IMG/VR virus record: IMGVR_UViG_3300026484_000007
Location: 208,603 to 272,602 of that record
Length of the DNA stretch: 64,000 nt
Strand: one strand, 5' to 3'
In this document: positions 1 to 64,000 of the stretch, piece by piece
Numbering within the stretch: the stretch's first letter is position 1
Layout: the number at the start of each line of letters is the position of its first letter
Position numbers and translations under genes: made by a program
Notes under the pieces: generated by a model
What the model saw: only the letters and a program-made list of their open reading frames with translations
Told to the model about the DNA's origin: nothing
Database searches by the model: none

Positions 1-2
1 TT

Positions 3-410
3 ACTAGTGGAAATCAATATCATAGAATGTGGAGAGTAATTAATTTTTGGAATTATCATAATTATAAAAATGGAATTATAATTACAGATTCGCCTATAAT
101 AAATGGTATATTTTATGATACTCATCCAAAAAAGGAATTACTCAAAAAAGTTTTAATCGAATACTCTGAATTCGACGAATACAAAAACAATTTTGCTGGA
201 CTTGAACAATTTAATTATTTATTAATAAGAGATCATGATTTTGAACAATCTGGAAGACTTCAGACTTCAGAAGAATCTGATAAAATTACGAATGATATTA
301 AAAAATTTTTTAATAAAAATAATAAGGATCTTTTAGAGATTCAAACTTCAAAAGCTCAAGAATTTATTTTGAATGATATTTTAAAAAATATAAAAAAGGA
401 AAAAACATGA
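3..410 (+). CDS. AAA_28/NadR-like P-loop kinase/ATPase, C-terminal part (runs off the left edge)
   Basis: Frame is open upstream of the ATG at 27 (TSGNQYHRMW...). Motifs IIITDSPI and GRLQTSEES resemble phage NadR/AAA_28-type proteins. Walker A is not in the window. Confidence 0.55.
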   Translation, partial: TSGNQYHRMWRVINFWNYHNYKNGIIITDSPIINGIFYDTHPKKELLKKVLIEYSEFDEYKNNFAGLEQFNYLLIRDHDFEQSGRLQTSEESDKITNDIKKFFNKNNKDLLEIQTSKAQEFILNDILKNIKKEKT

Positions 411-847
411 AAGAATTAGAATTGAACGCTTCGAACAAGCCAAATTTTTTATCGGATGAAGAAATTAATTCTCTTTTGGATGTAGTTTTCGATAAAAATT
501 TTATTGAAAACACTCAAAGAAAATATTTTACTAGCGATAATAAAGATGATATAATTAAAGGCCATCAATTAATACTAGAACATATTAGTGTTAGAATTGA
601 TAAGCTTTTACTTGGATTTAAAAATATAAAAATAGAAGGATCTTTAGCAGATCCAATAATAAAAATTCTTGGAGAAAATCAATATGATGATCACGTGAAT
701 TTATTTAAAATTATTCAATCGACAAAAAATCTAAATAACGATATTATCGAAGCTATTGCTCAAATGGATTATATTGAAAATAAAATAAGAAAAAAAGTGG
801 AAGAAAAGGAACTCGAAGATGAAAATACAGAAGAATGTCATTTTTGA
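407..847 (+). CDS. hypothetical protein (FliM-N-like LSDEEINSLL motif)
   Basis: 146-aa ORF with AAGGA RBS, overlapping both neighbours. Confidence 0.7.
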   Translation: MKELELNASNKPNFLSDEEINSLLDVVFDKNFIENTQRKYFTSDNKDDIIKGHQLILEHISVRIDKLLLGFKNIKIEGSLADPIIKILGENQYDDHVNLFKIIQSTKNLNNDIIEAIAQMDYIENKIRKKVEEKELEDENTEECHF

Positions 848-1307
848 TAATAATACTAAATTACTAATTTATGCAGATGGTAGTTGTCTCGGAAATCCTG
901 GAAAAGGAGGATGGGCAGCTCTTTTAATTTTTTTAAAAAATGGAGCGAAGAAAGCTGAAAAAATGATATCGGGTTGTTCTAAATCTAGCACTAATAATAA
1001 AATGGAATTACAAGCAGTTATCGAAGCTTTAAAAACTATAAAATTAAATACTATTTCGTATCCAATAGAGATTCATGTTGATTCTCAATATGTTCAAAAA
1101 GGGCTAACTGACTGGAGAGAATCTTGGGAGTATCGAAATTTTAGAGGAGTAAAGAATCCTGAGCAATGGAAAGAATTGATTGATTTAATAAATAAAATTG
1201 AACATAAAAAAATTAAAATATCTATCAATTATGTAAAAGCTCATAACGGGCATCCTGAAAACGAAAGAGTCGATGACGAAGCAAGAAAAAAAGCCGAGAG
1301 ATGCTAA
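819..1307 (+). CDS. rnhA: ribonuclease HI
   Basis: IYADGSCLGNPGKGGWAA, TNNKMELQAVIEAL, DSQYV, VKAHNGHPENERVD: all RNase HI catalytic motifs present. Confidence 0.97.
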   Translation: MKIQKNVIFDNNTKLLIYADGSCLGNPGKGGWAALLIFLKNGAKKAEKMISGCSKSSTNNKMELQAVIEALKTIKLNTISYPIEIHVDSQYVQKGLTDWRESWEYRNFRGVKNPEQWKELIDLINKIEHKKIKISINYVKAHNGHPENERVDDEARKKAERC

Positions 1308-1341
1308 AGAAATGCTAAAGAATGGCTAAAAGGGGAAGCGT

Positions 1342-1830
1342 ATGAAAAACATGAAAAACATGAAAAACATTTTTACATCCATAAAAGATCTTTTTAAAAA
1401 AGATTACGAAAAAATTATTGAAGAATTAAAAGATGAGCATAAATATTTACTCATTCTTTATCACGAAATTATTCATATTTGTACGGTAGAAAAAGATATT
1501 GAAAGATTAAATAATATGATCGATAATTTTTTAAATATCTTAAAAGAACATTTAGAAAAAGAAAATAAAGAGATCTATGAATTTTTTGACAATACAATTA
1601 CTGATGAATTGATAAAAGAACATATCGAAAAAATTAGAAAAGACATCAAAATTATTGATAAAAAATTGAAAATTATTTTAAAAAAGCATAGAAAAATCAA
1701 AGAGGAAACCCTTGATTCATTCCTAAGAGATTTTTCTTATTTAATACAAATGATAATCAAAAGAGTTGAGTTAGAAGAGAATATTATATATTCTTATTTT
1801 CTTCGTAAAAAATCTTCAAAAGCAATTTAA
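1342..1830 (+). CDS. hemerythrin/HHE cation-binding domain protein
   Basis: LKDEHKYL ... EHLEKENKEIY ... RVELEENIIY four-helix hemerythrin-like pattern. Confidence 0.7.
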   Translation: MKNMKNMKNIFTSIKDLFKKDYEKIIEELKDEHKYLLILYHEIIHICTVEKDIERLNNMIDNFLNILKEHLEKENKEIYEFFDNTITDELIKEHIEKIRKDIKIIDKKLKIILKKHRKIKEETLDSFLRDFSYLIQMIIKRVELEENIIYSYFLRKKSSKAI

Positions 1831-1927
1831 AGAAATAAAAATTCATTATCAAATTATAAGCATATGATAATCATACGAAAATCATTCAAATGTGATAAAA
1901 TTACAATAAAATCAAAGGAGACTAGAA

Positions 1928-2575
1928 ATGAAAAAAATTACATTAACTGAAGCATTATCTGAATTAAAATTATACGATAAAAAAATTACTAAAGAAATAT
2001 CAGAATTAAGTAGATCTAAAAGCACAGTCGATTATGTTATAGGTAAAAATAAATTAACTGAAATCAATAAAATGACTGAAGAAGAGTTAAAAGAATATGC
2101 TCAAAGCGCTGTAGATAAATTATTAAATTTAATTAAAAACAGAGGTATTCTTAAAGCAGCAATTGCTAAAGCAAACGCAATTACAACATTAAACGTTAAT
2201 GGAAAAGAATATACTATCGTAGAAGCTATTGAAAGAAAAAATAATATTTATAAAGAAAAAGAAATTTTAAATATTCTTGCAGAAAATTATAACAATGTTG
2301 CTTATAAAGTTTCAAGAATCAATGAAAATGCGAGAGATGAAGTAAATAGATTATTAGAAGCTAAATTATCTAGCGATAGTAAAAATCAATCGTCAGATGA
2401 AATTGAAAAACTATCTCAAGTTCTTTTAGAAGCTAAAGAAGCTAAAATTCTCGATCCATATAAAATCGGAGATTTAATAGTAAAAATGCAAGAAGAAATT
2501 GAAGAGTTCGAAACTAACATCGACGTAGCATTATCAATCGTAAATGCTAAAACAGAAATCGAAGTAGATCTTTAA
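1928..2575 (+). CDS. conserved coiled-coil protein (DIP1984-like family)
   Basis: N-terminal TLTEALSELKLYDKKI, central AIAKANAITTLNVNGKEYTIVEAIERK, C-terminal IDVALSIVNAKTEIEV; strong AAGGAG RBS. Confidence 0.6.
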   Translation: MKKITLTEALSELKLYDKKITKEISELSRSKSTVDYVIGKNKLTEINKMTEEELKEYAQSAVDKLLNLIKNRGILKAAIAKANAITTLNVNGKEYTIVEAIERKNNIYKEKEILNILAENYNNVAYKVSRINENARDEVNRLLEAKLSSDSKNQSSDEIEKLSQVLLEAKEAKILDPYKIGDLIVKMQEEIEEFETNIDVALSIVNAKTEIEVDL

Positions 2576-2600
2576 AAGATCTACTTTTTTTTGTCATTAG
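2562..2600 (+). terminator. intrinsic terminator built on a GATC-N7-GATC palindrome, with TTTTTTGTCATTAG tail
   Basis: AAGTAGATC-TTTAAAA-GATCTACTT hairpin followed by a T run. Confidence 0.7.
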
Positions 2601-2622
2601 AAAAAATTGTAAAGGAGAATAA

Positions 2623-4923
2623 ATGAACGATATTTACGTAATTAAAAGAGATGGAAGAAAAGAAAAATTTCAATTAAGCAAAATAAGAAAACAGATTGAA
2701 TTTGCATGCGCGCCTACTTCAGTAAGTCCTCTTGAAATCGAAAGTCTTTTAAAGATTGATCTTCATAAACCAGATTTAAAAACTTCAGACATTCAAGAAA
2801 TCATTATTGGATCAATTGTAAAAAATATTAATATTGATAATAAAGAGTGGGATTTAATTGCTGGTAGAGCAGCGATGTTTGATCTTTATAGAAACGTTTA
2901 TAAAGTTACAGGTTTTGATCCAAAAGATTGGAGAGAACATATTAAATGGCTTACTGAAAATAATAGATACAGAACTGATATTTTATCTAAATTAGAAAAA
3001 ATGGAGAAAGAAAGAAAATTAGAATTCTTAGATGATCTTTTAGAGAACTTTGTAACTGGAAATTATGATTTTCAAATGGTGTACTCGCAAGTACAAGTTA
3101 TTAAATCTAAGTATCTTTTAAAAAGCAAAAGAAAAATTATTGAATATCCAGTGTTGACTGATATAGTTAATAGTATTATTTTATGCGATGGAACTTATGA
3201 AGATTTTAAAATTCTTTTTGAAATGATTCATAATCAATATATTTCATTAGCGACTCCATTTAAAGCTAATCTTAGAATTCCAAATGGAAGTGTTACATCT
3301 TGTTTTATTGGAGAAAATATCGATAGTCTTGCGGGAATTGCTAAAGCTTGGAAAGATATGGCTAAGATATCTCAAGAAGGTGGAGGAATCGGTTGGGACT
3401 TTTCAAAAATTAGACCAGGAGATTCTTATACTGATAACGTTCCTAAATCAAATACTATCAATAAATGGCTTAAGATAGTTAATGATATTATGGTTGCTGT
3501 TAATCAAAGAGGAATTAGACCAGGAGCTTTAACTCCAGCAATACCTTGGTGGCATTTAGATGTTTTTGATTTTATCGATATGAAATCAGAATTAAATGGA
3601 GATCTTAGAGAAAAATGTTTTGACCTTTTCCCTCAAGTAACTGTAGATAATTATTTTATTGATGCGGTACTTAACGACGAAGAAGTTTATTTATTCGACC
3701 AAAAAGAATATAAAGATTTAACTTGCATCGATATTACTGAGTTAGTCGATGAAAAATTATATGAAACTCATAAACATGTTGAAAAATTAATCAATGAAAA
3801 TAAACTTACTCATTATAAAAAGATTAAAGCTAGAGATCTTTGGAAAAAAATCTTATGGGTATGGGTTGAGATAGGTGATTTTTATATCGCTCATAAAGAC
3901 AATATTAATAAAGCAAATTACTTAAAAAATGATCCTCAAGGAGGGATTACAAAGAATGTTAATCTATGTTGTGAAAGTTATAGTCTTACAAAAGCACCTA
4001 CTCAATGGGCTTCAAAATCAATTAATGATGGTGATAGAGAAATAACAATTGAAACGGATGGTAGATATCATGCTTGTAATCTTTGTAGTATCAATCTTAC
4101 AAATCTTGTAGATAAATCGGAAGAATTTATTAAATTAGTTTCTAAATACGCAGTAATTATTCTTGATAGAGGAATTGATTTAAGTACTTTCCCAGTTCTT
4201 GAAGCTGAATTAAATTCAAAAGAATTAAGAAACATAGGTATCGGATTTGTAGGTATGGCTGATTATATGGCTTATAATAATAAAATGTTTGACACTGAAG
4301 ATGGTCAAAGATTTGCGGAAGCTTTAATCGAAAGATTCTCTTGGTACGTTCATAATACAAGCGTAGAATTAGCTAAAGAAAAAGGATCTTATCCATTATT
4401 CAAACCAGAAAATTATTATAAAATTCTTGGGCATAAACCAGAAGAATTAGAAAATTTTAGTAAAGCAAATGGAAATAATTTCCCTTGGAGACAATTACAA
4501 CAAGATATTTTTGAACATGGAATTAGAAATTTTTATTTATTAAGTCCAGCACCAAACACATCAACTGCGATCTTAAATGGATCAACAGCGAGTTTCTTAC
4601 CAGTATATAATAAAGAAATGTATCAAACAATGAGCAATCAATCAGTTCCTATTATTCCTAAATTTATTAAAGAAAAATTCTGGTTGTATAAAACTAAATT
4701 CGATTATATTCCAAAAGATATCATCAATTATACTAGAAGACTTCAAAGATGGATTGACGCAGGAATTTCATTAGAAATTAATATTAATCCAGCTCTTACG
4801 AATATCAAAGAAATTTCAGATGCTATTCTAGATGGTTTTAAATCTGGAGAGCTTAAAGCAATATATTATTCATTGACAATTGATGGTAAAAAACAAGAAG
4901 GTTGTGTATCATGTGCGAATTAG
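2623..4923 (+). CDS. nrdA: ribonucleoside-diphosphate reductase class Ia alpha subunit
   Basis: ATP-cone start VIKRDGRKEKF, TSCF, GGGIG, NLCCE, CNLCSINL, APNTST, YY pair, C-terminal CVSC. Confidence 0.97.
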   Translation: MNDIYVIKRDGRKEKFQLSKIRKQIEFACAPTSVSPLEIESLLKIDLHKPDLKTSDIQEIIIGSIVKNINIDNKEWDLIAGRAAMFDLYRNVYKVTGFDPKDWREHIKWLTENNRYRTDILSKLEKMEKERKLEFLDDLLENFVTGNYDFQMVYSQVQVIKSKYLLKSKRKIIEYPVLTDIVNSIILCDGTYEDFKILFEMIHNQYISLATPFKANLRIPNGSVTSCFIGENIDSLAGIAKAWKDMAKISQEGGGIGWDFSKIRPGDSYTDNVPKSNTINKWLKIVNDIMVAVNQRGIRPGALTPAIPWWHLDVFDFIDMKSELNGDLREKCFDLFPQVTVDNYFIDAVLNDEEVYLFDQKEYKDLTCIDITELVDEKLYETHKHVEKLINENKLTHYKKIKARDLWKKILWVWVEIGDFYIAHKDNINKANYLKNDPQGGITKNVNLCCESYSLTKAPTQWASKSINDGDREITIETDGRYHACNLCSINLTNLVDKSEEFIKLVSKYAVIILDRGIDLSTFPVLEAELNSKELRNIGIGFVGMADYMAYNNKMFDTEDGQRFAEALIERFSWYVHNTSVELAKEKGSYPLFKPENYYKILGHKPEELENFSKANGNNFPWRQLQQDIFEHGIRNFYLLSPAPNTSTAILNGSTASFLPVYNKEMYQTMSNQSVPIIPKFIKEKFWLYKTKFDYIPKDIINYTRRLQRWIDAGISLEININPALTNIKEISDAILDGFKSGELKAIYYSLTIDGKKQEGCVSCAN

Positions 4924-5216
4924 ACCAAAATGCTAAAAATGAAATCTTAAAAGAAATAAGACAATTAAGGCAAAAATTTGAAGAGGATCTTAGAAATAAA
5001 AGATTCTCTTCGGATATACCAGAGAGATCTTTTGCAGATCAGTTTGAGCAAATTGTCCCACCATTAACATTTTTAATAGTGGTTTTATCTATATTGATTT
5101 TATTCATTGGTGATGTATACAATAAACATCAATTAAATAAATTAATTATCGAAAAAAATTGTAGTCAATTTTTAAATAAGATGCATGAAATAAGAGAAAT
5201 GAAGGAGAAAAAATGA
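4902..5216 (+). CDS. small membrane protein
   Basis: Single hydrophobic segment LTFLIVVLSILILFIG; lies between nrdA and nrdB. Confidence 0.6.
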   Translation: MCIMCELDQNAKNEILKEIRQLRQKFEEDLRNKRFSSDIPERSFADQFEQIVPPLTFLIVVLSILILFIGDVYNKHQLNKLIIEKNCSQFLNKMHEIREMKEKK

Positions 5217-6283
5217 GCCAAATATCAAATCAAGTAAATCATAATTGTAAAGTTAAAAAATTATTTAATCCAGATGTTCAGGATGAACACAAATTATACG
5301 GAGGTTGTACGACAAATACATTAGATCTTGCTAACGTAAAATATCCAGTGTTCGTTGATTGGGTGGATAAACAATACGCAAATAACTGGTTACCTCAAAA
5401 AGTTGATATGACTGGGGATTATAGTCAATACTGGAATGATTTAACAGATGATGAAAGAGTTGCGTTTGATAATATTTTATCTTTCTTAATATTCTTAGAT
5501 AGTATTCAAACGAACAATCTTCCTAATATTGCAGATTATATTACATTACCTGAGGTTGTATATGCATTAGCAAGACAAACATATGACGAAGCAATACATA
5601 GTCGTTCATATGGATTAATATTAAATTTTAATATTAAAGATAAAGCTAAAATAGAAGAAATTACTTATCTTTGGAGAAAAAATAAAATTCTTTTAGAAAG
5701 AAATAAAAAAATTGCAGAGATCTATCAAGACGCAAAAGATAATCATTCTGATCTTAATTTTATCAAAGGTCTTATAGGGAATTTTATGTTAGAAGGAATT
5801 TATTTTTATAATGGATTTCAGTTCTTTCATAATCTTGCATCAAGAGGTCTTATGATTGGAACAGATACTCAAATCAGATATATCCAAAGAGATGAATTAG
5901 GACATTTAAAGCTTTTCGCTGATATTATTAAAATATCGCAAGAAGAAAATCCAGAAATTTGGACAGACGAAGTTAAAGAAATCGTTTACGATATGTTTAG
6001 AGATGCTGTAGATCTTGAAATTAAATTTAGTCAAGATGTTATTGGAGATAAAATTCTTGGAATGAGTTCACAAGCAATCGAAGATTACGCTTATTGGCTT
6101 GGGAATAAAAGACTTAAAGAAATTAAATTAAAACCAATTTTTCCAGAAAGAAAAAATCCTTATTCTCATTTAGAAAAAATTGCTTCTGTCGAAGATGAAA
6201 GTTCAAATAGAACTAATAACTTCGAAAGCACATCAATTACTTATAAATCTCCAGAAATTCTTGATGGATGGGATCAAATTTAA
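5213..6283 (+). CDS. nrdB: ribonucleoside-diphosphate reductase class Ia beta subunit
   Basis: NNWLPQKV, FLDSIQ, EAIHSRSY, LEGIYFYNGF, IQRDELGH, NFESTSITY. Confidence 0.97.
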   Translation: MSQISNQVNHNCKVKKLFNPDVQDEHKLYGGCTTNTLDLANVKYPVFVDWVDKQYANNWLPQKVDMTGDYSQYWNDLTDDERVAFDNILSFLIFLDSIQTNNLPNIADYITLPEVVYALARQTYDEAIHSRSYGLILNFNIKDKAKIEEITYLWRKNKILLERNKKIAEIYQDAKDNHSDLNFIKGLIGNFMLEGIYFYNGFQFFHNLASRGLMIGTDTQIRYIQRDELGHLKLFADIIKISQEENPEIWTDEVKEIVYDMFRDAVDLEIKFSQDVIGDKILGMSSQAIEDYAYWLGNKRLKEIKLKPIFPERKNPYSHLEKIASVEDESSNRTNNFESTSITYKSPEILDGWDQI

Positions 6284-6305
6284 AACCGATTTAAAAAGGA
6301 ATCAA

Positions 6306-6491
6306 ATGTTACTTAAAGAATGTAATGGTTGCAAATATCTAGCTCGATTGATCGGTATAGGTCAAGGAGTTAGATGTACAAATCCAGAAAATCAAATAAC
6401 TGGAATGGATGGATCAAAAGCGATAGTTATATCTCAGATAGAGAATTGTAATTATTATAAGCAACATAAAAAAGATAAGAAAGAATCTTAA
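6306..6491 (+). CDS. small Cys4 (zinc-binding-like) protein
   Basis: AAAGGA RBS before the ATG at 6306; CNGC...C...C pattern. The track's start at 6180 overlaps nrdB and is unlikely. Confidence 0.6.
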   Translation: MLLKECNGCKYLARLIGIGQGVRCTNPENQITGMDGSKAIVISQIENCNYYKQHKKDKKES

Positions 6492-6512
6492 AAGGATCTT
6501 AAAAAGATCCAA

Positions 6513-6540
6513 TTGAAATATTTTTTTTGAAATTTAAGAT
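6513..6540 (+). promoter_or_regulatory. sigma70-like promoter for the large ncRNA
   Basis: TTGAAA-N16-TAAGAT ending about 9 nt before the first strand of the closing helix. Confidence 0.45.
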
Positions 6541-6672
6541 TTTCTTTAACTTTCTTTATCAGGCGATAAAAATCGAATAATCCCGCCTGACTGGAGCGAA
6601 ATACCAGTCACAAAATTATTTTACATGGGTTAAAATAAGGAGATCGCACTGAAGATGCGCTTTTATAATTAC

Positions 6673-6744
6673 ACCAAAAACGAAGGTTCGATTCCTTCCT
6701 TTCCCAACATAATAGGGAAAGTAGCCAAGAGGTAAGGCATTGGT
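6673..6744 (+). tRNA. circularly permuted tRNA-like domain (3' half precedes 5' half, no closed anticodon loop)
   Basis: ACCAA-aaac-GAAGG-TTCGATT-CCTTC-CTTTCCC-A, 8-nt linker, then GGGAAAG-TA-GCC-AAGAGGTAA-GGC-A-TTGGT. All four stems pair perfectly. Confidence 0.8.
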
Positions 6745-6775
6745 TCCAAAATATAAATATATAACAATCGAACGA

Positions 6776-6859
6776 AAAGTTCAAAGTAAAAAATTTAAAA
6801 TTTAATGCTTAAATACTAACTACTAAAAATTAACCTTCAAAATTTAAAATAAAAAGCTT
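6776..6859 (+). repeat. 12 consecutive degenerate 7-nt units, each starting AA
   Basis: aaagttc aaagtaa aaaattt aaaattt aatgctt aaatact aactact aaaaatt aaccttc aaaattt aaaataa aaagctt. Confidence 0.7.
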
Positions 6860-6938
6860 TTTAAAATCTTGGAGGAAGTTTTAAGTGGCGAGGATTAGCC
6901 CGATTTTTGATCCAAGCTGCTTGATAGAGAAAGACTTC

Positions 6939-6976
6939 AAAACCCTCGCATAGTGCGAGGGTTTTTTTGTCGTTAG
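6939..6976 (+). terminator. intrinsic terminator with GTCGTTAG tail
   Basis: AAAACCCTCGCA-TAG-TGCGAGGGTTTTTTT. Confidence 0.9.
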
Positions 6977-7015
6977 AAAAAATTAGATAAAATTAGAAAA
7001 ATAAAAAAATTTTGT

Positions 7016-7110
7016 AAATAAAATCTATGGGGAGCAATGCTCCCCATAGGGGGACTTTGTCCCCCTTGGAGGAGTGGAGACTTTTCGTCTCCACTCCTCT
7101 CTTTCTGCTA
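7016..7110 (-). ncRNA. GC-rich triple-hairpin cassette 1 (putative small RNA; strand uncertain)
   Basis: Hairpins CTATGGGGAGC/GCTCCCCATAG, GGGGGAC/GTCCCCC and GAGGAGTGGAGAC/GTCTCCACTCCTC. Leftward promoter-like motif at 7116-7145. On the - strand the last hairpin is followed by ATTTTATTT. Confidence 0.5.
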
Positions 7111-7115
7111 TTTAT

Positions 7116-7145
7116 ATATCAATTAAAACTAAAGCAGTTCTAAAA
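7116..7145 (-). promoter_or_regulatory. bipartite motif TTTTAGAACT-N14-(A/T)GATAT (putative phage promoter)
   Basis: Same motif and spacing at 7334-7363, 7966-7995 and 8695-8724, the last directly upstream of the only - strand gene. Confidence 0.55.
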
Positions 7146-7166
7146 AATCTCCGTAAATAAAATTAC

Positions 7167-7328
7167 AAATAAAATCTATGGGGAGCATTGCTCCCCATAG
7201 GGGGACTTTGTCCCCCACTCACTGGGGTGGTTGCCCACATTGGCAACGGGAGCAATCCCGCTCATTTGAGCGGGGCCCGACCACCCCGGAGGACTCACCT
7301 CCTTTCTTGGAGTCCTCCTTTTTTGCTA
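7167..7328 (-). ncRNA. GC-rich multi-hairpin cassette 2 with SD/anti-SD loop (putative small RNA; strand uncertain)
   Basis: Shares the two terminal hairpins with cassettes 1 and 3. Extra multibranch domain at 7224-7287. Hairpin 7288-7318 has loop ACCTCCTTTCTTG. Confidence 0.55.
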
Positions 7329-7333
7329 ATTAA

Positions 7334-7363
7334 ATATCTGATAAAACTAAAGCAGTTCTAAAA
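7334..7363 (-). promoter_or_regulatory. TTTTAGAACT-N14-AGATAT motif
   Basis: Copy of the bipartite motif, followed on the - strand by TAGCAAAA. Confidence 0.55.
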
Positions 7364-7442
7364 AATCTTTATAAATAAATTTAAAAAATCTTTTCTAAAA
7401 CAATATATAAATTATCAATTAAAATATATAAGGAGATTAATT

Positions 7443-7727
7443 ATGGCAACTGCTTTTCATAAAGATTACAATGCAGAATACGTAATCGGTGATGACGTTG
7501 TAAATTCTGAAGAAGTAAAAAATACTCAGCCAACTGTATTATCTAAAATTATAGATGGAAAACCAGCTGATGTTAATACCGAAACTAAAGATATGCTAAC
7601 CGAAGAAACTGTATGGTTTAGAAATGACAGAATCAGACAAACTCTTCAAGATCAATACACTGAAGTTTCTAGACAAACTTTTGAAATTGATCAATTTGAA
7701 ACTACTGATTTACCAGGAAATCCATAA
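7443..7727 (+). CDS. hypothetical protein
   Basis: 94 aa, AAGGAG RBS. Confidence 0.75.
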   Translation: MATAFHKDYNAEYVIGDDVVNSEEVKNTQPTVLSKIIDGKPADVNTETKDMLTEETVWFRNDRIRQTLQDQYTEVSRQTFEIDQFETTDLPGNP

Positions 7728-7778
7728 GCAAATATTGCGATGCATGGCGCTAATGGATAACTCGTATATATATCTCAT

Positions 7779-7826
7779 AAAACTCCGGAGTTCTAAAATA
7801 GAGCTCTGGAGTTTTTTTGTCGTTAG
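7779..7826 (+). terminator. intrinsic terminator with GTCGTTAG tail
   Basis: AAAACTCCGGAGTTCT...AGAGCTCTGGAGTTTTTTT. Confidence 0.7.
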
Positions 7827-7865
7827 AAAAAATTAGAAAAAATTAGAAAAAATAAAAAAATTTGC

Positions 7866-7960
7866 AAATAAAATCTATGGGGAGCAATGCTCCCCATAGG
7901 GGGACTTTGTCCCCCTTGGAGGAGTGGGGAATTTTCATCTCCACTCCTCTCTTTCTGCTA
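7866..7960 (-). ncRNA. GC-rich triple-hairpin cassette 3 (near copy of cassette 1)
   Basis: Part of a ~185-bp direct repeat (6961-7145 vs 7811-7995). Confidence 0.5.
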
Positions 7961-7965
7961 TTTAT

Positions 7966-7995
7966 ATATCTAATAAAACTAAAGTAGTTCTAAAA
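7966..7995 (-). promoter_or_regulatory. TTTTAGAACT-N14-AGATAT motif
   Basis: Copy of the bipartite motif. Confidence 0.55.
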
Positions 7996-8042
7996 ATAAT
8001 TAAAAATTAATGCGAAAAAAAGAGACAGAAGCGTCAGTAGGC

Positions 8043-8663
8043 TTAAGCCTCCGATTGATGCTTTTTAAGCAATTTATCGAAGGCTTTCAGATACCTACTA
8101 ATCTTGACAATATACACAATTGTCGCCCCTGAAATTATCCCGAATAGGAGTATAACTCCATTGTCGGGCAACTTCAGGTATGAATAGCCCATTAATAATA
8201 GGGCCACAACCAATTGCACTCTCGAGCGCGCTTTATTCACGTCACTCGAAAACGTCTCCGCCTCTTCTGAATTCAGCAAGACGTTCGTCAAAACTGAATT
8301 CATGTTCGCCTGAACGGCGAACAACAATACATACAGCGGAAAGATCAATACGACGATCTTTGCCGCTAATACTCTATCTATCTCCGGATGGAGATAGAAT
8401 AGGTACACTAGAATGCAGAAATACGCTACATCTAGTGTGCTTAATAACACGAAGCTCGCAAAGTAGCTAATTTTGTGTGTTAGCCACTTATTGAACTCCA
8501 TCATTGTAGCGCTCATTAGACTAATGAACGCGATAAACCCAACCGAGAACTCACCATAAAGGTGAGACTCAAATGGTTGAATTATTTGGAAAGCTAAGCT
8601 TCCCAGAATAACTATCTTTATTCTTAATGTTAAGAATAAAGACTTCAATACTTCCATCTTCAT
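8043..8663 (-). CDS. polytopic membrane protein (about 5-6 TM)
   Basis: AAGGAG RBS on the - strand, several hydrophobic helices, visibly more GC-rich than neighbours. Confidence 0.75.
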   Translation of the reverse strand: MKMEVLKSLFLTLRIKIVILGSLAFQIIQPFESHLYGEFSVGFIAFISLMSATMMEFNKWLTHKISYFASFVLLSTLDVAYFCILVYLFYLHPEIDRVLAAKIVVLIFPLYVLLFAVQANMNSVLTNVLLNSEEAETFSSDVNKARSRVQLVVALLLMGYSYLKLPDNGVILLFGIISGATIVYIVKISRYLKAFDKLLKKHQSEA

Positions 8664-8694
8664 CTTTTCTCCTTTGATTTTTTTGCTATTTTAG

Positions 8695-8724
8695 ATATCT
8701 CATAAGCCTTTACCAGTTCTAAAA
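8695..8724 (-). promoter_or_regulatory. TTTTAGAACT-N14-AGATAT motif upstream of the - strand gene
   Basis: - strand reads TTTTAGAACT ggtaaaggcttatg AGATAT ctaaaaTAGCAAAAAAATCAAAGGAG...ATG. Confidence 0.6.
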
Positions 8725-8824
8725 AAAACTTCGATTTTCTTAACAAAGATTTTCTTAACAAACGAAGAAAATTCATAAGAATAAAATACAAATAAATACA
8801 AAAATATTTAATTAAGGAGTATTA

Positions 8825-10273
8825 ATGGGTTTTGATTTACTCGATATAAATAAATTTATTAAAGAAAAGGATGCTAAAGAAGTAACATCCGAAAAAACAT
8901 TTTTATTTACAAAAGGCGATTTTATTCCAGATCCAAATGGTTTATATAGTCCACAGATCTTCGAAGGAACTGGTATTAAAGGACAACGGGATAAATACGG
9001 ATACATATCTTTAAAAAATACAATTATGCATCCATTAATTTATAAGAATCTAAAAAAGATTGCTACAATTTTTTATTATGTAGCAACTTCTGAAAAACAC
9101 GTTGAAATTATTGATGGTGAACTTATAGAAACACCACCAGAAAACGGTGGTAAAACTGGATTAGACTTTCTAATAAATAATTGGAAAAAAATTAATTTAG
9201 ATAAATACAAGAAAGAAACGAATGAATTCTTTATTGAGTTTCTAAAGAAAGTTCAAGAAAAATTAATTTTTATTAATAAACTTCCAGTTATTCCAGTACT
9301 TTATCGACCTTATACTTTTGAACACGGACGAGTAATTGAAGATGAAATTACTGAAAAGTATAAAAAAATTTTATTAGAATACAAAAAAACTATGGGAGGT
9401 CTTTCCGGTCAGCCTTTGAATTCGTTGAATTCTAAAAATTTAACTGCGTCTGAAGATGCAGTTAGTTTAACTGGAAGAAGATCTACTATATCTAACATTG
9501 ATAACCCATTAGGTATTTCTGATGATAATGGATTAGAATTATTAAATTCATTTATTCAGAATAATGTAAATTCTTCAGAAAAAGTTCAAAAATACGTTCA
9601 GGATCTATATGATTATTTTATTTCTAAATTAGAGAAAAAAGAAGGTTTCTTTAGAAGTAATTTAGTAGGTAAAAGATTAGATAATGTATCAAGATTAGTT
9701 GCTAATGCTCGTCCAGATATACCAGTAGATTGCGTAGGTATTCCTTGGCATGTATTAATTAATATTTTTGATTATTACGTATTAGCTGAGTTAGAGCATA
9801 ATAAAGATGTCGCTGAAAAACTTGGTCTTGCTGACATTAGTACAGTAGACTTTGGAAAACACATCTATTATATCTATAAAAACTGTGATATTTATTGCAA
9901 GTCGTTTCCTGAAAGACAACAGATATGGATAGAATTACTTACAGAAATCTTTGATAAACATGATTATCTTAGAGTAGTATTTAAACGGGATCCAGGTTGG
10001 TCAGCGAATTCATTCTGGTCAGTAAAACCATTAATCTTAAAAGGATGTTCGTATTACATTGTTGTAAATTCATTTTATTACAAACCACTTGGTGGAGATA
10101 GTTTTAATACTAATATTCTAATTAAAGAATCTACTCAAAAATCTATTACTAAAGATTTAATTTTATCAAAGGATCCAAAAAAGATCCAAAAAAGATATAC
10201 GTTAGAATTTCCAGTAGCTAATGAAGCAAAAACATTAAAAAATTATTACGAAAAAAATAAAAAGGAGAAATAA
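8825..10273 (+). CDS. DNA-directed RNA polymerase beta' subunit, N-terminal fragment
   Basis: GLYSPQIF, YGYISL, LPVIPVLYRP, KKEGFFRSNLVGKRLD, VVFKRDP. Ends at PLGGD (NADFDGD position) followed by an unrelated 57-aa tail. Confidence 0.88.
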   Translation: MGFDLLDINKFIKEKDAKEVTSEKTFLFTKGDFIPDPNGLYSPQIFEGTGIKGQRDKYGYISLKNTIMHPLIYKNLKKIATIFYYVATSEKHVEIIDGELIETPPENGGKTGLDFLINNWKKINLDKYKKETNEFFIEFLKKVQEKLIFINKLPVIPVLYRPYTFEHGRVIEDEITEKYKKILLEYKKTMGGLSGQPLNSLNSKNLTASEDAVSLTGRRSTISNIDNPLGISDDNGLELLNSFIQNNVNSSEKVQKYVQDLYDYFISKLEKKEGFFRSNLVGKRLDNVSRLVANARPDIPVDCVGIPWHVLINIFDYYVLAELEHNKDVAEKLGLADISTVDFGKHIYYIYKNCDIYCKSFPERQQIWIELLTEIFDKHDYLRVVFKRDPGWSANSFWSVKPLILKGCSYYIVVNSFYYKPLGGDSFNTNILIKESTQKSITKDLILSKDPKKIQKRYTLEFPVANEAKTLKNYYEKNKKEK

Positions 10274-10974
10274 TGGCTAGAGCACCTAAAACAACAAGAC
10301 GAAAAAGAAAAAATCAAGAAGAATTACAAACAGCACAAAATACTCAAGATGTACAAACAACGTTAAACGAAGAAGGATCTTTAAAAGATCCAAACAAGTT
10401 AACTGATTTAACGGAACCGACAGATTTAAAAGATCAATCTAATTTAACTGATTTAACTGAGCCAACAGTTGAAATCGATAATGAATCTAAAAATGAATCT
10501 TTAAAAGATCTAACTGAGCCTACTATATCTACTGGCGAAACAACTGAGCCAACAGTTGAAAATGTATCTCAAGAAGATCCAACTGCAGAAGAGCTTAAAG
10601 AAACTTCAGAAAAAGAAATTTTAGAAGAAGCTAAAGAAGAAGCTAAAGAAGATACCAAATCTGCAAAAAAACGTAATACTAAAAAGCGATCTAAAAAAGA
10701 TTCTGAGGTTGAAGTCGCTCAATCCAATCAATCTAATCAGATCAATCAAGAATCTAAAAAAGATCGAAAAAAGATCTCTTTTTTAGATAAAGTAAAAATG
10801 GCTGCAAGAAATGAATTATCGGAAACCGAAAAATTAAAACAAGAATTAATTAAAAAATCAGTTTCTGATGTTTTAACTCAAGAATATCAAAATACCGTTT
10901 ATGTATCTAAAGCAGATCAAAATAAAATAAAAGATAAACATGTTACTTATAATATGTCAGATCTTGGATTTTAA
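10273..10974 (+). CDS. low-complexity charged protein with DLTEPT repeats
   Basis: AAGGAG RBS; basic N-terminus and acidic repeats. Confidence 0.75.
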   Translation: MARAPKTTRRKRKNQEELQTAQNTQDVQTTLNEEGSLKDPNKLTDLTEPTDLKDQSNLTDLTEPTVEIDNESKNESLKDLTEPTISTGETTEPTVENVSQEDPTAEELKETSEKEILEEAKEEAKEDTKSAKKRNTKKRSKKDSEVEVAQSNQSNQINQESKKDRKKISFLDKVKMAARNELSETEKLKQELIKKSVSDVLTQEYQNTVYVSKADQNKIKDKHVTYNMSDLGF

Positions 10975-10992
10975 TATTAAAAAGGAGAATGT

Positions 10993-11724
10993 ATGTATTT
11001 AGCGTTAATGATCGAAGAATCATTTAATGAATTTCTTCAAAAAAATAATCTTCCTCAAACTACTTTAGAAGAAACCCACTATTTAAAAACCGGAAAAAAT
11101 CCTGGTTCTTTTAATTTAATTGAAGAAGGAGCTTTAGCTCGAGGAGCTGGGCTTGGGGCTCTTGTAGGTACTGCTGCGGTAGGAACTGCTCTTGGTATGG
11201 ATCATAGTCACATGCATGACATGCGCGACGCTTACGATTTCGCTCATAATGATGAAACTGGATTAGAAAATTCAAAAATAAATCAAGGGATTAAAGATGC
11301 TTTAAAATCAGATAATGAAACTGAATTTAAAGACAATAATGGAGAAGCTCCAAAAGATAAACCAGATTTAATTGATTCTGCGGAAGAAAGAAAGAAAATC
11401 GATGAATTCGTGAAAAACTGGAATGCGGAACATAAAGACCATCCATTGTCGACTAACGACATTATTAGTAAATACAATATGACTCAAAATAAAGAATTTA
11501 CTCAACTTCAAAGCAGAATCGATAATGCAGATTTAAATAAATCTAAAGCATTCCAATCTAATTGGGATAGTCTAAAACAAGGCGTTGGTAATCTTTGGAG
11601 TGGTTCTAAAGAAGGGCTTAACGATAAAGCGCTTGGAGCATTAAAAGTTGGTGGAGCAGCAATTGGTGGTGGAGCAGCAATTGGTGCAACATTAGGTGGA
11701 ATTCTTGGAAATAATAGAAGATAA
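10993..11724 (+). CDS. glycine-zipper virion-like protein (paralog family)
   Basis: IEES and IEEG motifs, N-terminal GAGLGALVG segment, C-terminal GGAAIGGGAAIGATLGG. Confidence 0.6.
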   Translation: MYLALMIEESFNEFLQKNNLPQTTLEETHYLKTGKNPGSFNLIEEGALARGAGLGALVGTAAVGTALGMDHSHMHDMRDAYDFAHNDETGLENSKINQGIKDALKSDNETEFKDNNGEAPKDKPDLIDSAEERKKIDEFVKNWNAEHKDHPLSTNDIISKYNMTQNKEFTQLQSRIDNADLNKSKAFQSNWDSLKQGVGNLWSGSKEGLNDKALGALKVGGAAIGGGAAIGATLGGILGNNRR

Positions 11725-11773
11725 TAGAAGATAATATAAAATAAAAATAAAAATTTTATAAAAGGAAGCGAAT

Positions 11774-13126
11774 ATGGCTTATGTTTTTAAAAAAGACAAA
11801 AACGGTAAATTAAAATTGATTAAACCATCAACCTCGGCTACCTCAACGACCGACAAAAGTGATCTTTTAAAGATCACTAATTCTCATAATTCTCATACTT
11901 CACTCAAAAGAACAATTGAGGAAAATTCATCTGCTATTTTAGAAGTTCCTATAGAAAAAGAAACCGAAAAATTTATCGAGACTCGAGACTGGGTAATTCC
12001 AAAAAAATTCATGATGCCAGATTGGGTAGAAAAAAATTTAAAAGACTTTAAAGATCAAGCAAGAGAAATTATCTCAAACGCAGACGAATCTTCTATAGAT
12101 TCAATTAATCCTAAAATTAAAAAATTAATTGAAGAATTAATTCTTGATAATAAAGTTAAACCTAAGTATCCTTTAAATAAAAAGACTCTTGGAAAATTAT
12201 CGAATGAAATGTGGAAAGTCTTCGGTGAAGATGAATTCATGTATCGATATTGGATACTACAAGAAGCTGGATTTTTTCTAAGTACTTTTAAACCATCTGG
12301 ATTTGAACCTGAGGCTCTACAATTACCTGAAAAATTCGTTAAAAGAAAAGACGCATTATTAAAAGAATTTGAAAAACGAGTTAAAGAACACGGTAAAGAT
12401 AAAGCGGTAGCTTGGATTGATAAAGAATTTAATAATTTAACCAACGAGGTAATCGATTACTGGGAAGAAAAAGGTATTAACGTTGTAGATATGATTAGAT
12501 CAGGAGCAAGAGGTGGTCCAGCGGATATTAGAAAAATGCTTGTTGCTGTTGGGTTAAGTATTGATAGTTCAGGAAAACCAAACGACGTTATTATGACGTC
12601 ACAAATCGAAGGTTTATCTCAAACTCAATTCTTTCATTATTCTTCACAAGCAATTATGGCATTATATGCAAAATCTTCAGAAACTGCTGTTCCAGGTTAT
12701 CTTGCAAGAAAATTAAGTACAGTTGCGGACGCGGTAAATCTTTCAGAAGTTGAAGATTGTAAAACGAAGAGATTTTTGGAAGTAACAGTTCTTGATTCAG
12801 ATGTTCTTAATGCGTTAGATGGTAGAGTATTGCATACAGGTAAAGTTATTGATTCTGAAAAAGATACTAATTTAATTGGTAAAAAAATTAAAATTAGATC
12901 GCCTTTATATTGTAAGGCAACTGATGGTATATGCGCTACATGTTATAATAAAAAAATTATTCAGAAAATGAATTGGCAGCCTGGAGAAAAAATTGGGTTG
13001 CATGCAGCTACAACTCTTGGAGATCAAGCATTAGTAAACTTAACACTTAAAAAATCTCATGTTGGTCTTTCATTAAATATGGAAACCGTAGATTTAGAAA
13101 AAGATATTTTTCAATTCGCAGAGTGA
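11774..13126 (+). CDS. RNA polymerase beta' subunit, middle fragment (bridge helix, Zn site, trigger loop)
   Basis: MIRSGARG, EGLSQTQFF, ETAVPGYLARKL, EDC, IRSPLYC...GICATCY, GEKIGLHAATTLGD...LTLKKSHVG. Confidence 0.9.
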   Translation: MAYVFKKDKNGKLKLIKPSTSATSTTDKSDLLKITNSHNSHTSLKRTIEENSSAILEVPIEKETEKFIETRDWVIPKKFMMPDWVEKNLKDFKDQAREIISNADESSIDSINPKIKKLIEELILDNKVKPKYPLNKKTLGKLSNEMWKVFGEDEFMYRYWILQEAGFFLSTFKPSGFEPEALQLPEKFVKRKDALLKEFEKRVKEHGKDKAVAWIDKEFNNLTNEVIDYWEEKGINVVDMIRSGARGGPADIRKMLVAVGLSIDSSGKPNDVIMTSQIEGLSQTQFFHYSSQAIMALYAKSSETAVPGYLARKLSTVADAVNLSEVEDCKTKRFLEVTVLDSDVLNALDGRVLHTGKVIDSEKDTNLIGKKIKIRSPLYCKATDGICATCYNKKIIQKMNWQPGEKIGLHAATTLGDQALVNLTLKKSHVGLSLNMETVDLEKDIFQFAE

Positions 13127-13164
13127 TCTTTTTTAGATCACTCTCTAGCTTTTTTTGTCATTAG
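13119..13164 (+). terminator. terminator on a GATC palindrome, with GTCATTAG tail
   Basis: AGAGTGATCTTTTTTAGATCACTCT...TTTTTTTGTCATTAG. Confidence 0.65.
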
Positions 13165-13176
13165 ATAATTTTTCCT

Positions 13177-13317
13177 GAAAACTCGTGATCTTAAAACGTT
13201 GAGCTTCATTAGATATCTAAAGATATATACGAGTTCTAAAATTTATAAAACCGTTTTAGAACTCGTATATATCCTTAGCATCGAAAAAAGATGCTACTTG
13301 AAAAATCAAAGTTTTTC
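13177..13317. repeat. ~140-bp dispersed palindromic element, copy A
   Basis: GAAAACTCGTGATC..AAAACGTTG..GATATATACGAGTTCTAAAA..TTTTAGAACTCGTATATATC..GATGCTAC..AGTTTTTC. Confidence 0.85.
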
Positions 13318-13372
13318 TTTTTCATTTTTTAAAAAATTGAATTTTTTAAACGAAGCCAAAAAAGGATTTTTT

Positions 13373-14464
13373 ATGAGCGCGGCAAGCACAACGAGAGTGA
13401 TAAATTTAAACAGATCAATCTTTTATCTTAATCAATCTTGTGTAAAAGAAATTCATGAATCTTCAATGTTAATTGAAGAAATTTCAAGTAAAGAAATAAT
13501 TTCAAAAATAAGATCATTTATGCCTAATTTAGATAATAAAATTGCTAAGCAATTTAATAATATATATAGAATTTTATCTAATGCGTTAGCATCTAAAAAA
13601 GATCTTGAAAGAATAAAAAAGATCAATGATGAGCAAATGAAAGCCATCGAAAAATATTTAAAAAAGAATGGTATAAATACTAAAAAATTAAAAGATAGAC
13701 TTAAAGAGAAAAAACAATTAACTCCAACCGATTTAGATTTAATCATCGAGATGGGATTAATTGAATTAAAACACACAACTGCGAAAGATTTTATTGAAGT
13801 CGTAGCTTTCGTTTTAGTAGCTTTTATTTTAAATACTTTTATTATTTATTCTATACTTGATCTTATATTTTTCATCAATCCATTGGCTAATTATAGTCAA
13901 GCTATGATGGTAGCTGTTTCAATTGGAGCAGTACTTTCAGCACCATTCGTTGAAGAAGCTGGTAAACGAGTAAGTATTGAAAGAAAAAAAGGTTTACTGT
14001 ATATTATAGGTTTTAATATTGCTGAATATACTTCTTATGTTTCTGCAGCTGCAGGAGCAGGTCTTGGATACATGATAATTATGATGATTGTTCGATTGTT
14101 ACCGGTTGCAATGCATTTCTCAAATTATAGTATTCATCAAAAAGGTGATATTGATCAAAAAATAGCAGATAAGTATAAAATTTCTACTGAAAGAGATTTC
14201 AGACAAGACGCTCAACGAATAGCAATGACAATACATAGATTTTGGAATATTGGATTAATATTTTTAGCTCCACTTGCAGGTTGGGCAAATTCTTATTTTA
14301 GCAATAAATTTCCTGTGAAAAAAATTGAAGAAAAAATTGAACCAAGATCATATTTAAACGAAATTCAAAAATTCTTTAAAGAAAAATCTAAAACTTTAAA
14401 ATACATTAATGCTAAAAAAGTAATCGAAAAAAATATCAAAAAAAATATCAAAAAGGATAAATAA
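13373..14464 (+). CDS. PrsW/M82-like intramembrane glutamic protease with soluble N-terminal extension
   Basis: APFVEEAGK, GFNIAE, AMHF and IHRFWN motifs in TM segments. AAGGA RBS before ATG 13373; the track's start at 13199 lies inside the repeat. Confidence 0.65.
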   Translation: MSAASTTRVINLNRSIFYLNQSCVKEIHESSMLIEEISSKEIISKIRSFMPNLDNKIAKQFNNIYRILSNALASKKDLERIKKINDEQMKAIEKYLKKNGINTKKLKDRLKEKKQLTPTDLDLIIEMGLIELKHTTAKDFIEVVAFVLVAFILNTFIIYSILDLIFFINPLANYSQAMMVAVSIGAVLSAPFVEEAGKRVSIERKKGLLYIIGFNIAEYTSYVSAAAGAGLGYMIIMMIVRLLPVAMHFSNYSIHQKGDIDQKIADKYKISTERDFRQDAQRIAMTIHRFWNIGLIFLAPLAGWANSYFSNKFPVKKIEEKIEPRSYLNEIQKFFKEKSKTLKYINAKKVIEKNIKKNIKKDK

Positions 14465-14736
14465 TGGCTTTAAAAACTTCATATATTGAATTAAATAAAG
14501 ATTATCAAATAATTTTAGATAACTCTGGGCAAAATTCCTCAGCAGATAATTTTATTCAAGTTAATCATGGAACAGCAGAATTGTTCTTTGATACCGATAC
14601 TCCAAGTTCATCTTCGATTGGATTAAGATGGTCCGCTGGAGCTCGAATTTTATTCGTGCCTCAAGGATCAAAATTATATGGAAGACTTTGGAAAAATTCC
14701 GATAGCTGTAGCGTAATCGTGAACAAAGACTCTTAA
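14464..14736 (+). CDS. small beta-rich hypothetical protein
   Basis: 90 aa, AAGGA RBS, translationally coupled. Confidence 0.7.
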   Translation: MALKTSYIELNKDYQIILDNSGQNSSADNFIQVNHGTAELFFDTDTPSSSSIGLRWSAGARILFVPQGSKLYGRLWKNSDSCSVIVNKDS

Positions 14737-14746
14737 AGGATAAAAT

Positions 14747-15154
14747 ATGGCTAATAAAAATTATACAGTTGGCCTTGATAAAAAATATTTAGATCTAGTT
14801 GACGCAGATCTAACTCCAGAAAATCAAAGATTTTTAAATGATTACGTTGCTAAAAAATTAAGAATGATAGATAACACTATCATCGCAAATCATCTTAAAA
14901 AAATGGATCAAGAAGCTTCTCATTATAAAAATCTTGATAACTTTGAAAAACAAGAGATAATTAATTCCGAAAGATGGAAAAATCCATTGATCGGTGCAAC
15001 TATTGGAGGAGCTCTTGGTTTTGGACTTACTGATGTAATCAGTGGAAATCCTACGACCGATGGAATATTTGGCGCTCTTGGGTTAGGAGTTGGAGCTTAT
15101 CAAGGTAAGAAATATACTGATTTTAAATTAAAAAGGCAAGGATTGATAAAATGA
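14747..15154 (+). CDS. glycine-zipper membrane-type protein
   Basis: GATIGGALGFG and GALGLGVGAY. Confidence 0.65.
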   Translation: MANKNYTVGLDKKYLDLVDADLTPENQRFLNDYVAKKLRMIDNTIIANHLKKMDQEASHYKNLDNFEKQEIINSERWKNPLIGATIGGALGFGLTDVISGNPTTDGIFGALGLGVGAYQGKKYTDFKLKRQGLIK

Positions 15155-15894
15155 AACGAAGAAATTATTTTAATTATTTAAAAGGATCTGCAAAAGATCT
15201 TTTAGAAGAAAATGATCGTTATCGAGCGTTCTATCCCACTTCCACTGCCGCTGCCGCTCCACAAAGATCAATTTGGTCGGATATGAAAAACGGCGCAAAA
15301 AATCTTGGGAATAGCATAGTAAATTCTGCTAGTAAATTTGGATCTAAAATAACTAATGACCCAAAAATTGCTGCAGCTACAGGAGCAGCGATAGGTGGAG
15401 CTCTTCATCTTTACGATGTTCATGATGCAAAATCTGATTTATCTGATCTTATGGGCAAAAATTTTGATGCAGAAAAAATTAATAAAGATACATTCAATAG
15501 CAATTATGAGCAATACAAAGATCTTTATAATAAAGAAGGTATTAATAAATTTGATGCGAATAACGATGGATACTTAGATAAAAACGAACTTCATAAACTT
15601 TATAATACATATAAAAATGATACAAGTTGGTTCCCGTGGTGGAATGATGCAGATGATAAAATCAGTGCGGCTAAAGAATATTATGATTATATTCAAAAAA
15701 CTCCAGCAATGGATTTTAATAAAGATGGAATTGTAGATTCTAATGACACTAAAGCAATGAAAGATGTTGATCGTGTCGTTAATAGTAGTTTACCTGCGAA
15801 CTTAATGGGTGGTGCTGCAATTGGAGGAGCTCTTGGATATGGAACTAATAAACTTAATTCAAAACTTAATTCAAAATTTGGAGGACATTCATGA
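15151..15894 (+). CDS. glycine-zipper protein with two EF-hand-like loops
   Basis: GAAIGG at both ends; DANNDGYLDKNE and DFNKDGIVDSND. Confidence 0.65.
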   Translation: MKRRNYFNYLKGSAKDLLEENDRYRAFYPTSTAAAAPQRSIWSDMKNGAKNLGNSIVNSASKFGSKITNDPKIAAATGAAIGGALHLYDVHDAKSDLSDLMGKNFDAEKINKDTFNSNYEQYKDLYNKEGINKFDANNDGYLDKNELHKLYNTYKNDTSWFPWWNDADDKISAAKEYYDYIQKTPAMDFNKDGIVDSNDTKAMKDVDRVVNSSLPANLMGGAAIGGALGYGTNKLNSKLNSKFGGHS

Positions 15895-16658
15895 AAAATA
15901 TAAAAAAGACAAGAACGCTTAATTATTTAAATGAGGCATCTAATAGAGATCTTTCAATTGCTTTAACTGGATTAGGTTTTGGAATTGGTGGAGCCGCTCT
16001 TGGCGACTCAATATATGATGCTCACTTAGATCATTATAATTCCGAATTCCAAAAACAATTTTCCGATATTAATGCCACCAAAGATCAATTATTGAATGAA
16101 AAATTTGGTGATCCTGAAAATAATAAAGAAGCTCTTCAATCATATCAAGATCAATACAATAAAATAAAATTTGCTGATTTTAATAAAGATGGTTTCGTTG
16201 ATGAACGAGAATACAACAAAGCACTTGAAAATTATAAAAATTATATTAACAGCGGAGGTAATAATCCATTCTCTGATAATTATAAAAATTTAGATTATAA
16301 ACCAGATACAGTAAAACAATTAAATACTTATAAAAATTTATTACATGATAAAGATTTTGTATCTAAATTCGATGTAAATCAAGATGGAACATTTAACGCA
16401 AGAGAATTACAGTTATTGAAAAAACTTCCAGAGTATCAAGACAGAATGAATTCTTTTGAATATCAACCATATTTATATGGAACTGCTGGAGCAATAGCGG
16501 GAATGAAATTAATGGATGCTGCGACTAGAGGCGAAAGTTCTGATAAAGATCGAATAAATTTTCCAAGTAATAGATTTGCTCCGTTTGGTGCTCCAAAAAG
16601 ACCAAACGAATCTCAAGAAATCGTAGATAAAGTTCCACTACCACCGATAGTAAAATAA
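15891..16658 (+). CDS. glycine-zipper protein with two EF-hand-like loops
   Basis: GLGFGIGGAALG; DFNKDGFVDERE and DVNQDGTFNARE; C-terminal GTAGAIAG. Confidence 0.65.
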   Translation: MKNIKKTRTLNYLNEASNRDLSIALTGLGFGIGGAALGDSIYDAHLDHYNSEFQKQFSDINATKDQLLNEKFGDPENNKEALQSYQDQYNKIKFADFNKDGFVDEREYNKALENYKNYINSGGNNPFSDNYKNLDYKPDTVKQLNTYKNLLHDKDFVSKFDVNQDGTFNARELQLLKKLPEYQDRMNSFEYQPYLYGTAGAIAGMKLMDAATRGESSDKDRINFPSNRFAPFGAPKRPNESQEIVDKVPLPPIVK

Positions 16659-16692
16659 AAAATTATATAAAATTTAAATCAAAGGAAAATCG

Positions 16693-17445
16693 ATGTTATC
16701 GAAAGACAAATTTAATAAATATTTAAAAATTGAAAATAATACTGTAATTGCAAAAGCACCTATCCGAATCGATCTTGATCTTTCAGAATACAAAAATATA
16801 TCGGAAGAATTTGATACGGATAATGATTCTGGAATTGCAGAGACTGCTAATGGAGTTTATGAGATTCCAGGATTTTTTACTTTAGAAATTCTTGATAATG
16901 ATAAGAATATCGTTGATAGTATTCAATTCTTTTTCCCATACAACGTATACTTATTAGGATCAAATAATTCTGAAATTAGTAGTACAAGATTTTTAATGGA
17001 ATACGAAGAAGGGGATTCAATATTCTTCGCGAAATTTAAAAAACAAGAAACTGATATTAGAATTCTTGACAAATTATTTGAAAACGGGATAAAATATCTT
17101 AGTACAAGAATGGATTTCTTAATTTATAATATTTGGAAACAAGTTGAACCAACGATTAACGTTCCTTGGCATCACTTTGAAGTAATTGTTTCTCAATTGT
17201 ATGGTAAAAGAGTTGAAGGAGGACATTACGTTCCTTTACGATTAACTAACGAAGAGTATTCTAAAAAATATGCTTTAAATACTAAACAAGCAGCGCACTA
17301 TTTTGGAGAATCAAGTGGATTCTTATATGGATATAGTAATGATGCGTTATTGACTAGTGTTTCTAAAGATAAAACAGTTCCGAAAAAATATAGACCAGAT
17401 TATTATATGGAAAAATTAATTGCCGGAGAAGTTAATGAAGTTTAA
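16693..17445 (+). CDS. probable RNA polymerase beta' subunit, C-terminal fragment
   Basis: INVPWHHFEVIVSQL matches the beta' INDKHIEVIVRQM motif; ends MEKLIAGE, like the ENxIxG motif. Confidence 0.6.
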   Translation: MLSKDKFNKYLKIENNTVIAKAPIRIDLDLSEYKNISEEFDTDNDSGIAETANGVYEIPGFFTLEILDNDKNIVDSIQFFFPYNVYLLGSNNSEISSTRFLMEYEEGDSIFFAKFKKQETDIRILDKLFENGIKYLSTRMDFLIYNIWKQVEPTINVPWHHFEVIVSQLYGKRVEGGHYVPLRLTNEEYSKKYALNTKQAAHYFGESSGFLYGYSNDALLTSVSKDKTVPKKYRPDYYMEKLIAGEVNEV

Positions 17446-17458
17446 AAACTTATAAAGT

Positions 17459-17505
17459 TTAAAAGTGATCTAAAAAAGATCACTTTTAATTTTTTTTGTC
17501 TTTAG
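17459..17505 (+). terminator. terminator on a GATC palindrome, with GTCTTTAG tail
   Basis: TTAAAAGTGATCTAAAAAAGATCACTTTTAA then T9. Confidence 0.65.
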
Positions 17506-17549
17506 CAAAATTTTAGCGAAGTTCTATCGAAGTCAATAAAAAAACTTTT

Positions 17550-17680
17550 GAAAACTTGAGTTTCCAGAACGTTGAGCTTCTATAGATATCTAAAGATATA
17601 TAGCAGTTCTAAAAATTTTAGAACTGCTTTTATATCGCTTGTATCTAAAAAAGATGCTACGTGGAAAATCAAAGTTTTTC
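17550..17680. repeat. ~140-bp dispersed palindromic element, copy B
   Basis: Same core, GCAGTTCTAAAA/TTTTAGAACTGC. Confidence 0.85.
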
Positions 17681-17741
17681 AAGTTTTAAATTTAAAAAAA
17701 TACAAAGAAAGAAAAAGAAAGAAAATTAAAAGGATAGTTAA

Positions 17742-19397
17742 ATGAAATTAGATCAATTATTAATGAAACAAAAAACATCTTTGAAAGACTCAGCATTTCC
17801 AGCTTTATTCGCTGGCGACGAAATTACTATAAGTTATTTACCTGAGATCGGAGCATCCGGAATAAATTTTATTAATAAATTAAGAAAGAAAAATATTTTC
17901 AATGAAGTTCTTATTTATCCATATTATACCCTTGGAGCGAAAAAAATTATTTCTAAAGATTACATTGCAGATTTTAAAAAATTAAATCCAAATATAAAGA
18001 CTGTTTATAAATTTAAAACTTTCATGAAAAACAGAGCAAACGTGATCGATCTAACTCCACTGATGGATCTTTTTTCGATCCTAATCAATCAGCAGCCAAA
18101 ATTTAAAGTTTTAAATGAAACGATTGATGCTATAAATAATTATTTTACTGAGAATGTATCTTCCCAAGATCCTACTGGAGAAAAACATTTTATTTTCGTG
18201 GATTGTAATTCTAAAAGCAATTTTAATTTCTTAGATTCTATTTATAGATTATTTAGAAAAAAAGCTTTCAAACTCAATCATGATCTTTTAAAGATCAAAG
18301 GTTTATTTGTAATAGCTTTAAACGAATCTGAAGAATTTGATATTTATCCATTAATCCATAAAAAAGAAAAACATTTAATCTTTCGACCTGATATTTATAG
18401 ATTAATCAAAAAAGATCTTACTGGGATCGAAGAAGAAGAAATAAACGAATTCGTTGATTCATATGAAAAAATCAATGAAGCTAGAAATAATATTTTAAAC
18501 ATTACTGATAAACTTTTAAATAAAATTGGGAAAGGATCTGCAAAAGATTCGAAAGAGACTGCAGACTTTCTAAATCAATTAGGAAATGCTAAAGAAAGAT
18601 TTGAAAACTACATCGATTTAATTTATCAAGAATTATCAAGTAATGATATTCCTGGAAATGATTATATAGAAAAACTTCATCGTTTATTTCCGAAAGACAC
18701 GACGGATCCAAAAAAGATCCAAAAGATTGAAAAATTAATTTCTTACATAGATGATCTTAATAAGATCTATAATGGATCAATTAAAATAAAAAAAGATTTA
18801 ATTAATAAATCTGCTGATATTTATTATGATCCAATGGAGATCGTTAAGTTAGATGAAATTTCTGTTTATAATAAGCAGAAAACAGAATTCGATGAAGTGC
18901 TAGATAAATCAATGTTTGATTTAATTAAAAGTATTGAGCGAGATAAAGATGCAGGAATTGAAGTTCTTGATATTAAAGTAGAAGTTCAAGACACTAATAA
19001 AAGTAGATTTAAAAAATACAAAGTTAAATTAAAGAATACTAAGTTCGGTAAAAAAACTCCATACGAAATAGAATTTCTTACTCCGTATCCTATCAAAGGA
19101 AAATATTTAAAAATAGGTGGAGTAAGATACATAATGTTAAATCAATTTATGGCTAAACCTATTTTAAAAATTAAGCCTAACATTGTAAGATTATATACTC
19201 ACTTCAGTACTTTCTCAGTAACTTTAAAAACTCATAAATATAATAATACTCAAGATTTCCACGAGATCTTAATGAAAGTTACTTCTAGTATAAAAGGATC
19301 TAAAATAGATTACGTCGAATCTACTAACAATGATCCGCGCGAAAAATATAAATTTTATATCGATAGAACTTTTATAGATAAAACTATAGAATTATAA
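17742..19397 (+). CDS. probable RNA polymerase beta subunit, N-terminal fragment with large extension
   Basis: PYPIKGKYLKIGGVRYIMLNQ resembles beta GTFxINGxERVxVSQ; directly precedes the main beta gene. Confidence 0.6.
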   Translation: MKLDQLLMKQKTSLKDSAFPALFAGDEITISYLPEIGASGINFINKLRKKNIFNEVLIYPYYTLGAKKIISKDYIADFKKLNPNIKTVYKFKTFMKNRANVIDLTPLMDLFSILINQQPKFKVLNETIDAINNYFTENVSSQDPTGEKHFIFVDCNSKSNFNFLDSIYRLFRKKAFKLNHDLLKIKGLFVIALNESEEFDIYPLIHKKEKHLIFRPDIYRLIKKDLTGIEEEEINEFVDSYEKINEARNNILNITDKLLNKIGKGSAKDSKETADFLNQLGNAKERFENYIDLIYQELSSNDIPGNDYIEKLHRLFPKDTTDPKKIQKIEKLISYIDDLNKIYNGSIKIKKDLINKSADIYYDPMEIVKLDEISVYNKQKTEFDEVLDKSMFDLIKSIERDKDAGIEVLDIKVEVQDTNKSRFKKYKVKLKNTKFGKKTPYEIEFLTPYPIKGKYLKIGGVRYIMLNQFMAKPILKIKPNIVRLYTHFSTFSVTLKTHKYNNTQDFHEILMKVTSSIKGSKIDYVESTNNDPREKYKFYIDRTFIDKTIEL

Positions 19398-19418
19398 ATT
19401 AATCATAAAGGACAAAAT

Positions 19419-22400
19419 ATGATCAAAAAAGATACGTCTGATGCTACATTAAAATTAAAATCTGCAAAATTTTATATAGATTTTCATAATGAAAAAAATA
19501 ATAAATTATTTTTTTATGAAGTTTATTCTAAGAAAAAAGGAACTGCTGGAGCAGAGCGTCTCGAATACGCTTATATGACTCCAGACGACGAAGTGATCTT
19601 TTACAAACCCATCGATGATATCGAAGAGCATGAAATACCAAAGAAAGATCTTCGAGAGTTTCTTCTTGGTAGAATTAATAGCATAGCGATGTTAAAATTA
19701 GGAGCTAGAGTTGATATTAAATCAAAATCTTCTAAACCTACTTTTAAAATTAAAGCGTTGAGCAATGAACCCGAAGTAATTCTTTTTGCTAGTATTATTT
19801 TAGGATTAAGACCTGCGCTAGATTTCATGGGAATAAAGTATAGTTTTAATAAGACTAAAGAAGGTTATAAATCTATAAAACTATCCACTCAAGATGGTAA
19901 AACTAAATATTTTAATATTTATGCTAACTCTTTATACGATGAATACGTTTTAAATGGAATGTCTTCTTTTATTAAGAAAATTGAATTCACTGAAGAAAAT
20001 TTATCTTCTAAAGATGTATTCATAACTTATTTCGATAATCGTTTTGGTAAAGGTTTATTTAATTCTTATAATCAAAAGTTAGTATCTTTTATAGATACAA
20101 CGACTGAGCAAATTTTAAGATCGTATGGTTATAGTACGGATCCATTAAAATTATTATGTATAACTATGCCTAAGAAAATACTAAACGAAGCAGTCGATGA
20201 TATCGATAATCTTGAAAATAAAAGAATTAGAATGGCTGAAAGTATTGCTCACTCAGCTTATAATGCAGTTTCGCAAGCTCTTGTAAAATTCAAGAAAGAA
20301 TCTAAATTAGATAACGTTAAATTACATATTCAAAAAGATTATATTATTAATAATCTTATTAACACTGGTATGGTTCAATGGAGTAATCCAGTTAACCCAT
20401 TAGAAGAATTAACTACTTCTGCAAAAATTACTAAAACTGGGGTTGGGAATCCATTAAAAGAACAGATCACTATAGACAAAAGGGATCTTAATGAAAGTTA
20501 TTTTGGAGTTGTATCTGCGACACATACTAATGAGTACGGTGGAATAGGTTTAAACCAAACTCTCGTAAATAAAATGATGATCAAAGATAGATTCGGAAGT
20601 ATTTTAATTAAAAAATTCCAAGATACTAATCCTTTTGAAATACTAAGTCCAATTGAAAGTATTGCTCCATTTATGGATACAGATGATACTACTAGAAAAG
20701 TTATGGGGAATCAGCAAACCTCACAATTCATTCAAGTTAAAAATCCAGATGTTCCTCTTGTTCAAACTGGTTTTGAAGCTTATATACCTTATATAGTATC
20801 TGATAGATTTGCAATGAAAGCTAAAAAACCTGGAACTGTTAAATTAGAAAAAGACTATATTATAATGAAATACAATGATGGTTCTGAAGAAATCTTTAGT
20901 ACTAAACCCACTAAAGCGAGAACTAAAAGAGGTCTTTATATTCCAATTGAATATAACGTTCTTGTAAAAGATGGTCAAAAAGTAAAAGAAGGAGAAATCC
21001 TTGCAGCAACTAATTCTTTAAAACACGGAAAATTAGGTATAGGAAAAAATTTAGTAGTCGCAGAAATGTCTTATCGAGGTATGAATTACGAAGATGGTTG
21101 GGTAATATGCGAAGACCTTAAAGAAAAATATCAAAGTTCTTTATATGAAAAAATTACTATAATTATTCCAGAAGGTGCTAAGATTCAAGATTTTAATATT
21201 GAATTAAATAAAAACACTAAACCTGGAGAAAAATTAATTTCGTATGTTACAAACGCAACTGAGTCTTTAGAATTCGATGAAGAAAATAGTATTACTGATG
21301 AAAATACTGATGATTTAAGTACAGGTAAAGAGATTAGAGGTAATACAGTAACTTACTATAGTATCGGTGGACAAATTGCAGATTTTGTAATAAAATTAAA
21401 TTCTACTAAAATTGATAAAAAAATTATAGAAAAATTTAAATTTCAAAATTCAGAAATTGAAAAAAAATTAAAGATTTGCGAAAAACTCAAAAATGAAATT
21501 AATAAATTAGATTGTAGAGATAACATTGAACATCTTGAAGCTCTTGAAGTTGGTGGACATAAAGCAAATAAAATGGAGCCAGAAGGAGCGATTATTGAAG
21601 TCTATATCGAAACAGAAAATCCAATCAGAAACGGATCAAAATTTACTTTAGCGAGTACTGGTGGTAAAGGTACTGTACAATACATTATTGATAAAGATAA
21701 AAAACCTTATACAAAAGAAACTGGATTAGAAATTGATTTTATTGCGACTCCGTTGTCAATCATTTCAAGAAAAAACCCAAGTATTATTTTACAATTGTAT
21801 CTTGGAAAAGTAATTTATTTTCTAAATAAAAAAGTTGAAGAATTAGCTAAAGAAAATAAAATTTCTTCGGTTAGAACTTTAATTACTAAAGTATTTGAAA
21901 GAATTGATAAATCAGATGATAAAGTTTATCTAAATCAATTAAAAGGATTCTTAAAAAATAAAGATGATTTTCTTAAAAAATATATTTTAAAACATGATCC
22001 TTTAAATAACCCAGCTTTCCCAGCAATTATGCCTCCATTCGGAAGTAAATTAAGTACGAAAGATATCGAAGATGCTGCAGATATTCTTGGAATTCCTTTA
22101 CAAGAACATGTAATAATTCCAGAAGAAGATAATAAAGAGACTAAATATAAAGTTACTGTTGGAATTATGCCAGTATTTTATTTAGAACATTTTCCAAAAG
22201 CTATGTCAGGGGTAAGAGGAAGTATTAATGTTAAAAATCAATTAACGACTGGACAAGGTCGTGCCGGAACTAAAGAAGGAAACGGAGCAATTAAACTTGG
22301 TTTATATGATATGTTTTCCGTTACATCAAGACGAGCAAATAAGTTCATTAAAGAAATGTGGGCAGTAAAATCAGATGATTACGAAGCGAAAAAAGAACTT

Positions 22401-22538
22401 CGAAAGAAAATCATTAAATCAGCCGAAACTGGCGAAGAAATAAATGTTTCTGATATTGAAGTAAAACCAGAAGATATTACTACCAAAAAATTGATTGAAG
22501 CATATTTTTATGGAGCATGTTTGCAGCCACGTTTCTAA
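19419..22538 (+). CDS. DNA-directed RNA polymerase beta subunit, main fragment
   Basis: NKRIR, NPLEEL, RDLNESYFGVV..THTNEYGGIGL, DDTTRKVMGNQQTSQ, GKNLVVA..GMNYEDG, GSKF..GGKGTV, PLSIISRKN, GAIKLG. Confidence 0.93.
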   Translation: MIKKDTSDATLKLKSAKFYIDFHNEKNNKLFFYEVYSKKKGTAGAERLEYAYMTPDDEVIFYKPIDDIEEHEIPKKDLREFLLGRINSIAMLKLGARVDIKSKSSKPTFKIKALSNEPEVILFASIILGLRPALDFMGIKYSFNKTKEGYKSIKLSTQDGKTKYFNIYANSLYDEYVLNGMSSFIKKIEFTEENLSSKDVFITYFDNRFGKGLFNSYNQKLVSFIDTTTEQILRSYGYSTDPLKLLCITMPKKILNEAVDDIDNLENKRIRMAESIAHSAYNAVSQALVKFKKESKLDNVKLHIQKDYIINNLINTGMVQWSNPVNPLEELTTSAKITKTGVGNPLKEQITIDKRDLNESYFGVVSATHTNEYGGIGLNQTLVNKMMIKDRFGSILIKKFQDTNPFEILSPIESIAPFMDTDDTTRKVMGNQQTSQFIQVKNPDVPLVQTGFEAYIPYIVSDRFAMKAKKPGTVKLEKDYIIMKYNDGSEEIFSTKPTKARTKRGLYIPIEYNVLVKDGQKVKEGEILAATNSLKHGKLGIGKNLVVAEMSYRGMNYEDGWVICEDLKEKYQSSLYEKITIIIPEGAKIQDFNIELNKNTKPGEKLISYVTNATESLEFDEENSITDENTDDLSTGKEIRGNTVTYYSIGGQIADFVIKLNSTKIDKKIIEKFKFQNSEIEKKLKICEKLKNEINKLDCRDNIEHLEALEVGGHKANKMEPEGAIIEVYIETENPIRNGSKFTLASTGGKGTVQYIIDKDKKPYTKETGLEIDFIATPLSIISRKNPSIILQLYLGKVIYFLNKKVEELAKENKISSVRTLITKVFERIDKSDDKVYLNQLKGFLKNKDDFLKKYILKHDPLNNPAFPAIMPPFGSKLSTKDIEDAADILGIPLQEHVIIPEEDNKETKYKVTVGIMPVFYLEHFPKAMSGVRGSINVKNQLTTGQGRAGTKEGNGAIKLGLYDMFSVTSRRANKFIKEMWAVKSDDYEAKKELRKKIIKSAETGEEINVSDIEVKPEDITTKKLIEAYFYGACLQPRF

Positions 22539-22574
22539 ATTATAAGTATTTAGAAGATTTAGAAGGAGTCGACA

Positions 22575-23576
22575 ATGAAAAAAATGACTAAATTTTTATC
22601 AGTGATCTTTTTAGGATCACTTTTTTTAAATCCACTTTCAGCCAATGATTATAATGATTATAATGATTATAATGATTGTAATGATTGTTTTGAATTTAAC
22701 GATGGAATCGCTATTCCTACAAATCCTATATTAAAAAATAGACTATCGACAAAAATTAGCAATAAAGAATTTTATATCAATGTGCTAAACACTTGTCCAG
22801 GTTTAACATCAAATGAAAAAATTTATTTTGAATTAAACAGAACGAGAATTGATAGTAAAACTGGAAATTGTTATACGGAAAGTAAAATTGTATCTATCGA
22901 AGATCCAACGATTCGTCTTTTTTTGCCAGAGAATGTTTTAAAATTAAAAGTTAAAGATAGTTGGAATATCGCAAAAATTTCGATCGATTACAATTTAAGA
23001 CAAATGATTTATCCATTCAAAATAGTATCTAAAAAAGATTCTTCTGATACTTTTGCGGTAAGACCTGATCATTTTCGAATAAAAGTTTTTAAATCTTCAG
23101 CGTCTGATCCAACCGTATCATCTACATCATCCACATCATCTATACCATCTATACCAGCGGGAAATTTTATTTCACTTAAAATAGAAGCATTAGATTATCA
23201 AGGGAATGTTGTGACGTACGATAAATCTACAGATGATTATTTAACTATAGAACTTTCTCCTGGAAATAAAATACAATTTATTCCTTATAATATAAAAAAC
23301 GGGCAAGGTTTAATAAGAATGATGTTTTCTTTATCTGCAGAAGATCAAGAAATTAAATTAATAGATGAAACTTTTTCTAATATAGATATAAACGATTCTT
23401 TAGAAGATCAACGATATTTTGAAGGAAAAGTTAATTTACGAATCTCAGAAAGATTCAAATCTTGGTGTGGAACTGGAACTGGTGAGAAAGAAAACGATCC
23501 AAATAAAAATACAGTTCAGCCTAATATAAGAAATAATGTAAATAAAAATTTACAATACCATAAAATGCAATGGTAA
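22575..23576 (+). CDS. secreted protein (Sec signal peptide, Ig-like)
   Basis: MKKMTKFLSVIFLGSLFLNPLSA signal; DTFAVRPDHF and AGNFISLKIEALD motifs; NDY repeats. Confidence 0.65.
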   Translation: MKKMTKFLSVIFLGSLFLNPLSANDYNDYNDYNDCNDCFEFNDGIAIPTNPILKNRLSTKISNKEFYINVLNTCPGLTSNEKIYFELNRTRIDSKTGNCYTESKIVSIEDPTIRLFLPENVLKLKVKDSWNIAKISIDYNLRQMIYPFKIVSKKDSSDTFAVRPDHFRIKVFKSSASDPTVSSTSSTSSIPSIPAGNFISLKIEALDYQGNVVTYDKSTDDYLTIELSPGNKIQFIPYNIKNGQGLIRMMFSLSAEDQEIKLIDETFSNIDINDSLEDQRYFEGKVNLRISERFKSWCGTGTGEKENDPNKNTVQPNIRNNVNKNLQYHKMQW

Positions 23577-23624
23577 AAAATGGTAAAAACGATAAAAATG
23601 GTATATTAAATTAAGGATTTAATA

Positions 23625-24818
23625 ATGATTATTACACACAATTATTATATTGATTTTTTTAAAGCCTTTAATCAGTTTCTTAAAAAGATTCTTGATCCTC
23701 GCGCTTTAAAAGACGGTAGAGGTATTCAAAAAATTGAATACTCTATCGCATCTAAAACACTTCTGAGTCATAAATTATATGGAAATGAATCTTTTGAATA
23801 TCCAAATTTAATTATTGATCTTCAAGATATCCATGCTGACGAAGGTGTAAGTACAATTAAAAATAATGCTTATGGTTTAATTGATAATATTAATACGGTT
23901 TATCTCGCGGATAATCTTGATAAGAATCAGTTTATTAAAGCAGAAATGAAAAAATATATTCTTAATTTTAATATTACTATTAATTTAGAAGAATCTGCTG
24001 ATATGTTAAATTTTTATCATTTAATTACGAATCATGTTCCTGTTAATTTTACATTCGTGGATTTTTCATTCTTTTATGGAATAGACATTACTGAGTTTGT
24101 AAATGATGGGAATTGGGATTTTGATAATGATAATATTTTTAACGTATTTAAACAACCTGATCCAACAGAGAGAGATAAAGAGTATTATTATTCTTATTTA
24201 AAAACTCAACCAGAATTAGAATTAACTGGAATTTCTAAAAATGAAGATAAAGAAGGAATGAAGTACAGTATTCAAATGAATTTTCTTGCATCGTTCTTAA
24301 TTCCTTCTTATATTTACGGAACGAATTTTATTAACATTGAAAGAATTGTTCTTCAAATAGATACTACTGATAAAGATGATTATCCTATCATCACTGACAC
24401 AGAAAATATATTTAGTACAAATAAAATTAAAAAAGGATCTTTTTTAGATCCTAATAGTTTTATTTTAAATGAGGAAAACGAATCTTTTGATATAATTTTG
24501 AAAAATGAAGCTAGCGATGAAGAAACTTTAAATTCATTAAAACAATTTAATTATATTTTAAAACTCGAACCTGATCTTTTGGAGATCTTTTCTCAAAAAA
24601 CTCCACATAAGACAGAGAAAAGATTAAATCTTTATTTAGAGAATTTTGAAATTGTATCTGAAGAAGATAAAACAATACTGAGAATCACTAAAGAATCTCA
24701 AAAGACGCATTTTTCTTTATTAGAAGATTTTTTTATAAATTATATAAACTATATAAAAAATGAGGAGAGCGAATCTTCTCAATTTTACAACTTTCAATTA
24801 TTTTATGCGGAGAAGTGA
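23625..24818 (+). CDS. virion structural protein, possibly T4 gp15-like tail terminator
   Basis: N-terminal YYIDFFKAF, YPNLIIDLQDI, YILNFNITI pattern; position in morphogenesis region. Confidence 0.35.
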   Translation: MIITHNYYIDFFKAFNQFLKKILDPRALKDGRGIQKIEYSIASKTLLSHKLYGNESFEYPNLIIDLQDIHADEGVSTIKNNAYGLIDNINTVYLADNLDKNQFIKAEMKKYILNFNITINLEESADMLNFYHLITNHVPVNFTFVDFSFFYGIDITEFVNDGNWDFDNDNIFNVFKQPDPTERDKEYYYSYLKTQPELELTGISKNEDKEGMKYSIQMNFLASFLIPSYIYGTNFINIERIVLQIDTTDKDDYPIITDTENIFSTNKIKKGSFLDPNSFILNEENESFDIILKNEASDEETLNSLKQFNYILKLEPDLLEIFSQKTPHKTEKRLNLYLENFEIVSEEDKTILRITKESQKTHFSLLEDFFINYINYIKNEESESSQFYNFQLFYAEK

Positions 24819-24880
24819 TCTTTTTTAGATCACTTTTTAACCAACTATAAAATTCTAGAAAATTAATTAAGGAGATTTAA

Positions 24881-25714
24881 ATGTCAAAATATTCTGAAAT
24901 CTTAGGGCAACTTATTAATGAAAATATAAGCAAAGCTCATGATTATATCACAAATCAATTAATTATGGAACATCTTTTAAAAACTGGTAAAGTTACAATT
25001 GAAGAAGCTCAATTATTCAATCAAATGACGTATTCAGTGCTTTATGAAAGTTCTCATTTAATGGTACCAACAGTTGAAGAAATTCAAGAAGCGATGATGC
25101 CACCTGCGCCAGCTCAAATGGGTGCGCCAGCTCCAGGAGCAGCAGGAGAGGAACCAGTTCCAGCAATGAACGAAGCGCCAGCTCCAGCTCCAGCAGATGG
25201 AATTCCAAATGAGGGAGAACCAAGTCCTCAAGAAATTCAAGCTGCAATCGATGGTGGAGAAGCTCCAGCAGGTTTAAAAACATTAGTTGATCCAGAAACA
25301 GGAGAAAAATTTCAATTTGATCCAACAAGCGGATCTGTAATGCCTGAAGCTAAAGACGACATGCCAGTACCAGGAGATACAATGGGAGATTCTGCAGAAC
25401 CAGTTCCAGCCCCAGAAGCAGAACCAGCAGCTCCAACAGATGAACCAGCAGCTCCAACTGATCAAGCAGGTTTACCTAAAAAAGACGTAAGTGCTAGCGA
25501 AGGAAATGTTGAAGAATCTACTGCTGCAGAAGCTACAGCAGCTACTGCGGAAGAATCTAAAAAAGATCAAAATATTGAAGAATCTGCGAATGTAGACGCT
25601 TCTGCAAAAGAAGAAGCAAAAGAAGAAGCAAAAGAAGAAGCAAAAGAAGAAGCAAAAGAAGAATTAAATGAAAATGAATTACTAGTTCAATCATTAATGA
25701 ATCTTATAAAATAA
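24881..25714 (+). CDS. acidic Pro/Ala-rich prohead core/scaffold-like protein
   Basis: Many (I/L/V)xE motifs, (EEAK)4 repeat, N-terminal domain paralogous to the next gene. Confidence 0.5.
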   Translation: MSKYSEILGQLINENISKAHDYITNQLIMEHLLKTGKVTIEEAQLFNQMTYSVLYESSHLMVPTVEEIQEAMMPPAPAQMGAPAPGAAGEEPVPAMNEAPAPAPADGIPNEGEPSPQEIQAAIDGGEAPAGLKTLVDPETGEKFQFDPTSGSVMPEAKDDMPVPGDTMGDSAEPVPAPEAEPAAPTDEPAAPTDQAGLPKKDVSASEGNVEESTAAEATAATAEESKKDQNIEESANVDASAKEEAKEEAKEEAKEEAKEELNENELLVQSLMNLIK

Positions 25715-25745
25715 GATAAAATAATATTTTTAAAAGGATTAAATT

Positions 25746-26108
25746 ATGGAAAACAATCCTACTATAGTAGATAAGGTACTTTCGAAGATTATCTTCGAAA
25801 ACCTTATTAAAAACGGAAAAGTTACTTTAGAAGAAGCTCAAATCATCAATGAAGCAATTATCGAAATCGTTGATAGATATAATCATACTATTATTGAAGA
25901 AACTGCAAAAATCAATACTTTAATGAATGTTCAAAATTCTCAGCCTCAGCAACCTCAACAACCTCAAATTAATGAAGCTGAAATGAATAGAATACTTCAA
26001 AGTATTGAGGAAGCAGCAATCGAAGCTACACAAAACAATCAAAAAATTATTGAAGAATCTGAAGAAATGTCAATTGCAGAAAAACTTGCATCTAAAGTTT
26101 TAAAATAA
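25746..26108 (+). CDS. paralog of preceding gene; prohead core-like
   Basis: ENLIKNGKVTLEEAQIIN vs EHLLKTGKVTIEEAQLFN; repeated IEE motifs. Confidence 0.55.
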   Translation: MENNPTIVDKVLSKIIFENLIKNGKVTLEEAQIINEAIIEIVDRYNHTIIEETAKINTLMNVQNSQPQQPQQPQINEAEMNRILQSIEEAAIEATQNNQKIIEESEEMSIAEKLASKVLK

Positions 26109-26144
26109 TTTTTAAAAAAATAAAAATCAAATTAAGGAGTACTA

Positions 26145-26653
26145 ATGAATTACTTTGAAAGAGTAAAATTACATGAAATTTGCGAAAGTGTAAAAGAAAC
26201 TTATCTTTTAAATAGCATCGAAGAAAATGCTAATGAAATCGAAGTTCTAAGAACTAAAAAATTCTTAACTGAAACATTTAATACAATTGAAAAATTATTA
26301 ATTGAAGAAGCAATTGCTGATGGTGTAAAAAAAGCAGCAATTATTGGAGCAGCAGGGTTAGCTGGAACAGCTGCAGGTTATGAACTTGGTCATGCTGCTG
26401 ATGCAGGGGAATTAGCAGCGGGAAAGTAATTGATCCAGCTGCCCCAGAAGAAGTTGTAGTTGATAAAAATTTAATTACTGCAGATGACGTTGAAAAGCGA
26501 GAGATGAATGCTTTTGCGTTATCTGACTTATACAAACTTGCTCAGCAAAATCCTAATGCTGTTTTATATGGAGGAGCGTTAGGAACAGCTGGGTTAGCTT
26601 CTGGTGCAGTCGCTGCTCAAGCAATGAATTCTCAGAATCCAAGAAGTAGATAA
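26145..26653 (+). CDS. glycine-zipper protein expressed as a 94-aa form and a ~169-aa -1 frameshift form
   Basis: 0-frame stops at 26429 right after G GGA AAG. The -1 frame stays open for 75 codons to TAA 26651-26653 and encodes the family's C-terminal GGALGTAGLASG zipper. Confidence 0.65.
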
Positions 26654-26667
26654 AAATTATAAAAATA

Positions 26668-26715
26668 TGGAGTTGTGATCTTTTTTAGATCGCTCTCCAG
26701 TTTTTTTGTCGTTAG
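26668..26715 (+). terminator. terminator on a GATC palindrome, with GTCGTTAG tail
   Basis: TGGAG..GATCTTTTTTAGATC..CTCCA then T7. Confidence 0.65.
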
Positions 26716-26750
26716 AAAAAATTCTGAAAAAATTCTGAAAAAAATTATAA

Positions 26751-26890
26751 AAAACTTGAGATTCGCGGACGTTGCGCTTCTGTAGATATCTAAAGATATA
26801 TAGCAGTTCTAAAATTATCAGAGTGGTTTTAGAACTCGTATATATCTTTGTGTATCCAAAATAGATGCTACATAGAAAATCAAGTTTTTC
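26751..26890. repeat. ~140-bp dispersed palindromic element, copy C
   Basis: Same core. Confidence 0.85.
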
Positions 26891-27033
26891 AATGTTTTCT
26901 TTTGATTGATTTTGATTAAGATTAATTTTAATTTTAATTTTAATTTTAATTAAATTTTATTTATAGCCAAAATCGATCTAACGAAGATAAAAATCTTTAA
27001 TTTAAAAATAATATTATATACTAAGGAGAAATA

Positions 27034-27876
27034 ATGAGTCTTTATACTTTAATTGAAGAAGCTTATAATTCTAAAGAAAAAGCTCTCGCGACAATGGGAC
27101 TTGGTGCTCTTGGAGCAGGAGTAGCTGCATATCATGGTCATAGCGTTGATCAATTAGATAATTTGATAGATAAAGAAACTGGATTAACCGATTTAGAAGC
27201 GAATAACTTTAGAGCAGACGCTGCTTTATCAAAAGATGGAATACTAGGGAAAGTGAAAGGAGTTTTTGATTTATCTACTGGTAAATTAGATCCTCGAGAA
27301 TTAGCTAAAGCTTATCAAACAGATCCAGATGTTAAAAATTTAATAGATGAAAAACTAGATCCTGAAAGCAAAAAATATATATTAAAAATTATGAATCTTC
27401 AAGATAAATTCAATGATCATCTTTTTCATATTGAGAATGATAAAAAAGAATTACCTGGGGTATTTAATGGTCATGCAAACGCAACTGCTTACGGAGCAGC
27501 AGGATTAATGGGTGGGGCAGCTCTTGGAGCAGCAGCGACATCAGATACGCTTAATCCTAAAAAAGAAACTAAGCAGTTAAAGAAAATTGAAAAAGATTAT
27601 GAAAAAATTTTAAAAGATAAGCAAAAGCTAGCAGAAGAGCTTGAAAAAGAAAAAGCTTTACAATCGACTGTAAAAGATTATCATTTAGAGTCGACTCCAG
27701 CGCCTCCAGCGCCTCAAGCGCCTCAAGCTCAACCAGCGCCAGTTCAGATACCATTTCATCCAAACGTTCAATATTATTATGATCCATTAAATCCATATGG
27801 TTTACCAGCTCAATCTACACAACCTACCCAACCTATTCAACCTATTCAACCTATTCAACCTACTTTATTAAGATAA
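27034..27876 (+). CDS. glycine-zipper virion-like protein with Pro/Gln tail
   Basis: LIEEA, GLGALGAG, GAAGLMGGAALGAA. Confidence 0.6.
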   Translation: MSLYTLIEEAYNSKEKALATMGLGALGAGVAAYHGHSVDQLDNLIDKETGLTDLEANNFRADAALSKDGILGKVKGVFDLSTGKLDPRELAKAYQTDPDVKNLIDEKLDPESKKYILKIMNLQDKFNDHLFHIENDKKELPGVFNGHANATAYGAAGLMGGAALGAAATSDTLNPKKETKQLKKIEKDYEKILKDKQKLAEELEKEKALQSTVKDYHLESTPAPPAPQAPQAQPAPVQIPFHPNVQYYYDPLNPYGLPAQSTQPTQPIQPIQPIQPTLLR

Positions 27877-27894
27877 CTTTTAAAGGAATTAATT

Positions 27895-29682
27895 ATGAAA
27901 AACGAGAAAAAAGAAATGAATTTTAAACCAAAAAAATTTAGAGAAATCGAAGAAAGTTTTTTAAAAAATCTTGGATTATATGGTGGATTGGGAGCAGCAG
28001 GAGCTGCTGCTGCAATCTATGGAAACGATCATTGGGATCCGAATGCGACTCATACTGAAGTTGTTGAAAAAGTAAAACATGGAGTAGGCGCGACTGGGGA
28101 TAAAGCTGCATGGGACGCGCATGTAAAAAAGGAAAATGAATTTATAAATAATGAAACAGCTTCCGATTTTAATAAATTAATGAAGGGTAATTTTAGTAAT
28201 TCTAAGAACGATTACCAGGAATACCTAAAACAAACAGAGACTATCGATGATTTTAGAAAACTGACACCAGAACAGCAAAAACATTATATTCTTAGCTTAG
28301 CGGGATATGATTTCGATCATCCTGAAGCTTCTAAAAATACTTTAGCATTAAAGTTTGCTCAAGATTTTTATGCTCAAGAATTAGCTAAACAGTATCCTGA
28401 GGCTAAAAACCCTGAAATTTTTCAAACTATGGCTAAGAATTTCTTTGATAATAATAATACTAATGATACTTGGATGTTTAATAAAGATAATAAATTCGTT
28501 CAAGCTCAAGCAGGAGCTGAAAATTCATTCAACGATGCTTTAAAATTAAACAGTCCTAAAATTGATTTTAAAAATGATTGGACTACTTTTACTCAAAATA
28601 AAAATCAAGATTATATGAACATGGGAAGAATTTTATCAACAGTTGATGGAAATGGTAATGATAATGGCAACAATTTAGTAAATTTTGGAGATTTTATTAA
28701 AAAAGATGGAACGTTTGATTTCAATAAAGCTTCGCAATTTTATAATGGAGATGTTAATAAAGTTAAAGAATTATATAAAACATTTATCGATGCCGCTGAT
28801 ACTGACGCAGGCGATACGTTTTCAGGAGACAATATTAAAAATAAAAATCCTTACCCAAATCCGAATGGATTTTTTGATCATATTTCAAATTATTTTTCAA
28901 AAGGTAATATGCCTTTTAATAAAATTAATTCCATTGATGATTTAAAAGCTTGGAATGAAAAACTTTTAGAGACACAACCAAATGCTGCAAAAATATCAAA
29001 TTATGATGCTGTTTATAGTGGATTTTTTAATCCTGATACTATGCATCCAGCTGGAACATTAAACAGTTCTCAAGGGACTGATCTTGATTCTAATTTAGAT
29101 TTTTCAAAATTAACTTTAAAAAGCGATACTACGACACCGTCACCTGTAAAAACAGATTTTGATCAATTCAATAAAAAATATGAATCCTATAAACCATACG
29201 GAGACCAGGCAAATATTTTTATAAAAAACTGGAGTAATTCTACTGTCTTTGATGGACAAGGTAATGTAAAAGATACAGATTCTGTAGTTAATCCAAATGA
29301 AAAGTGGAGAGAATTTGATTATGATAAAAATGGTAAGATAGATGAAAAAGATTTTGAAGCTTTTAAAAAGTCGGACGAATATCATAAAAAATTAGAAGAA
29401 TACAGAAACAAACATCATTCTGAATACGAAAAAAAATTTTTAGAAAATTATAAAGGCAAAATTCCCGAAAAATATAATCCGGGGCATGATGAAATAATCA
29501 AAGAAAAGAAAGAAGTAAAAGGTATTACTACTAAACCGATGGCTGGTCTTGTAGGAGCTGGAGCTGGACTTGCTGCAGCAGGTATAAGTTCTGCAATCGC
29601 TAACGCAGCAAAAAAACCTAATCATTCGCAGTTCCCAGCTCATCCAACGTATTCGCCGTATCCAGCATATCCTCATAGATAA
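27895..29682 (+). CDS. large glycine-zipper protein with EF-hand-like loop
   Basis: IEES, GGLGAAGAAA, DYDKNGKIDEKD, GLVGAGAGLAAAG. Confidence 0.6.
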   Translation: MKNEKKEMNFKPKKFREIEESFLKNLGLYGGLGAAGAAAAIYGNDHWDPNATHTEVVEKVKHGVGATGDKAAWDAHVKKENEFINNETASDFNKLMKGNFSNSKNDYQEYLKQTETIDDFRKLTPEQQKHYILSLAGYDFDHPEASKNTLALKFAQDFYAQELAKQYPEAKNPEIFQTMAKNFFDNNNTNDTWMFNKDNKFVQAQAGAENSFNDALKLNSPKIDFKNDWTTFTQNKNQDYMNMGRILSTVDGNGNDNGNNLVNFGDFIKKDGTFDFNKASQFYNGDVNKVKELYKTFIDAADTDAGDTFSGDNIKNKNPYPNPNGFFDHISNYFSKGNMPFNKINSIDDLKAWNEKLLETQPNAAKISNYDAVYSGFFNPDTMHPAGTLNSSQGTDLDSNLDFSKLTLKSDTTTPSPVKTDFDQFNKKYESYKPYGDQANIFIKNWSNSTVFDGQGNVKDTDSVVNPNEKWREFDYDKNGKIDEKDFEAFKKSDEYHKKLEEYRNKHHSEYEKKFLENYKGKIPEKYNPGHDEIIKEKKEVKGITTKPMAGLVGAGAGLAAAGISSAIANAAKKPNHSQFPAHPTYSPYPAYPHR

Positions 29683-29694
29683 AAGGAGGATTTA

Positions 29695-30243
29695 ATGTTA
29701 AATTATTTACAAGAGCAATCTATAGGGCTTCAAGTTCTAAAATCAAAATTGGTTCCAGAAGAATCAAAAGAAGAATCTAAAAAAGATTCGAAAGAATCTT
29801 CTGGTCTTTTTAAGAAAACAGGTATCTTTACTGGATTAAGAGCTAGCGATAATTTTAGTAAAAATAAAGTAAAAGATGCGATAGATAAAACTTCAGAAGC
29901 CGCTTTCGATTCAATTGGAATGACCGAAAATAAACCTAAAAAAGATAATGAAAAATCTTTTGGTTACATTGCTGACAGCGCGTATCAAAAACTTCAAAAG
30001 ATCGATGAAGTAATTAATATTTTTGAAACAACATTTCGCAATAACGTATTGACCGTCAAAGGAACTCATAAAAGAGGTTTACCGTATGTTTCTCTCACTA
30101 AAGAAAAAATGGCTAAAACTTACAAAAAACCTCGAGCGCATGCTACTGATCCTCTTGGGAAAGATCCAAAACAAGCTGCGATAGATTTAAGAAAAAATAC
30201 AAGAGTTCTTCAAAAGATCAAACAAGGAACACAAAATGGCTAG
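29695..30243 (+). CDS. hypothetical protein
   Basis: AGGAGG RBS, 182 aa. Confidence 0.7.
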   Translation: MLNYLQEQSIGLQVLKSKLVPEESKEESKKDSKESSGLFKKTGIFTGLRASDNFSKNKVKDAIDKTSEAAFDSIGMTENKPKKDNEKSFGYIADSAYQKLQKIDEVINIFETTFRNNVLTVKGTHKRGLPYVSLTKEKMAKTYKKPRAHATDPLGKDPKQAAIDLRKNTRVLQKIKQGTQNG

Positions 30244-30571
30244 TATTCTTGTTGGTGATATTGATACGACAATGATCAACGGAATTCCAAATGAATTAAT
30301 TTTTAAAAATATATTAAATAATAATATTCAATTTTTTCAAGAAAACGAATTGAAAGCGTTAGATACTTTTAAGATCGATGAATCTTATAAATACCGTCCA
30401 GATAAAGTAGCTTTCGAATACTACGGAGAAGACGGCTATTATCCTCTCGTGCTTTACGCAAATAATATTGGATCAATTTTACAATTTAATCCAGAGATTA
30501 TTGGAGATGAGATAAAATTATTAAAACCAGAATATGCATTAAAATTAATAATTGATTATAGGCATAAATAA
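30236..30571 (+). CDS. baseplate wedge protein, T4 gp53/LysM-like
   Basis: YRPDKVAFEYYGEDGYYPLVLYANNI. Confidence 0.7.
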   Translation: MASILVGDIDTTMINGIPNELIFKNILNNNIQFFQENELKALDTFKIDESYKYRPDKVAFEYYGEDGYYPLVLYANNIGSILQFNPEIIGDEIKLLKPEYALKLIIDYRHK

Positions 30572-30660
30572 TATAATAAATAATATAATAAATAATATAA
30601 TAAATAATATAATAAATAATATAATAAATAATATAATAAATAATATAATAAATAATATAA
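30565..30660. repeat. tandem repeat (TAAATAATATAA)x8
   Basis: Direct reading. Confidence 0.95.
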
Positions 30661-30743
30661 TACATATATGCGAACAGACGCAGTCAATTAACTGACCTTA
30701 CTGACCTTACTGACTACGTCAAAACGATTAAAAGGAGATTTAA

Positions 30744-31772
30744 ATGTTATATCGAGAAATTAAAAGATTTCATCTCGAGAAAGTCCCGTTAAATCAAGAA
30801 ACATTTGACGAATTAAAAAGAAGACTTTTTTTAGCTTTATCCAAATATAAAAGTTCTAAAAAAACAAGAATCGTTCATAAAATTATAGAAAATAATCTTT
30901 TTCAACTTTATTTTTTCAATAAAGATATTTCTGACGAAGTGATATTAATTTTTTCAGAGAATAATAAAATTACATTATTTCCTATAAATATTGATTTAAT
31001 TGCAGATTACTCGCCTGATGATATAGTTCATATCGCGGACCAAATTATTTTAACTCATAGAAAATTAAAAGAAGAAAAAGAAGTTTTAAGCGCGCACCAA
31101 ATATACAATATTGAAAAATTAAATAAAAAATTAGAAGATTTATATGAAAGATATTTAGACGCTTTTGATTATTTTAAAATAATTGATATTCTTTATTATG
31201 GATTTTTAAAATTCTTAGCGGGAAGAATATTCCTTACGAATCAAAAGTTATCGAAAGAAGTCCTTGAAGAACTATCAAGCATCATCTTTGAAATTATTTC
31301 AAAAATCTATACAAAAAGTGTTAAAAAATATTTAAATTCATATGAAGAAAAGATAGTTAAAGCTATCGCAGGTATCTATGTTTTAAGTGCTTTTAAAGAA
31401 GAAAATTCTTCAATGATTCTAAAAAAGATTCAAAAAATTTATGACGAAGAAGTTTTTTCAGCAATTAAAAAAATTAGAAAAGTAAGTATGAAATCTTTAG
31501 ATGATCTTATTGAAGCTTTATTCGATACAGAAGTTTTTAAAGTTTCAAAAAATATTTTCAAAATCAATCTTAGACAAATCCTTGGTGACAAAGCAGAATA
31601 TTTTATACAAGGTCCAGCAAATGAATTCATTGCATTCTTGTGTTCTTTGAATCATAAAAATCAATTATTTAATGCTTTATCTCCGAATGAAAAGAAAACT
31701 GTTAGATTAGAAGAACTTGTTTTTAATGAAAAAGGAAATGTGATCTTAAATAAATTAAGGCCAATGCTATGA
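30744..31772 (+). CDS. hypothetical helical protein
   Basis: 342 aa, AAGGAG RBS. Confidence 0.75.
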   Translation: MLYREIKRFHLEKVPLNQETFDELKRRLFLALSKYKSSKKTRIVHKIIENNLFQLYFFNKDISDEVILIFSENNKITLFPINIDLIADYSPDDIVHIADQIILTHRKLKEEKEVLSAHQIYNIEKLNKKLEDLYERYLDAFDYFKIIDILYYGFLKFLAGRIFLTNQKLSKEVLEELSSIIFEIISKIYTKSVKKYLNSYEEKIVKAIAGIYVLSAFKEENSSMILKKIQKIYDEEVFSAIKKIRKVSMKSLDDLIEALFDTEVFKVSKNIFKINLRQILGDKAEYFIQGPANEFIAFLCSLNHKNQLFNALSPNEKKTVRLEELVFNEKGNVILNKLRPML

Positions 31773-32080
31773 CGCCTACTATTATAAGAAAAGGATCTAA
31801 AAAAGATTCAGAAAAGAAAAAATTTTCTTTTCTATTTGAATATACGCCAGATGGCGAAATGTATCTTACAAAGATCACTCGACCTGTAAGCTATTTTATT
31901 ATGCTTTTTATTTTTATATTTTTATTAATTCTCAATAGTTTCAATGTAATTCATACTGACGAATTATATATTGAAACATTAAAACAAGTTCTGCTTTTAA
32001 TGACAGGATTTTATTTTACTGCGCGCACGCTCGAAAAAATTCAAAAAGGATCTAAAAAAGATCCTTTGGATGAGAAATAA
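31769..32080 (+). CDS. holin-like two-TM protein
   Basis: Two TM helices, GFYFTARTLEK motif and charged tail typical of holin families. Confidence 0.55.
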   Translation: MTPTIIRKGSKKDSEKKKFSFLFEYTPDGEMYLTKITRPVSYFIMLFIFIFLLILNSFNVIHTDELYIETLKQVLLLMTGFYFTARTLEKIQKGSKKDPLDEK

Positions 32081-32201
32081 AAAATAATTTTTTAAATTAA
32101 TTTTTTAAAACGATTTTCCCTAAAAGGATCCTAAAAGGATCCTTTTAGGATTTTTGTCGTTAAACGAAAACCAAATTAATTTAATATTTTAAGGAGACCT
32201 A

Positions 32202-35200
32202 ATGGGTGCTTTAGGTAATGAATATTTATATAAAAAATTGGTCGAAGAACAACAAGCGCAAGAAATGCGTAATAAAATGGCTTCGAAAAATAGTTTTTTT
32301 AATAAAAATATAATCGGAGGAACTCAGCGTATGACTGGTAGTCCATTGATTGGAGCTCTTGCTCCTACAATGGCTGCTGGAATGGGTAAAACGATGGTGA
32401 CTGCTCACACAACTGACGCAGCTCTTCAAATGGCAGGATCTATTCCTTATTTATTTTTAAAAGCTGGTCAAGGAGCAAATTATTTAAATAAATATAAACA
32501 ATTAGATCTTAAATTTCAAAGCGGTTTGATGGATAATTATAGTGGCTTTAGTCATACGATGCATAATGCTATGAAAGTTCAAACTGCTTCTGCGGGAGCT
32601 AGTGCGGCTGCCGCTGCGCTTGGTCATACTGGAGCAGCTCAATGGATAGCTGCTCATAACCCAATGCTTATGGCTTTTCATGGATTAGGACCAAGTAGTG
32701 GGCTGGGATCTTTAACAGGAGCAATTGGAAAAGGAACCGCAGGACTTTTAGGTTTAAAAGGTGGTGCTGCGACAGCTCTTGGAACTCTTGGATCTTTCGC
32801 TCCTATGGCGTTAGCCCTTGGTGGGTTAATGTATGGTGCTCATAAATTTAATAAAATGGGTGGAAGCGATACAACCATCCAAAATAAAAAAATTAGAAAC
32901 GAGACTCCAAAAGTCAATGGTATTCAAAAGTTGATCTCCGAAGGATCATATAAGACACATGCGAATACTATTCAAATGCTTCAGGCTCAAAATTTATTAG
33001 ATCCTTTTCAGACTTTACAATTAACTATCTTAAATGATATTAATCTTAATACCACAGCTAATAAATTAAGTTATATTGAAAAACACACGAAATCAACAGA
33101 TAATGCTAGAGTAAGTAATGAATTAGCTAATAGATTTTATCAAGATGAATTTCGATCGAGCTCGTTGAGTGGTTCAAAAAATTTAAATAAAAATATTTGG
33201 TATAATGTAAACCAAGGGATCTCTTTAGGATCATTTAGATTATTTGCAAACTTAATGGGTCCTTTATCTCGAGTTATGTTTGGTCAACATGTTGGAGAAA
33301 TTAATTCTCAAATCGATAGCATGCTGACTTCAGACAGCAGAAATTCTTTTCATAATGCTTTAACGAAAAGCGCAAATAAATTAAACATTCCTCATAATTT
33401 ACTTTCATCAGTTCACGCGAGCGCAAATGATTTTCTTAAGTATGAATCTTTTGAAGATCAATTATTAGGTTTAACTGCAAACATTCATGAAATATCAAGA
33501 ACAAGTGCGTTAGCCCTTTTAGATATACGAACTGGTATGGGTTATAATCAAAGCACTTCTCTTGGTGATGGAGCAAAAACATCTGCTTTTAGTATCATCG
33601 GAGACACCAAAGATTATCTAAAAAGAACAGCAGGAGTAAAATCATTTGAAGATAAATCTTTTGCTCAAAAATATTTTGGAAGCTTTTGGGGAACCTTACT
33701 TGAAGGTGGATTAAGTTTTGCTCACGGATTAAGCACAAATGTATTAAAAGAAACAGCAAAACTCGGTGGTAAGCAATTAGATAAAGGATTAGTAAAATTA
33801 TTTGGAGCAGGATTCTCTGACGATCTTAATTACAAAGAAGCGGTTAAACAGAAAAAGATAAATAACTTACTTAAGTTAGCTGCTAAAAAAGGCGACATCA
33901 ACGAAGCATTTAATTCAATGACTAATTCTGATTATGATTTAAGTCAGTCGCTTCATATAGCGACCATCTTACATAAAGAAAGAAAAAAAGAACATTTCAC
34001 TGGAAATTATTCTGACGACATTGAAAAAGCTTTAAATGGTTTAGATCTTGAAACAGAGATAAATGAAAGTAATATCACAAAAGAACACGTTAAAAACGCT
34101 GAAAAAGTTCTAGATAAAATTAATAATACAATCAGAAAACTTAACGATGAAAAGAAAAGAATTACTAATCCAGATAGATTAGAAGAAATTAATAAAAAGA
34201 TTAAATCATTCAGAAGAATAAAAACAATTGTAGAATCTCGATATTCTAAATTGAATCTTTTATGGATCGCTAAAAAGAATGGTGGAATTGAAAAAGCAAT
34301 CCAATCTGGTAAATTAAATTCTGATAAAGATGCTTTTTTAGCTTATAAAGAATTTGATCCTACTCAATCCGGAGGAAGCAATAGTTACGTTCAGAATTTA
34401 TTAAATCCATTTTTAGATCCATTCAGACAAATGCGATCTTCTTTTATAAATTATAAAGAAAATCTTGCTCGAAAATTAAGAAATTCATTCAATATTTATT
34501 CTCAAAAAGATATTGAAAAATTATACGACGACGCTAAAAGTAAACTTAGAAAAGTCGATTATGAAAAATCTGGTAGGGAATTTCTTGGTAAAAAATTCCC
34601 AGATATGATGATCCAAATTCTAAACGAACTTAAAACACAGAGTTCGTATTTAAAAGATCTCTTACGTTGTAATGGTTGTAGCGTTAAGCAAGTAAAAGGA
34701 TTAATTTCAGGAAAATGGCGAGGTCAGTTTGGTGATATAATGACTGACTCAGAATACGATAGAAGACTTTCAACAGAAGCTTTATCCCAAGTGGAAGGAC
34801 AATTAGAAACCGGTAAAAGCAAAAGATTAATTGGAGGTCTTACTAAACACATAGGAATTAATCTTTTAAAATTGATGACTCTTGGATCAATCAAAGCGGA
34901 AGAATTCAATACTGGATCATCCGTTATGAAAAAATTTAGAATGTATACAAGATTAAATGACGATCAGCTTCAAAGAATTCAGGAAAAAGAAAATAAAGAA
35001 AAAGAATTCGAAAAAGAATTAAAAGAAAAAGTAGAATCTGAGAAAAAAAGTTCTAAAACTTTAGAAGTAATTGAAACGACTGTTAAAAAATGGTTTTCTT
35101 TTGAAAAAGAATCTAAAAAAGATTCAGAGAAGAAAGAAGAATCAAAGAAAAAATGGTTGGAAAATTTATTAGTTGGAGGTTTAGGTTTATCTCTTGGAGG

Positions 35201-36713
35201 TTTATTATATAGTGGGTTCGGTTATCTTGCAGAACATTTAGATCATATGATAGATAGCGCATATGAATGGATGCAAGATAACTCTTCAACATTAAAAAGT
35301 GTAGCTGCTACACTTGGTGGAATAGGAGCTGCATACGGTATTAAAAAAGCGAAAGACGCCGTTTTCGGAAAGAAACAGAAACCTAAAACAGATACTTCTG
35401 AAAAACCTAAAAACGATAAATCCAAAAATAAAAAAACTAATAAAACTAATAAACCTAAAAACAATAAACCTAATAAAATTAAGAAAATCGTAAAAAATAC
35501 GAAACGATCATTAAAAGGTTTCTGGGGAATTTTCCTTGAAAAGCTTAAGAATGTTTGGGATCGAGCGCTTGATTTATTCAAGAAAAAGAATCCAGGCAAA
35601 GTCGATAAAAAATCTTATAATTTTATCAAAACTATTAAAAATTTTATATCTAAGGCTCCAGAAGCTTTCGTAAAATTATTTAAGAGTTTTAGATCTGTAA
35701 GCGGATTTTTAAAAGCTACTAAAATAGTAAGAGCTTTCTTTTCAATGTTAGCAGTTGGTGGAGCTGTTGTTTTAGGTTCCGCTGGAATTGGATCAGCAAT
35801 GATCGCAATATTCACTTCATTTATTATTTTCTTAGTAACTGATTTCTTAATCGATATTGTAATTGATTTAATTAATTCTACAGGTGAAGCTGAAAACTAC
35901 GAAGCTCAAATTGTTTTAGAATCATTGAATAATATTAAAGATTTATCAAATGATGTAGAATACTATAAATTTTTATCTTCGCTTGATTCATTAGGTAATA
36001 TTGATGCGGCGAACACGTTAGTAAAACATTATACACGGACTGGAGATCTTAAACATAATTTATCAGCACTGATTGGAGGCGTTGAAGATAATTATTTTGA
36101 GAACGATGGAATAATATTTAACTTCAAAGAAAAAAATAAAAATGGCGCTAAAATAAGTAAAGATTTTATAAAAAATACATTATACAATCATCTTCGATTT
36201 AATGATACTAGTAATGTTATTAGAGAGATGAATGCATTTGAATTATATGCAAAAGATAAAGATGATATAAAAAATATGCAAGCAATTGCTAACTTTAAAG
36301 TAATAGTAGAAATGCTTGATGAAAAGAAAAAACAAGAAATCTTTAGTTCTCCAGAAGTCTTTATGAGAAACTTCAATGACTTCCTTAAACAGCCAGATAA
36401 CTGGATCAACTCTCACGGTTTAACTGGTAGAGTAAAAAAGAAAAATATTGAATTCACTAATAAATTTGGAGAAGATTTTAATAAAGCTATTTATTATGAA
36501 AACGAAATTACTCCGAAATATAAAGCTGGTGCATCAGCAATATCGGAAGTTGATTTCAAAAAACCATTAGAAGAAGCAGTACAACAAATTACATTAAGTA
36601 TATCAGAAGCAGCATCAATAATCACTTCAGCAATTAATAATCAGACGGTTAGTCTTTCAGGAACTTTAGCAGCAACAAAAGTTGAAAGTATTTCGTCTAT
36701 ATCCGAAAAATAA
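32202..36713 (+). CDS. probable tape measure protein
   Basis: 1503 aa, helical, Gly/Ala-rich and hydrophobic stretches, located between baseplate-like genes. Confidence 0.5.
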   Translation: MGALGNEYLYKKLVEEQQAQEMRNKMASKNSFFNKNIIGGTQRMTGSPLIGALAPTMAAGMGKTMVTAHTTDAALQMAGSIPYLFLKAGQGANYLNKYKQLDLKFQSGLMDNYSGFSHTMHNAMKVQTASAGASAAAAALGHTGAAQWIAAHNPMLMAFHGLGPSSGLGSLTGAIGKGTAGLLGLKGGAATALGTLGSFAPMALALGGLMYGAHKFNKMGGSDTTIQNKKIRNETPKVNGIQKLISEGSYKTHANTIQMLQAQNLLDPFQTLQLTILNDINLNTTANKLSYIEKHTKSTDNARVSNELANRFYQDEFRSSSLSGSKNLNKNIWYNVNQGISLGSFRLFANLMGPLSRVMFGQHVGEINSQIDSMLTSDSRNSFHNALTKSANKLNIPHNLLSSVHASANDFLKYESFEDQLLGLTANIHEISRTSALALLDIRTGMGYNQSTSLGDGAKTSAFSIIGDTKDYLKRTAGVKSFEDKSFAQKYFGSFWGTLLEGGLSFAHGLSTNVLKETAKLGGKQLDKGLVKLFGAGFSDDLNYKEAVKQKKINNLLKLAAKKGDINEAFNSMTNSDYDLSQSLHIATILHKERKKEHFTGNYSDDIEKALNGLDLETEINESNITKEHVKNAEKVLDKINNTIRKLNDEKKRITNPDRLEEINKKIKSFRRIKTIVESRYSKLNLLWIAKKNGGIEKAIQSGKLNSDKDAFLAYKEFDPTQSGGSNSYVQNLLNPFLDPFRQMRSSFINYKENLARKLRNSFNIYSQKDIEKLYDDAKSKLRKVDYEKSGREFLGKKFPDMMIQILNELKTQSSYLKDLLRCNGCSVKQVKGLISGKWRGQFGDIMTDSEYDRRLSTEALSQVEGQLETGKSKRLIGGLTKHIGINLLKLMTLGSIKAEEFNTGSSVMKKFRMYTRLNDDQLQRIQEKENKEKEFEKELKEKVESEKKSSKTLEVIETTVKKWFSFEKESKKDSEKKEESKKKWLENLLVGGLGLSLGGLLYSGFGYLAEHLDHMIDSAYEWMQDNSSTLKSVAATLGGIGAAYGIKKAKDAVFGKKQKPKTDTSEKPKNDKSKNKKTNKTNKPKNNKPNKIKKIVKNTKRSLKGFWGIFLEKLKNVWDRALDLFKKKNPGKVDKKSYNFIKTIKNFISKAPEAFVKLFKSFRSVSGFLKATKIVRAFFSMLAVGGAVVLGSAGIGSAMIAIFTSFIIFLVTDFLIDIVIDLINSTGEAENYEAQIVLESLNNIKDLSNDVEYYKFLSSLDSLGNIDAANTLVKHYTRTGDLKHNLSALIGGVEDNYFENDGIIFNFKEKNKNGAKISKDFIKNTLYNHLRFNDTSNVIREMNAFELYAKDKDDIKNMQAIANFKVIVEMLDEKKKQEIFSSPEVFMRNFNDFLKQPDNWINSHGLTGRVKKKNIEFTNKFGEDFNKAIYYENEITPKYKAGASAISEVDFKKPLEEAVQQITLSISEAASIITSAINNQTVSLSGTLAATKVESISSISEK

Positions 36714-36729
36714 TTTTTAAGGAGCTTTT

Positions 36730-38181
36730 ATGGGTAAAAATAACACCGGTAACTCTAGTCCACAAATTCCAGGAATGGAAATTGAAGAACTTGATATAAA
36801 AACTTTAGCAAATTCCGGATCAGGTATTAAAGCAAATAAAATTCATTTAGTTGTTTTGGGTCAATTACCTGGATTCAATTCCGAAATTGATCCAAATTTT
36901 GCTTTAGAAAAATTAAATTTAAGAAACATTCCATTGATTGATTTTATTCCAGTTTCTTATAGTATACCTTTAATTAATAAAATGATGTCAGGAGCTTCAG
37001 AAGGATTATCTAAATTTAGCGCGATGTTAGCTGAAGGTGAATTTGGAACTATGGGATTATATTTAAAAAATGGATTAAGTTCAAGTTATAACTCTTTTAA
37101 ATCTCTTCTTTCATCGGCAGCAAATTCTGTCAATCAAAAAGGATTCGTAGGCGCTTCGACATCTGCTCTTGCTGATGGAGTTCAGAATTTGACAAAGTTA
37201 GCAGATTCTACTTCATTGTATAACTATGAAGCTTCTCCAGAAAACGAATGTAATTTTTTATTTAATTTACTTTTAATGAGATACGTGAATTTGAATTGGG
37301 GGGTAGACGCCAAATCGCATATTTCTTCTTACCTTAAAGAAGATAAAAAAAATAAACAAGATGAAGCTAAAATAAAACAAGGATCGGAAGAATACTTAGG
37401 AGTAAGATTAATTGCTGCAAATGATGCTATGTATAATGAATCAATTAGTAATTCATTTGGACAAAATGAAGCTTTAAATGTCTTATCAAATAACCCGTTA
37501 GTTAACGCATTTTCTGGAGCGGCGACGTCTCTTTTCAATAAAGGAGCAAACGCAATTACAAACGCTACAAAAATTAATGCTCTGAATACAGTACAGAATC
37601 TCCCTAAACTAAGTTATGGAGATGCATTGAAAGTCTTTGAAGGATCTAGTACTGGTAATATAATTACTCAAATTGCTCAAAGTAAATTTCTTGGAATGAA
37701 TATAGCTTTACCAAAAGCTTTTAATAGTTCAAATTTTTCGGATAATTTTAGTATAACAGTGAAGTTATCTTCTCCGAGTGGACATCCAATTGATATTCAA
37801 AATTATATTATAAATCCTTTAAAAATTTTCTTATCTATGGCAGCTCCAATTACGCAAAATCTTGAAACATATTATTTACCATTATTATGGAAAGTACAAG
37901 GTTATGGTATTCATAATGATTTAGTAGCTTATATAAATAATATAACTATAATGAAAGGCGGAATGGAAAATTCAGTCAATGATTATCTTCAACCAACAAT
38001 GATTGAAGTAAGATTAACTTTAAGTACGATTTCTGAAACAATGGCTGCTGTAGCTGCTCCAGATGTGCTTGTTTCAGATACAAACGAACGAAACGCGATT
38101 GGTATGACTACTCCTTTAAGATCAGCTGAATCTATGGACCAATCCAAATATAAAAGAGAAAAATACACTGTGAAATTATAA
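36730..38181 (+). CDS. probable baseplate/tail-tube initiator (gp48/gp54-like)
   Basis: C-terminal tube-fold pattern FSITVKL...YINNITIMKGG...PTMIEVRLTL; follows the tape-measure candidate. Confidence 0.45.
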   Translation: MGKNNTGNSSPQIPGMEIEELDIKTLANSGSGIKANKIHLVVLGQLPGFNSEIDPNFALEKLNLRNIPLIDFIPVSYSIPLINKMMSGASEGLSKFSAMLAEGEFGTMGLYLKNGLSSSYNSFKSLLSSAANSVNQKGFVGASTSALADGVQNLTKLADSTSLYNYEASPENECNFLFNLLLMRYVNLNWGVDAKSHISSYLKEDKKNKQDEAKIKQGSEEYLGVRLIAANDAMYNESISNSFGQNEALNVLSNNPLVNAFSGAATSLFNKGANAITNATKINALNTVQNLPKLSYGDALKVFEGSSTGNIITQIAQSKFLGMNIALPKAFNSSNFSDNFSITVKLSSPSGHPIDIQNYIINPLKIFLSMAAPITQNLETYYLPLLWKVQGYGIHNDLVAYINNITIMKGGMENSVNDYLQPTMIEVRLTLSTISETMAAVAAPDVLVSDTNERNAIGMTTPLRSAESMDQSKYKREKYTVKL

Positions 38182-38223
38182 TAAAAATACAATAAATTAT
38201 AAAATTTTTTACAAAGGATTCAA

Positions 38224-38397
38224 ATGAAAAAAACAGAAAATGATAAAAATGATAAAAAAATTTTAGAAATAAAAGATCCTTTATCTAAAAAAGATTTAGA
38301 AATAGAAACAATCGTTTGCGATGAATTCTTAGAAGAAGGATCTTTTATAGAAATCGATTTAGACGTTATCGATTTCGTAGAAAAACTTAAAAAATAA
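38224..38397 (+). CDS. 57-aa hypothetical protein (below ORF-track cutoff)
   Basis: AAAGGA RBS, MKKTENDK...FVEKLKK. Confidence 0.55.
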   Translation: MKKTENDKNDKKILEIKDPLSKKDLEIETIVCDEFLEEGSFIEIDLDVIDFVEKLKK

Positions 38398-38453
38398 AAA
38401 AGGATCTTTTTTAGATCCTTTTTAAAAATTAAAAATATAAAGGGAGATTAATA

Positions 38454-39032
38454 ATGTTAGATGATATTCAAAAACCACTTACAACGCTTATAAATATTTT
38501 TAATATTAATTTTATAGTAGGAATTATTTTATTTTCAATCGTTTTTACTATTGGAATGATTTTATTCAAAGATCAAATTAAATATTTATTTTATTCATTT
38601 ATGGATTTTATGAGATCTTTTATAGATCGCAAGTCTACTCAAAAATCTATAAAAGATCAACAGAAGCAATCTTCTTCGTCTTCTCCGCGCGCTCAGCTTT
38701 CTATACAAGAAGCGCAAGAAGTTAGACGATTATTAAACGATATCATTAAAGAAAAATTTAATTTTTATTTAATCAATGAATTATTACCTATGTACTATGG
38801 TAATAAAAAACCAGATAAAAATGATATTAATGAATTGCAAGAAAGATTTTTCACTGATGTATCGTTATTGATCACAAAGGATCTAAAAAAGATCTTTTTA
38901 AAATATTATACTACAGAAGGTATAAAAATATACATTAATGAACAATTTTTGTATTACGTGAATAAAATTGATAAAGCTTTCTATACTGATCAGACTTCGA
39001 TAGTTTCCGACGATTTATATAAATCGATATAA
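38454..39032 (+). CDS. membrane-anchored hypothetical protein
   Basis: N-terminal TM FIVGIILFSIVFTIGMILF. Confidence 0.7.
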   Translation: MLDDIQKPLTTLINIFNINFIVGIILFSIVFTIGMILFKDQIKYLFYSFMDFMRSFIDRKSTQKSIKDQQKQSSSSSPRAQLSIQEAQEVRRLLNDIIKEKFNFYLINELLPMYYGNKKPDKNDINELQERFFTDVSLLITKDLKKIFLKYYTTEGIKIYINEQFLYYVNKIDKAFYTDQTSIVSDDLYKSI

Positions 39033-39094
39033 CAACGTAATAAACGTAAAACGTAATAAAACGTAACAACACGCAACAACGTAAAGGAGAATAA

Positions 39095-41458
39095 ATGCCT
39101 ACAAACACAAACAATATAAATCATAAAAATTATAAATTAAAAATTCTTCAAGAGGCATCTTGGGAAGATGCTTTTGAAGATGAAGATCCAGTTGATGATG
39201 TTGTGGATAGTGCGTCAGCGCTAAACTCTCACGAACAGTCGCTTAAAGCAATATCATCTTTAGAAGATCTCGAAAAGATCGATAAACAGTTTGATTCATT
39301 ATATAAAAATTTTCTTGATAAAAATGATGATATTAATCTTTTTTCAGCGAAAGTTCAACGAATTGAATTGAGTAAAACATCTCAATTATATAAAAGAGAA
39401 AAAGAAAAAGAAGAGCCTGATGATCCTTTCGATGATCATAAACAAGCTCAGGAAGAATTAAATAAACTTTTCAATAATGAATCTAATGATATTCTTAAGA
39501 TTTTCCAATCTCAAACTATTCATAATAATAGAAAAGATCTTTATGAGATGTACGATGAAATCGCTGATATAAATTATATTGCGTATAAAATGCTAAGAGT
39601 GTATCTTGATAATATTTTAATTAAGAATGCTCAAACTAAAACATTCATTAATATCAAAGAAAATGAAGATAATAAAAATTTAGCTAAAATCGATGATACT
39701 AAATTAGATTTTATTAAAAAGATGCTTGATATGTTTTTAGTATTTTTTGATATTCAAAATAAGTTAAAAAACCAAATTGTTCCAAAGACTTTAAAGTACG
39801 GAGATTTTTATATTGAAGTTGTTGATCTTTCAAAGATCGATAATATTCTTTATAGACAACCTCAATTATTAACTGAAAATTTCGTAATTGAAAATAATGG
39901 AAGGAAAAAAACTTATAAAAATGTTTCTTACGCTTATCTTGAATTACCGTATAAAGAAAATTTTATGGAGTCTATGGATGCTGAAAACATTAATGAATCT
40001 AAATTCGGATCTAAAAAAGATTCGATTCATGATTTAAATAATTTAGCTCCAGCAGGCAATAATTTTGAAAATTTGGAAGAATCCTTTCAATACAAACTTG
40101 AAAAATTACGAGATAAATTATCGGCGAGAGTTCTTGAAGAAAGCGATATTCCTTTTTTAAAAAGAAATGATAATGAAGAATTTGATATTGAAAATTTATT
40201 TAAAATGGATCTTGATAAGATCGAAAATATTTATTTAAGATTACAAGACCCAAGTAAAGTTCTTAAAGTAGAGCAAGATGGAGTACTTTATGGGTATTTA
40301 GTAATCGAAGATGTCGATAGAGAAAAAAATGGGGATGAAGAAGAGATAAACATATACAAACGATTTTTATCGGATAATGAAAGTGGATCAAATGATGATG
40401 TAAATAAAAATGTTACAAAAAATATTGCTGGAGAAATTTCAGAGAAAATCTCAGAAAGACTTGCGGAATTTATTAATCAGAAAGGTGATTTTGAAGCTAT
40501 TCCAGATGAACTTAAAGCATCATTAAGAGTAATTATTTATCAAAAATTACTTAAGAAATCTAAGATAAAATTTAGATTTTTAGAAACTTCTGATATGGTA
40601 AATTTTCATACAGTGATTGATAAATTTGCTCCATATGGAACGTCAATTTTCGATCCAATTATTCAACCAGTAAAAATGTATACTATTGGATTAATGACTT
40701 CGATAGTATCAAGACTTAGTAGAGCTGCAGTGATTCGAAAATGGAATATTGAAGTAGGTAATAAAAGAAACTATCAAGCTGTAATCGAGCAAGTTAAAAA
40801 AGATCTTCGTAATAAATCAGTAACATACGATAGTCTTACTAGTATTAAAAATATATCAAAAATGATTACCGATTTTAAAGATATTGCGACAGTTACTAGA
40901 GATGGTCAAAGATTTATCGATCTTGAAGTGATGCCAATGCATGATCGATCTTTACCTATTCAAGAATTACAAGATCTAAAAACAGAATTAATTGCTGCGA
41001 CTGGAATTCCTGCGACTTATTTAAATATGCCAGATGCAGTTGATCTTAGAGAGACTCTTGTAAATATTAATATCAATTTTGCAAATACTATTATTAGTCA
41101 GCAAAGTTATATCGAAGATGGTCTGAATATTTTATTTAATATTATTATTAAAAAATTATTAAATTTAAATGGAATACCAGATAAAGGTTTCAATATATCT
41201 AGTATTTTTAAATTAACTTTAAACACTCCATTAGTACTTCAATTACAACAGAGTGAAGCTCTTGTTGGAAGTATAATTAATATTATTGGAGCATTGAATC
41301 AAGCTCAGCTTCAGATAGATCCATTAAAATTATTAGAAATGTATATACCTCAAATGAATTGGGAAGCATTGAAAAAATCTGGAGAAGAATTAACTCGAGA
41401 CGAAATCAAAAAGCAAATTATGATGCAACAAGACGGTCAGCAAGCTGGAGGATTTTAA
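39095..41458 (+). CDS. portal protein, T4 gp20-like
   Basis: LYEMYDEI, LKYGDFYIE, PYGTSIFDP, SRLSRAAVIRKWNIEVGN, LIAATGIPATYL. Confidence 0.8.
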   Translation: MPTNTNNINHKNYKLKILQEASWEDAFEDEDPVDDVVDSASALNSHEQSLKAISSLEDLEKIDKQFDSLYKNFLDKNDDINLFSAKVQRIELSKTSQLYKREKEKEEPDDPFDDHKQAQEELNKLFNNESNDILKIFQSQTIHNNRKDLYEMYDEIADINYIAYKMLRVYLDNILIKNAQTKTFINIKENEDNKNLAKIDDTKLDFIKKMLDMFLVFFDIQNKLKNQIVPKTLKYGDFYIEVVDLSKIDNILYRQPQLLTENFVIENNGRKKTYKNVSYAYLELPYKENFMESMDAENINESKFGSKKDSIHDLNNLAPAGNNFENLEESFQYKLEKLRDKLSARVLEESDIPFLKRNDNEEFDIENLFKMDLDKIENIYLRLQDPSKVLKVEQDGVLYGYLVIEDVDREKNGDEEEINIYKRFLSDNESGSNDDVNKNVTKNIAGEISEKISERLAEFINQKGDFEAIPDELKASLRVIIYQKLLKKSKIKFRFLETSDMVNFHTVIDKFAPYGTSIFDPIIQPVKMYTIGLMTSIVSRLSRAAVIRKWNIEVGNKRNYQAVIEQVKKDLRNKSVTYDSLTSIKNISKMITDFKDIATVTRDGQRFIDLEVMPMHDRSLPIQELQDLKTELIAATGIPATYLNMPDAVDLRETLVNININFANTIISQQSYIEDGLNILFNIIIKKLLNLNGIPDKGFNISSIFKLTLNTPLVLQLQQSEALVGSIINIIGALNQAQLQIDPLKLLEMYIPQMNWEALKKSGEELTRDEIKKQIMMQQDGQQAGGF

Positions 41459-41484
41459 AATCCTCCAGCTTTTTTTGTCGTTAG
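41442..41484 (+). terminator. intrinsic terminator with GTCGTTAG tail
   Basis: AGCTGGAGGATT-TTAA-AATCCTCCAGCT-TTTTTT. Confidence 0.85.
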
Positions 41485-41494
41485 AAAAAACTTT

Positions 41495-41625
41495 GAAAAC
41501 TCGTGATCCTAAAACGTTAAGCAACGATAGATATCTAAAGATATATAGCAGTTCTAAAATTTTTAGAACTGCTTTTATATCGCTTGTATCTAAAAAAGAT
41601 GCTACGTGGAAAATCAAAGTTTTTC
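41495..41625. repeat. ~140-bp dispersed palindromic element, copy D
   Basis: Same core. Confidence 0.85.
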
Positions 41626-41650
41626 AATATAATTTTAAATAATTTTTATT

Positions 41651-41791
41651 GAAAACTCGTGATCTTAAAACGTTGAGCAACGATAGATATCTAAAGATAT
41701 ATACGAGTTCTAAAACCACTTTAGAAATTTTAGAACTGCTTTTATATCGCTTGTATCTAAAATAGATGCTACTTTAAAAAACAAGTTTTTC
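41651..41791. repeat. ~140-bp dispersed palindromic element, copy E (tandem with D)
   Basis: Same core. Confidence 0.85.
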
Positions 41792-41892
41792 AAAAGTTTT
41801 TTTTGCCCTCTTAATTATTTTTAATTAAAAAATACAAAGAAAAAATTAAACGAAGTTTTAAACGAAGTTAAAGAAGATAAAAAGGAGATAAA

Positions 41893-43599
41893 ATGTCAAA
41901 ATTCGAAAACTTTTTTGGAGCGCTTCCTATTTTAAAACATATGAAATCTGAAGATTTTAAAGCTTTAAAATTACTAACAGAAAATGAAAAATATTCAGAA
42001 GATCTTCAAAAACTTGAAAATATTAATTCTAAATTAATCAATATTATCAATAACCCTTATTTAAAATATCCTAATTATTTAAAAGAACAAGATGAATCTT
42101 TTATAGATACATTTTATAATAATAAAGAAGGTAAAGAAAAATTAAAAAAAACATTAAGTGATAGATATCGATCTTCAATAGATACATTAGAAGAATATTC
42201 TAAAAATTTAGATAAAATAGATTATACTTTTGAAATTCTTTTTGAAGCTCAAGAAGAAGTAAATTCCGAAAGCCAATCAGATCCTTCTCAATCTCAAAAT
42301 GGCGAAAATAGAAAATTATCTGACGAACAGATTCAGCAGATAGCTCAAGGTATCCAAGATGGATCAATATCCGAAGAAGAGATTCAATCTGCGATACAGC
42401 AAGGTCAAATTGGAGAAGGAGATGTTGAATTAATTCAACAAGCGATGGGTCAGCAATCTGAAGAATCTGCTCAACAAAAAGAGGAAATTTCTAAACAACA
42501 AGTTGATCAAATTACTGATTCTTTTATTCGATTAAATTTATTTGATAAAATTAATGATCTTGAAGAAAAATTTGAAAGTTTTATCAATACTTCAAATGAT
42601 GCTGAAATGGTCGAAAAAATTAAACAATTAAAAAATTATTTAGATATAATTCTTTCTTTAGTGTATAATATGGATGTAAATTTGCTTTACCAATTATACG
42701 CTACTATCGAATTAAAAGCAATTACATTATTTAAAGAAAAAATGGGAATAAAAACTATAGATGATGATGACGAATACTTAATTAATCTTCAACGTCAAGC
42801 ATATGCTCAAGAATTAAAAAGTAAATTTCCAAAAGAAATTCTTATGGAAAAATTAGCTTCTGGCGAATTAGAAGGTACTACGATTCTTGAAGATTTAGTA
42901 AAATATCAAATATATTCAGAAGAAGAAATTCAACAGATGATGCAAGAGGCACAGCAGCAACAGGAACAACAACAGGCGCAAGAACAAGGGCAACCAGAAC
43001 AAGGATCCCCAGCAGATCAACAACCTGGAACACCTGATCCAGCAGCAGCTCAAGCGCAACCTCAGCCAGATCAACCTGCTCAGCAAGCTAATCCTCAACA
43101 AGTTGATCCAGCGCAAGCGGGACAAGCTCAAGCTCAACCTCAACCAACACAAGGATCTCCAGCAGATCAACAAGCTCAAGCGGGACAAGCTCAAGCACAA
43201 CCTCAAAATAATCAAGAACAATTAGCTCAGCAGATGATGCAATCTGCTGAAGAATTAAAACAAGCTGCTCAAGTAATGTTAAATAATTCAGAACAAGATG
43301 AAATTACGCAAATCGCTAACGCAATCGTATCTGGGCAAATGTCAGCTGATGAATTAATTCAACAATTTATGAATAATCAGATTTCGAAAGAAGATTTTAA
43401 AAAGATTATTTCAAAAATCGATGAAATTAAAAAAGCTGGTGGAGAAGGATCTTCTGGAGATCAAGCTCAAAGCCAAGCTCAAAGTCAAGGCGAACAGCAA
43501 ATTACAGATGATGAATCTAAAGATTTAAAAGCAAAAGAATCGAAAGAACCTAAAAAGAAAAAGAATGTTGACGTTAGTAGCGACGCAGTTGATGTATAA
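41893..43599 (+). CDS. Gln-rich acidic protein, possible scaffold/head protein
   Basis: 568 aa downstream of portal; QAGQAQAQPQ repeats; LxE motifs. Confidence 0.5.
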   Translation: MSKFENFFGALPILKHMKSEDFKALKLLTENEKYSEDLQKLENINSKLINIINNPYLKYPNYLKEQDESFIDTFYNNKEGKEKLKKTLSDRYRSSIDTLEEYSKNLDKIDYTFEILFEAQEEVNSESQSDPSQSQNGENRKLSDEQIQQIAQGIQDGSISEEEIQSAIQQGQIGEGDVELIQQAMGQQSEESAQQKEEISKQQVDQITDSFIRLNLFDKINDLEEKFESFINTSNDAEMVEKIKQLKNYLDIILSLVYNMDVNLLYQLYATIELKAITLFKEKMGIKTIDDDDEYLINLQRQAYAQELKSKFPKEILMEKLASGELEGTTILEDLVKYQIYSEEEIQQMMQEAQQQQEQQQAQEQGQPEQGSPADQQPGTPDPAAAQAQPQPDQPAQQANPQQVDPAQAGQAQAQPQPTQGSPADQQAQAGQAQAQPQNNQEQLAQQMMQSAEELKQAAQVMLNNSEQDEITQIANAIVSGQMSADELIQQFMNNQISKEDFKKIISKIDEIKKAGGEGSSGDQAQSQAQSQGEQQITDDESKDLKAKESKEPKKKKNVDVSSDAVDV

Positions 43600-43600
43600 G

Positions 43601-43670
43601 AATTATTAAAAATCATTAAGAATTATTAAGAATTATTAAGAATTATTAAAAATTATTAAGAATTATTAAA
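43601..43670. repeat. tandem repeat (AATTATTAAR)x7
   Basis: Direct reading. Confidence 0.9.
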
Positions 43671-43708
43671 AATATATAGAATTATAAAAAATTATAAAAA
43701 GGATTACG

Positions 43709-46621
43709 ATGGCTACTGAAATAGTAACGAATGAAGATTATAAAAAAGTAGAAATTCTTGGATTATTGCCAACCGCTAGAGATCCATCCGATTGGCTTCG
43801 AATGGTCGCAAGAATTTTTGGGGCTTATAAACAAGTCGATTTAAATAAATCCATCGCAGCTTATATCGATGGATTCGATATTAAAGTTACCGAAGAAGGT
43901 GATCGATATAAATTCGAGATCTCTGCTGGATCATGTTTTATTGATGATCAATTTATTGGATTTAAAGATGACGTCGTATGGTATCTTTATAAAAATACCA
44001 TAGTACCAAACTCTGATAAAATTTTAGTCCTTTATTATCAATGGTCTTTAGAATTTAATTATAATCTCGCTGAGTTTAAAGTAATTGATGAATCTGAGTT
44101 CGTTCCTCAAAATATGATTAGAATTCGAAGATTTAAAATTAATGCTGATTATAGTATTACATTAGAACCATCTGATTTAGATCAACAATTCGCAGATAAC
44201 TTTAAAAAATTATTTGAAATTGCTTCAGATAAAGTTGTATCTTCAATGGATTCATTAAAGTATCATTTTGAATCGTATGATGTTGAAGAAAATAAAATTG
44301 CTCCAGAAACTAAGTCAGGTGACTTTGTATATTTAGATTATATTACTGGACAATATCGCCCTGCTAGATCATGTACTAAAAAATACGATAAAGCAGTAGG
44401 AATTTATTTAAAAAATATTAATAATAATAAACAATATGTAATTTTTTCTGGGATAGTGAATTTCGATGAATCTCAATGGTACATCGATGATGAAAGAAGT
44501 TATCTAAAAAATTTAGAAAAAGGTACTAGTTATTACTTAGCGGACAATTGTCTGGAAACCAACGTTTATACTGGAGAAGTGAAAGTAATCAATCCAGGAG
44601 CTATAAGTTCAAAATTTTATCCAGGGCTGGTTAGAGTAGGATTTTCAATCGATGAAAATTCTTTATTTATTCAATTAGATTATTCTTCTGAAATGAACGT
44701 GAATAATATATTAGAATTATTTGGAGATAAAGAAAGATTCTCTTTAAGATACACTCAGTTTTATGATTATTTTTCTATAGTAAATCAATTAAATAAATAT
44801 AATGAATACACTGCGGGAGATTATTTATCTCATAAAGATTTAATTGATTCAAATATAGATGAAATTGATTCTCGTATAAATACGGATCTTTCAGATCTTA
44901 ATACAGCTTATTCAAATTGGAGCACTGCTAAATCTAATTTAGAAAATCATGTTTCATCTACATCAAGTTCATCAGATTACAAAACGAATTTTGAATCTAT
45001 ATTTAATCAGTATCATAAAAAGATCTATAATCAATTGAAAGCAATTTATAATGGAGACCAAATCAAAAACGTTCGTGATAATATTAAATTTATTTTAGAT
45101 TTAATTAAAGCAAATATTGATGCTAGTCAAAGTGCTTATGATGATATTGCTACTGCAAATACATCATTTGAGACAAAAACGATTGGTAAAAAATGGCAAG
45201 CATTAATAGATGATATGAATGATATTTACGACATGATTAATTATTGGTATCAATTATTAGGAACTGGCACTGACGATAAAACCTTACTAGCAAATTCTGA
45301 AAAAAGAATTCAGGATATTATAATAAATTATTTTAATAAAACTAACGATCTATCAACGACTATTAATAATTCAAATACATATTTGGATATTACTACTGAA
45401 AATGACGATGGTAGTACAACAACCACTACTGGTTATATTTCAAAAATTATTAATAGTATTCAAGATTCATTAAATTCTTTCAGTTCAAATCATTTAACAG
45501 TTATGTCTGTAGCTCAAGATCCAAATAATTATAGATTTGATGATACATTCTTTACTTTAGACTATCAAAAAATTACTGATTATTATCAATTATCAAAAAC
45601 TTTAACTTGGGATGATGTAAGATATTATAAGGATTCTGATTTAACGGTTGATAATGTGGATGAAGAAACTGGAGAAGGAACTTATAGTTATTCGACTGAA
45701 ACTGACGCTGATGGTATTGCAAATATTCAAACCAATGACGTATTATTTAATACGACTACTGAAGTAAACGATACTTACGTAAATATTTATGATAATACTA
45801 GTCCAGATTCGGATAATTACAAAGATGAAACTTTATATACTGAAATGAAATTAGGTCTAGCTTTATTAAGCAATAATCTTTTATATATAAATAAAGTTCA
45901 TGATAGTTTATTATACATGCGTGGATATATTATTGAATTCCAAAAATTAATTACTTATTTTGATAATTATTTTAGTGCTGTTAGTATCTCAACAGAAACC
46001 TCAAATATAGAAACAATCAATACTAATTTTAATACATTAGCAGTAACTTTAATGAATAAAAAAGATCTTTTAAATAATCATCAAATCGAAACATATACTG
46101 ATAAAATGATTAAAGATAAATTAAATATCCATTTAAATGAATTAAATTCTATCAAAGCTGATAATGAAAATACGGTAATTGATTTAAGTACTAAAATGAC
46201 AACAGTGAAAGAAAATCTTGGAGTAGATTTAGATCAAAATAATCCTGTTTTAAGTATCTTTAGTATAAATAATTATCAGCGAATAATTTATAATTACACT
46301 TACATCGTTCAACGTTTAAGAATCAAATTTACTGATAAAAAAGTTATCGAAGATCGAATTCAGATCATTGATAATAAAATTGCTTTTGTGACTAGTCAAC
46401 CAGTAATTGATCAAGCTTTATTAACTCAATTGCAAGATCTTAAAGCATCATATGTTAATACATTAAATCAAGTGAATTTTGAAATTGAAACTTTAGCTAC
46501 TGAATTTAATAGATTAAGAACAGAGCATTTAGGTTTACCAGCGACAGCTGTTGAATCCGCAGATTTCGATGATGGAGGATTAGCTGTTAGTAATTTAGAT
46601 TGCTTAGATACCTCAGAGTGA
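43709..46621 (+). CDS. large virion/tail-fibre-associated protein with long coiled coils
   Basis: N-terminal FEISAGSCFIDD and GDFVY...AVGI beta modules seen in fibre proteins. Confidence 0.5.
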   Translation: MATEIVTNEDYKKVEILGLLPTARDPSDWLRMVARIFGAYKQVDLNKSIAAYIDGFDIKVTEEGDRYKFEISAGSCFIDDQFIGFKDDVVWYLYKNTIVPNSDKILVLYYQWSLEFNYNLAEFKVIDESEFVPQNMIRIRRFKINADYSITLEPSDLDQQFADNFKKLFEIASDKVVSSMDSLKYHFESYDVEENKIAPETKSGDFVYLDYITGQYRPARSCTKKYDKAVGIYLKNINNNKQYVIFSGIVNFDESQWYIDDERSYLKNLEKGTSYYLADNCLETNVYTGEVKVINPGAISSKFYPGLVRVGFSIDENSLFIQLDYSSEMNVNNILELFGDKERFSLRYTQFYDYFSIVNQLNKYNEYTAGDYLSHKDLIDSNIDEIDSRINTDLSDLNTAYSNWSTAKSNLENHVSSTSSSSDYKTNFESIFNQYHKKIYNQLKAIYNGDQIKNVRDNIKFILDLIKANIDASQSAYDDIATANTSFETKTIGKKWQALIDDMNDIYDMINYWYQLLGTGTDDKTLLANSEKRIQDIIINYFNKTNDLSTTINNSNTYLDITTENDDGSTTTTTGYISKIINSIQDSLNSFSSNHLTVMSVAQDPNNYRFDDTFFTLDYQKITDYYQLSKTLTWDDVRYYKDSDLTVDNVDEETGEGTYSYSTETDADGIANIQTNDVLFNTTTEVNDTYVNIYDNTSPDSDNYKDETLYTEMKLGLALLSNNLLYINKVHDSLLYMRGYIIEFQKLITYFDNYFSAVSISTETSNIETINTNFNTLAVTLMNKKDLLNNHQIETYTDKMIKDKLNIHLNELNSIKADNENTVIDLSTKMTTVKENLGVDLDQNNPVLSIFSINNYQRIIYNYTYIVQRLRIKFTDKKVIEDRIQIIDNKIAFVTSQPVIDQALLTQLQDLKASYVNTLNQVNFEIETLATEFNRLRTEHLGLPATAVESADFDDGGLAVSNLDCLDTSE

Positions 46622-46737
46622 TCTTTTTTAGATCACTTCTACGGGAGTGATCTTTTTTAGATCACTTTCAAAATTGAATTAAAAATAATTAAAAATAATT
46701 AAAAATAATTAAAAATAAAAAACTTAAAGGATTCAAA

Positions 46738-47046
46738 ATGGGATTAAAAAGATACATCACGATAATGAACGAAGATAATCAAACGAAAACCGTCGGGACA
46801 GATGTTACTGGTTTACTATTTGAAGTTTTCGTGTATAACGATCACGACACAAATGATTCTCGACAACCAACAATAAAATTTTATTTTCAAACAGATGACG
46901 ATTTAGAGATTACTGTTTTTAAAAAGAAATTAGAAGTGAATGAAACTTTTATTTTAAAGCCAGAGATATCGTTAATATCAGATGATTTAAAAATCTACTG
47001 CGATTTAAAAGGAGTTCAAGTAGTAACTCAAGTTCTTCAAAATTAA
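46738..47046 (+). CDS. small beta-rich hypothetical protein
   Basis: 102 aa with RBS. Confidence 0.7.
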   Translation: MGLKRYITIMNEDNQTKTVGTDVTGLLFEVFVYNDHDTNDSRQPTIKFYFQTDDDLEITVFKKKLEVNETFILKPEISLISDDLKIYCDLKGVQVVTQVLQN

Positions 47047-47057
47047 AGGATCGAAAA

Positions 47058-49277
47058 ATGGGAATAGTAGTAAAGACTAAAGAAATATATCCAATTTACG
47101 AAGAAAATTGTAAAGCGAATCAAGAGATTGCTCTTGTCGAAGCAGCTCGAGATGATAATAATGAAAATAATATACATTATAAAGCTAAAGATAGCACTCA
47201 AGTATATTCATATATTCATATAAATGGAGATACTGGAGAAATCACTTTAACCACTCAAGGGGTCGAAGCAGTAAATACAGATTACGATGATAAATCATTA
47301 GAATTATGGTCTCTTGATTTTACGGTGATAGCTGAAGATACTGAACTTGGAGATTCAATAGAGATTGATCTTAGTGTTCCAGTTGTAAGAGTTAACGACA
47401 GCGCTCCTGTTGTAACAGATGAAATTAAATATCCTATTTATAGTAAAGATGTTAAAGAAGGTCAAAGAGTTCTAGATGTAAGAACTATGTATCCAAGTTA
47501 TTATAGAGTAATTAATACATCTTCAAAATATTTTACATTTAATGATTCTCAATTTGGTGCTTGTACATTAACTGCTGATGGAGTAGAACAAGCACAAAAA
47601 ATCTTTGAAAACGGCGGAAATCAAATGAGATTAGATGTCGAATTCGAAGATCAATATTGTGGATTAAAAACCACTCGTACTTATTATATTGATTTAATTG
47701 AAGGTTCTGCGGTTGAATACGTTCCTAAGAAATCAATTCTTGAGAATATCGGAGTTGTTCTTGGAATAGATATTTCTTCAAAATTTGAAACTTTTAAAAC
47801 CGATGCTGAAATAAAAAATAAATATTTATTAAATCAATATTTTGATTCTTTAAGTATAGATGATTTAGGTTTACTTGAAAATATTTTCAAAGGTGTAGCT
47901 TATTTTGAAACTGAAATGGGCAATAAATATAATGACACTAATCAATCAAATGAAATCATTAATGAATATAAATTAATGAAATCAATCGAAACTAACAGAA
48001 CTTCTTTAATCAATAAAGGTATAAAACATTATTTACAAGCGCTTGATAAAGATTATACTTTAAATTATAATTTTCAAGGGAAGATTAGCAATTCCAATTT
48101 TAATCTTGGGACAAATTTATTTAATTATCAGGATGATCAATCAATTAAAAATATTTTTTATAATGTAATGTATTTAAAAGATCAAATTGAGAATCTTGTT
48201 GATAAAAAAATTCAATCGAACAATGAATCAATTTCATCAGTTGTTGGTCAAGCTTTTAAAGCAGTACATGATGAATTCAATTATGTGAATAAAAGTATTC
48301 TGATGAATCATTTTACAAAACTTGGTAAATATATTTGGAATACAAATAAACGGGTTTATAAAATCTTGACTAATCAAAATAAATTAACTAATGAAGTTTC
48401 TGTGGATTCATCAAGAATTCAAGATATAATAAATTTATTATTTATTGATGATACTAGTACTTTACCTACGTCAGCGGCAGCTAATTATGATACATATAAA
48501 GGTGATCATACTACGGAAACTCTTACTGGAACATCAAAAGGATTTTTTGGATGGATCAAAGCGATCGATGATAGATACTTAGAAGACTGGGGAGTTAATG
48601 ATAACGATCGTTGGCAATTCACGAATAGCACTGATGGTGATGGTGAATTAAAATATGATAAATTAACTAGATTAATTGCTGCTACAGCTGGTGATGCAGA
48701 CGAAGTTGCTCGAATACTAATGGAAACAGATGATATTACTTTTGAGCAAGGTAAATCAAAATTTTATTTTATCGGTGGAGATAGTAATTGTAAATTACAA
48801 TTATCCGCAGATGCAGGTGTTACGACTATAGTTGAAGCTGATGAATTCGATGGAACTGCATCTTCTGCGAAATACGCGGATATCGCCGAATATTATTTAG
48901 CAGATAAAAATTATGAAAAAGGAACTGTATTAGTATTTGATTCTTCAGATTCCGATTTTGAAATTACCCTTGGATCTTCTAAAGATCAATATCCGATAGG
49001 GATCGTTTCTTCAAGACCAGGATATATATTAAATTCATCTAAAGCAGAAATTCCAAATTGGAATTTAATTGCGTTAAAAGGAAGAGTTCCTGTAAAAATT
49101 AATTCAAAAATAAAAGAGATCAAAAAAGGATCTTTATTGTATGCTAGTGTATCTGAGCCAGGAACTGCTACGCCAGAAAAAGATGATTCTATAGGAAACA
49201 AACCTATCGCAATTATCATTCAAAGATATAATAAAACTGATGATGAAAACATACTCGTTAATTGCTACGTTATTTAA
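47058..49277 (+). CDS. tail fibre/spike with cadherin-like Ig domains and C-terminal intramolecular chaperone (peptidase G2-like)
   Basis: INGDTGEITL...VVRVNDSAPV cadherin motif; GTASSAKYADIAEYY...IGIVSSRPGYILN...IALKGRVPVK. Confidence 0.75.
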   Translation: MGIVVKTKEIYPIYEENCKANQEIALVEAARDDNNENNIHYKAKDSTQVYSYIHINGDTGEITLTTQGVEAVNTDYDDKSLELWSLDFTVIAEDTELGDSIEIDLSVPVVRVNDSAPVVTDEIKYPIYSKDVKEGQRVLDVRTMYPSYYRVINTSSKYFTFNDSQFGACTLTADGVEQAQKIFENGGNQMRLDVEFEDQYCGLKTTRTYYIDLIEGSAVEYVPKKSILENIGVVLGIDISSKFETFKTDAEIKNKYLLNQYFDSLSIDDLGLLENIFKGVAYFETEMGNKYNDTNQSNEIINEYKLMKSIETNRTSLINKGIKHYLQALDKDYTLNYNFQGKISNSNFNLGTNLFNYQDDQSIKNIFYNVMYLKDQIENLVDKKIQSNNESISSVVGQAFKAVHDEFNYVNKSILMNHFTKLGKYIWNTNKRVYKILTNQNKLTNEVSVDSSRIQDIINLLFIDDTSTLPTSAAANYDTYKGDHTTETLTGTSKGFFGWIKAIDDRYLEDWGVNDNDRWQFTNSTDGDGELKYDKLTRLIAATAGDADEVARILMETDDITFEQGKSKFYFIGGDSNCKLQLSADAGVTTIVEADEFDGTASSAKYADIAEYYLADKNYEKGTVLVFDSSDSDFEITLGSSKDQYPIGIVSSRPGYILNSSKAEIPNWNLIALKGRVPVKINSKIKEIKKGSLLYASVSEPGTATPEKDDSIGNKPIAIIIQRYNKTDDENILVNCYVI

Positions 49278-49307
49278 ATTTATTTAAACGTAGATCAAAC
49301 GTCATTT

Positions 49308-49345
49308 AAAAGTGATCTTTTTAAGATCACTTTTTTTGTCGTTAG
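49308..49345 (+). terminator. terminator on a GATC palindrome, with GTCGTTAG tail
   Basis: AAAAGTGATCTTTTTAAGATCACTTTTTTT. Confidence 0.7.
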
Positions 49346-49377
49346 AAAAAATCCATAGAAAAGATTATAAAAATTAA

Positions 49378-49515
49378 GAAAAAACAGCGATCCTAAAACG
49401 TTGCGCTTCTATGGATACACAAAGATATATACGAGTTCTAAAGTTTTATAGTTTTAGAACTCGTATATATCCTTAGTATCGAAAAAAGATGCTACTTAGA
49501 AAATCAAAATTTTTC
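49378..49515. repeat. ~140-bp dispersed palindromic element, copy F
   Basis: Same core. Confidence 0.85.
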
Positions 49516-49546
49516 AAGAAAAAAATAAAAAAATAAAGGAAAATAA

Positions 49547-50509
49547 ATGCTAAATGAAATTACTTTATTTATCACAAAAGAATGCAATATGAACTGCGAT
49601 TATTGTACTCAAGAAAATAATAAAGATTCGATAGATGATAATGAATCGCTAGAGTTAACAATCAAAACAATTGAAAGTTTAATCAAAGATAAAAAATTAA
49701 GTTCAAAAACTTCGTGGCATTTTTTTGGAGGAGAACCTACTTTAAAATTCGATAAAATGTTAAAATTATATAAGTATTTAAAAACTCAAGGCTTTAAAAA
49801 TTTTAAATTATTTACTAATGGATTAATAAAAGAATCTTTTTTAGATCACATTCCAAATGATATAATGATTTCGATATCCTACGATGGATTGTCTCAGAAA
49901 AATCGATCTTCAAAAGATCGTGATAAAATTATTAATAATATTAAATATTTAATTACTAAAAATAATTTTGAAAAAATAAATTTCATTTATGATGAATTTT
50001 TATTAAAAAATTATTTTTTTATTAGTGATCTTTTAAAGATCCCTGAGTGGAAAATTACACATAGTTTAAATAGAAATTTTTATTGGTGGACTCCAGAAAG
50101 AATTGAAAAATATTTAACCGAATTTAATGCTTTAGCAGAATATAATTTTTTTGCAAATATATATAGAAAAAATAAAGATATCGAAGATATATATTTTATG
50201 TATTTTCAAAATATATTTAATCAATCAAAAAGATCGATTTTAGGATGTGGGCTTAAAGATTCTCGAATAAGTATATATCCAGATGGATCTATCAAAAATT
50301 GCGGAATTAGATCATTTAATGAAGATGATTATGTTTCTCAAAAAGAGATTGAATCTTTTTGTAAAAATTGTGAAGCTTATAAATTCTGCGATAAAAAATG
50401 CCCTATCGAAATGAAAAAATTTCCAGAGCTTTTTCAATATTCTTTTTGTGAAATAAAAATAAATGAAATTAAAACGCTTGAAAAATATTTTAAAAAGGAA
50501 CTTAAATGA
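49547..50509 (+). CDS. radical SAM protein with SPASM-type C-terminus
   Basis: CNMNCDYC, FFGGEP, TNG, SYDG; CG...C...CKNC..FCDKKCP. Confidence 0.9.
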   Translation: MLNEITLFITKECNMNCDYCTQENNKDSIDDNESLELTIKTIESLIKDKKLSSKTSWHFFGGEPTLKFDKMLKLYKYLKTQGFKNFKLFTNGLIKESFLDHIPNDIMISISYDGLSQKNRSSKDRDKIINNIKYLITKNNFEKINFIYDEFLLKNYFFISDLLKIPEWKITHSLNRNFYWWTPERIEKYLTEFNALAEYNFFANIYRKNKDIEDIYFMYFQNIFNQSKRSILGCGLKDSRISIYPDGSIKNCGIRSFNEDDYVSQKEIESFCKNCEAYKFCDKKCPIEMKKFPELFQYSFCEIKINEIKTLEKYFKKELK

Positions 50510-50916
50510 ATTCAGAACTTATCTTATACAAGTATCTTATTACAGATAAAATACGATCTTTAAAAGATCTTTTTAATCTTAATCCAGATGAAAAATTAAT
50601 TTATGCAATAGATAATTTATTAGAGAGCGCTATTCTTTTTGAATCTTTAAATGATTCAAAACTAGAAAAAATTTCAGAAGAATTATTTAATCTTCATGAA
50701 AGATTATATTCGGAAATAGAAAATATAGTTCATAAAAAATTCCAAAATGAATTATTAAATGAAAAAATTATTAAAGAAAAGCAAGAGTACTACGAAGAGA
50801 TCTTAAAAAGATCACAAACTGATTTAGACAAAAAAGAATATGAAGATATCGAATCTCTCGAATTTCAATTGAAAAAGGATATAAGAAAGGATACAAGAAA
50901 GGATACTAAAAAATGA
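50506..50916 (+). CDS. hypothetical helical protein
   Basis: Translationally coupled to both neighbours. Confidence 0.7.
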   Translation: MNSELILYKYLITDKIRSLKDLFNLNPDEKLIYAIDNLLESAILFESLNDSKLEKISEELFNLHERLYSEIENIVHKKFQNELLNEKIIKEKQEYYEEILKRSQTDLDKKEYEDIESLEFQLKKDIRKDTRKDTKK

Positions 50917-52100
50917 AAGAAGCATCAAAAAATACAATAGAAAACACGGTAGTGATCGATTTAATTACTAATAAAGATTGCAATATGAATTGCAAGTATT
51001 GCTTTGAGCAAGGACATTTTAAGAATACTCAGCTAACCGAAGAAACAATAAATAATATTTTTAATTATATTAAATTATTAAAAGAAAAAGATCCTTCGGT
51101 AAATTTTGAATTTATTTTAATTGGTGGAGAACCGAGCATCGCAAAAAATTTAAATTTATTTTTAGAAAAATTGAAAACCTTAGACGAAAAGGATCTAAAA
51201 AAGATCACTTATATGACAAATGGATTATCAAAAGAAAAAATTGAAAATCATTTAAATCAAATAAATAATCTAATTGATCCTAAAAAGATCGAACTTCAAA
51301 TTTCTTATGATGGAAAAGGTTTTCATGATAAAAATAGATTATTTAAACAACAAGGGAATTTAATTCCTACAAGTGCTATTATAAAAGAGAATATCGATTA
51401 TTTTTATAATTCTGGTAAATGTTATGTTACTATAAAAAGTACAATAACTTATCAAGATTTATTAGATAAAGGATCTTTATTAGATACATTAAACGATTTT
51501 GAAGAATTAAATGAAAAATACCATATATTATATTCCGTTTCAGAAGACAAAACATCGTTCGAAATTCCTGAGAATTTATTTAAAAATAATTTAAATAAAT
51601 TATTAGAATCGTTATTGATCTTAGAAAGATTCGAAAAAGATTTCTTTAAAAAGAAAGGATATTTTTTGACTAAATGGTTTAATGGTGCTAGTTATAGAGC
51701 AGATAATAAAACTTGTGGTATGGGAAATAAAATTATTAGTTTTTCTCCAACGGGAGATGCAATGGCTTGCCATGCAATTGAATACTACGACACTAATGAA
51801 TCTAAAAAAGATCTTTTATACGGAAATATCAATCAAGACTCTTTAGATAGCATTTATGAAAATTTTGAAAGAATTAAAAAAGAAATCAATAATAATAAAT
51901 ACAACCAATGCATAGATTGCAAAACTTTATATTGTAGCAAATGTCCAGCATACACTTTCGAATCTTTAAAAGATCTAAAAAAGATCTATACTGGATCTAA
52001 ATTAAATAATCAAAATTTATGCAACTTTTTTAATTTATTAAGCATAAATATTTATAGAGTTTATAAAGAATTAAATATTCTTGATAAGCTGAAAAAATAA
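50913..52100 (+). CDS. radical SAM/SPASM protein
   Basis: CNMNCKYC, IGGEP, TNG, ISYDG; CGMG...ACH...CIDC...CSKCP...C. Confidence 0.92.
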   Translation: MKEASKNTIENTVVIDLITNKDCNMNCKYCFEQGHFKNTQLTEETINNIFNYIKLLKEKDPSVNFEFILIGGEPSIAKNLNLFLEKLKTLDEKDLKKITYMTNGLSKEKIENHLNQINNLIDPKKIELQISYDGKGFHDKNRLFKQQGNLIPTSAIIKENIDYFYNSGKCYVTIKSTITYQDLLDKGSLLDTLNDFEELNEKYHILYSVSEDKTSFEIPENLFKNNLNKLLESLLILERFEKDFFKKKGYFLTKWFNGASYRADNKTCGMGNKIISFSPTGDAMACHAIEYYDTNESKKDLLYGNINQDSLDSIYENFERIKKEINNNKYNQCIDCKTLYCSKCPAYTFESLKDLKKIYTGSKLNNQNLCNFFNLLSINIYRVYKELNILDKLKK

Positions 52101-52112
52101 AAAGGAGAAATT

Positions 52113-52682
52113 ATGGCTAAGTGTACGTGCGAAGTGATTAGTGCGTGTTCTTCCACTTGGAACTCAAAGTATTGTAGTACAGTTTGTGCATGTAATGACG
52201 TTACATCTTGTTATGACGATTGTAGCGCTTATCTTTCGACATCTCAAGCTAGAGACGATTTTGATAGCACTAAAGAAGATGAGGTTAATACTGCTAGAGA
52301 TAATTTTAAAGGTAAAAAAGTAATTAAAATTTCCGATTTAAAAGCAATTCGAAAATATTTGAATGATATTGCTAAAAGTAAAAAAGATAGTTCTATCACA
52401 ATAGATGAATTAGATAAAAGTAAAGGAGATACCGTTGAAGCAGCTGACGCAGATGATCCAAGAAAAACTAGTTTAAAAATTGGCCTTTTATCTGGAGTAA
52501 ACGCTGCGAGCGCAACATATGATCTTGGAAATATGGGAGAAATTGAATCAGAAGACATCATTGATGGATCGCAATTAAAAACTATAGCCGAATCAATTGT
52601 TGATATAGCTTTATCATGCAGATGTGTTGGTTATTCAGCACAAACTTGTAATGATCAATGTGTTTGCGATTGTAATTATTAA
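52113..52682 (+). CDS. Cys-rich protein, candidate radical-SAM substrate / tail-tip component
   Basis: 8 Cys in the first 37 aa and 6 Cys in the last 21 aa (CVCDCNY end). Confidence 0.6.
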   Translation: MAKCTCEVISACSSTWNSKYCSTVCACNDVTSCYDDCSAYLSTSQARDDFDSTKEDEVNTARDNFKGKKVIKISDLKAIRKYLNDIAKSKKDSSITIDELDKSKGDTVEAADADDPRKTSLKIGLLSGVNAASATYDLGNMGEIESEDIIDGSQLKTIAESIVDIALSCRCVGYSAQTCNDQCVCDCNY

Positions 52683-52729
52683 AAAATTATTAAAATTATT
52701 AAATTTAAATTTATTAAAAAGGAGAAAAT

Positions 52730-53521
52730 ATGTATTATACTTATGTATTTATGAAAAAAGTTTCAGACAATTATTATCAACCGATATCAATAGATAGAGT
52801 TTTTCAAACAGTAGCACCATTCTTAAAATTAGATAATTTTGATTTAGCAGCAAGAATTGATGATCAAGCAATTCGATTAATAGAATATGCGTGGAAGAAT
52901 AAAGAATTTCCTTTAATAAAAGCAGATTATGGAGATATGGTTAGCGTCGACAAAATCATTGTTTTTTCAATGGAAGAATTCAGAAAAGAAATTCTCGCGA
53001 CTAGAAATCCTAATAAATTAAAAGGTAAAACAATTGAAGAGCTATTCGACGATGAAGATTTAAAAAATGAATATCTTTTTGAAAAAAGAAAAGAAGAAAT
53101 TCTTAAAGAGATTCTTAATCAATTCTTCCCAATGTTTAACGTTTGGGATTTAATGAATATGATTAAATATTTAGAATACTGGGGAATTTTATTTAATGAA
53201 GGAATTGTAATTTCTGAAAAAAATAAAGAAGACAAATTCATCGAAATCATTGAAAAAGACGATGATTATCTTTTAGAGATCCTTGAAAAATTCTTAGAAG
53301 CAAAAGAAAGATTTGATAAATTCAATAAAAGTTATTCAGTATATAATAATTTAATTCAAGAGATGGATGAAGTTATGTATTGGGATTTTGATACTTTCGA
53401 AGAAGCTATAGGCACTCTTGATAAAATAAGAAATACATATGTAGCACCAGAAAATTATACTTGGGATAGCGATCTTTATTTATTTAGAAAAATAAGAAAG
53501 GAATATCTTGATAAAAAATAA
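52730..53521 (+). CDS. hypothetical protein
   Basis: 263 aa, AAGGAG RBS. Confidence 0.75.
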   Translation: MYYTYVFMKKVSDNYYQPISIDRVFQTVAPFLKLDNFDLAARIDDQAIRLIEYAWKNKEFPLIKADYGDMVSVDKIIVFSMEEFRKEILATRNPNKLKGKTIEELFDDEDLKNEYLFEKRKEEILKEILNQFFPMFNVWDLMNMIKYLEYWGILFNEGIVISEKNKEDKFIEIIEKDDDYLLEILEKFLEAKERFDKFNKSYSVYNNLIQEMDEVMYWDFDTFEEAIGTLDKIRNTYVAPENYTWDSDLYLFRKIRKEYLDKK

Positions 53522-54377
53522 AAAGGATCGTAAGACTCATTATCATATAATCCTTTCGGATTATTGTGATCGAAGCTGTCCTTATTGTATAAATTCTTCG
53601 GATCAAAATGAGATCATATCAAAAGACGATTACGATTTAATTTTAAAAGAATTAAAAAAAGTTATTACAACAGATGATCTGCAAAAGATCGTTATCGAAT
53701 TTAATGGAGGGGAATTTACTTTAATAAAAAATATTGAATGGTATTTTGAAAGATTATCTTTTATTTTTCAAGATCTATCTAAAAGTGATCTAAAAAAGAT
53801 ACAAATAATACTTACTACGAATTTCATAGCAGAAAATATTATTTATAATAATATTTATGATCACTTGAGATCTTTTTTAGATCATGATCAAATATGGTTT
53901 TGGGTAAGCACGCACTATGATTATACTGAAGAAAATTATATTCAAAAATTAAAAGATTTTTTAAGTTATCATAAAATTAAAAATAATAAAATAAATTACT
54001 GGTTTAACACATTAACCGTTTCGAAAAAACATAATAAATACATTAATGATCTTAGAAAGATCGCAAAAGAAAAATTAAAAGAATTATTTGATTTTCATAA
54101 CATTATTTTTAGTACTTCCAATTTAATTCCAGTTTCTTCGCTGAAAAAGAATATATATTGGTATGACACCAAACCTAAATTATGCTCGGGAAATATTTAT
54201 TTAATTATGTATAAAGGAGTGAGCAATTATTGTAAAGAAGAATTTTTTTCTTTCAATGAGATCTTTAAAAGATACGAACAGGATAATCAAGGTAATCGAA
54301 GTATACTTTGTAAGAAATCCTGCACCGATCAAAAATTTGATGAAGAATTATTTAAGCCTAAATATTTAAAAAAATAA
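53508..54377 (+). CDS. radical SAM protein
   Basis: CDRSCPYC, NGGEF, TTN. Confidence 0.85.
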   Translation: MIKNKKDRKTHYHIILSDYCDRSCPYCINSSDQNEIISKDDYDLILKELKKVITTDDLQKIVIEFNGGEFTLIKNIEWYFERLSFIFQDLSKSDLKKIQIILTTNFIAENIIYNNIYDHLRSFLDHDQIWFWVSTHYDYTEENYIQKLKDFLSYHKIKNNKINYWFNTLTVSKKHNKYINDLRKIAKEKLKELFDFHNIIFSTSNLIPVSSLKKNIYWYDTKPKLCSGNIYLIMYKGVSNYCKEEFFSFNEIFKRYEQDNQGNRSILCKKSCTDQKFDEELFKPKYLKK

Positions 54378-54423
54378 TTAAAATAATTAAAATAATAAAA
54401 ATAATAAAAAGCAAGGGAAATTA

Positions 54424-55191
54424 ATGCAATATGTATATTATAGACTCGACCCTAAATATTTACAAGAAAAATATAAATTAGAAAGTACTCTTCAAGATTT
54501 TTTTTATGGATATCAAACGTTTATAAATCCAGAAAAGAAATACATAATTAAAAACATTCCTCCATTAATCAATCAAGATAAAGACGGCTATTTTTATTTT
54601 TGGAATAAATTTTTATCGTTATTTTCATATGCTAGCGATCATCATCGATTTACTTCGCAAGATATATATATTGATCACGATGTTTTTTTATTTAATTTGC
54701 CTTCCAAAGATACCGAGAATTCCAATAATTTTTATTATACTTATGGGATTTATAATAGCACTAATAAAGTTAGTGCAGCTTGTTTTTCTTTAAAAAAATT
54801 TGAAGATTTTAAATATTATTTTAAAGTTTTTTTTAGTTGTAATGATTATATTAGAAAGAAGCCAGAAAAATTCGAAGAATTTTTATTAACAGAGTGGATA
54901 AAATCATTCATGTCCGACAAAAATTCTGAAAAATTAAAGAAAAAAATCATAAAGTTTTCAGAAAATAAGATAACGTTAGAAAAGCAAAAAACCTTTAAAA
55001 ATTTTATACTACATTATCAGACAAATTTTTTATATCAATTTATTATAAAAAATAAAGATAGTATTAAAATATTTTTAAAAGAAAAATTTTATATTAAAAC
55101 ATTACATGATCTTTTAAAGATCCTTAAAGATCTTGAAAAGATTTATAAGGATTTAAAAAATGAAAAAATATCAAAAAGTTATTTTTTATAA
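54424..55191 (+). CDS. DxD-motif (GT-A-like) protein, paralog of 56135-56761
   Basis: RLDPKY..KY and YIDHD shared with the paralog. Confidence 0.45.
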   Translation: MQYVYYRLDPKYLQEKYKLESTLQDFFYGYQTFINPEKKYIIKNIPPLINQDKDGYFYFWNKFLSLFSYASDHHRFTSQDIYIDHDVFLFNLPSKDTENSNNFYYTYGIYNSTNKVSAACFSLKKFEDFKYYFKVFFSCNDYIRKKPEKFEEFLLTEWIKSFMSDKNSEKLKKKIIKFSENKITLEKQKTFKNFILHYQTNFLYQFIIKNKDSIKIFLKEKFYIKTLHDLLKILKDLEKIYKDLKNEKISKSYFL

Positions 55192-55945
55192 ATTAAATTT
55201 TTTCAATGGTAATCTTTTTTACGCATTTGAATATTTTGAATATCTACGAAAAAATAATTGGAAATTAATAATAGATTTAAATGGATCTTTAAAAGATCCA
55301 TTTAAACTTCCAATAAATAAAAAAATTTTATTTGAAGCGTTTCGAGAAAAATACAGTAAAAAATATCATAATTTATTTACTGAAATTATTTTCTTGAAAC
55401 CTTCAACTTTTTTTGTCGCCGATAAAATCCTTGTATTAGATCAAACCAGCATAAAATATTTAAATAAAACATTCGTGTCTAAAAAGATTATTTATAATTA
55501 TGGAGACGATGAGCGATCTTTAAAAGATCCTTTGAATAATAAAAATAATAAAAATAATAAAAATATTATTACGATAGGAGATAAAGATATCGGTTGTAAA
55601 ATTCAATATCATTATCCATTAAAATTAAATTTTAAAATCTTAAAACGTTTAAATTATAAAAGGATCCAAAAAAGATCCTTTTTGGAAAATAAAACAAAAA
55701 ACATCTATGAAAGAAAAAGAAATGTTAAAGATTTTCATTATACTTTCGATACTTTAATTTATAAAAAAGAAAATTTCTGGGAAAGAGCAAATCGATTAAT
55801 TCCAGAATGTAAATTTTATAATAAAGAAATAATATTTGAAAATAAAGATAAAAGAATTGATAGCGCAAATCTTCGCTATCAATCGTCGTGGAAAGATTAT
55901 AGTTTATATCATAGTGATTTTAAAGATTTCGTGGAAAATCTTTGA
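55160..55945 (+). CDS. glycosyltransferase-like (GT-B?) protein, paralog of 59644-60579
   Basis: GNLFYAFEY, AFREKY and RLIPECKFYNKEI shared with the paralog. Confidence 0.4.
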   Translation: MKKYQKVIFYKLNFFNGNLFYAFEYFEYLRKNNWKLIIDLNGSLKDPFKLPINKKILFEAFREKYSKKYHNLFTEIIFLKPSTFFVADKILVLDQTSIKYLNKTFVSKKIIYNYGDDERSLKDPLNNKNNKNNKNIITIGDKDIGCKIQYHYPLKLNFKILKRLNYKRIQKRSFLENKTKNIYERKRNVKDFHYTFDTLIYKKENFWERANRLIPECKFYNKEIIFENKDKRIDSANLRYQSSWKDYSLYHSDFKDFVENL

Positions 55946-56075
55946 TTTTTAAAGTAGCATCTATTTTCGATACAAGCGATATAAAAGCAGTTCTAAAAAA
56001 TTTAGAACTGCTTTAGAACTCGTATATATCTTTGGGTATCTAATGAAGCGCAACGTTTTAGGATCACGAGTTTTC
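55934..56075. repeat. ~140-bp dispersed palindromic element, copy G (inverted)
   Basis: Reverse complement reads GAAAACTCGTGATCCTAAAACGTTGCGCTTC...GATGCTAC. Confidence 0.85.
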
Positions 56076-56134
56076 AAAGGAAAAAATGAAAGTATAAATA
56101 AATTTATAAATAAATCAAAGTCAAGGAATTATTT

Positions 56135-56761
56135 ATGGACGATTTAAAATTTATTAGAATAGATCCAAAATATATGGAGGATAAATATAAATACGAAGAC
56201 GAAATAACTTATATTATTTTTAAAGATCTTTTTAATATAGAAATAAAATACATTGAACCGATTTATAAAAATTTTTATAAAGAAAGAAAATATATAGATA
56301 AAAAATGGGAAAAGATTTTGACACTGATACATTATTCTTTTTCAGATTCATCTAAAAAATATTATATAGATCATGATATAATTATTAACCCTCGTGTATT
56401 ATCAATGAATAAAATAAACGCGACTTTTGGAGCATATTGCAAGACAGGTAATAAGCTAATGGCTAGTTTTATAGATATGAAAATTATTCAAAATTATAAA
56501 AATATTTTATCTGAAAATATTTTTTTATTAAAAGATATAAATAATGAAGAAATATTATTTAAAGAAATTATTTCAAAATTTAATAAATTTAACAATGTAA
56601 ATTATTTCGATTTACCATTTAATACTATAGAAAATTTAACTTTTCAAATGCATTATAATATTAATTTTATACAACCTTTAATTATAAAAAATAAAAAAAT
56701 AAAAAATAAAAAATATTTAATAAATTTGACAAAAAAACTTAGGAGAATTTATGAAAAATAA
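56135..56761 (+). CDS. DxD-motif protein, paralog of 54424-55191
   Basis: RIDPKYMEDKY, YIDHD. Confidence 0.45.
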   Translation: MDDLKFIRIDPKYMEDKYKYEDEITYIIFKDLFNIEIKYIEPIYKNFYKERKYIDKKWEKILTLIHYSFSDSSKKYYIDHDIIINPRVLSMNKINATFGAYCKTGNKLMASFIDMKIIQNYKNILSENIFLLKDINNEEILFKEIISKFNKFNNVNYFDLPFNTIENLTFQMHYNINFIQPLIIKNKKIKNKKYLINLTKKLRRIYEK

Positions 56762-57845
56762 AAATGATAGATTAAATAAATTTAATAAATTTAATAAATT
56801 TAATAAATTTAATAAATTTAACTCTATAGAAGATCTTTATAATAACTCATGTTTAAAATATGATCATTCGATAATAGATATCAAAAATGAATTTATTAAA
56901 TTAAATAAAATTTTAAAATTAAATGATGAGAGAATTAAAATTGATACGGGATTTGCTTGTAATGCTAAATGTTATTTTTGCTATTATCGATCTCATTTAA
57001 AAGATCCATTTCTTGAATTATCAGAAATTAAAAAACAGATCTTTCATGCAAAACAAATGAATTTTAAACAGGTGGAATTTAGTGGAGGAGAAAGTACTTA
57101 TCATCCTAAATGGTTTGATATGCTTGAAATTGCTCAAAAGTTAAATTTAAAATCCAGTTTGGTTTCAAATGGATTATTATTATCAAACTATGATTTTATT
57201 AAAAAAAGTTATAATTTAGGACTTAAAGAAGTTTTATTTAGTGTTCATGGTTATAAAGAAAATCATGATAAAATGATTGGGGTTGAAGGAGCGTTCGAGA
57301 AGATAATCCAAGCTATAAAATATTCTAAAGAACTGGGTATTCTACCAAGGATAAATATAACAGTCAATCTCATGAATATCAAAGTAATTCCTAATATAGT
57401 AAATTATTTATTGAATATAGGAGTGTATCAATTTAATTTTATAGAAATAAATAATTCTCATGAAGCTTTTAAAACAGCAAGAAAACAGCATTCGGAAATA
57501 TATAATTCTTTTAAAGAGCTTGAACCGATTTTTGATAAAATAATTGAAACTTATAAAAGAGATGATTGTTTAAATATTAGATATTTACCGTATTGTAAAA
57601 TCAATGAAAAGTATCATAAATACATGAAAAATTATATCCATCACTGGTTCGATCATTTTGATTGGAATCCATTGTTTGTGCATAGAACCGATTTTACCAC
57701 GGATAAAATTAAAACTTGGAAAAAAAGAGATTTATCTGTTTTCATAAAACAATTAAAAGCAACAAGAGATTATTGGTATTATAAAGATGAAGATTGCGAA
57801 AGTTGTAAATTTAATGGAGTATGCGATGGATATAAAAAACAATAA
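56751..57845 (+). CDS. radical SAM protein
   Basis: CNAKCYFC, FSGGE, SNG, SVHG; C-terminal CESC...CDG; N-terminal NKF repeats. Confidence 0.92.
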   Translation: MKNKNDRLNKFNKFNKFNKFNKFNSIEDLYNNSCLKYDHSIIDIKNEFIKLNKILKLNDERIKIDTGFACNAKCYFCYYRSHLKDPFLELSEIKKQIFHAKQMNFKQVEFSGGESTYHPKWFDMLEIAQKLNLKSSLVSNGLLLSNYDFIKKSYNLGLKEVLFSVHGYKENHDKMIGVEGAFEKIIQAIKYSKELGILPRINITVNLMNIKVIPNIVNYLLNIGVYQFNFIEINNSHEAFKTARKQHSEIYNSFKELEPIFDKIIETYKRDDCLNIRYLPYCKINEKYHKYMKNYIHHWFDHFDWNPLFVHRTDFTTDKIKTWKKRDLSVFIKQLKATRDYWYYKDEDCESCKFNGVCDGYKKQ

Positions 57846-57865
57846 AAAATTTAAGGATTAATTTT

Positions 57866-58732
57866 ATGCGAAATACAGATGAAATACAAAATTTTTATTT
57901 AAAATCAATGGCTCAGACTCCACTTTACAATACATTATATTTAAATACAGTTTTTACTAAAAAATGCAATTTTAATTGCAGTTATTGTTTCCAAGATAAA
58001 ACAGATGAAATTCTCGATTTGAACGTATTTGAAAATATTTTAAAAAAATTATTAAAATTTAAAAATATTGATAAATATATTTTTTCCATAATGGGAGGGG
58101 AATTATCTTTATTAGATGCTAAGTATATAAATAATATTTTTAATATATTTAATAAAGAATTTAAAGAATTAAAAAAATTAAAAAAAGATATCAAAATAGT
58201 CTTCGTTACTAATTTTTCTACGGATTTTAAAAATATTTATGAATTATATTTTTCAAAAGATTTTCTTAGTAAAAACGTTTTATTAGATTTAGCTATATCT
58301 CATCATCATCAAAATGAAAATCAATTATTCAATAAAGCAATAAATGATTTTATTGATCATAAATTATTGCTTCAAGAAAATATATTATTTACTATCAAGA
58401 CATTTAATATTAATTCATACGAAAAATTTATCAATTTAAAAAACGAATTCTTTAAAAAACATAAAAAATATCAAAATGATTTTTTAATCGAATTCGGTGA
58501 TAAAAATTGGAAAATTCAAAAAAGAATTTTTGCAAAAATAAAAAAATTTACAAGACCAGTAATATGTAATTCTTGGAATTATAATTTAGATTCAAATGGA
58601 AAATTATATCATTTATGTAATTTAAAAGAAATCGATATAAATGAAATAAAACAGATCCCTATTTTTTGCAATAAAAGGTGTAGCAATTATGAAATCGAAC
58701 AAGACACTTATAAAAGACATATACAAAAATAA
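57866..58732 (+). CDS. radical SAM protein
   Basis: CNFNCSYC, MGGELS, TNFS. Confidence 0.88.
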   Translation: MRNTDEIQNFYLKSMAQTPLYNTLYLNTVFTKKCNFNCSYCFQDKTDEILDLNVFENILKKLLKFKNIDKYIFSIMGGELSLLDAKYINNIFNIFNKEFKELKKLKKDIKIVFVTNFSTDFKNIYELYFSKDFLSKNVLLDLAISHHHQNENQLFNKAINDFIDHKLLLQENILFTIKTFNINSYEKFINLKNEFFKKHKKYQNDFLIEFGDKNWKIQKRIFAKIKKFTRPVICNSWNYNLDSNGKLYHLCNLKEIDINEIKQIPIFCNKRCSNYEIEQDTYKRHIQK

Positions 58733-59657
58733 ATTGATAAGATTTTCTGATCATTTAGCTCAGCCAATAAAACCCAAAATAAATATCAGCACCGTTGTTA
58801 CATATCAATGTTCTCTTAATTGTCCGTATTGTAATCAAAAAATAGATAGAAATAATATTTTAAAATCAAAAAAAGATTTTAAATTAATTAATTTAATTCT
58901 TTATGAAAAAGTATTACAAAAAATGTTTGATGAATTTTTAAGAAATAAAAATATCAATTTAAACGATTTTAATGTTGCTTTTAATATTTTAGGAGGAGAA
59001 TTATCAGAATTGCCTTTAAATTATAATATCGAATTAATTAACATTCATCAGAGAATTATTAAAAAATATAATCTAAACGTCGAAATAACATGGTTATCAA
59101 ATTTTACTCAAAATAATAATTATTTTAAAAAGATATTCGATGAGTTAAATAATTTTAATCATAAAGAAAATGATAAAATATATAATTTTGAATTATTATT
59201 TAGCATTCATGGGGAATATTTAAAAAATCATTCAAAAGAAAAAATAAAAGATAAATTTATTGATTTATTTAAATACAAGAATATTAACGAACATACATGT
59301 ATTAAAATATTTGGAAAACATCTCAGCAAATACTTTATAAATGAACTTCATAAAAATCATAATTTTAATAATTCTTTTGAAATTGGAGATTTAAATTTTC
59401 TATCTTACTCAAGACAATTTAAAAATAATTATGATTTAATTAGACCGGTTAAATGTTATAATTTTAATTATGATATAACGCCTGACTTATCAATTATTAA
59501 TCAATGTAATAAAGATCCCGAAGGGAAAACTATAAGAATGAATTATTTTAATTTTAAATGCAATGATATTAAAAAATGTAATAAAAAATGCCCGATAGGG
59601 GATTTTGAATTCAATGTTTATAAAAAGGTTATGAAAAAGGATAATGAAAATGAATAA
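58689..59657 (+). CDS. radical SAM protein (paralog of preceding gene)
   Basis: CSLNCPYC, LGGELS, SNFT, RPVKC. Confidence 0.88.
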   Translation: MKSNKTLIKDIYKNKLIRFSDHLAQPIKPKINISTVVTYQCSLNCPYCNQKIDRNNILKSKKDFKLINLILYEKVLQKMFDEFLRNKNINLNDFNVAFNILGGELSELPLNYNIELINIHQRIIKKYNLNVEITWLSNFTQNNNYFKKIFDELNNFNHKENDKIYNFELLFSIHGEYLKNHSKEKIKDKFIDLFKYKNINEHTCIKIFGKHLSKYFINELHKNHNFNNSFEIGDLNFLSYSRQFKNNYDLIRPVKCYNFNYDITPDLSIINQCNKDPEGKTIRMNYFNFKCNDIKKCNKKCPIGDFEFNVYKKVMKKDNENE

Positions 59658-60579
59658 AATTAATTTGAGCAAAAATGATAAAATATTTAATTTTATTGAT
59701 AATAAAAATACTATTTATTTAACATATTCCCCCGCTAAAGATGAATACGAAAGAATTTGTGGACATACTTTCGAAGTAATGGATTATTATCTTTTATTAA
59801 AAGATAATGGTTACAATGCAAAAATATTGATTTTTGATAAATTTAAAAATAAAAATAAATTATTTAACGCATGGGAAGATAAATACGTTTTGGATGATTA
59901 TCCAAATTATAAAAAAGATGTAATATTTAAAAATATTAATTTTAATTCTATAAATAGATTATATATTCCTGGATATTTAATTATTACTTCTGGAATTGAT
60001 ATTTTTTGGGACCAAATATTTAAAACATTGACTAAAAAAATAATTTCTTTTCAATGCGAAGAATTTGATTATTCTGAGTATTTAAAATTTAAAAATTTTT
60101 ATTTGCTTAGAGATGAAAGAATTTATCAAAATAAAAATTCTTCAGAAAAGACATTTAATTATCTTAAAAAAATATATTTTAAAAGATATAAAAAAATAAA
60201 TAATATAAAAACCAAAAAAACACTTGTATATGTAAATTCAAAATTAAAAGATTTATCAGAGGATCAAATACGATTTTTCATTAAAAACTACAAAATCGAA
60301 AATATATTATTTATATCTGGAACTATACTTACCAAAGAACAAGAGCAAAAATATTTAAAATATGGTGAATTAAAATATGCTCCAGTTGAAAATTTATTTG
60401 ATCAATTCGATAATTATTTAGTAACTCCTAATACAAGGAACTTCGATTGTAGTCCAAGATTCGTAGCGGAATGTAAATTTTATAATAAAGAAATATTCGT
60501 TCCTTTTAATCCAAAAGAAGATTTAGGTTTTTATTGGAGATGGTATGATATAAAAATTGATCGAAAAATTTTATTTTAA
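59644..60579 (+). CDS. glycosyltransferase-like protein, paralog of 55160-55945
   Basis: GHTFEVMDY, AWEDKY, PRFVAECKFYNKEI. Confidence 0.4.
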   Translation: MKMNKINLSKNDKIFNFIDNKNTIYLTYSPAKDEYERICGHTFEVMDYYLLLKDNGYNAKILIFDKFKNKNKLFNAWEDKYVLDDYPNYKKDVIFKNINFNSINRLYIPGYLIITSGIDIFWDQIFKTLTKKIISFQCEEFDYSEYLKFKNFYLLRDERIYQNKNSSEKTFNYLKKIYFKRYKKINNIKTKKTLVYVNSKLKDLSEDQIRFFIKNYKIENILFISGTILTKEQEQKYLKYGELKYAPVENLFDQFDNYLVTPNTRNFDCSPRFVAECKFYNKEIFVPFNPKEDLGFYWRWYDIKIDRKILF

Positions 60580-60617
60580 AAATAATTTTTTTTACTAGAA
60601 TTATCAAAAGGAATAAT

Positions 60618-61622
60618 ATGGATAAAATTTTAACTTTAGAAAATATTAAAGCATTAGAAATCGGTTTAAATAATACATGCAATCTTGCTTGCCCAATGTG
60701 CACGAGACAAGAATTGAAATCAAAAGTAAAAAATTTATTAAATAACTGTGAACTCAATTTAGATATTCTGAAAAAAAGGATAAATGAATTAAATATTGAA
60801 AGAATAGAGATCGTTGGTTCAATAGGAGAACCATTATTTTATTCTTCTATTTTTAATTTAATTGAATTTTTAAATGAAAAGAATATAAGAATAATTATTA
60901 GTACTAATGGTTCTATTAAAAATTTTAATTTTGAAAAGCTTGGAAGATTATTAAAAGAAAATGATATAATTAGATTTCCTATGGATGGAACTTTTGAAAC
61001 TCATTCAATTTATAGAAAAAATAGTGACTTAAACTTAGTATTAAATAATATAAAAAAATTAAAAAAAGAAACTAAAGCTACAATAATTCTTCAAACTATT
61101 ATATTTAAATATAATGAAAATCAATTAGATGAAATTTTTAAAATATTTAAAGAATCAGAAGCTGATTTATTTGAACTTACTCATACAGGGTATTCCGAAT
61201 ATTTAGATGATCAAGTTAGACCAGTTGATGAATTATTAAAATTATATAAAAAAAACGATAAGATCGCCAATGAGAAAAAAAATATTATAAACTGCGAAGC
61301 GATAAAAGATAAAAAAATTTATCTTAATTGTTTTGGATATTTTTTACCATGCGAAAATCTTGATGAATATGTATTTTTGCATAAAGATGATATTCATTCT
61401 TGCTCGGAAGCTAATCTTAATAAATTATTTTATCAAAATAATATGCAAGAAATAATTAAAGAAATTAATTCTATAATAAAAAATAAACAGAATTTCGTAG
61501 AATGCCATCAATCTTGCGGATTATTTAATAATATAATTAGAAAAAAATTTGATGTTTTCCAATTTACAAAAAACGGTGAAAAATATAAATTAAAAAAATA
61601 TAGATTATTATATAATGATTAA
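60618..61622 (+). CDS. radical SAM protein (twitch/SPASM-like tail)
   Basis: CNLACPMC, GSIGEP, STNG, MDG, PC..C...C. Confidence 0.9.
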   Translation: MDKILTLENIKALEIGLNNTCNLACPMCTRQELKSKVKNLLNNCELNLDILKKRINELNIERIEIVGSIGEPLFYSSIFNLIEFLNEKNIRIIISTNGSIKNFNFEKLGRLLKENDIIRFPMDGTFETHSIYRKNSDLNLVLNNIKKLKKETKATIILQTIIFKYNENQLDEIFKIFKESEADLFELTHTGYSEYLDDQVRPVDELLKLYKKNDKIANEKKNIINCEAIKDKKIYLNCFGYFLPCENLDEYVFLHKDDIHSCSEANLNKLFYQNNMQEIIKEINSIIKNKQNFVECHQSCGLFNNIIRKKFDVFQFTKNGEKYKLKKYRLLYND

Positions 61623-61690
61623 TAAATAATTATAAATAATTATAAATAATTATAAATAATTATAAATAATTATAAATAATTATAAATAAT
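61621..61690. repeat. tandem repeat (TATAAATAAT)x7
   Basis: Direct reading. Confidence 0.95.
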
Positions 61691-61704
61691 TAATGGGAGA
61701 TATT

Positions 61705-62787
61705 ATGGTAATTAATGAATTTGGTAAACTTAAAGAAGTAATAGTTGGTCGCGAATTAAAAGTATCTAAACGCGCTCTAGATTTATCTTTTAAAGTTCTT
61801 TATAGTAAAATTATGAAAGATAAAGAATGGGATGAATTTGAAGAATATAAAATTTCTCAAAAATTTATCGATGAAAGAAATGAAGATTTAGATAATTTTG
61901 CTAAACTTTTAGAAAATATGGGGGTTAATGTTATTCGTCCAGAAAAACAAACCGATATGAAAAAAATAAAAACCCCTTATTTTGAATCTTTAGATCTAAC
62001 ATCCTCTAATGTAAGAGATTTGACTTTAGTGTATAAAGATGCTATTTTTGAATTTCCCCCTATTTATAGAGGAAGATATTTTGAACATCATTATCTTTAT
62101 AATTATTTTAAAAAGAAAATGTATAAAGATAATTATTTATGGATTAAAGCACCATTAAATAGATTAATGGATGATAGTATCGATTATCTTGATTGGGATG
62201 AAAAAAGAAATTTTGAAAATTTTAATATAGATAAATATGATATAGCAATTGATGCTGCTCAATATTTAAAAATTAATGATATTTTATTATGCAATTATAG
62301 TCTTTATAATCATAAATTAGGAACTAAATGGTTTGAATTAAATTTTAAAAGATTATTTCCTGATACAAAAATAATTTATACTAAAGCATTAATTGATAAT
62401 CATTTAGATGGAAATATTATACCTTTAAGAGAAGGTGTTTTGCTTATAAATGATTATAATTTATATAAACCTATAGAATATTATTTACCTAATGAATTTA
62501 AAAAATGGAAATTAATAAAAATTAATAATGATAGAATGTCTTCTGATCAAATAAAAAAATATTTAGATTATTATACAAGTATTCCTCAAATAGCTTCCTT
62601 GAGAGGAATGGATATTAACGTTCTTAGTTATGATAGAAATACTGTATTCGTGAATAAAGATAGCATGAATGTTATTAAAGCTTTGGAAAAAGAAAAGTTC
62701 GATGTTATTCCAGTACAACTTAGGCATTCTGAGATATTTGGTGGAGGTTTACATTGCGTAACATTAGATGTCAATCGTGAAGAGTAA
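61705..62787 (+). CDS. amidinotransferase (glycine/inosamine-phosphate amidinotransferase family)
   Basis: NEFGKLKEVIVGR, VRD, DAA, HLD, GGGLHCVTLD (Asp-His-Cys triad). GGGAGA RBS favours ATG 61705. Confidence 0.92.
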   Translation: MVINEFGKLKEVIVGRELKVSKRALDLSFKVLYSKIMKDKEWDEFEEYKISQKFIDERNEDLDNFAKLLENMGVNVIRPEKQTDMKKIKTPYFESLDLTSSNVRDLTLVYKDAIFEFPPIYRGRYFEHHYLYNYFKKKMYKDNYLWIKAPLNRLMDDSIDYLDWDEKRNFENFNIDKYDIAIDAAQYLKINDILLCNYSLYNHKLGTKWFELNFKRLFPDTKIIYTKALIDNHLDGNIIPLREGVLLINDYNLYKPIEYYLPNEFKKWKLIKINNDRMSSDQIKKYLDYYTSIPQIASLRGMDINVLSYDRNTVFVNKDSMNVIKALEKEKFDVIPVQLRHSEIFGGGLHCVTLDVNREE

Positions 62788-62855
62788 AAGAGTAAAAAGA
62801 GTAAAGAAAAGCAAATATAAAAAAATATAAAAAAAATAAAAATAAAAGGATTATT

Positions 62856-63671
62856 ATGCTAAATATAGAAAAAAAATTAAATGATTTAAAAGAAAGTTAT
62901 TATGATAAAATAATTTTAAAAAATTCTGAAATCTTTAAAAAAAATAATTTAAATCCTCATGATATAAAGATAACCAATAAAGTTATTTATATTCCTTTTA
63001 CCTACTGCGAATTTTTTCCAGTATATGAAATTAAAAACACGAAAGAAAAATTTGTTTTAAAATACGAATTTGAAGAATATAAAGAAATTTTAAAACAAGA
63101 ACTTGAAATATACATAAAGATTTTTGAAAAATTTAAAAACGATTTAAAAGAATCAAATATTAATATAAAAACGGAATTTTATAATATTGATTATTATAAA
63201 GATTATTTAGAAAATTATAAAATTTTTAAAAAAAATGATAAAGATTTATTATATATTCCATCGATAAAAAAAGATGAAAAAATAAAATATCTTAAAATTT
63301 TTAATTTTAAAAATCTAAATTTATTATATAAAGAATATGTTGGAACGAATTTTATTTATTTAGATTGGTACGATCTTGATCAAAAATTTACTTTAAAAAC
63401 TATTAATTTATTTGATCTTCTTAGTTTTGAATTTATTTATCCTCTTAAAAAATTAAATATTGATTTATTTTTATTTTATTACTATCTAGTAATTATTAGA
63501 AAATTCAATATATTTGAAGATAAAAATTTATCAAGTGAAAAATTTTGTAAAAGAATAATAGAATTTGAAAATTTTTTTACCGATATTAATGATTTTATAT
63601 TCAAAACACCTCAATTCAAAATATTTTTATCAAAAATAAAAAAATTTAAAGAGGAAAACGATGATTTATAA
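62856..63671 (+). CDS. hypothetical protein
   Basis: 271 aa with RBS. Confidence 0.7.
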   Translation: MLNIEKKLNDLKESYYDKIILKNSEIFKKNNLNPHDIKITNKVIYIPFTYCEFFPVYEIKNTKEKFVLKYEFEEYKEILKQELEIYIKIFEKFKNDLKESNINIKTEFYNIDYYKDYLENYKIFKKNDKDLLYIPSIKKDEKIKYLKIFNFKNLNLLYKEYVGTNFIYLDWYDLDQKFTLKTINLFDLLSFEFIYPLKKLNIDLFLFYYYLVIIRKFNIFEDKNLSSEKFCKRIIEFENFFTDINDFIFKTPQFKIFLSKIKKFKEENDDL

Positions 63672-64000
63672 TATTAAATTTGAAGATATAAAAACATTTG
63701 AAATAAATTTAGTCAATGCATGTAATCTTAAATGTCCTCTTTGTCTTAGACAATCTAATGATTTTAAAAACAGCTTATATAATAATAAAAGAAATGAAAT
63801 AGATTTTAATGATTTAATAACTTTTTTAGATAAACTTCCTAATTTAAAAAGAGCGATTCTGATGGGAGCTACATCAGAACCAACTCTTTATTCCAAGTTT
63901 TTTGATTTTATTAAATACTTAAAATCAAGAGATATTGTTCTGAGAATTAGTACTAATGGTAGTACTCATAATCCTAAATGGTGGACTGAGTTAGGTCAAT
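63661..64000 (+). CDS. radical SAM protein, truncated by window end
   Basis: Translated by hand: MIYNIKFEDIKTFEINLVNACNLKCPLCLRQ...MGATSEP...STNGS. Confidence 0.88.
   Translation, partial: MIYNIKFEDIKTFEINLVNACNLKCPLCLRQSNDFKNSLYNNKRNEIDFNDLITFLDKLPNLKRAILMGATSEPTLYSKFFDFIKYLKSRDIVLRISTNGSTHNPKWWTELGQ

What the first reader, a model, noticed from the sequence alone, without database searches (positions are those of the whole stretch)
49547..53521. Two SPASM radical-SAM enzymes next to a Cys-capped protein, directly after the tail-fibre genes
Seen: rSAM-SPASM, a small helical ORF, rSAM-SPASM, then a 189-aa protein with Cys-rich ends (CTC..C..C..CAC..C..C and CRC..C..CVCDCNY). Its middle has repeats (KVIKISDLKAIR, GDTVEAAD, DIIDGSQLKTIA) reminiscent of fibre-associated proteins. 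Known: SPASM rSAM enzymes install thioether crosslinks on Cys-rich peptides (ranthi/sactipeptides). Inference: RiPP-type chemistry applied to a virion protein, giving a post-translationally crosslinked or metal-loaded tail tip.
Basis: partly seen in the sequence, partly recalled or inferred. Interest (0 to 1): 0.75.

Follow-up and report, generated by a model that had tools for sequence, protein, structure and literature searches.

The report
Radical-SAM enzymes paired with phage fibre-like protein
A giant phage from a hydrothermal vent encodes two iron-sulfur radical enzymes directly upstream of a small cysteine-capped protein, and the same enzyme-protein pairing recurs in dozens of uncultivated phages, where the protein looks like a tail fibre, so phages may chemically cross-link a fibre protein in a way so far known mainly from small bacterial peptides.

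Summary
At 49547-54377 a tightly packed + strand operon encodes rSAM-A (320 aa, 7-Cys SPASM), a 136-aa helical protein, rSAM-B (395 aa, SPASM), a 189-aa protein with 14 Cys confined to residues 4-37 and 169-189, a conserved acidic 263-aa protein, and a third rSAM.

The Cys protein has only four distinct relatives in 1.8 billion representative proteins. All four sit in the same cassette.

Profile comparison (hhalign 97.7%, E 2e-12) and shared synteny tie this small family to a much larger, apparently undescribed phage family:
- It was found in 44 IMG/VR loci, against 7 hits in 596 Gb of prokaryote genomes.
- Its members end in tandem CxCxCNY heptads.
- In three of ten members scanned, the array is followed by the tail-fibre intramolecular chaperone domain Peptidase_S74.
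- 32 of 33 loci with enough upstream DNA carry homologues of rSAM-A/B directly upstream.

The preceding 739-aa gene carries a tail-fibre-type C-terminal domain that is itself syntenic with the module.

Most likely mechanism: PapB/CteB-like SPASM enzymes install thioether cross-links in the Cys arrays of a fibre-like structural protein. The enzyme-target pairing is well supported. The chemistry and the virion location are inferred. No paper describing this was found.

The parts
47058..49277 (+). 739-aa structural protein. Its C-terminal ~170 residues (about 48765-49277) form a tail-fibre-type domain that travels with the module in other phages.
   Evidence: phrog_19602 'tail fiber protein' matches window 48792-49181 at E 2.3e-9. 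phrog_22593 matches at E 3.4e-14. The C-terminus resembles PA5oct gp359, a virion structural protein found by ESI-MS/MS next to the long-tail-fibre distal subunit. Homologues of this domain lie upstream of the rSAMs in 12 of the CxCxCNY loci.
49308..49334 (+). Terminator-like hairpin after the 739-aa gene, followed by a structured 210-bp spacer ahead of the cassette.
   Evidence: 12-bp stem followed by a T run. The same GTGATCT stem closes the 970-aa gene at 46630-46653. Spacer sequence read.
49547..50509 (+). rSAM-A: radical SAM enzyme with a canonical 7-Cys SPASM domain and no RRE domain.
   Evidence: PF04055 E 4.9e-10. CX3CX2C at residue 13. The SPASM Cys 234, 252, 272, 275, 281, 285 and 301 are invariant. 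Best NCBIfam match is PapB, at 65.6 bits against a cut-off of 340. Best PDB match is CteB 5wgg, E 2e-17, aligned from CteB residue 95.
50506..50916 (+). 136-aa helical accessory protein, translationally coupled to both neighbouring genes.
   Evidence: Its ends overlap both neighbours by 4 bases. Homologues lie at the same position in L008 and L010. No family match.
50913..52100 (+). rSAM-B: radical SAM/SPASM enzyme, class III of the module's rSAMs.
   Evidence: PF04055 and PF13186 SPASM. PapB at 72.4 bits, and a full-length match to the CXXX-repeat maturase family at E 1.2e-13. CteB 5wgg at E 1.8e-20. Invariant Cys listed. Tree placement.
52113..52682 (+). 189-aa Cys-capped protein, the presumed target. 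N-terminal Cys cluster at 52122-52223, three central repeats at about 52308-52607, C-terminal signature C-R-C-x7-C-x3-C-x-C-x-C-N-Y at 52617-52679.
   Evidence: It has a strong ribosome-binding site 12 bases after rSAM-B. hhalign to the CxCxCNY fibre-like family gives Prob 97.7%, E 2.2e-12.
52730..53521 (+). 263-aa acidic accessory protein with an N-terminal alpha/beta domain and a C-terminal helical bundle. It is the most conserved gene of the cassette.
   Evidence: 43-47% identity to 5 relatives, always directly after the Cys gene. phrog_25260. Shorter homologues lie directly downstream of CxCxCNY genes in 10 of 36 loci. AF2 pLDDT 77.6, but no fold match.
53508..54377 (+). rSAM-C: a third, shorter radical SAM protein that overlaps the 263-aa gene.
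   Evidence: CX3CX2C at residue 20. PF04055 at 23.2 bits, below the cut-off. Present at this position in L002, L003, L013 and L016 but not in L008. Sits on a long, unplaced branch in the tree.

Best explanation
The 189-aa protein is a divergent, short member of a phage-specific family of small fibre-like structural proteins. These proteins carry cysteine arrays built from the unit CxCxC[N/H]Y.

Its two Cys-rich ends are most likely post-translational targets of the two SPASM radical-SAM enzymes encoded directly upstream. rSAM-A resembles class I and rSAM-B belongs to class III of the module's rSAMs. They most probably install thioether (sactionine or ranthionine type) cross-links, as their nearest characterised relatives PapB and CteB do.

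Because the enzymes lack an RRE domain and the Cys clusters sit at the extreme ends, the folded or helical three-repeat middle would serve as the recognition handle. The 136-aa helical protein and the conserved acidic 263-aa protein may help here, or may act as assembly chaperones. The finished protein is then proposed to join the virion, next to or on the fibre-type protein encoded just upstream.

Shown:
- gene content and the Cys motifs;
- homology to the larger family;
- conserved synteny;
- the enzyme class.

Inferred:
- that the protein is the substrate;
- the thioether chemistry;
- which enzyme modifies which end;
- the virion location.
For: 1. Operon structure: the genes overlap or lie 12-47 bases apart, and there is no internal terminator.
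2. The Cys protein has only one other representative cluster in 1.84 billion proteins. All 5 distinct members lie between an rSAM-B homologue and a 263-aa homologue.
3. A distant rSAM-B homologue (30% identity) is followed by a different Cys-rich protein with tandem CxCxCNY units, the same unit that ends the window protein.
4. The tandem unit occurs in 45 IMG/VR stretches against 7 in 596 Gb of prokaryote genomes. In 32 of 33 viral loci with at least 1.5 kb of upstream DNA, one to three rSAM-A/B homologues lie upstream on the same strand.
5. hhalign of the window family against this larger family gives Prob 97.7%, E 2.2e-12 over 104 non-Cys columns. Controls against an unrelated alignment give 0.4% and 0.1%.
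6. Three of ten larger-family members scanned carry Peptidase_S74 above cut-off directly after the array, one of them also matches tail-fibre PHROGs, and 19 of 44 loci have SDxRLK after the array.
7. The upstream 739-aa gene's C-terminal domain matches a tail-fibre PHROG and an MS-verified virion protein, and it is syntenic with the module elsewhere.
8. Both enzymes have complete 7-Cys SPASM motifs. Their best matches are PapB (ranthipeptide) and CteB (SCIFF thioether).
9. There is a precedent for SPASM rSAM thioether cross-links on a whole 28.8-kDa Cys-rich protein, CrpA/CrpC (PMC13692751).
Against: - There is no direct evidence of modification.
- All family matches of the enzymes are far below the curated equivalog cut-offs (at most 72 bits against 340), so the chemistry is not assignable.
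- The window protein has a single degenerate unit, no tandem array, no S74 domain and no match to phrog_26958.
- In L010 the cassette is not preceded by the fibre-type gene. In the window a terminator-like hairpin separates them.
- The structure model of the Cys protein is poor (pLDDT 39), and the complex prediction returned 'no answer'.
- CxC-rich arrays could equally be metal ligands.
- No RNA run was listed, and no isolate phage in the collection carries the family, so neither expression timing nor virion proteomics is available.
Confidence: 0.55

Rival explanations
1. Metal-loaded fibre. The CxC/CxCxC arrays are ligands for metal ions or Fe-S clusters along a trimeric fibre axis, by analogy with the HxH iron sites of the T4 gp37 fibre tip. 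The rSAM enzymes would then do something other than Cys cross-linking, for example modify other residues, or act only transiently.
For: Alternating Cys spacing suits inward-facing ligands on a beta-strand. Metallothionein-like CxC density is seen at both ends. The S74 domain implies trimeric fibres in the larger family. The T4 gp37 analogy comes from my own knowledge, not from a tool.
Against: This does not explain why one to three PapB/CteB-like SPASM maturases are almost invariably encoded directly upstream (32 of 33 loci). Known HxH fibres need no such enzymes. The enzymes' nearest characterised relatives act on Cys.
Confidence: 0.18
2. A non-structural RiPP-like product. The modified protein, or a fragment of it, is a diffusible or intracellular effector (a bacteriocin-like agent, a host-takeover factor or an anti-defence factor) rather than a virion part.
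For: The gene layout resembles a RiPP cluster, with maturases followed by a Cys-rich substrate. A terminator separates it from the structural gene. The L010 cassette lies away from fibre genes. The middle of the protein evolves fast, at 23-36% identity against 36-47% for its neighbours.
Against: There is no leader peptide (Cys begin at residue 4), and no protease, transporter or immunity gene in the cassette. The protein is homologous to a family with tail-fibre chaperone domains. It is syntenic with a tail-fibre-type domain in many phages.
Confidence: 0.12
3. An Fe-S or electron-supply accessory. The Cys-rich protein is a cluster scaffold or carrier, or a ferredoxin-like reductant, that serves the phage's eight radical-SAM enzymes.
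For: The phage has 8 rSAM genes within 14.5 kb. Marine phages rich in rSAM genes also carry Fe-S assembly genes (PMC5332604).
Against: It has no ferredoxin or IscU-type motif and no family match. It is homologous to proteins with up to 24 heptad repeats and S74 domains, which are not scaffold-like. The CP220-type rSAM cluster exists without it.
Confidence: 0.05
4. Chance neighbourhood. The Cys protein and the rSAMs are functionally unrelated genes that merely happen to be adjacent.
For: None beyond the absence of biochemical data.
Against: The order is conserved in 5 of 5 family members and in 32 of 33 loci of the wider family, across contigs of 23-41% GC.
Confidence: 0.03

Closest known systems
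PapB-family ranthipeptide maturases (NCBIfam NF047865) and CteB, the SCIFF thioether maturase (PDB 5wgg/5why)
   Same: They share the radical SAM CX3CX2C core and a 7-Cys SPASM domain, and they sit next to a Cys-rich target. They are the best matches for rSAM-A, rSAM-B and the rSAMs of the wider module.
   Different: Scores are far below the equivalog cut-offs (66-72 bits against 340). There is no RRE domain: the alignment starts at CteB residue 95-99. The target is a 189-aa protein with Cys at both extreme ends and no leader. The system is viral.
CrpC/CrpA of Methanococcus voltae (PMC13692751) and, from my own knowledge, QhpD/QhpC of quinohemoprotein amine dehydrogenase
   Same: A SPASM rSAM installs thioether cross-links on a whole Cys-rich protein with repeated Cys motifs rather than on a short peptide. 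A paralogous or accessory protein is encoded alongside.
   Different: CrpC has an RRE and belongs to TIGR04463, which rSAM-B matches at only 33 bits against 525. CrpA has a 47-residue leader-like N-terminus and a 17-residue repeat with CxxQ/D. It is cellular and not fibre-related.
CXXX-repeat peptide maturase system (TIGR04115, TIGR04119)
   Same: An RRE-less SPASM rSAM paired with a Cys-repeat target. rSAM-B aligns full length at E 1.2e-13. An ESM Atlas cluster of viral 308-aa proteins partly carrying PF27846 (rSAM target, Cxxx repeat) was listed as a weak lead.
   Different: The match is 51 bits against a cut-off of 350. The repeat here is a heptad, CxCxCNY, not CXXX. None of the Cys proteins matched any NCBIfam model or any model in the Pfam copy held.
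Tail fibres and tailspikes with a C-terminal intramolecular chaperone (Peptidase_S74, endosialidase type)
   Same: Three of ten scanned members of the wider CxCxCNY family carry this domain directly after the Cys array. The central domain of the window protein is homologous to theirs.
   Different: The window protein and its four close relatives have no S74 domain and only one Cys unit. In my searches I found no S74 fibre reported with Cys heptads or dedicated rSAM enzymes.
Radical-SAM plus amidinotransferase clusters of Campylobacter phages CP220 and CPt10 (PMC2853527)
   Same: The downstream part of the window (60618 to the end) is homologous: the amidinotransferase at 52.5% identity and the rSAMs at 38-51%.
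   Different: CP220 lacks rSAM-A/B, the Cys protein and the 263-aa protein. That cluster's function is also unknown, and it appears to be a separate module.

Membership tests
Radical SAM / SPASM maturases | CX3CX2C motif for the SAM-binding [4Fe-4S] cluster within a Radical_SAM domain | tested here: met
   Present at residue 13 of rSAM-A and residue 23 of rSAM-B. PF04055 above cut-off for both. Invariant in homologues.
Radical SAM / SPASM maturases | C-terminal seven-Cys SPASM motif for two auxiliary clusters | tested here: met
   rSAM-A has C-x17-C ... CX2CX5CX3C ... C. rSAM-B has C-x17-C ... CX2CX4CX2C ... C and a Pfam SPASM match at 23.8 bits against 21.5.
PapB-family ranthipeptide maturase (NF047865, equivalog) | Score at or above the curated cut-off of 340 bits | tested here: not met
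   65.6 bits for rSAM-A and 72.4 bits for rSAM-B. This is the best match, but only at superfamily or clade level.
RRE-dependent RiPP maturases (CteB, SCIFF type) | N-terminal RiPP recognition element (winged-helix domain) | tested here: not met
   The profile alignments to CteB begin at its residue 95-99, and the rSAM motif lies 13-23 residues from the N-terminus. The separate 136-aa protein is predicted to be helical and has no family match.
Classical RiPP precursor (sactipeptide or ranthipeptide) | Short precursor with an N-terminal leader, a C-terminal core, and a leader protease or exporter in the cluster | tested here: not met
   The protein is 189 aa. Cys start at residue 4 and end at the last-but-two residue. 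No protease or transporter was found in the cassette.
Thioether-cross-linked product | A -2 Da shift per link, loss of free thiols, and an S-C bond shown by MS/MS or NMR | not testable with these tools
   Needs expression and mass spectrometry.
Phage CxCxCNY fibre-like protein family (defined here) | Central three-repeat domain homologous across the family | tested here: met
   hhalign of A2 against A7 gives Prob 97.7%, E 2.2e-12 over 104 columns. Controls give 0.4% and 0.1%.
Phage CxCxCNY fibre-like protein family (defined here) | Tandem array of CxCxCNY heptads at or near the C-terminus | tested here: not met
   The window protein and its 4 close relatives have one unit, preceded by C-R-C-x7-C-x3. 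The wider family has 2-24 units.
Phage CxCxCNY fibre-like protein family (defined here) | rSAM-A/B homologues directly upstream, with a p263-like gene downstream and a p739C-type gene upstream | tested here: met
   The window has all three. In the wider family the counts are 32 of 33, 10 of 36 and 7 of 12.
Tail fibre with intramolecular chaperone (Peptidase_S74) | PF13884 domain at the C-terminus | tested here: not met
   There is no match anywhere in the window's genome. The domain is present in L152, L162 and L182 of the wider family.
Virion structural protein | Detected in purified particles | not testable with these tools
   No isolate phage in the collection carries the family. No RNA run was listed.

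The most novel reading that the evidence does not exclude
Many uncultivated phages build a tail-fibre-like virion protein whose cysteine heptad array is covalently cross-linked, or otherwise radically remodelled, by a dedicated set of up to three classes of phage-encoded SPASM radical-SAM enzymes. This would be RiPP-style chemistry used to make a structural part of a virus particle. The vent jumbo phage carries a minimal version, with a Cys cluster at each end and one enzyme for each.
Probability: 0.4. Interest if true: 0.9.

Novelty: new variant of a known kind. Interest (0 to 1): 0.8.

Why it matters
Radical-SAM/SPASM maturases are known as makers of small cross-linked peptides. Only very recently have they been shown to act on whole cellular proteins. 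A conserved viral module that aims two or three such enzymes at a fibre-like protein would be, as far as my searches found, the first enzymatically cross-linked virion component of this kind.

It could help explain a puzzle on record since 2010 (PMC2853527; see also PMC5332604): why some large phages carry many radical-SAM genes. It also gives enzymologists a family of repeat substrates (2-24 identical heptads) with matched enzyme classes.

Practically, such cross-links could stabilise receptor-binding fibres in hot, reducing or metal-rich habitats such as vents. The heptad-plus-enzyme pair could be a portable stapling system for protein engineering.

Tried and rejected
- DNA and protein searches of the isolate-phage collection with the cassette, the Cys protein, rSAM-B and a wider-family member found nothing, or only the S74 tail.
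- The search for related loci in IMG/VR with the Cys protein and with rSAM-B found no relatives.
- A DNA pattern for the full C-terminal signature returned only microsatellite-type noise plus known members in IMG/VR and in the metagenomes.
- AF2 of the Cys protein gave pLDDT 39, unusable for fold search.
- AF2 of the 263-aa protein was decent (77.6), but PDB and AFDB fold searches gave nothing at E<=0.001 or TM>=0.3. ESM Atlas gave no usable lead for it.
- The three-chain complex prediction gave 'no answer' and is not used as evidence.
- PDB profile searches with the Cys families gave only non-significant hits: a T4-like long-tail-fibre proximal subunit at E 0.21 and APP at E 0.98.
- The idea that the 136-aa helper equals the N-terminal extension of the L002 rSAM-B could not be shown (E 0.08).
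- No paralogue of the Cys protein exists in the genome.
- I looked by eye for a correlation between the presence of an N-terminal Cys segment and particular rSAM classes. It was not clean, so I make no claim.
- Read laying was not run, because only DNA contigs were on offer.

Full report
CONTEXT. The window is the last 64 kb of a 272.6-kb, 97%-complete IMG/VR virus record of about 27% GC. The phage carries split multisubunit RNA polymerase genes of the phiKZ type, a ribonucleotide reductase, a portal-like gene and a virion-structural-protein gene upstream of the finding. Near-identical DNA occurs in hydrothermal-vent metagenome runs from several studies. No RNA run was listed.

THE OBSERVATION.
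- The genes from 49547 to 54377 overlap by 4-14 bases or are 12-47 bases apart. Good ribosome-binding sites are present, and the scan found no + strand terminator between the genes.
- Both large ORFs are radical SAM proteins, and each has a complete seven-Cys SPASM motif that is invariant in its homologues.
- The 189-aa protein has 14 Cys, all within residues 4-37 and 169-187. The predicted proteome has 0.7% Cys.

THE NARROW FAMILY. An exhaustive HMMER search of 1.84 billion representative proteins found one true relative cluster (34% identity, E 1.7e-18). Looking up the contigs of that protein and of relatives of the neighbouring 263-aa protein gave five distinct Cys proteins in all.
- They share 25-36% identity.
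- The C-terminal signature C-R-C-x7-C-x3-C-x-C-x-C-[N/H]-Y is invariant.
- Four N-terminal Cys are invariant.
- Three repeats of a GDxIxA...L helix motif occupy the middle.
- Wherever the contig reaches, the order is rSAM-A, helper, rSAM-B, Cys protein, 263-aa protein. In L002 the helper is replaced by an N-terminal extension of rSAM-B. rSAM-C follows in most, but not in L008.
- In L008 the upstream 568-, 970-, 102- and 739-aa genes are also conserved. In L010 they are not.

THE LINK TO A LARGER FAMILY. A 30%-identical rSAM-B homologue (P0013) is followed by a different Cys-rich protein. That protein has four tandem CxCxCNY units, the same unit that ends the window protein.

A DNA pattern for two tandem units found 45 stretches in IMG/VR, but only 7 in 596 Gb of prokaryote genomes. 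At least two of those seven look like phage contigs with the same rSAMs. The ORFs are 160-430 aa and have this layout:
- often an N-terminal Cys/His-rich segment;
- a central domain with the same helix motif;
- 2-24 heptads.

In 19 of 44 loci the array is followed by SDxRLK.

Three of ten scanned members carry Peptidase_S74 above cut-off directly after the array. Peptidase_S74 is the intramolecular chaperone of tail fibres and tailspikes. One member also hits tail-fibre PHROGs, and the heptad region matches phrog_26958, a family of unknown function.

Profile-profile comparison of the narrow family with the larger family gives 97.7% probability and E 2.2e-12 over 104 mostly Cys-free columns. 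Controls against an unrelated alignment give 0.4% and 0.1%. The window protein is therefore a divergent member with its array reduced to one unit.

SYNTENY OF THE MODULE.
- rSAM-A/B homologues lie upstream on the same strand in 32 of 33 viral loci that have at least 1.5 kb of upstream DNA. There are usually two or three of them.
- A shorter homologue of the 263-aa protein (phrog_25260) follows the Cys gene in 10 of 36 loci. This count rests on BLAST with a single query, so it is a lower bound.
- A protein with the C-terminal domain of the window's 739-aa protein precedes the rSAMs in 7 of 12 loci with enough sequence.

That 739-aa C-terminal domain matches phrog_19602, 'tail fiber protein'. 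It does so directly in the window (E 2.3e-9) and more strongly in relatives (E 2.6e-20). It also resembles PA5oct gp359, which was detected in virions by MS and sits next to the long-tail-fibre distal subunit.

A maximum-likelihood tree of 68 rSAMs resolves three classes:
- rSAM-B's clade lies inside class III (support 94/88).
- rSAM-A's clade is sister to class I, with weak support (88/79).
- The short class II has no window member.
- rSAM-C sits on an unplaced long branch.

ENZYME CLASS. For rSAM-A, rSAM-B and the four wider-module rSAMs tested, the best NCBIfam match is the PapB ranthipeptide maturase family. Other Cys-peptide maturases follow (CcpM, SCIFF, CXXX-repeat, TIGR04463, QhpD). 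All are far below the curated cut-offs.

The best solved relative is CteB (E 1.8e-20 and 2e-17). The alignment starts after the region that, from my own knowledge of the structure, is CteB's N-terminal recognition domain. The enzymes thus belong to the Cys-directed SPASM maturase clade. They lack an RRE, and they cannot be assigned a reaction by homology.

MECHANISM. The best-supported reading is that the Cys arrays are substrates of these enzymes and become thioether cross-linked. There is a biochemical precedent on a whole protein in CrpA/CrpC (PMC13692751).

In the window version, two Cys clusters at the two ends face two SPASM enzymes of different classes. The middle domain, the helper and the acidic 263-aa protein are candidates for recognition or assembly. 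All of this is inference.

The main rival is that the alternating Cys are metal ligands in a trimeric fibre, as HxH motifs are in T4 gp37 (my own knowledge). This does not explain the near-obligate maturases, but it could coexist with cross-linking.

A diffusible RiPP-like product is disfavoured for three reasons: there is no leader, no protease and no transporter; the protein is homologous to S74-bearing proteins; and it is syntenic with a fibre-type domain. It is not excluded for the window's reduced version.

WHAT FAILED. Structure prediction of the Cys protein was poor. The complex prediction gave no answer. The 263-aa protein folds confidently, but nothing known resembles it.

LITERATURE. 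Nine full-text searches found no description of radical-SAM enzymes paired with phage fibre proteins or of the heptad.

Known background:
- Campylobacter phages CP220 and CPt10 (PMC2853527) and a marine T4-like virus (PMC5332604) carry 11-12 rSAM genes of unknown role.
- The far end of this window (60618 onwards) is homologous to the CP220 rSAM-amidinotransferase cluster. CP220 lacks the cassette studied here.

VERDICT. The system is a new variant of a known enzymatic kind, in a biological role I found no description of. Experimental proof of modification and of virion location is the missing step.

Noticed in passing
window 53508-63999: A dense run of further radical SAM genes (53508, 56751, 57866, 58689, 60618, and 63661, which is cut by the record end), interleaved with two pairs of paralogous unknowns (54424/56135 and 55160/59644). 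That makes 8 rSAM genes in 14.5 kb.
   Followed up: partly
window 60618-63999: This stretch is homologous to the 'five radical SAM plus glycine amidinotransferase' module of Campylobacter phage CP220. The amidinotransferase-like 61693-62787 is 52.5% identical to CP220 gp086, and the rSAMs are 38-51% identical to gp083/gp084. Together with the low GC, this hints at a host in the Campylobacterota.
   Followed up: partly
window 61625-61690: A 10-bp unit (TTATAAATAA) is repeated about seven times in tandem in the spacer just upstream of the amidinotransferase-like gene.
   Followed up: no
window 46630-46653 and 49308-49334: Two terminator-like hairpins share the same GTGATCT/AGATCAC stem, one after the 970-aa gene and one after the 739-aa gene. 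This may be a phage-specific terminator motif.
   Followed up: no
window 49400-49480: An 18-bp perfect inverted repeat (ATATATACGAGTTCTAAA ... TTTAGAACTCGTATATAT) lies in the 270-bp spacer ahead of rSAM-A. It may be a regulatory element.
   Followed up: no
window 56751-56830 and about 55570-55600: There are in-frame low-complexity repeats: NKF repeated five times at the N-terminus of the 364-aa rSAM, and NNK repeats inside the 261-aa protein.
   Followed up: no
L157:4685-7282 and L164:7389-9455: Three or four paralogous CxCxCNY fibre-like genes lie in tandem behind one set of rSAMs. Each has four heptads and an SDxRLK end but a different middle region. This looks like diversification of a receptor-binding part.
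   Followed up: no
L157, L161, L163, L168, L174, L175, L181 (C-termini of the Cys proteins): Many family members stop about 12 residues after the Ser of SDxRLK. They keep only the first strand of the S74 chaperone domain, so autocleavage seems unlikely. The purpose of this stub is unexplained.
   Followed up: no
window 8825-13126 and 19419-22538: Split RNA polymerase beta/beta'-like subunits of the phiKZ type are present, so this is a jumbo phage with its own multisubunit RNAP.
   Followed up: no
L191 (Thermoplasmata MAG contig) and L195 (uncultured bacterium MAG contig): Two 'prokaryote genome' hits to the heptad pattern carry the full phage module (a p739C-like gene, rSAMs and the Cys protein). 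They are probably viral contigs binned into MAGs.
   Followed up: partly

Follow-up and report, generated by a model that had tools for sequence, protein, structure and literature searches.

We found that the region at positions 53508–64000 of a 64,000-nucleotide stretch of IMG/VR virus record IMGVR_UViG_3300026484_000007 (positions 208,603 to 272,602 of the record; the window) belongs to a roughly 20-kb mobile gene cassette, shared by unrelated large phages and a few bacteria, that packs eight radical-SAM (rSAM) enzymes, four predicted sugar transferases and a predicted amidino-transferring enzyme next to a cysteine-repeat, fibre-like protein. Our best reading, which remains tentative, is that the cassette matures and glycosylates this fibre-like protein and carries an accessory amino/guanidino-sugar branch, the chemistry being inferred rather than demonstrated. 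The initial annotation had described a biosynthetic island with six rSAMs, two duplicated transferase-like pairs and an amidinotransferase with an intact Asp-His-Cys triad, and this observation was confirmed, although its coordinates cut a larger unit. Its interpretation, a pathway decorating virion proteins or DNA with an amidinated sugar-like group, was only partly supported: the transferase folds, the amidinotransferase and neighbouring sugar genes agree with it, whereas DNA as the target is poorly supported, and a specific candidate protein target exists that had not been connected with the island.

The cassette runs from window position 49547 to 64000 and continues, across the joint of the record, at the record start to about base 4642, giving about 19–20 kb in total, of which the region represents the downstream two-thirds. 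All of its ORFs lie on the + strand and are tightly packed or overlapping, and a terminator-like hairpin (49308–49334, +; 12-bp stem plus T run, from a consensus scan only) separates the preceding large gene from the first island gene and is the likely upstream boundary of the transcription unit. The GC content is 0.217 compared with 0.289 outside, and the low-GC block continues over the joint (0.239 against 0.305), where the cassette adds a short DegT aminotransferase that keeps the PLP-lysine motif, a deacetylase and an SDR dehydratase/epimerase.

All six rSAM ORFs of the initial annotation (53508, 56751, 57866, 58689, 60618 and 63661) carry the CX3CX2C motif for the [4Fe-4S] cluster within the first 77 residues (at residues 20, 70, 34, 41, 21 and 21, respectively) and a GGE or GEP/SEP-type motif downstream. 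The motif was found in 8 of 17 island ORFs and in 0 of 43 ORFs in window 1–49400, and the whole 272-kb record has only one further Pfam rSAM hit. Pfam Radical_SAM (PF04055) scores were above the gathering cut-off for 56751 (75.3 bits), 60618 (43.4), 57866 (31.1) and 63661 (30.5), whereas 53508 scored 23.2 against a cut-off of 29.5 and 58689 gave neither a Pfam nor an NCBIfam hit. The enzyme at 53508–54377 (+) has CDRSCPYC at residues 20–27 and GGE, and its C-terminal cysteines suggest an auxiliary cluster. The enzyme at 56751–57845 (+) has a C-terminal CxxCxxxxxC (CESCKFNGVC) and has as its nearest solved structure BlsE cytosylglucuronate decarboxylase (5e-13). The enzyme at 57866–58732 (+) carries CNFNCSYC and GGE; that at 58689–59657 (+) carries CSLNCPYC and GGE and is a full-length paralog of 57866 (29% over 309 aa, E 6e-13). 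The enzyme at 60618–61622 (+) is 38% identical to CP220 gp083 and gp084, and 63661–64000 (+) is the N-terminal 113 aa of a 60618-type enzyme cut by the record end, the C-terminal 202 aa of which lie at the record start (bases 2–610), with about 24 codons missing in between.

Two more rSAMs and the likely substrate gene lie at 49547–53521. The best family matches of the rSAM enzyme at 49547–50509 (+) are the PapB ranthipeptide and CcpM Cys-rich-peptide maturases, well below their cut-offs, and the enzyme at 50913–52100 (+) is the only one with a SPASM profile hit (PF13186, 23.8 bits), its best NCBIfam match being PapB. The scores of these two enzymes against PapB were 66–72 bits (72 for 50913) compared with a cut-off of 340, and all rSAM subfamily assignments were far below family cut-offs; apart from 50913 and the 56751 pattern, the others have 3–5 C-terminal Cys but no SPASM profile hit. 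Between these two rSAMs lies a small Cys-free ORF without an assigned function (50506–50916, +), and a short ORF sits at the same place in three related loci (L008, L012 and L015).

We next evaluated the paralog pairs, for which the absence of a transferase fold, together with the absence of a detected modification, had been set beforehand as a refuting outcome. ORFs 54424 (54424–55191, +) and 56135 (56135–56761, +) are related by BLASTP (E 7e-8, 29% over 140 aa), share YIDHD and are predicted to be GT-A-like glycosyltransferases. The DxD-type residues D84-H85-D86 of 54424 are invariant in nine sequences, as are E151, E152 and H197; its medium-confidence model (pLDDT 72) has as its top Foldseek match the PBCV-1 glycosyltransferase A64R (PDB 2p6w; E 4.6e-3, probability 0.96, TM about 0.3), and structural alignment (VIA-align) gave Z 8.0–8.8 over 175–195 aa, near the background level stated for the method, with every top hit a GT-A enzyme and with agreeing leads from the Atlas. 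A64R represents viral structural-protein glycosylation and, as predicted here, a virus-encoded cytoplasmic GT-A enzyme, although the match is weak. For the second pair, 55160 (55160–55945, +) and 59644 (59644–60579, +), BLASTP found only the 18-aa ECKFYNKEI block (E 0.006), but a profile of the 59644 family aligned 199 columns of 55160 (hhalign probability 95.6, E 1e-8). The AF2 model of 59644 (pLDDT 90.1) has a compact GT-B, GT4-like fold, matching PimA (2gej) with Z 15.6 and rmsd 3.3 over 258 aa, and all 50 listed entries have the GT-B fold. No Pfam (including Glycos_transf_1), NCBIfam or named PHROG hit was obtained, and the EX7E motif of GT4-like enzymes is not retained: the ECKFYNKEI block lies in the C-terminal domain, where only E274 is invariant and the second Glu is not conserved. 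The pairing of a short (55160-type) and a long (59644-type) GT-B copy recurs in related loci. Both paralog pairs are real and have transferase folds by prediction, the GT-A assignment being the less secure.

The ORF at 61693–62787 (+) is a predicted L-arginine-dependent amidinotransferase of the StrB1/HsvA/AGAT type. It matched solved amidinotransferases over residues 5–362 (HsvA 5wpi, 8e-26; StrB1 1bwd, 1e-24; AGAT 1jdw, 2e-20; SxtG, 2e-18) at an identity of only about 25% and in a different gene context, with no Pfam PF02274 hit at E ≤ 0.01. Asp187, His237 and Cys355 align to the StrB1 triad and, together with D109, R128, D239 and H354, are invariant wherever the sequence is present in the 14 family members, one copy being cut off at its locus end before H354/C355. 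The triad and its accessory Asp, Arg and His residues are identical to those of the StrB1, HsvA and AGAT enzymes. A tandem repeat of 10 copies of a 10-bp unit (TAAATAATTA; 61591–61692) spans the end of the 60618 ORF and the spacer before the amidinotransferase. For the following ORF (62856–63671, +), the only lead was a weak kinase-like (APH/choline-kinase) signal below the reliable range.

To evaluate the distribution of the cassette, we retrieved related loci with the GT-B profile alone, which returned 58 loci: 53 viral contigs and 5 genomes, including a Peredibacter chromosome. Of these, 57 contain rSAM-motif ORFs (median 7), 51 a 56751-type rSAM, the most widely conserved rSAM of the cassette, 46 a 49547-type, 40 a 50913-type and 43 a homolog of the conserved protein without an assigned function at 52730–53521 (+; family F4). 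Most show the same order, namely a SPASM rSAM, the cysteine-repeat protein, the 52730-like gene, the GT-B pair and the rSAM array, and nearly the same order is seen in the complete Peredibacter sp. chromosome (L015), in L012 and in the phage-sized contigs L006, L010 and L011. One or two PapB-like SPASM rSAMs together with these genes form the conserved core, whereas the amidinotransferase, GT-A glycosyltransferases, DegT, SDR and deacetylase form a variable accessory set. Within this set the amidinotransferase co-occurs with a GT-A family (F3) in 9 of 10 loci (Fisher 9e-6) and with DegT in 7 of 10 (9e-4), DegT with F3 in 11 of 14 and SDR with the deacetylase in 11 of 16, in statistics that ignore relatedness among loci; this fits an amidinated amino-sugar.

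The candidate substrate is the cysteine-repeat protein at 52113–52682 (+), which has 189 aa and 14 Cys and ends ...CNDQCVCDCNY, directly downstream, as in most loci, of the SPASM enzyme. Of the 43 ORFs directly before a 52730-like gene, 17 end in a Cys-rich tail and most of the rest carry, or are, a Peptidase_S74 extension (22.5–40.9 bits, cut-off 22); variants end ...CxCNY or run straight on as ...CNY|SDxRLKxNI into this self-cleaving intramolecular chaperone, and one carries a glycine-rich domain (Pfam Gly_rich_2). Peptidase_S74 is the C-terminal chaperone of tail-fibre and endosialidase proteins and usually starts with SDxRLK. The window's copy, in contrast, stops exactly at CNY, the predicted cleavage point, and no S74 domain was found anywhere in the record; the preceding part is a Cys-repeat and not a recognizable beta-helix. 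With our models the cysteine-repeat family was detected in only about 23–30 of the 58 loci.

Comparison with known systems revealed that the link to the CP220/CPt10 module of Campylobacter group II phages, described in 2010 as interchangeable and of unknown function (Timms et al. 2010, PMC2853527), is real. Like that module, the cassette clusters five or more rSAM genes with one amidinotransferase and has orthologous members: the amidinotransferase is 52% identical to CP220 gp086, the 60618/63661-type rSAMs are 38–51% identical to gp080, gp083 and gp084, and a GT-B homolog (gp077) lies nearby. The present phage, however, is not a Campylobacter group II phage, as its portal matches only PBS1/AR9-type jumbo phages, so the module is shared horizontally. 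The window adds the PapB-like SPASM rSAMs, the cysteine-repeat protein, the 52730-like gene and a private GT-A pair, and lacks CP220's GT-A family F3 and the PAP2 membrane phosphatase that follows the CP220 cluster. In ranthipeptide and sactipeptide systems (PapB/PapA, CteB) and in QhpD/QhpC protein cross-linking, as here, a SPASM rSAM is encoded next to a gene whose C-terminus has short periodic Cys motifs. The cassette does not qualify as a PapB-type system, since the PapB scores are far below cut-off and the candidate substrate is a 150–430 aa protein, often fused to an S74 chaperone, rather than a short leader-core peptide; moreover, it has no peptidase or exporter and carries 7–11 rSAMs plus glycosyltransferases.

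In the model that we tentatively favour, the cysteine-repeat protein would be a trimeric, fibre-like protein matured in the cytoplasm, where SPASM-type rSAMs would install cross-links in the (CxCNxx)n repeats and the glycosyltransferases would attach sugars. The SDR enzyme would make a keto-deoxy sugar nucleotide, DegT would turn it into an amino sugar, and the amidinotransferase would move the amidino group of L-arginine onto that amine through a Cys355 thioester-like intermediate to give a guanidino sugar, which BlsE-like rSAMs such as 56751 may tailor further. No island protein has a membrane-span-like segment, so the pathway is cytoplasmic and soluble. The analysis establishes the enzyme families and folds (the GT-A fold with the reservation above), the catalytic motifs, the gene order and its conservation, and the CNY|S74 junction, whereas every substrate, including the arginine donor and the amine acceptor, the catalytic activities, the order of steps and the presence of the modified protein in the virion are inferred. 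Furthermore, CP220, CPt10 and the cyanophage S-SCSM2R have the amidinotransferase/rSAM/GT set but no detectable cysteine-repeat protein, so that at least the sugar branch can work with another acceptor, and the cassette also occurs in bacterial contigs where no virion need exist.

The same absence in CP220-type clusters speaks for a small-molecule pathway, which we consider unlikely, making a diffusible guanidino-glycoside, aminocyclitol or nucleoside-type metabolite (streptomycin- or blasticidin-like logic) used against competitors or to manipulate the host, with the cysteine-repeat protein belonging to a separate, merely adjacent module. The amidinotransferase is closest to StrB1 and HsvA, the nearest solved rSAM for 56751 and 60618 is BlsE of blasticidin S biosynthesis, DegT/StrS-type aminotransferase, SDR and deacetylase genes are present, and the cyanophage paper reads its three homologs as antibiotic-synthesis genes (PMC12801897). 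On the other hand, the island has no exporter, resistance gene or membrane protein, the GT-B pair and the 56751-type rSAM stay next to the cysteine-repeat/52730-like genes in most of the 58 loci, and seven to eleven rSAMs is far more than any known glycoside pathway uses. Remodelling of host LPS, capsule or flagellin sugars during infection, for example to block superinfection or release progeny, appears less likely still. DegT and SDR give their best NCBIfam matches to LegC/PseC, LegB and ArnA-type surface-sugar enzymes (all below cut-off), the CP220 cluster is followed by the PAP2 phosphatase and the cassette occurs in bacterial chromosomes, but the island lacks an initiating phosphoglycosyl transferase, flippase, polymerase or any membrane-span-like protein, and this reading does not explain the rSAM array or the conserved cysteine-repeat/S74 gene.

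Hypermodification of phage DNA bases by the glycosyltransferases and amidinotransferase to evade restriction is the least likely alternative. The GT-B model also aligns to the T4 DNA alpha-glucosyltransferase (Z 12.4), rSAM enzymes take part in thymidine hypermodification in other phages (PMC8989533) and Campylobacter phages have heavily modified DNA; however, the T4 match is no better than many other GT-B enzymes, and a PF00303 search of the 272-kb record, which is 97% complete, found no thymidylate-synthase/hydroxymethylase homolog to supply a hydroxymethyl base as in T4-type glucosylation, while control genomes gave matches. In addition, the full G replacement by a 7-deazaguanine in CP220 is attributed to a separate Que/DpdA3 pathway, and the cassette occurs in bacterial chromosomes and keeps a protein-substrate-like gene.

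Clusters rich in rSAMs with an amidinotransferase have been noted in Campylobacter phages since 2010 without any function, and homologous genes in a cyanophage were recently called antibiotic synthesis genes. Our analysis shows that these genes belong to a much wider cassette, found in at least 53 viral contigs and 5 bacterial genomes and shared between phage lineages with unrelated portals, and it names a concrete, testable substrate candidate tied to the tail-fibre S74 chaperone. A more far-reaching possibility, which we regard as unlikely but not excluded, is that the cassette defines an undescribed class of protein maturation, in which a trimeric, fibre-like protein ending in (CxCNxx)n-CNY repeats, released from or made without an S74 chaperone, is cross-linked by an array of rSAM enzymes and decorated with an amino- or guanidino-sugar; in effect, this would be RiPP-style chemistry applied to a phage fibre or adhesin and carried as a mobile module between unrelated jumbo phages and predatory bacteria. 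If the model that we favour holds, it would add a new kind of virion-protein chemistry, a new set of rSAM reactions and possibly a natural guanidino-sugar.

The part of the window from 53508 to 64000 holds 12 tightly packed or overlapping ORFs, all on the + strand and named here by their start coordinates. Six of them (53508, 56751, 57866, 58689, 60618 and 63661) carry a CX3CX2C motif near the N-terminus, and all six have a GGE/GEP-type motif downstream. Four pass the Pfam Radical_SAM cut-off, ORF 53508 is just below it, and ORF 58689 has no profile hit but is a full-length paralog of 57866 (E=6e-13). As a control for chance occurrence, the motif was counted across the window, revealing it in 8 of 17 ORFs of the whole island and in 0 of 43 ORFs of the first 49 kb. 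The whole 272,602-bp virus record contains only one other Pfam radical SAM (rSAM) hit, at 158465-158767 on the minus strand and outside the window, which could be QueE-like. The first paralog pair, 54424/56135, was confirmed by BLASTP (E=7e-8), whereas the second, 55160/59644, was confirmed only at the profile level (hhalign probability 95.6, E=1e-8 over 199 columns). ORF 61693 aligns over its full length to the solved amidinotransferases HsvA, StrB1, AGAT and SxtG (E=8e-26 to 2e-18); Asp187, His237 and Cys355, together with D109, R128, D239 and H354, are invariant wherever the sequence is present in 14 relatives. Thus, the six rSAM genes, the two paralog pairs and the amidinotransferase with an intact Asp-His-Cys triad described in the initial annotation were all confirmed.

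Tandem repeats were found within this array. Ten copies of a 10-bp unit (TAAATAATTA) at 61591-61692 span the stop of the 60618 rSAM gene and the spacer before the amidinotransferase gene. In addition, in-frame 9-bp tandem repeats at 56767-56821 and 55535-55565 encode (NKF)n at the N-terminus of the 56751 rSAM and (NNK)n inside the short GT-B 55160, respectively, and are possible length-variable segments.

To evaluate whether the paralog pairs are transferase-like, as the initial annotation had claimed and had set as a point to be checked by fold prediction, we modelled one member of each. For the 59644 family, 28 sequences were collected and gave a confident model (pLDDT 90.1), which matches only GT-B glycosyltransferases, with PimA at Z=15.6 over 258 aa followed by TarM, BshA, PglA and T4 AGT at Z=12-14. 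For the 54424/56135 family, a word-index protein search with 54424 returned only the protein itself, whereas an exhaustive profile search found eight proteins, 54424 among them; their alignment has invariant D84-H85-D86, E151-E152 and H197. The resulting model (pLDDT 72) matches only GT-A enzymes, namely PBCV-1 A64R, glycogenin, LgtC, GT6 enzymes and the LH3 glycosyltransferase domain, although these matches are modest (Foldseek E=4.6e-3; Z=8.0-8.8); leads from the Atlas agree. The transferase-like assignment is therefore well supported for the 55160/59644 pair and moderately for the 54424/56135 pair. Searches of Pfam, NCBIfam and PHROGs gave nothing useful for 54424, 55160, 56135, 58689, 62856, 52113, 52730 or 50506, nor for the neighbouring unknown ORFs of related loci. 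A PDB profile search with the family of 52730-like proteins found no match, and a PDB search with 62856 found nothing meaningful; for the latter, the Atlas gave only sub-threshold kinase-like leads (0.86-0.87), to which we attach no evidential weight.

The region is part of a larger unit. Upstream lie two more rSAM genes, at 49547 and 50913, the second of which has a SPASM domain; both match PapB/CcpM-type peptide maturases best, but far below cut-off. They are followed by a 189-aa protein with 14 cysteines (52113) and a conserved unknown protein (52730), and a terminator-like hairpin at 49308-49334 precedes all of these genes. A promoter scan was uninformative in this AT-rich DNA, with 149 sites found against 137 expected. 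Downstream, the window ends at the end of the record, inside the 63661 gene, and the first bases of the record (L002:2-610, L002 being the locus at the record start) encode the C-terminal 202 aa of that rSAM type, with about 24 codons missing by comparison with CP220 gp084. The interruption of one rSAM gene by the two record ends fits a circularly permuted genome whose assembly broke there, while IMG/VR lists the record as linear and 97% complete. Across this joint come a short DegT-like aminotransferase that keeps the PLP-lysine motif, a polysaccharide-deacetylase-like protein, a 401-aa unknown ORF for which a PDB search found nothing meaningful, and an SDR dehydratase/epimerase. Just after the island, a 443-aa ORF (L002:4763-6094) matches only a short part of family B DNA polymerase (31 bits), and the polymerase may be split or very divergent. 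The unit is also distinct in composition, with a GC content of 0.217 in the island against 0.289 in the rest of the window, and 0.239 in the first 4.6 kb of the record against 0.305 beyond. No island protein has a membrane-span-like segment, and no exporter or resistance gene was found in the island, making synthesis of a diffusible guanidino-glycoside an unlikely reading; likewise, the absence from the island of an initiating transferase, flippase or polymerase makes remodelling of the host-surface glycan more doubtful still.

Next, we examined the relatives of the region. A megablast comparison with 50,697 phage records found no match, and a search for related loci with the single amidinotransferase sequence found nothing in viral contigs. 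At the protein level, the amidinotransferase is 52% identical to CP220 gp086 and the 60618-type rSAMs are 38-51% identical to CP220 gp080, gp083 and gp084, which belong to a module described in 2010 as interchangeable and of unknown function (PMC2853527). We first considered the phage to be a divergent Campylobacter group II phage; this was rejected because its portal (39095-41458) matches only PBS1/AR9, phiR1-37 and S6-type jumbo phages and no Campylobacter phage. The module is therefore shared between unrelated phages. The jumbo phages matched by the portal are uracil-DNA phages, and the record has no thymidylate-synthase homolog; the phage may therefore belong to that group rather than to the Campylobacter phages. 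In the T4-like cyanophage Synechococcus phage S-SCSM2R, the same short DegT form (36% identical), an rSAM, several glycosyltransferases and an amidinotransferase lie side by side (L005:7281-10948, L005 being the locus from this phage), and its paper reports a second amidinotransferase (ORF266) in purified virions (PMC12801897).

The GT-B profile retrieved a wider family of 58 loci, comprising 53 IMG/VR contigs and 5 GTDB genomes, the latter including the complete Peredibacter sp. HCB2-198 chromosome and a Bdellovibrionales MAG in which the locus is flanked by two-component genes. Of the 58 loci, 57 contain rSAM-motif ORFs (median 7 per ~20 kb), 51 a 56751-type rSAM, 46 a 49547-type rSAM, 43 a 52730-like gene, 40 a 50913-type SPASM rSAM, 16 the GT-A family F3, 16 an SDR, 14 a DegT, 13 a deacetylase and 10 an amidinotransferase. 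The gene order in the Peredibacter locus (L015) and in the related locus L012 almost mirrors that of the window, and the pairing of a short and a long GT-B recurs in many loci. The amidinotransferase co-occurs with GT-A family F3 in 9 of 10 loci and with DegT in 7 of 10, counts that are not corrected for relatedness among the loci. The presence of the cassette in bacterial chromosomes, the lack of a hydroxymethylase homolog in the record and the assignment of the 7-deazaguanine replacement of CP220 to another pathway together disfavour hypermodification of DNA, which we regard as the least likely of the alternatives.

The ORF just before the 52730-like gene comes in two forms. One ends in periodic repeats such as CICNSDCSCNNVCSCHNDCGCNY or (CTCNCNY)n, whereas the other has the same repeats followed directly by SDxRLKxNI, a continuation that is a Peptidase_S74 domain (22.5-40.9 bits against a cut-off of 22). 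An example of an S74-bearing homolog is L047:7843-8553. S74 is the intramolecular chaperone of endosialidases and tail fibres, which drives trimer folding and then cuts itself off in front of that serine. The mature end of the long forms would therefore be ...CNY, exactly where the cysteine-repeat protein of the window (52113) ends (...CVCDCNY). The record has no S74 domain of its own. In three loci, one of them in the complete Peredibacter chromosome (L015:7712-8586, L012:7634-8601 and L024:7691-8502), the S74 chaperone is split at the same point: the Cys-repeat ORF ends a few residues after SDxRLKxxI, and a separate 93-99 aa ORF in another frame carries the rest of the domain, which could be a real two-gene arrangement, a recoding site or a recurrent assembly error. 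Extreme versions of the Cys-repeat tail, with up to 17 Cys in the last 42 residues as (CTCNCNY)n, were found in three further loci (L037:5593-6873, L068:4967-5485 and L063:7984-8502), the one in L037 being fused to a glycine-rich domain (Pfam Gly_rich_2). The family has no Pfam or NCBIfam model and appears rare, with 7 clusters in the word-index search.

The initial annotation had inferred a pathway decorating virion proteins or DNA with an amidinated sugar-like group, an interpretation that our data support only in part. The island is a form of the known but unexplained CP220-type module, and the wider cassette and its candidate substrate appear to be undescribed; within the literature searched, we found no paper linking rSAM arrays to an S74-bearing or cysteine-repeat protein. 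All of the chemistry is inferred, and a complex prediction of the 50913 rSAM with the 52113 protein returned a score of 0.00 and is not evidence either way. Moreover, CP220, CPt10 and S-SCSM2R carry the amidinotransferase/rSAM/GT set, while a search of these three phages with the cysteine-repeat profile found no match; this is the main weakness of the reading we favour, as the sugar branch must then be able to serve another acceptor. Taken together, the most economical reading, which we hold tentatively and at somewhat less than even confidence, is a cytoplasmic maturation cassette for the fibre-like cysteine-repeat protein (52113), in which SPASM-type rSAMs would act on the Cys repeats, GT-B and GT-A enzymes would add sugars, and an optional branch comprising the SDR, DegT, amidinotransferase, deacetylase and perhaps the BlsE-like rSAMs would supply an amino or guanidino sugar.
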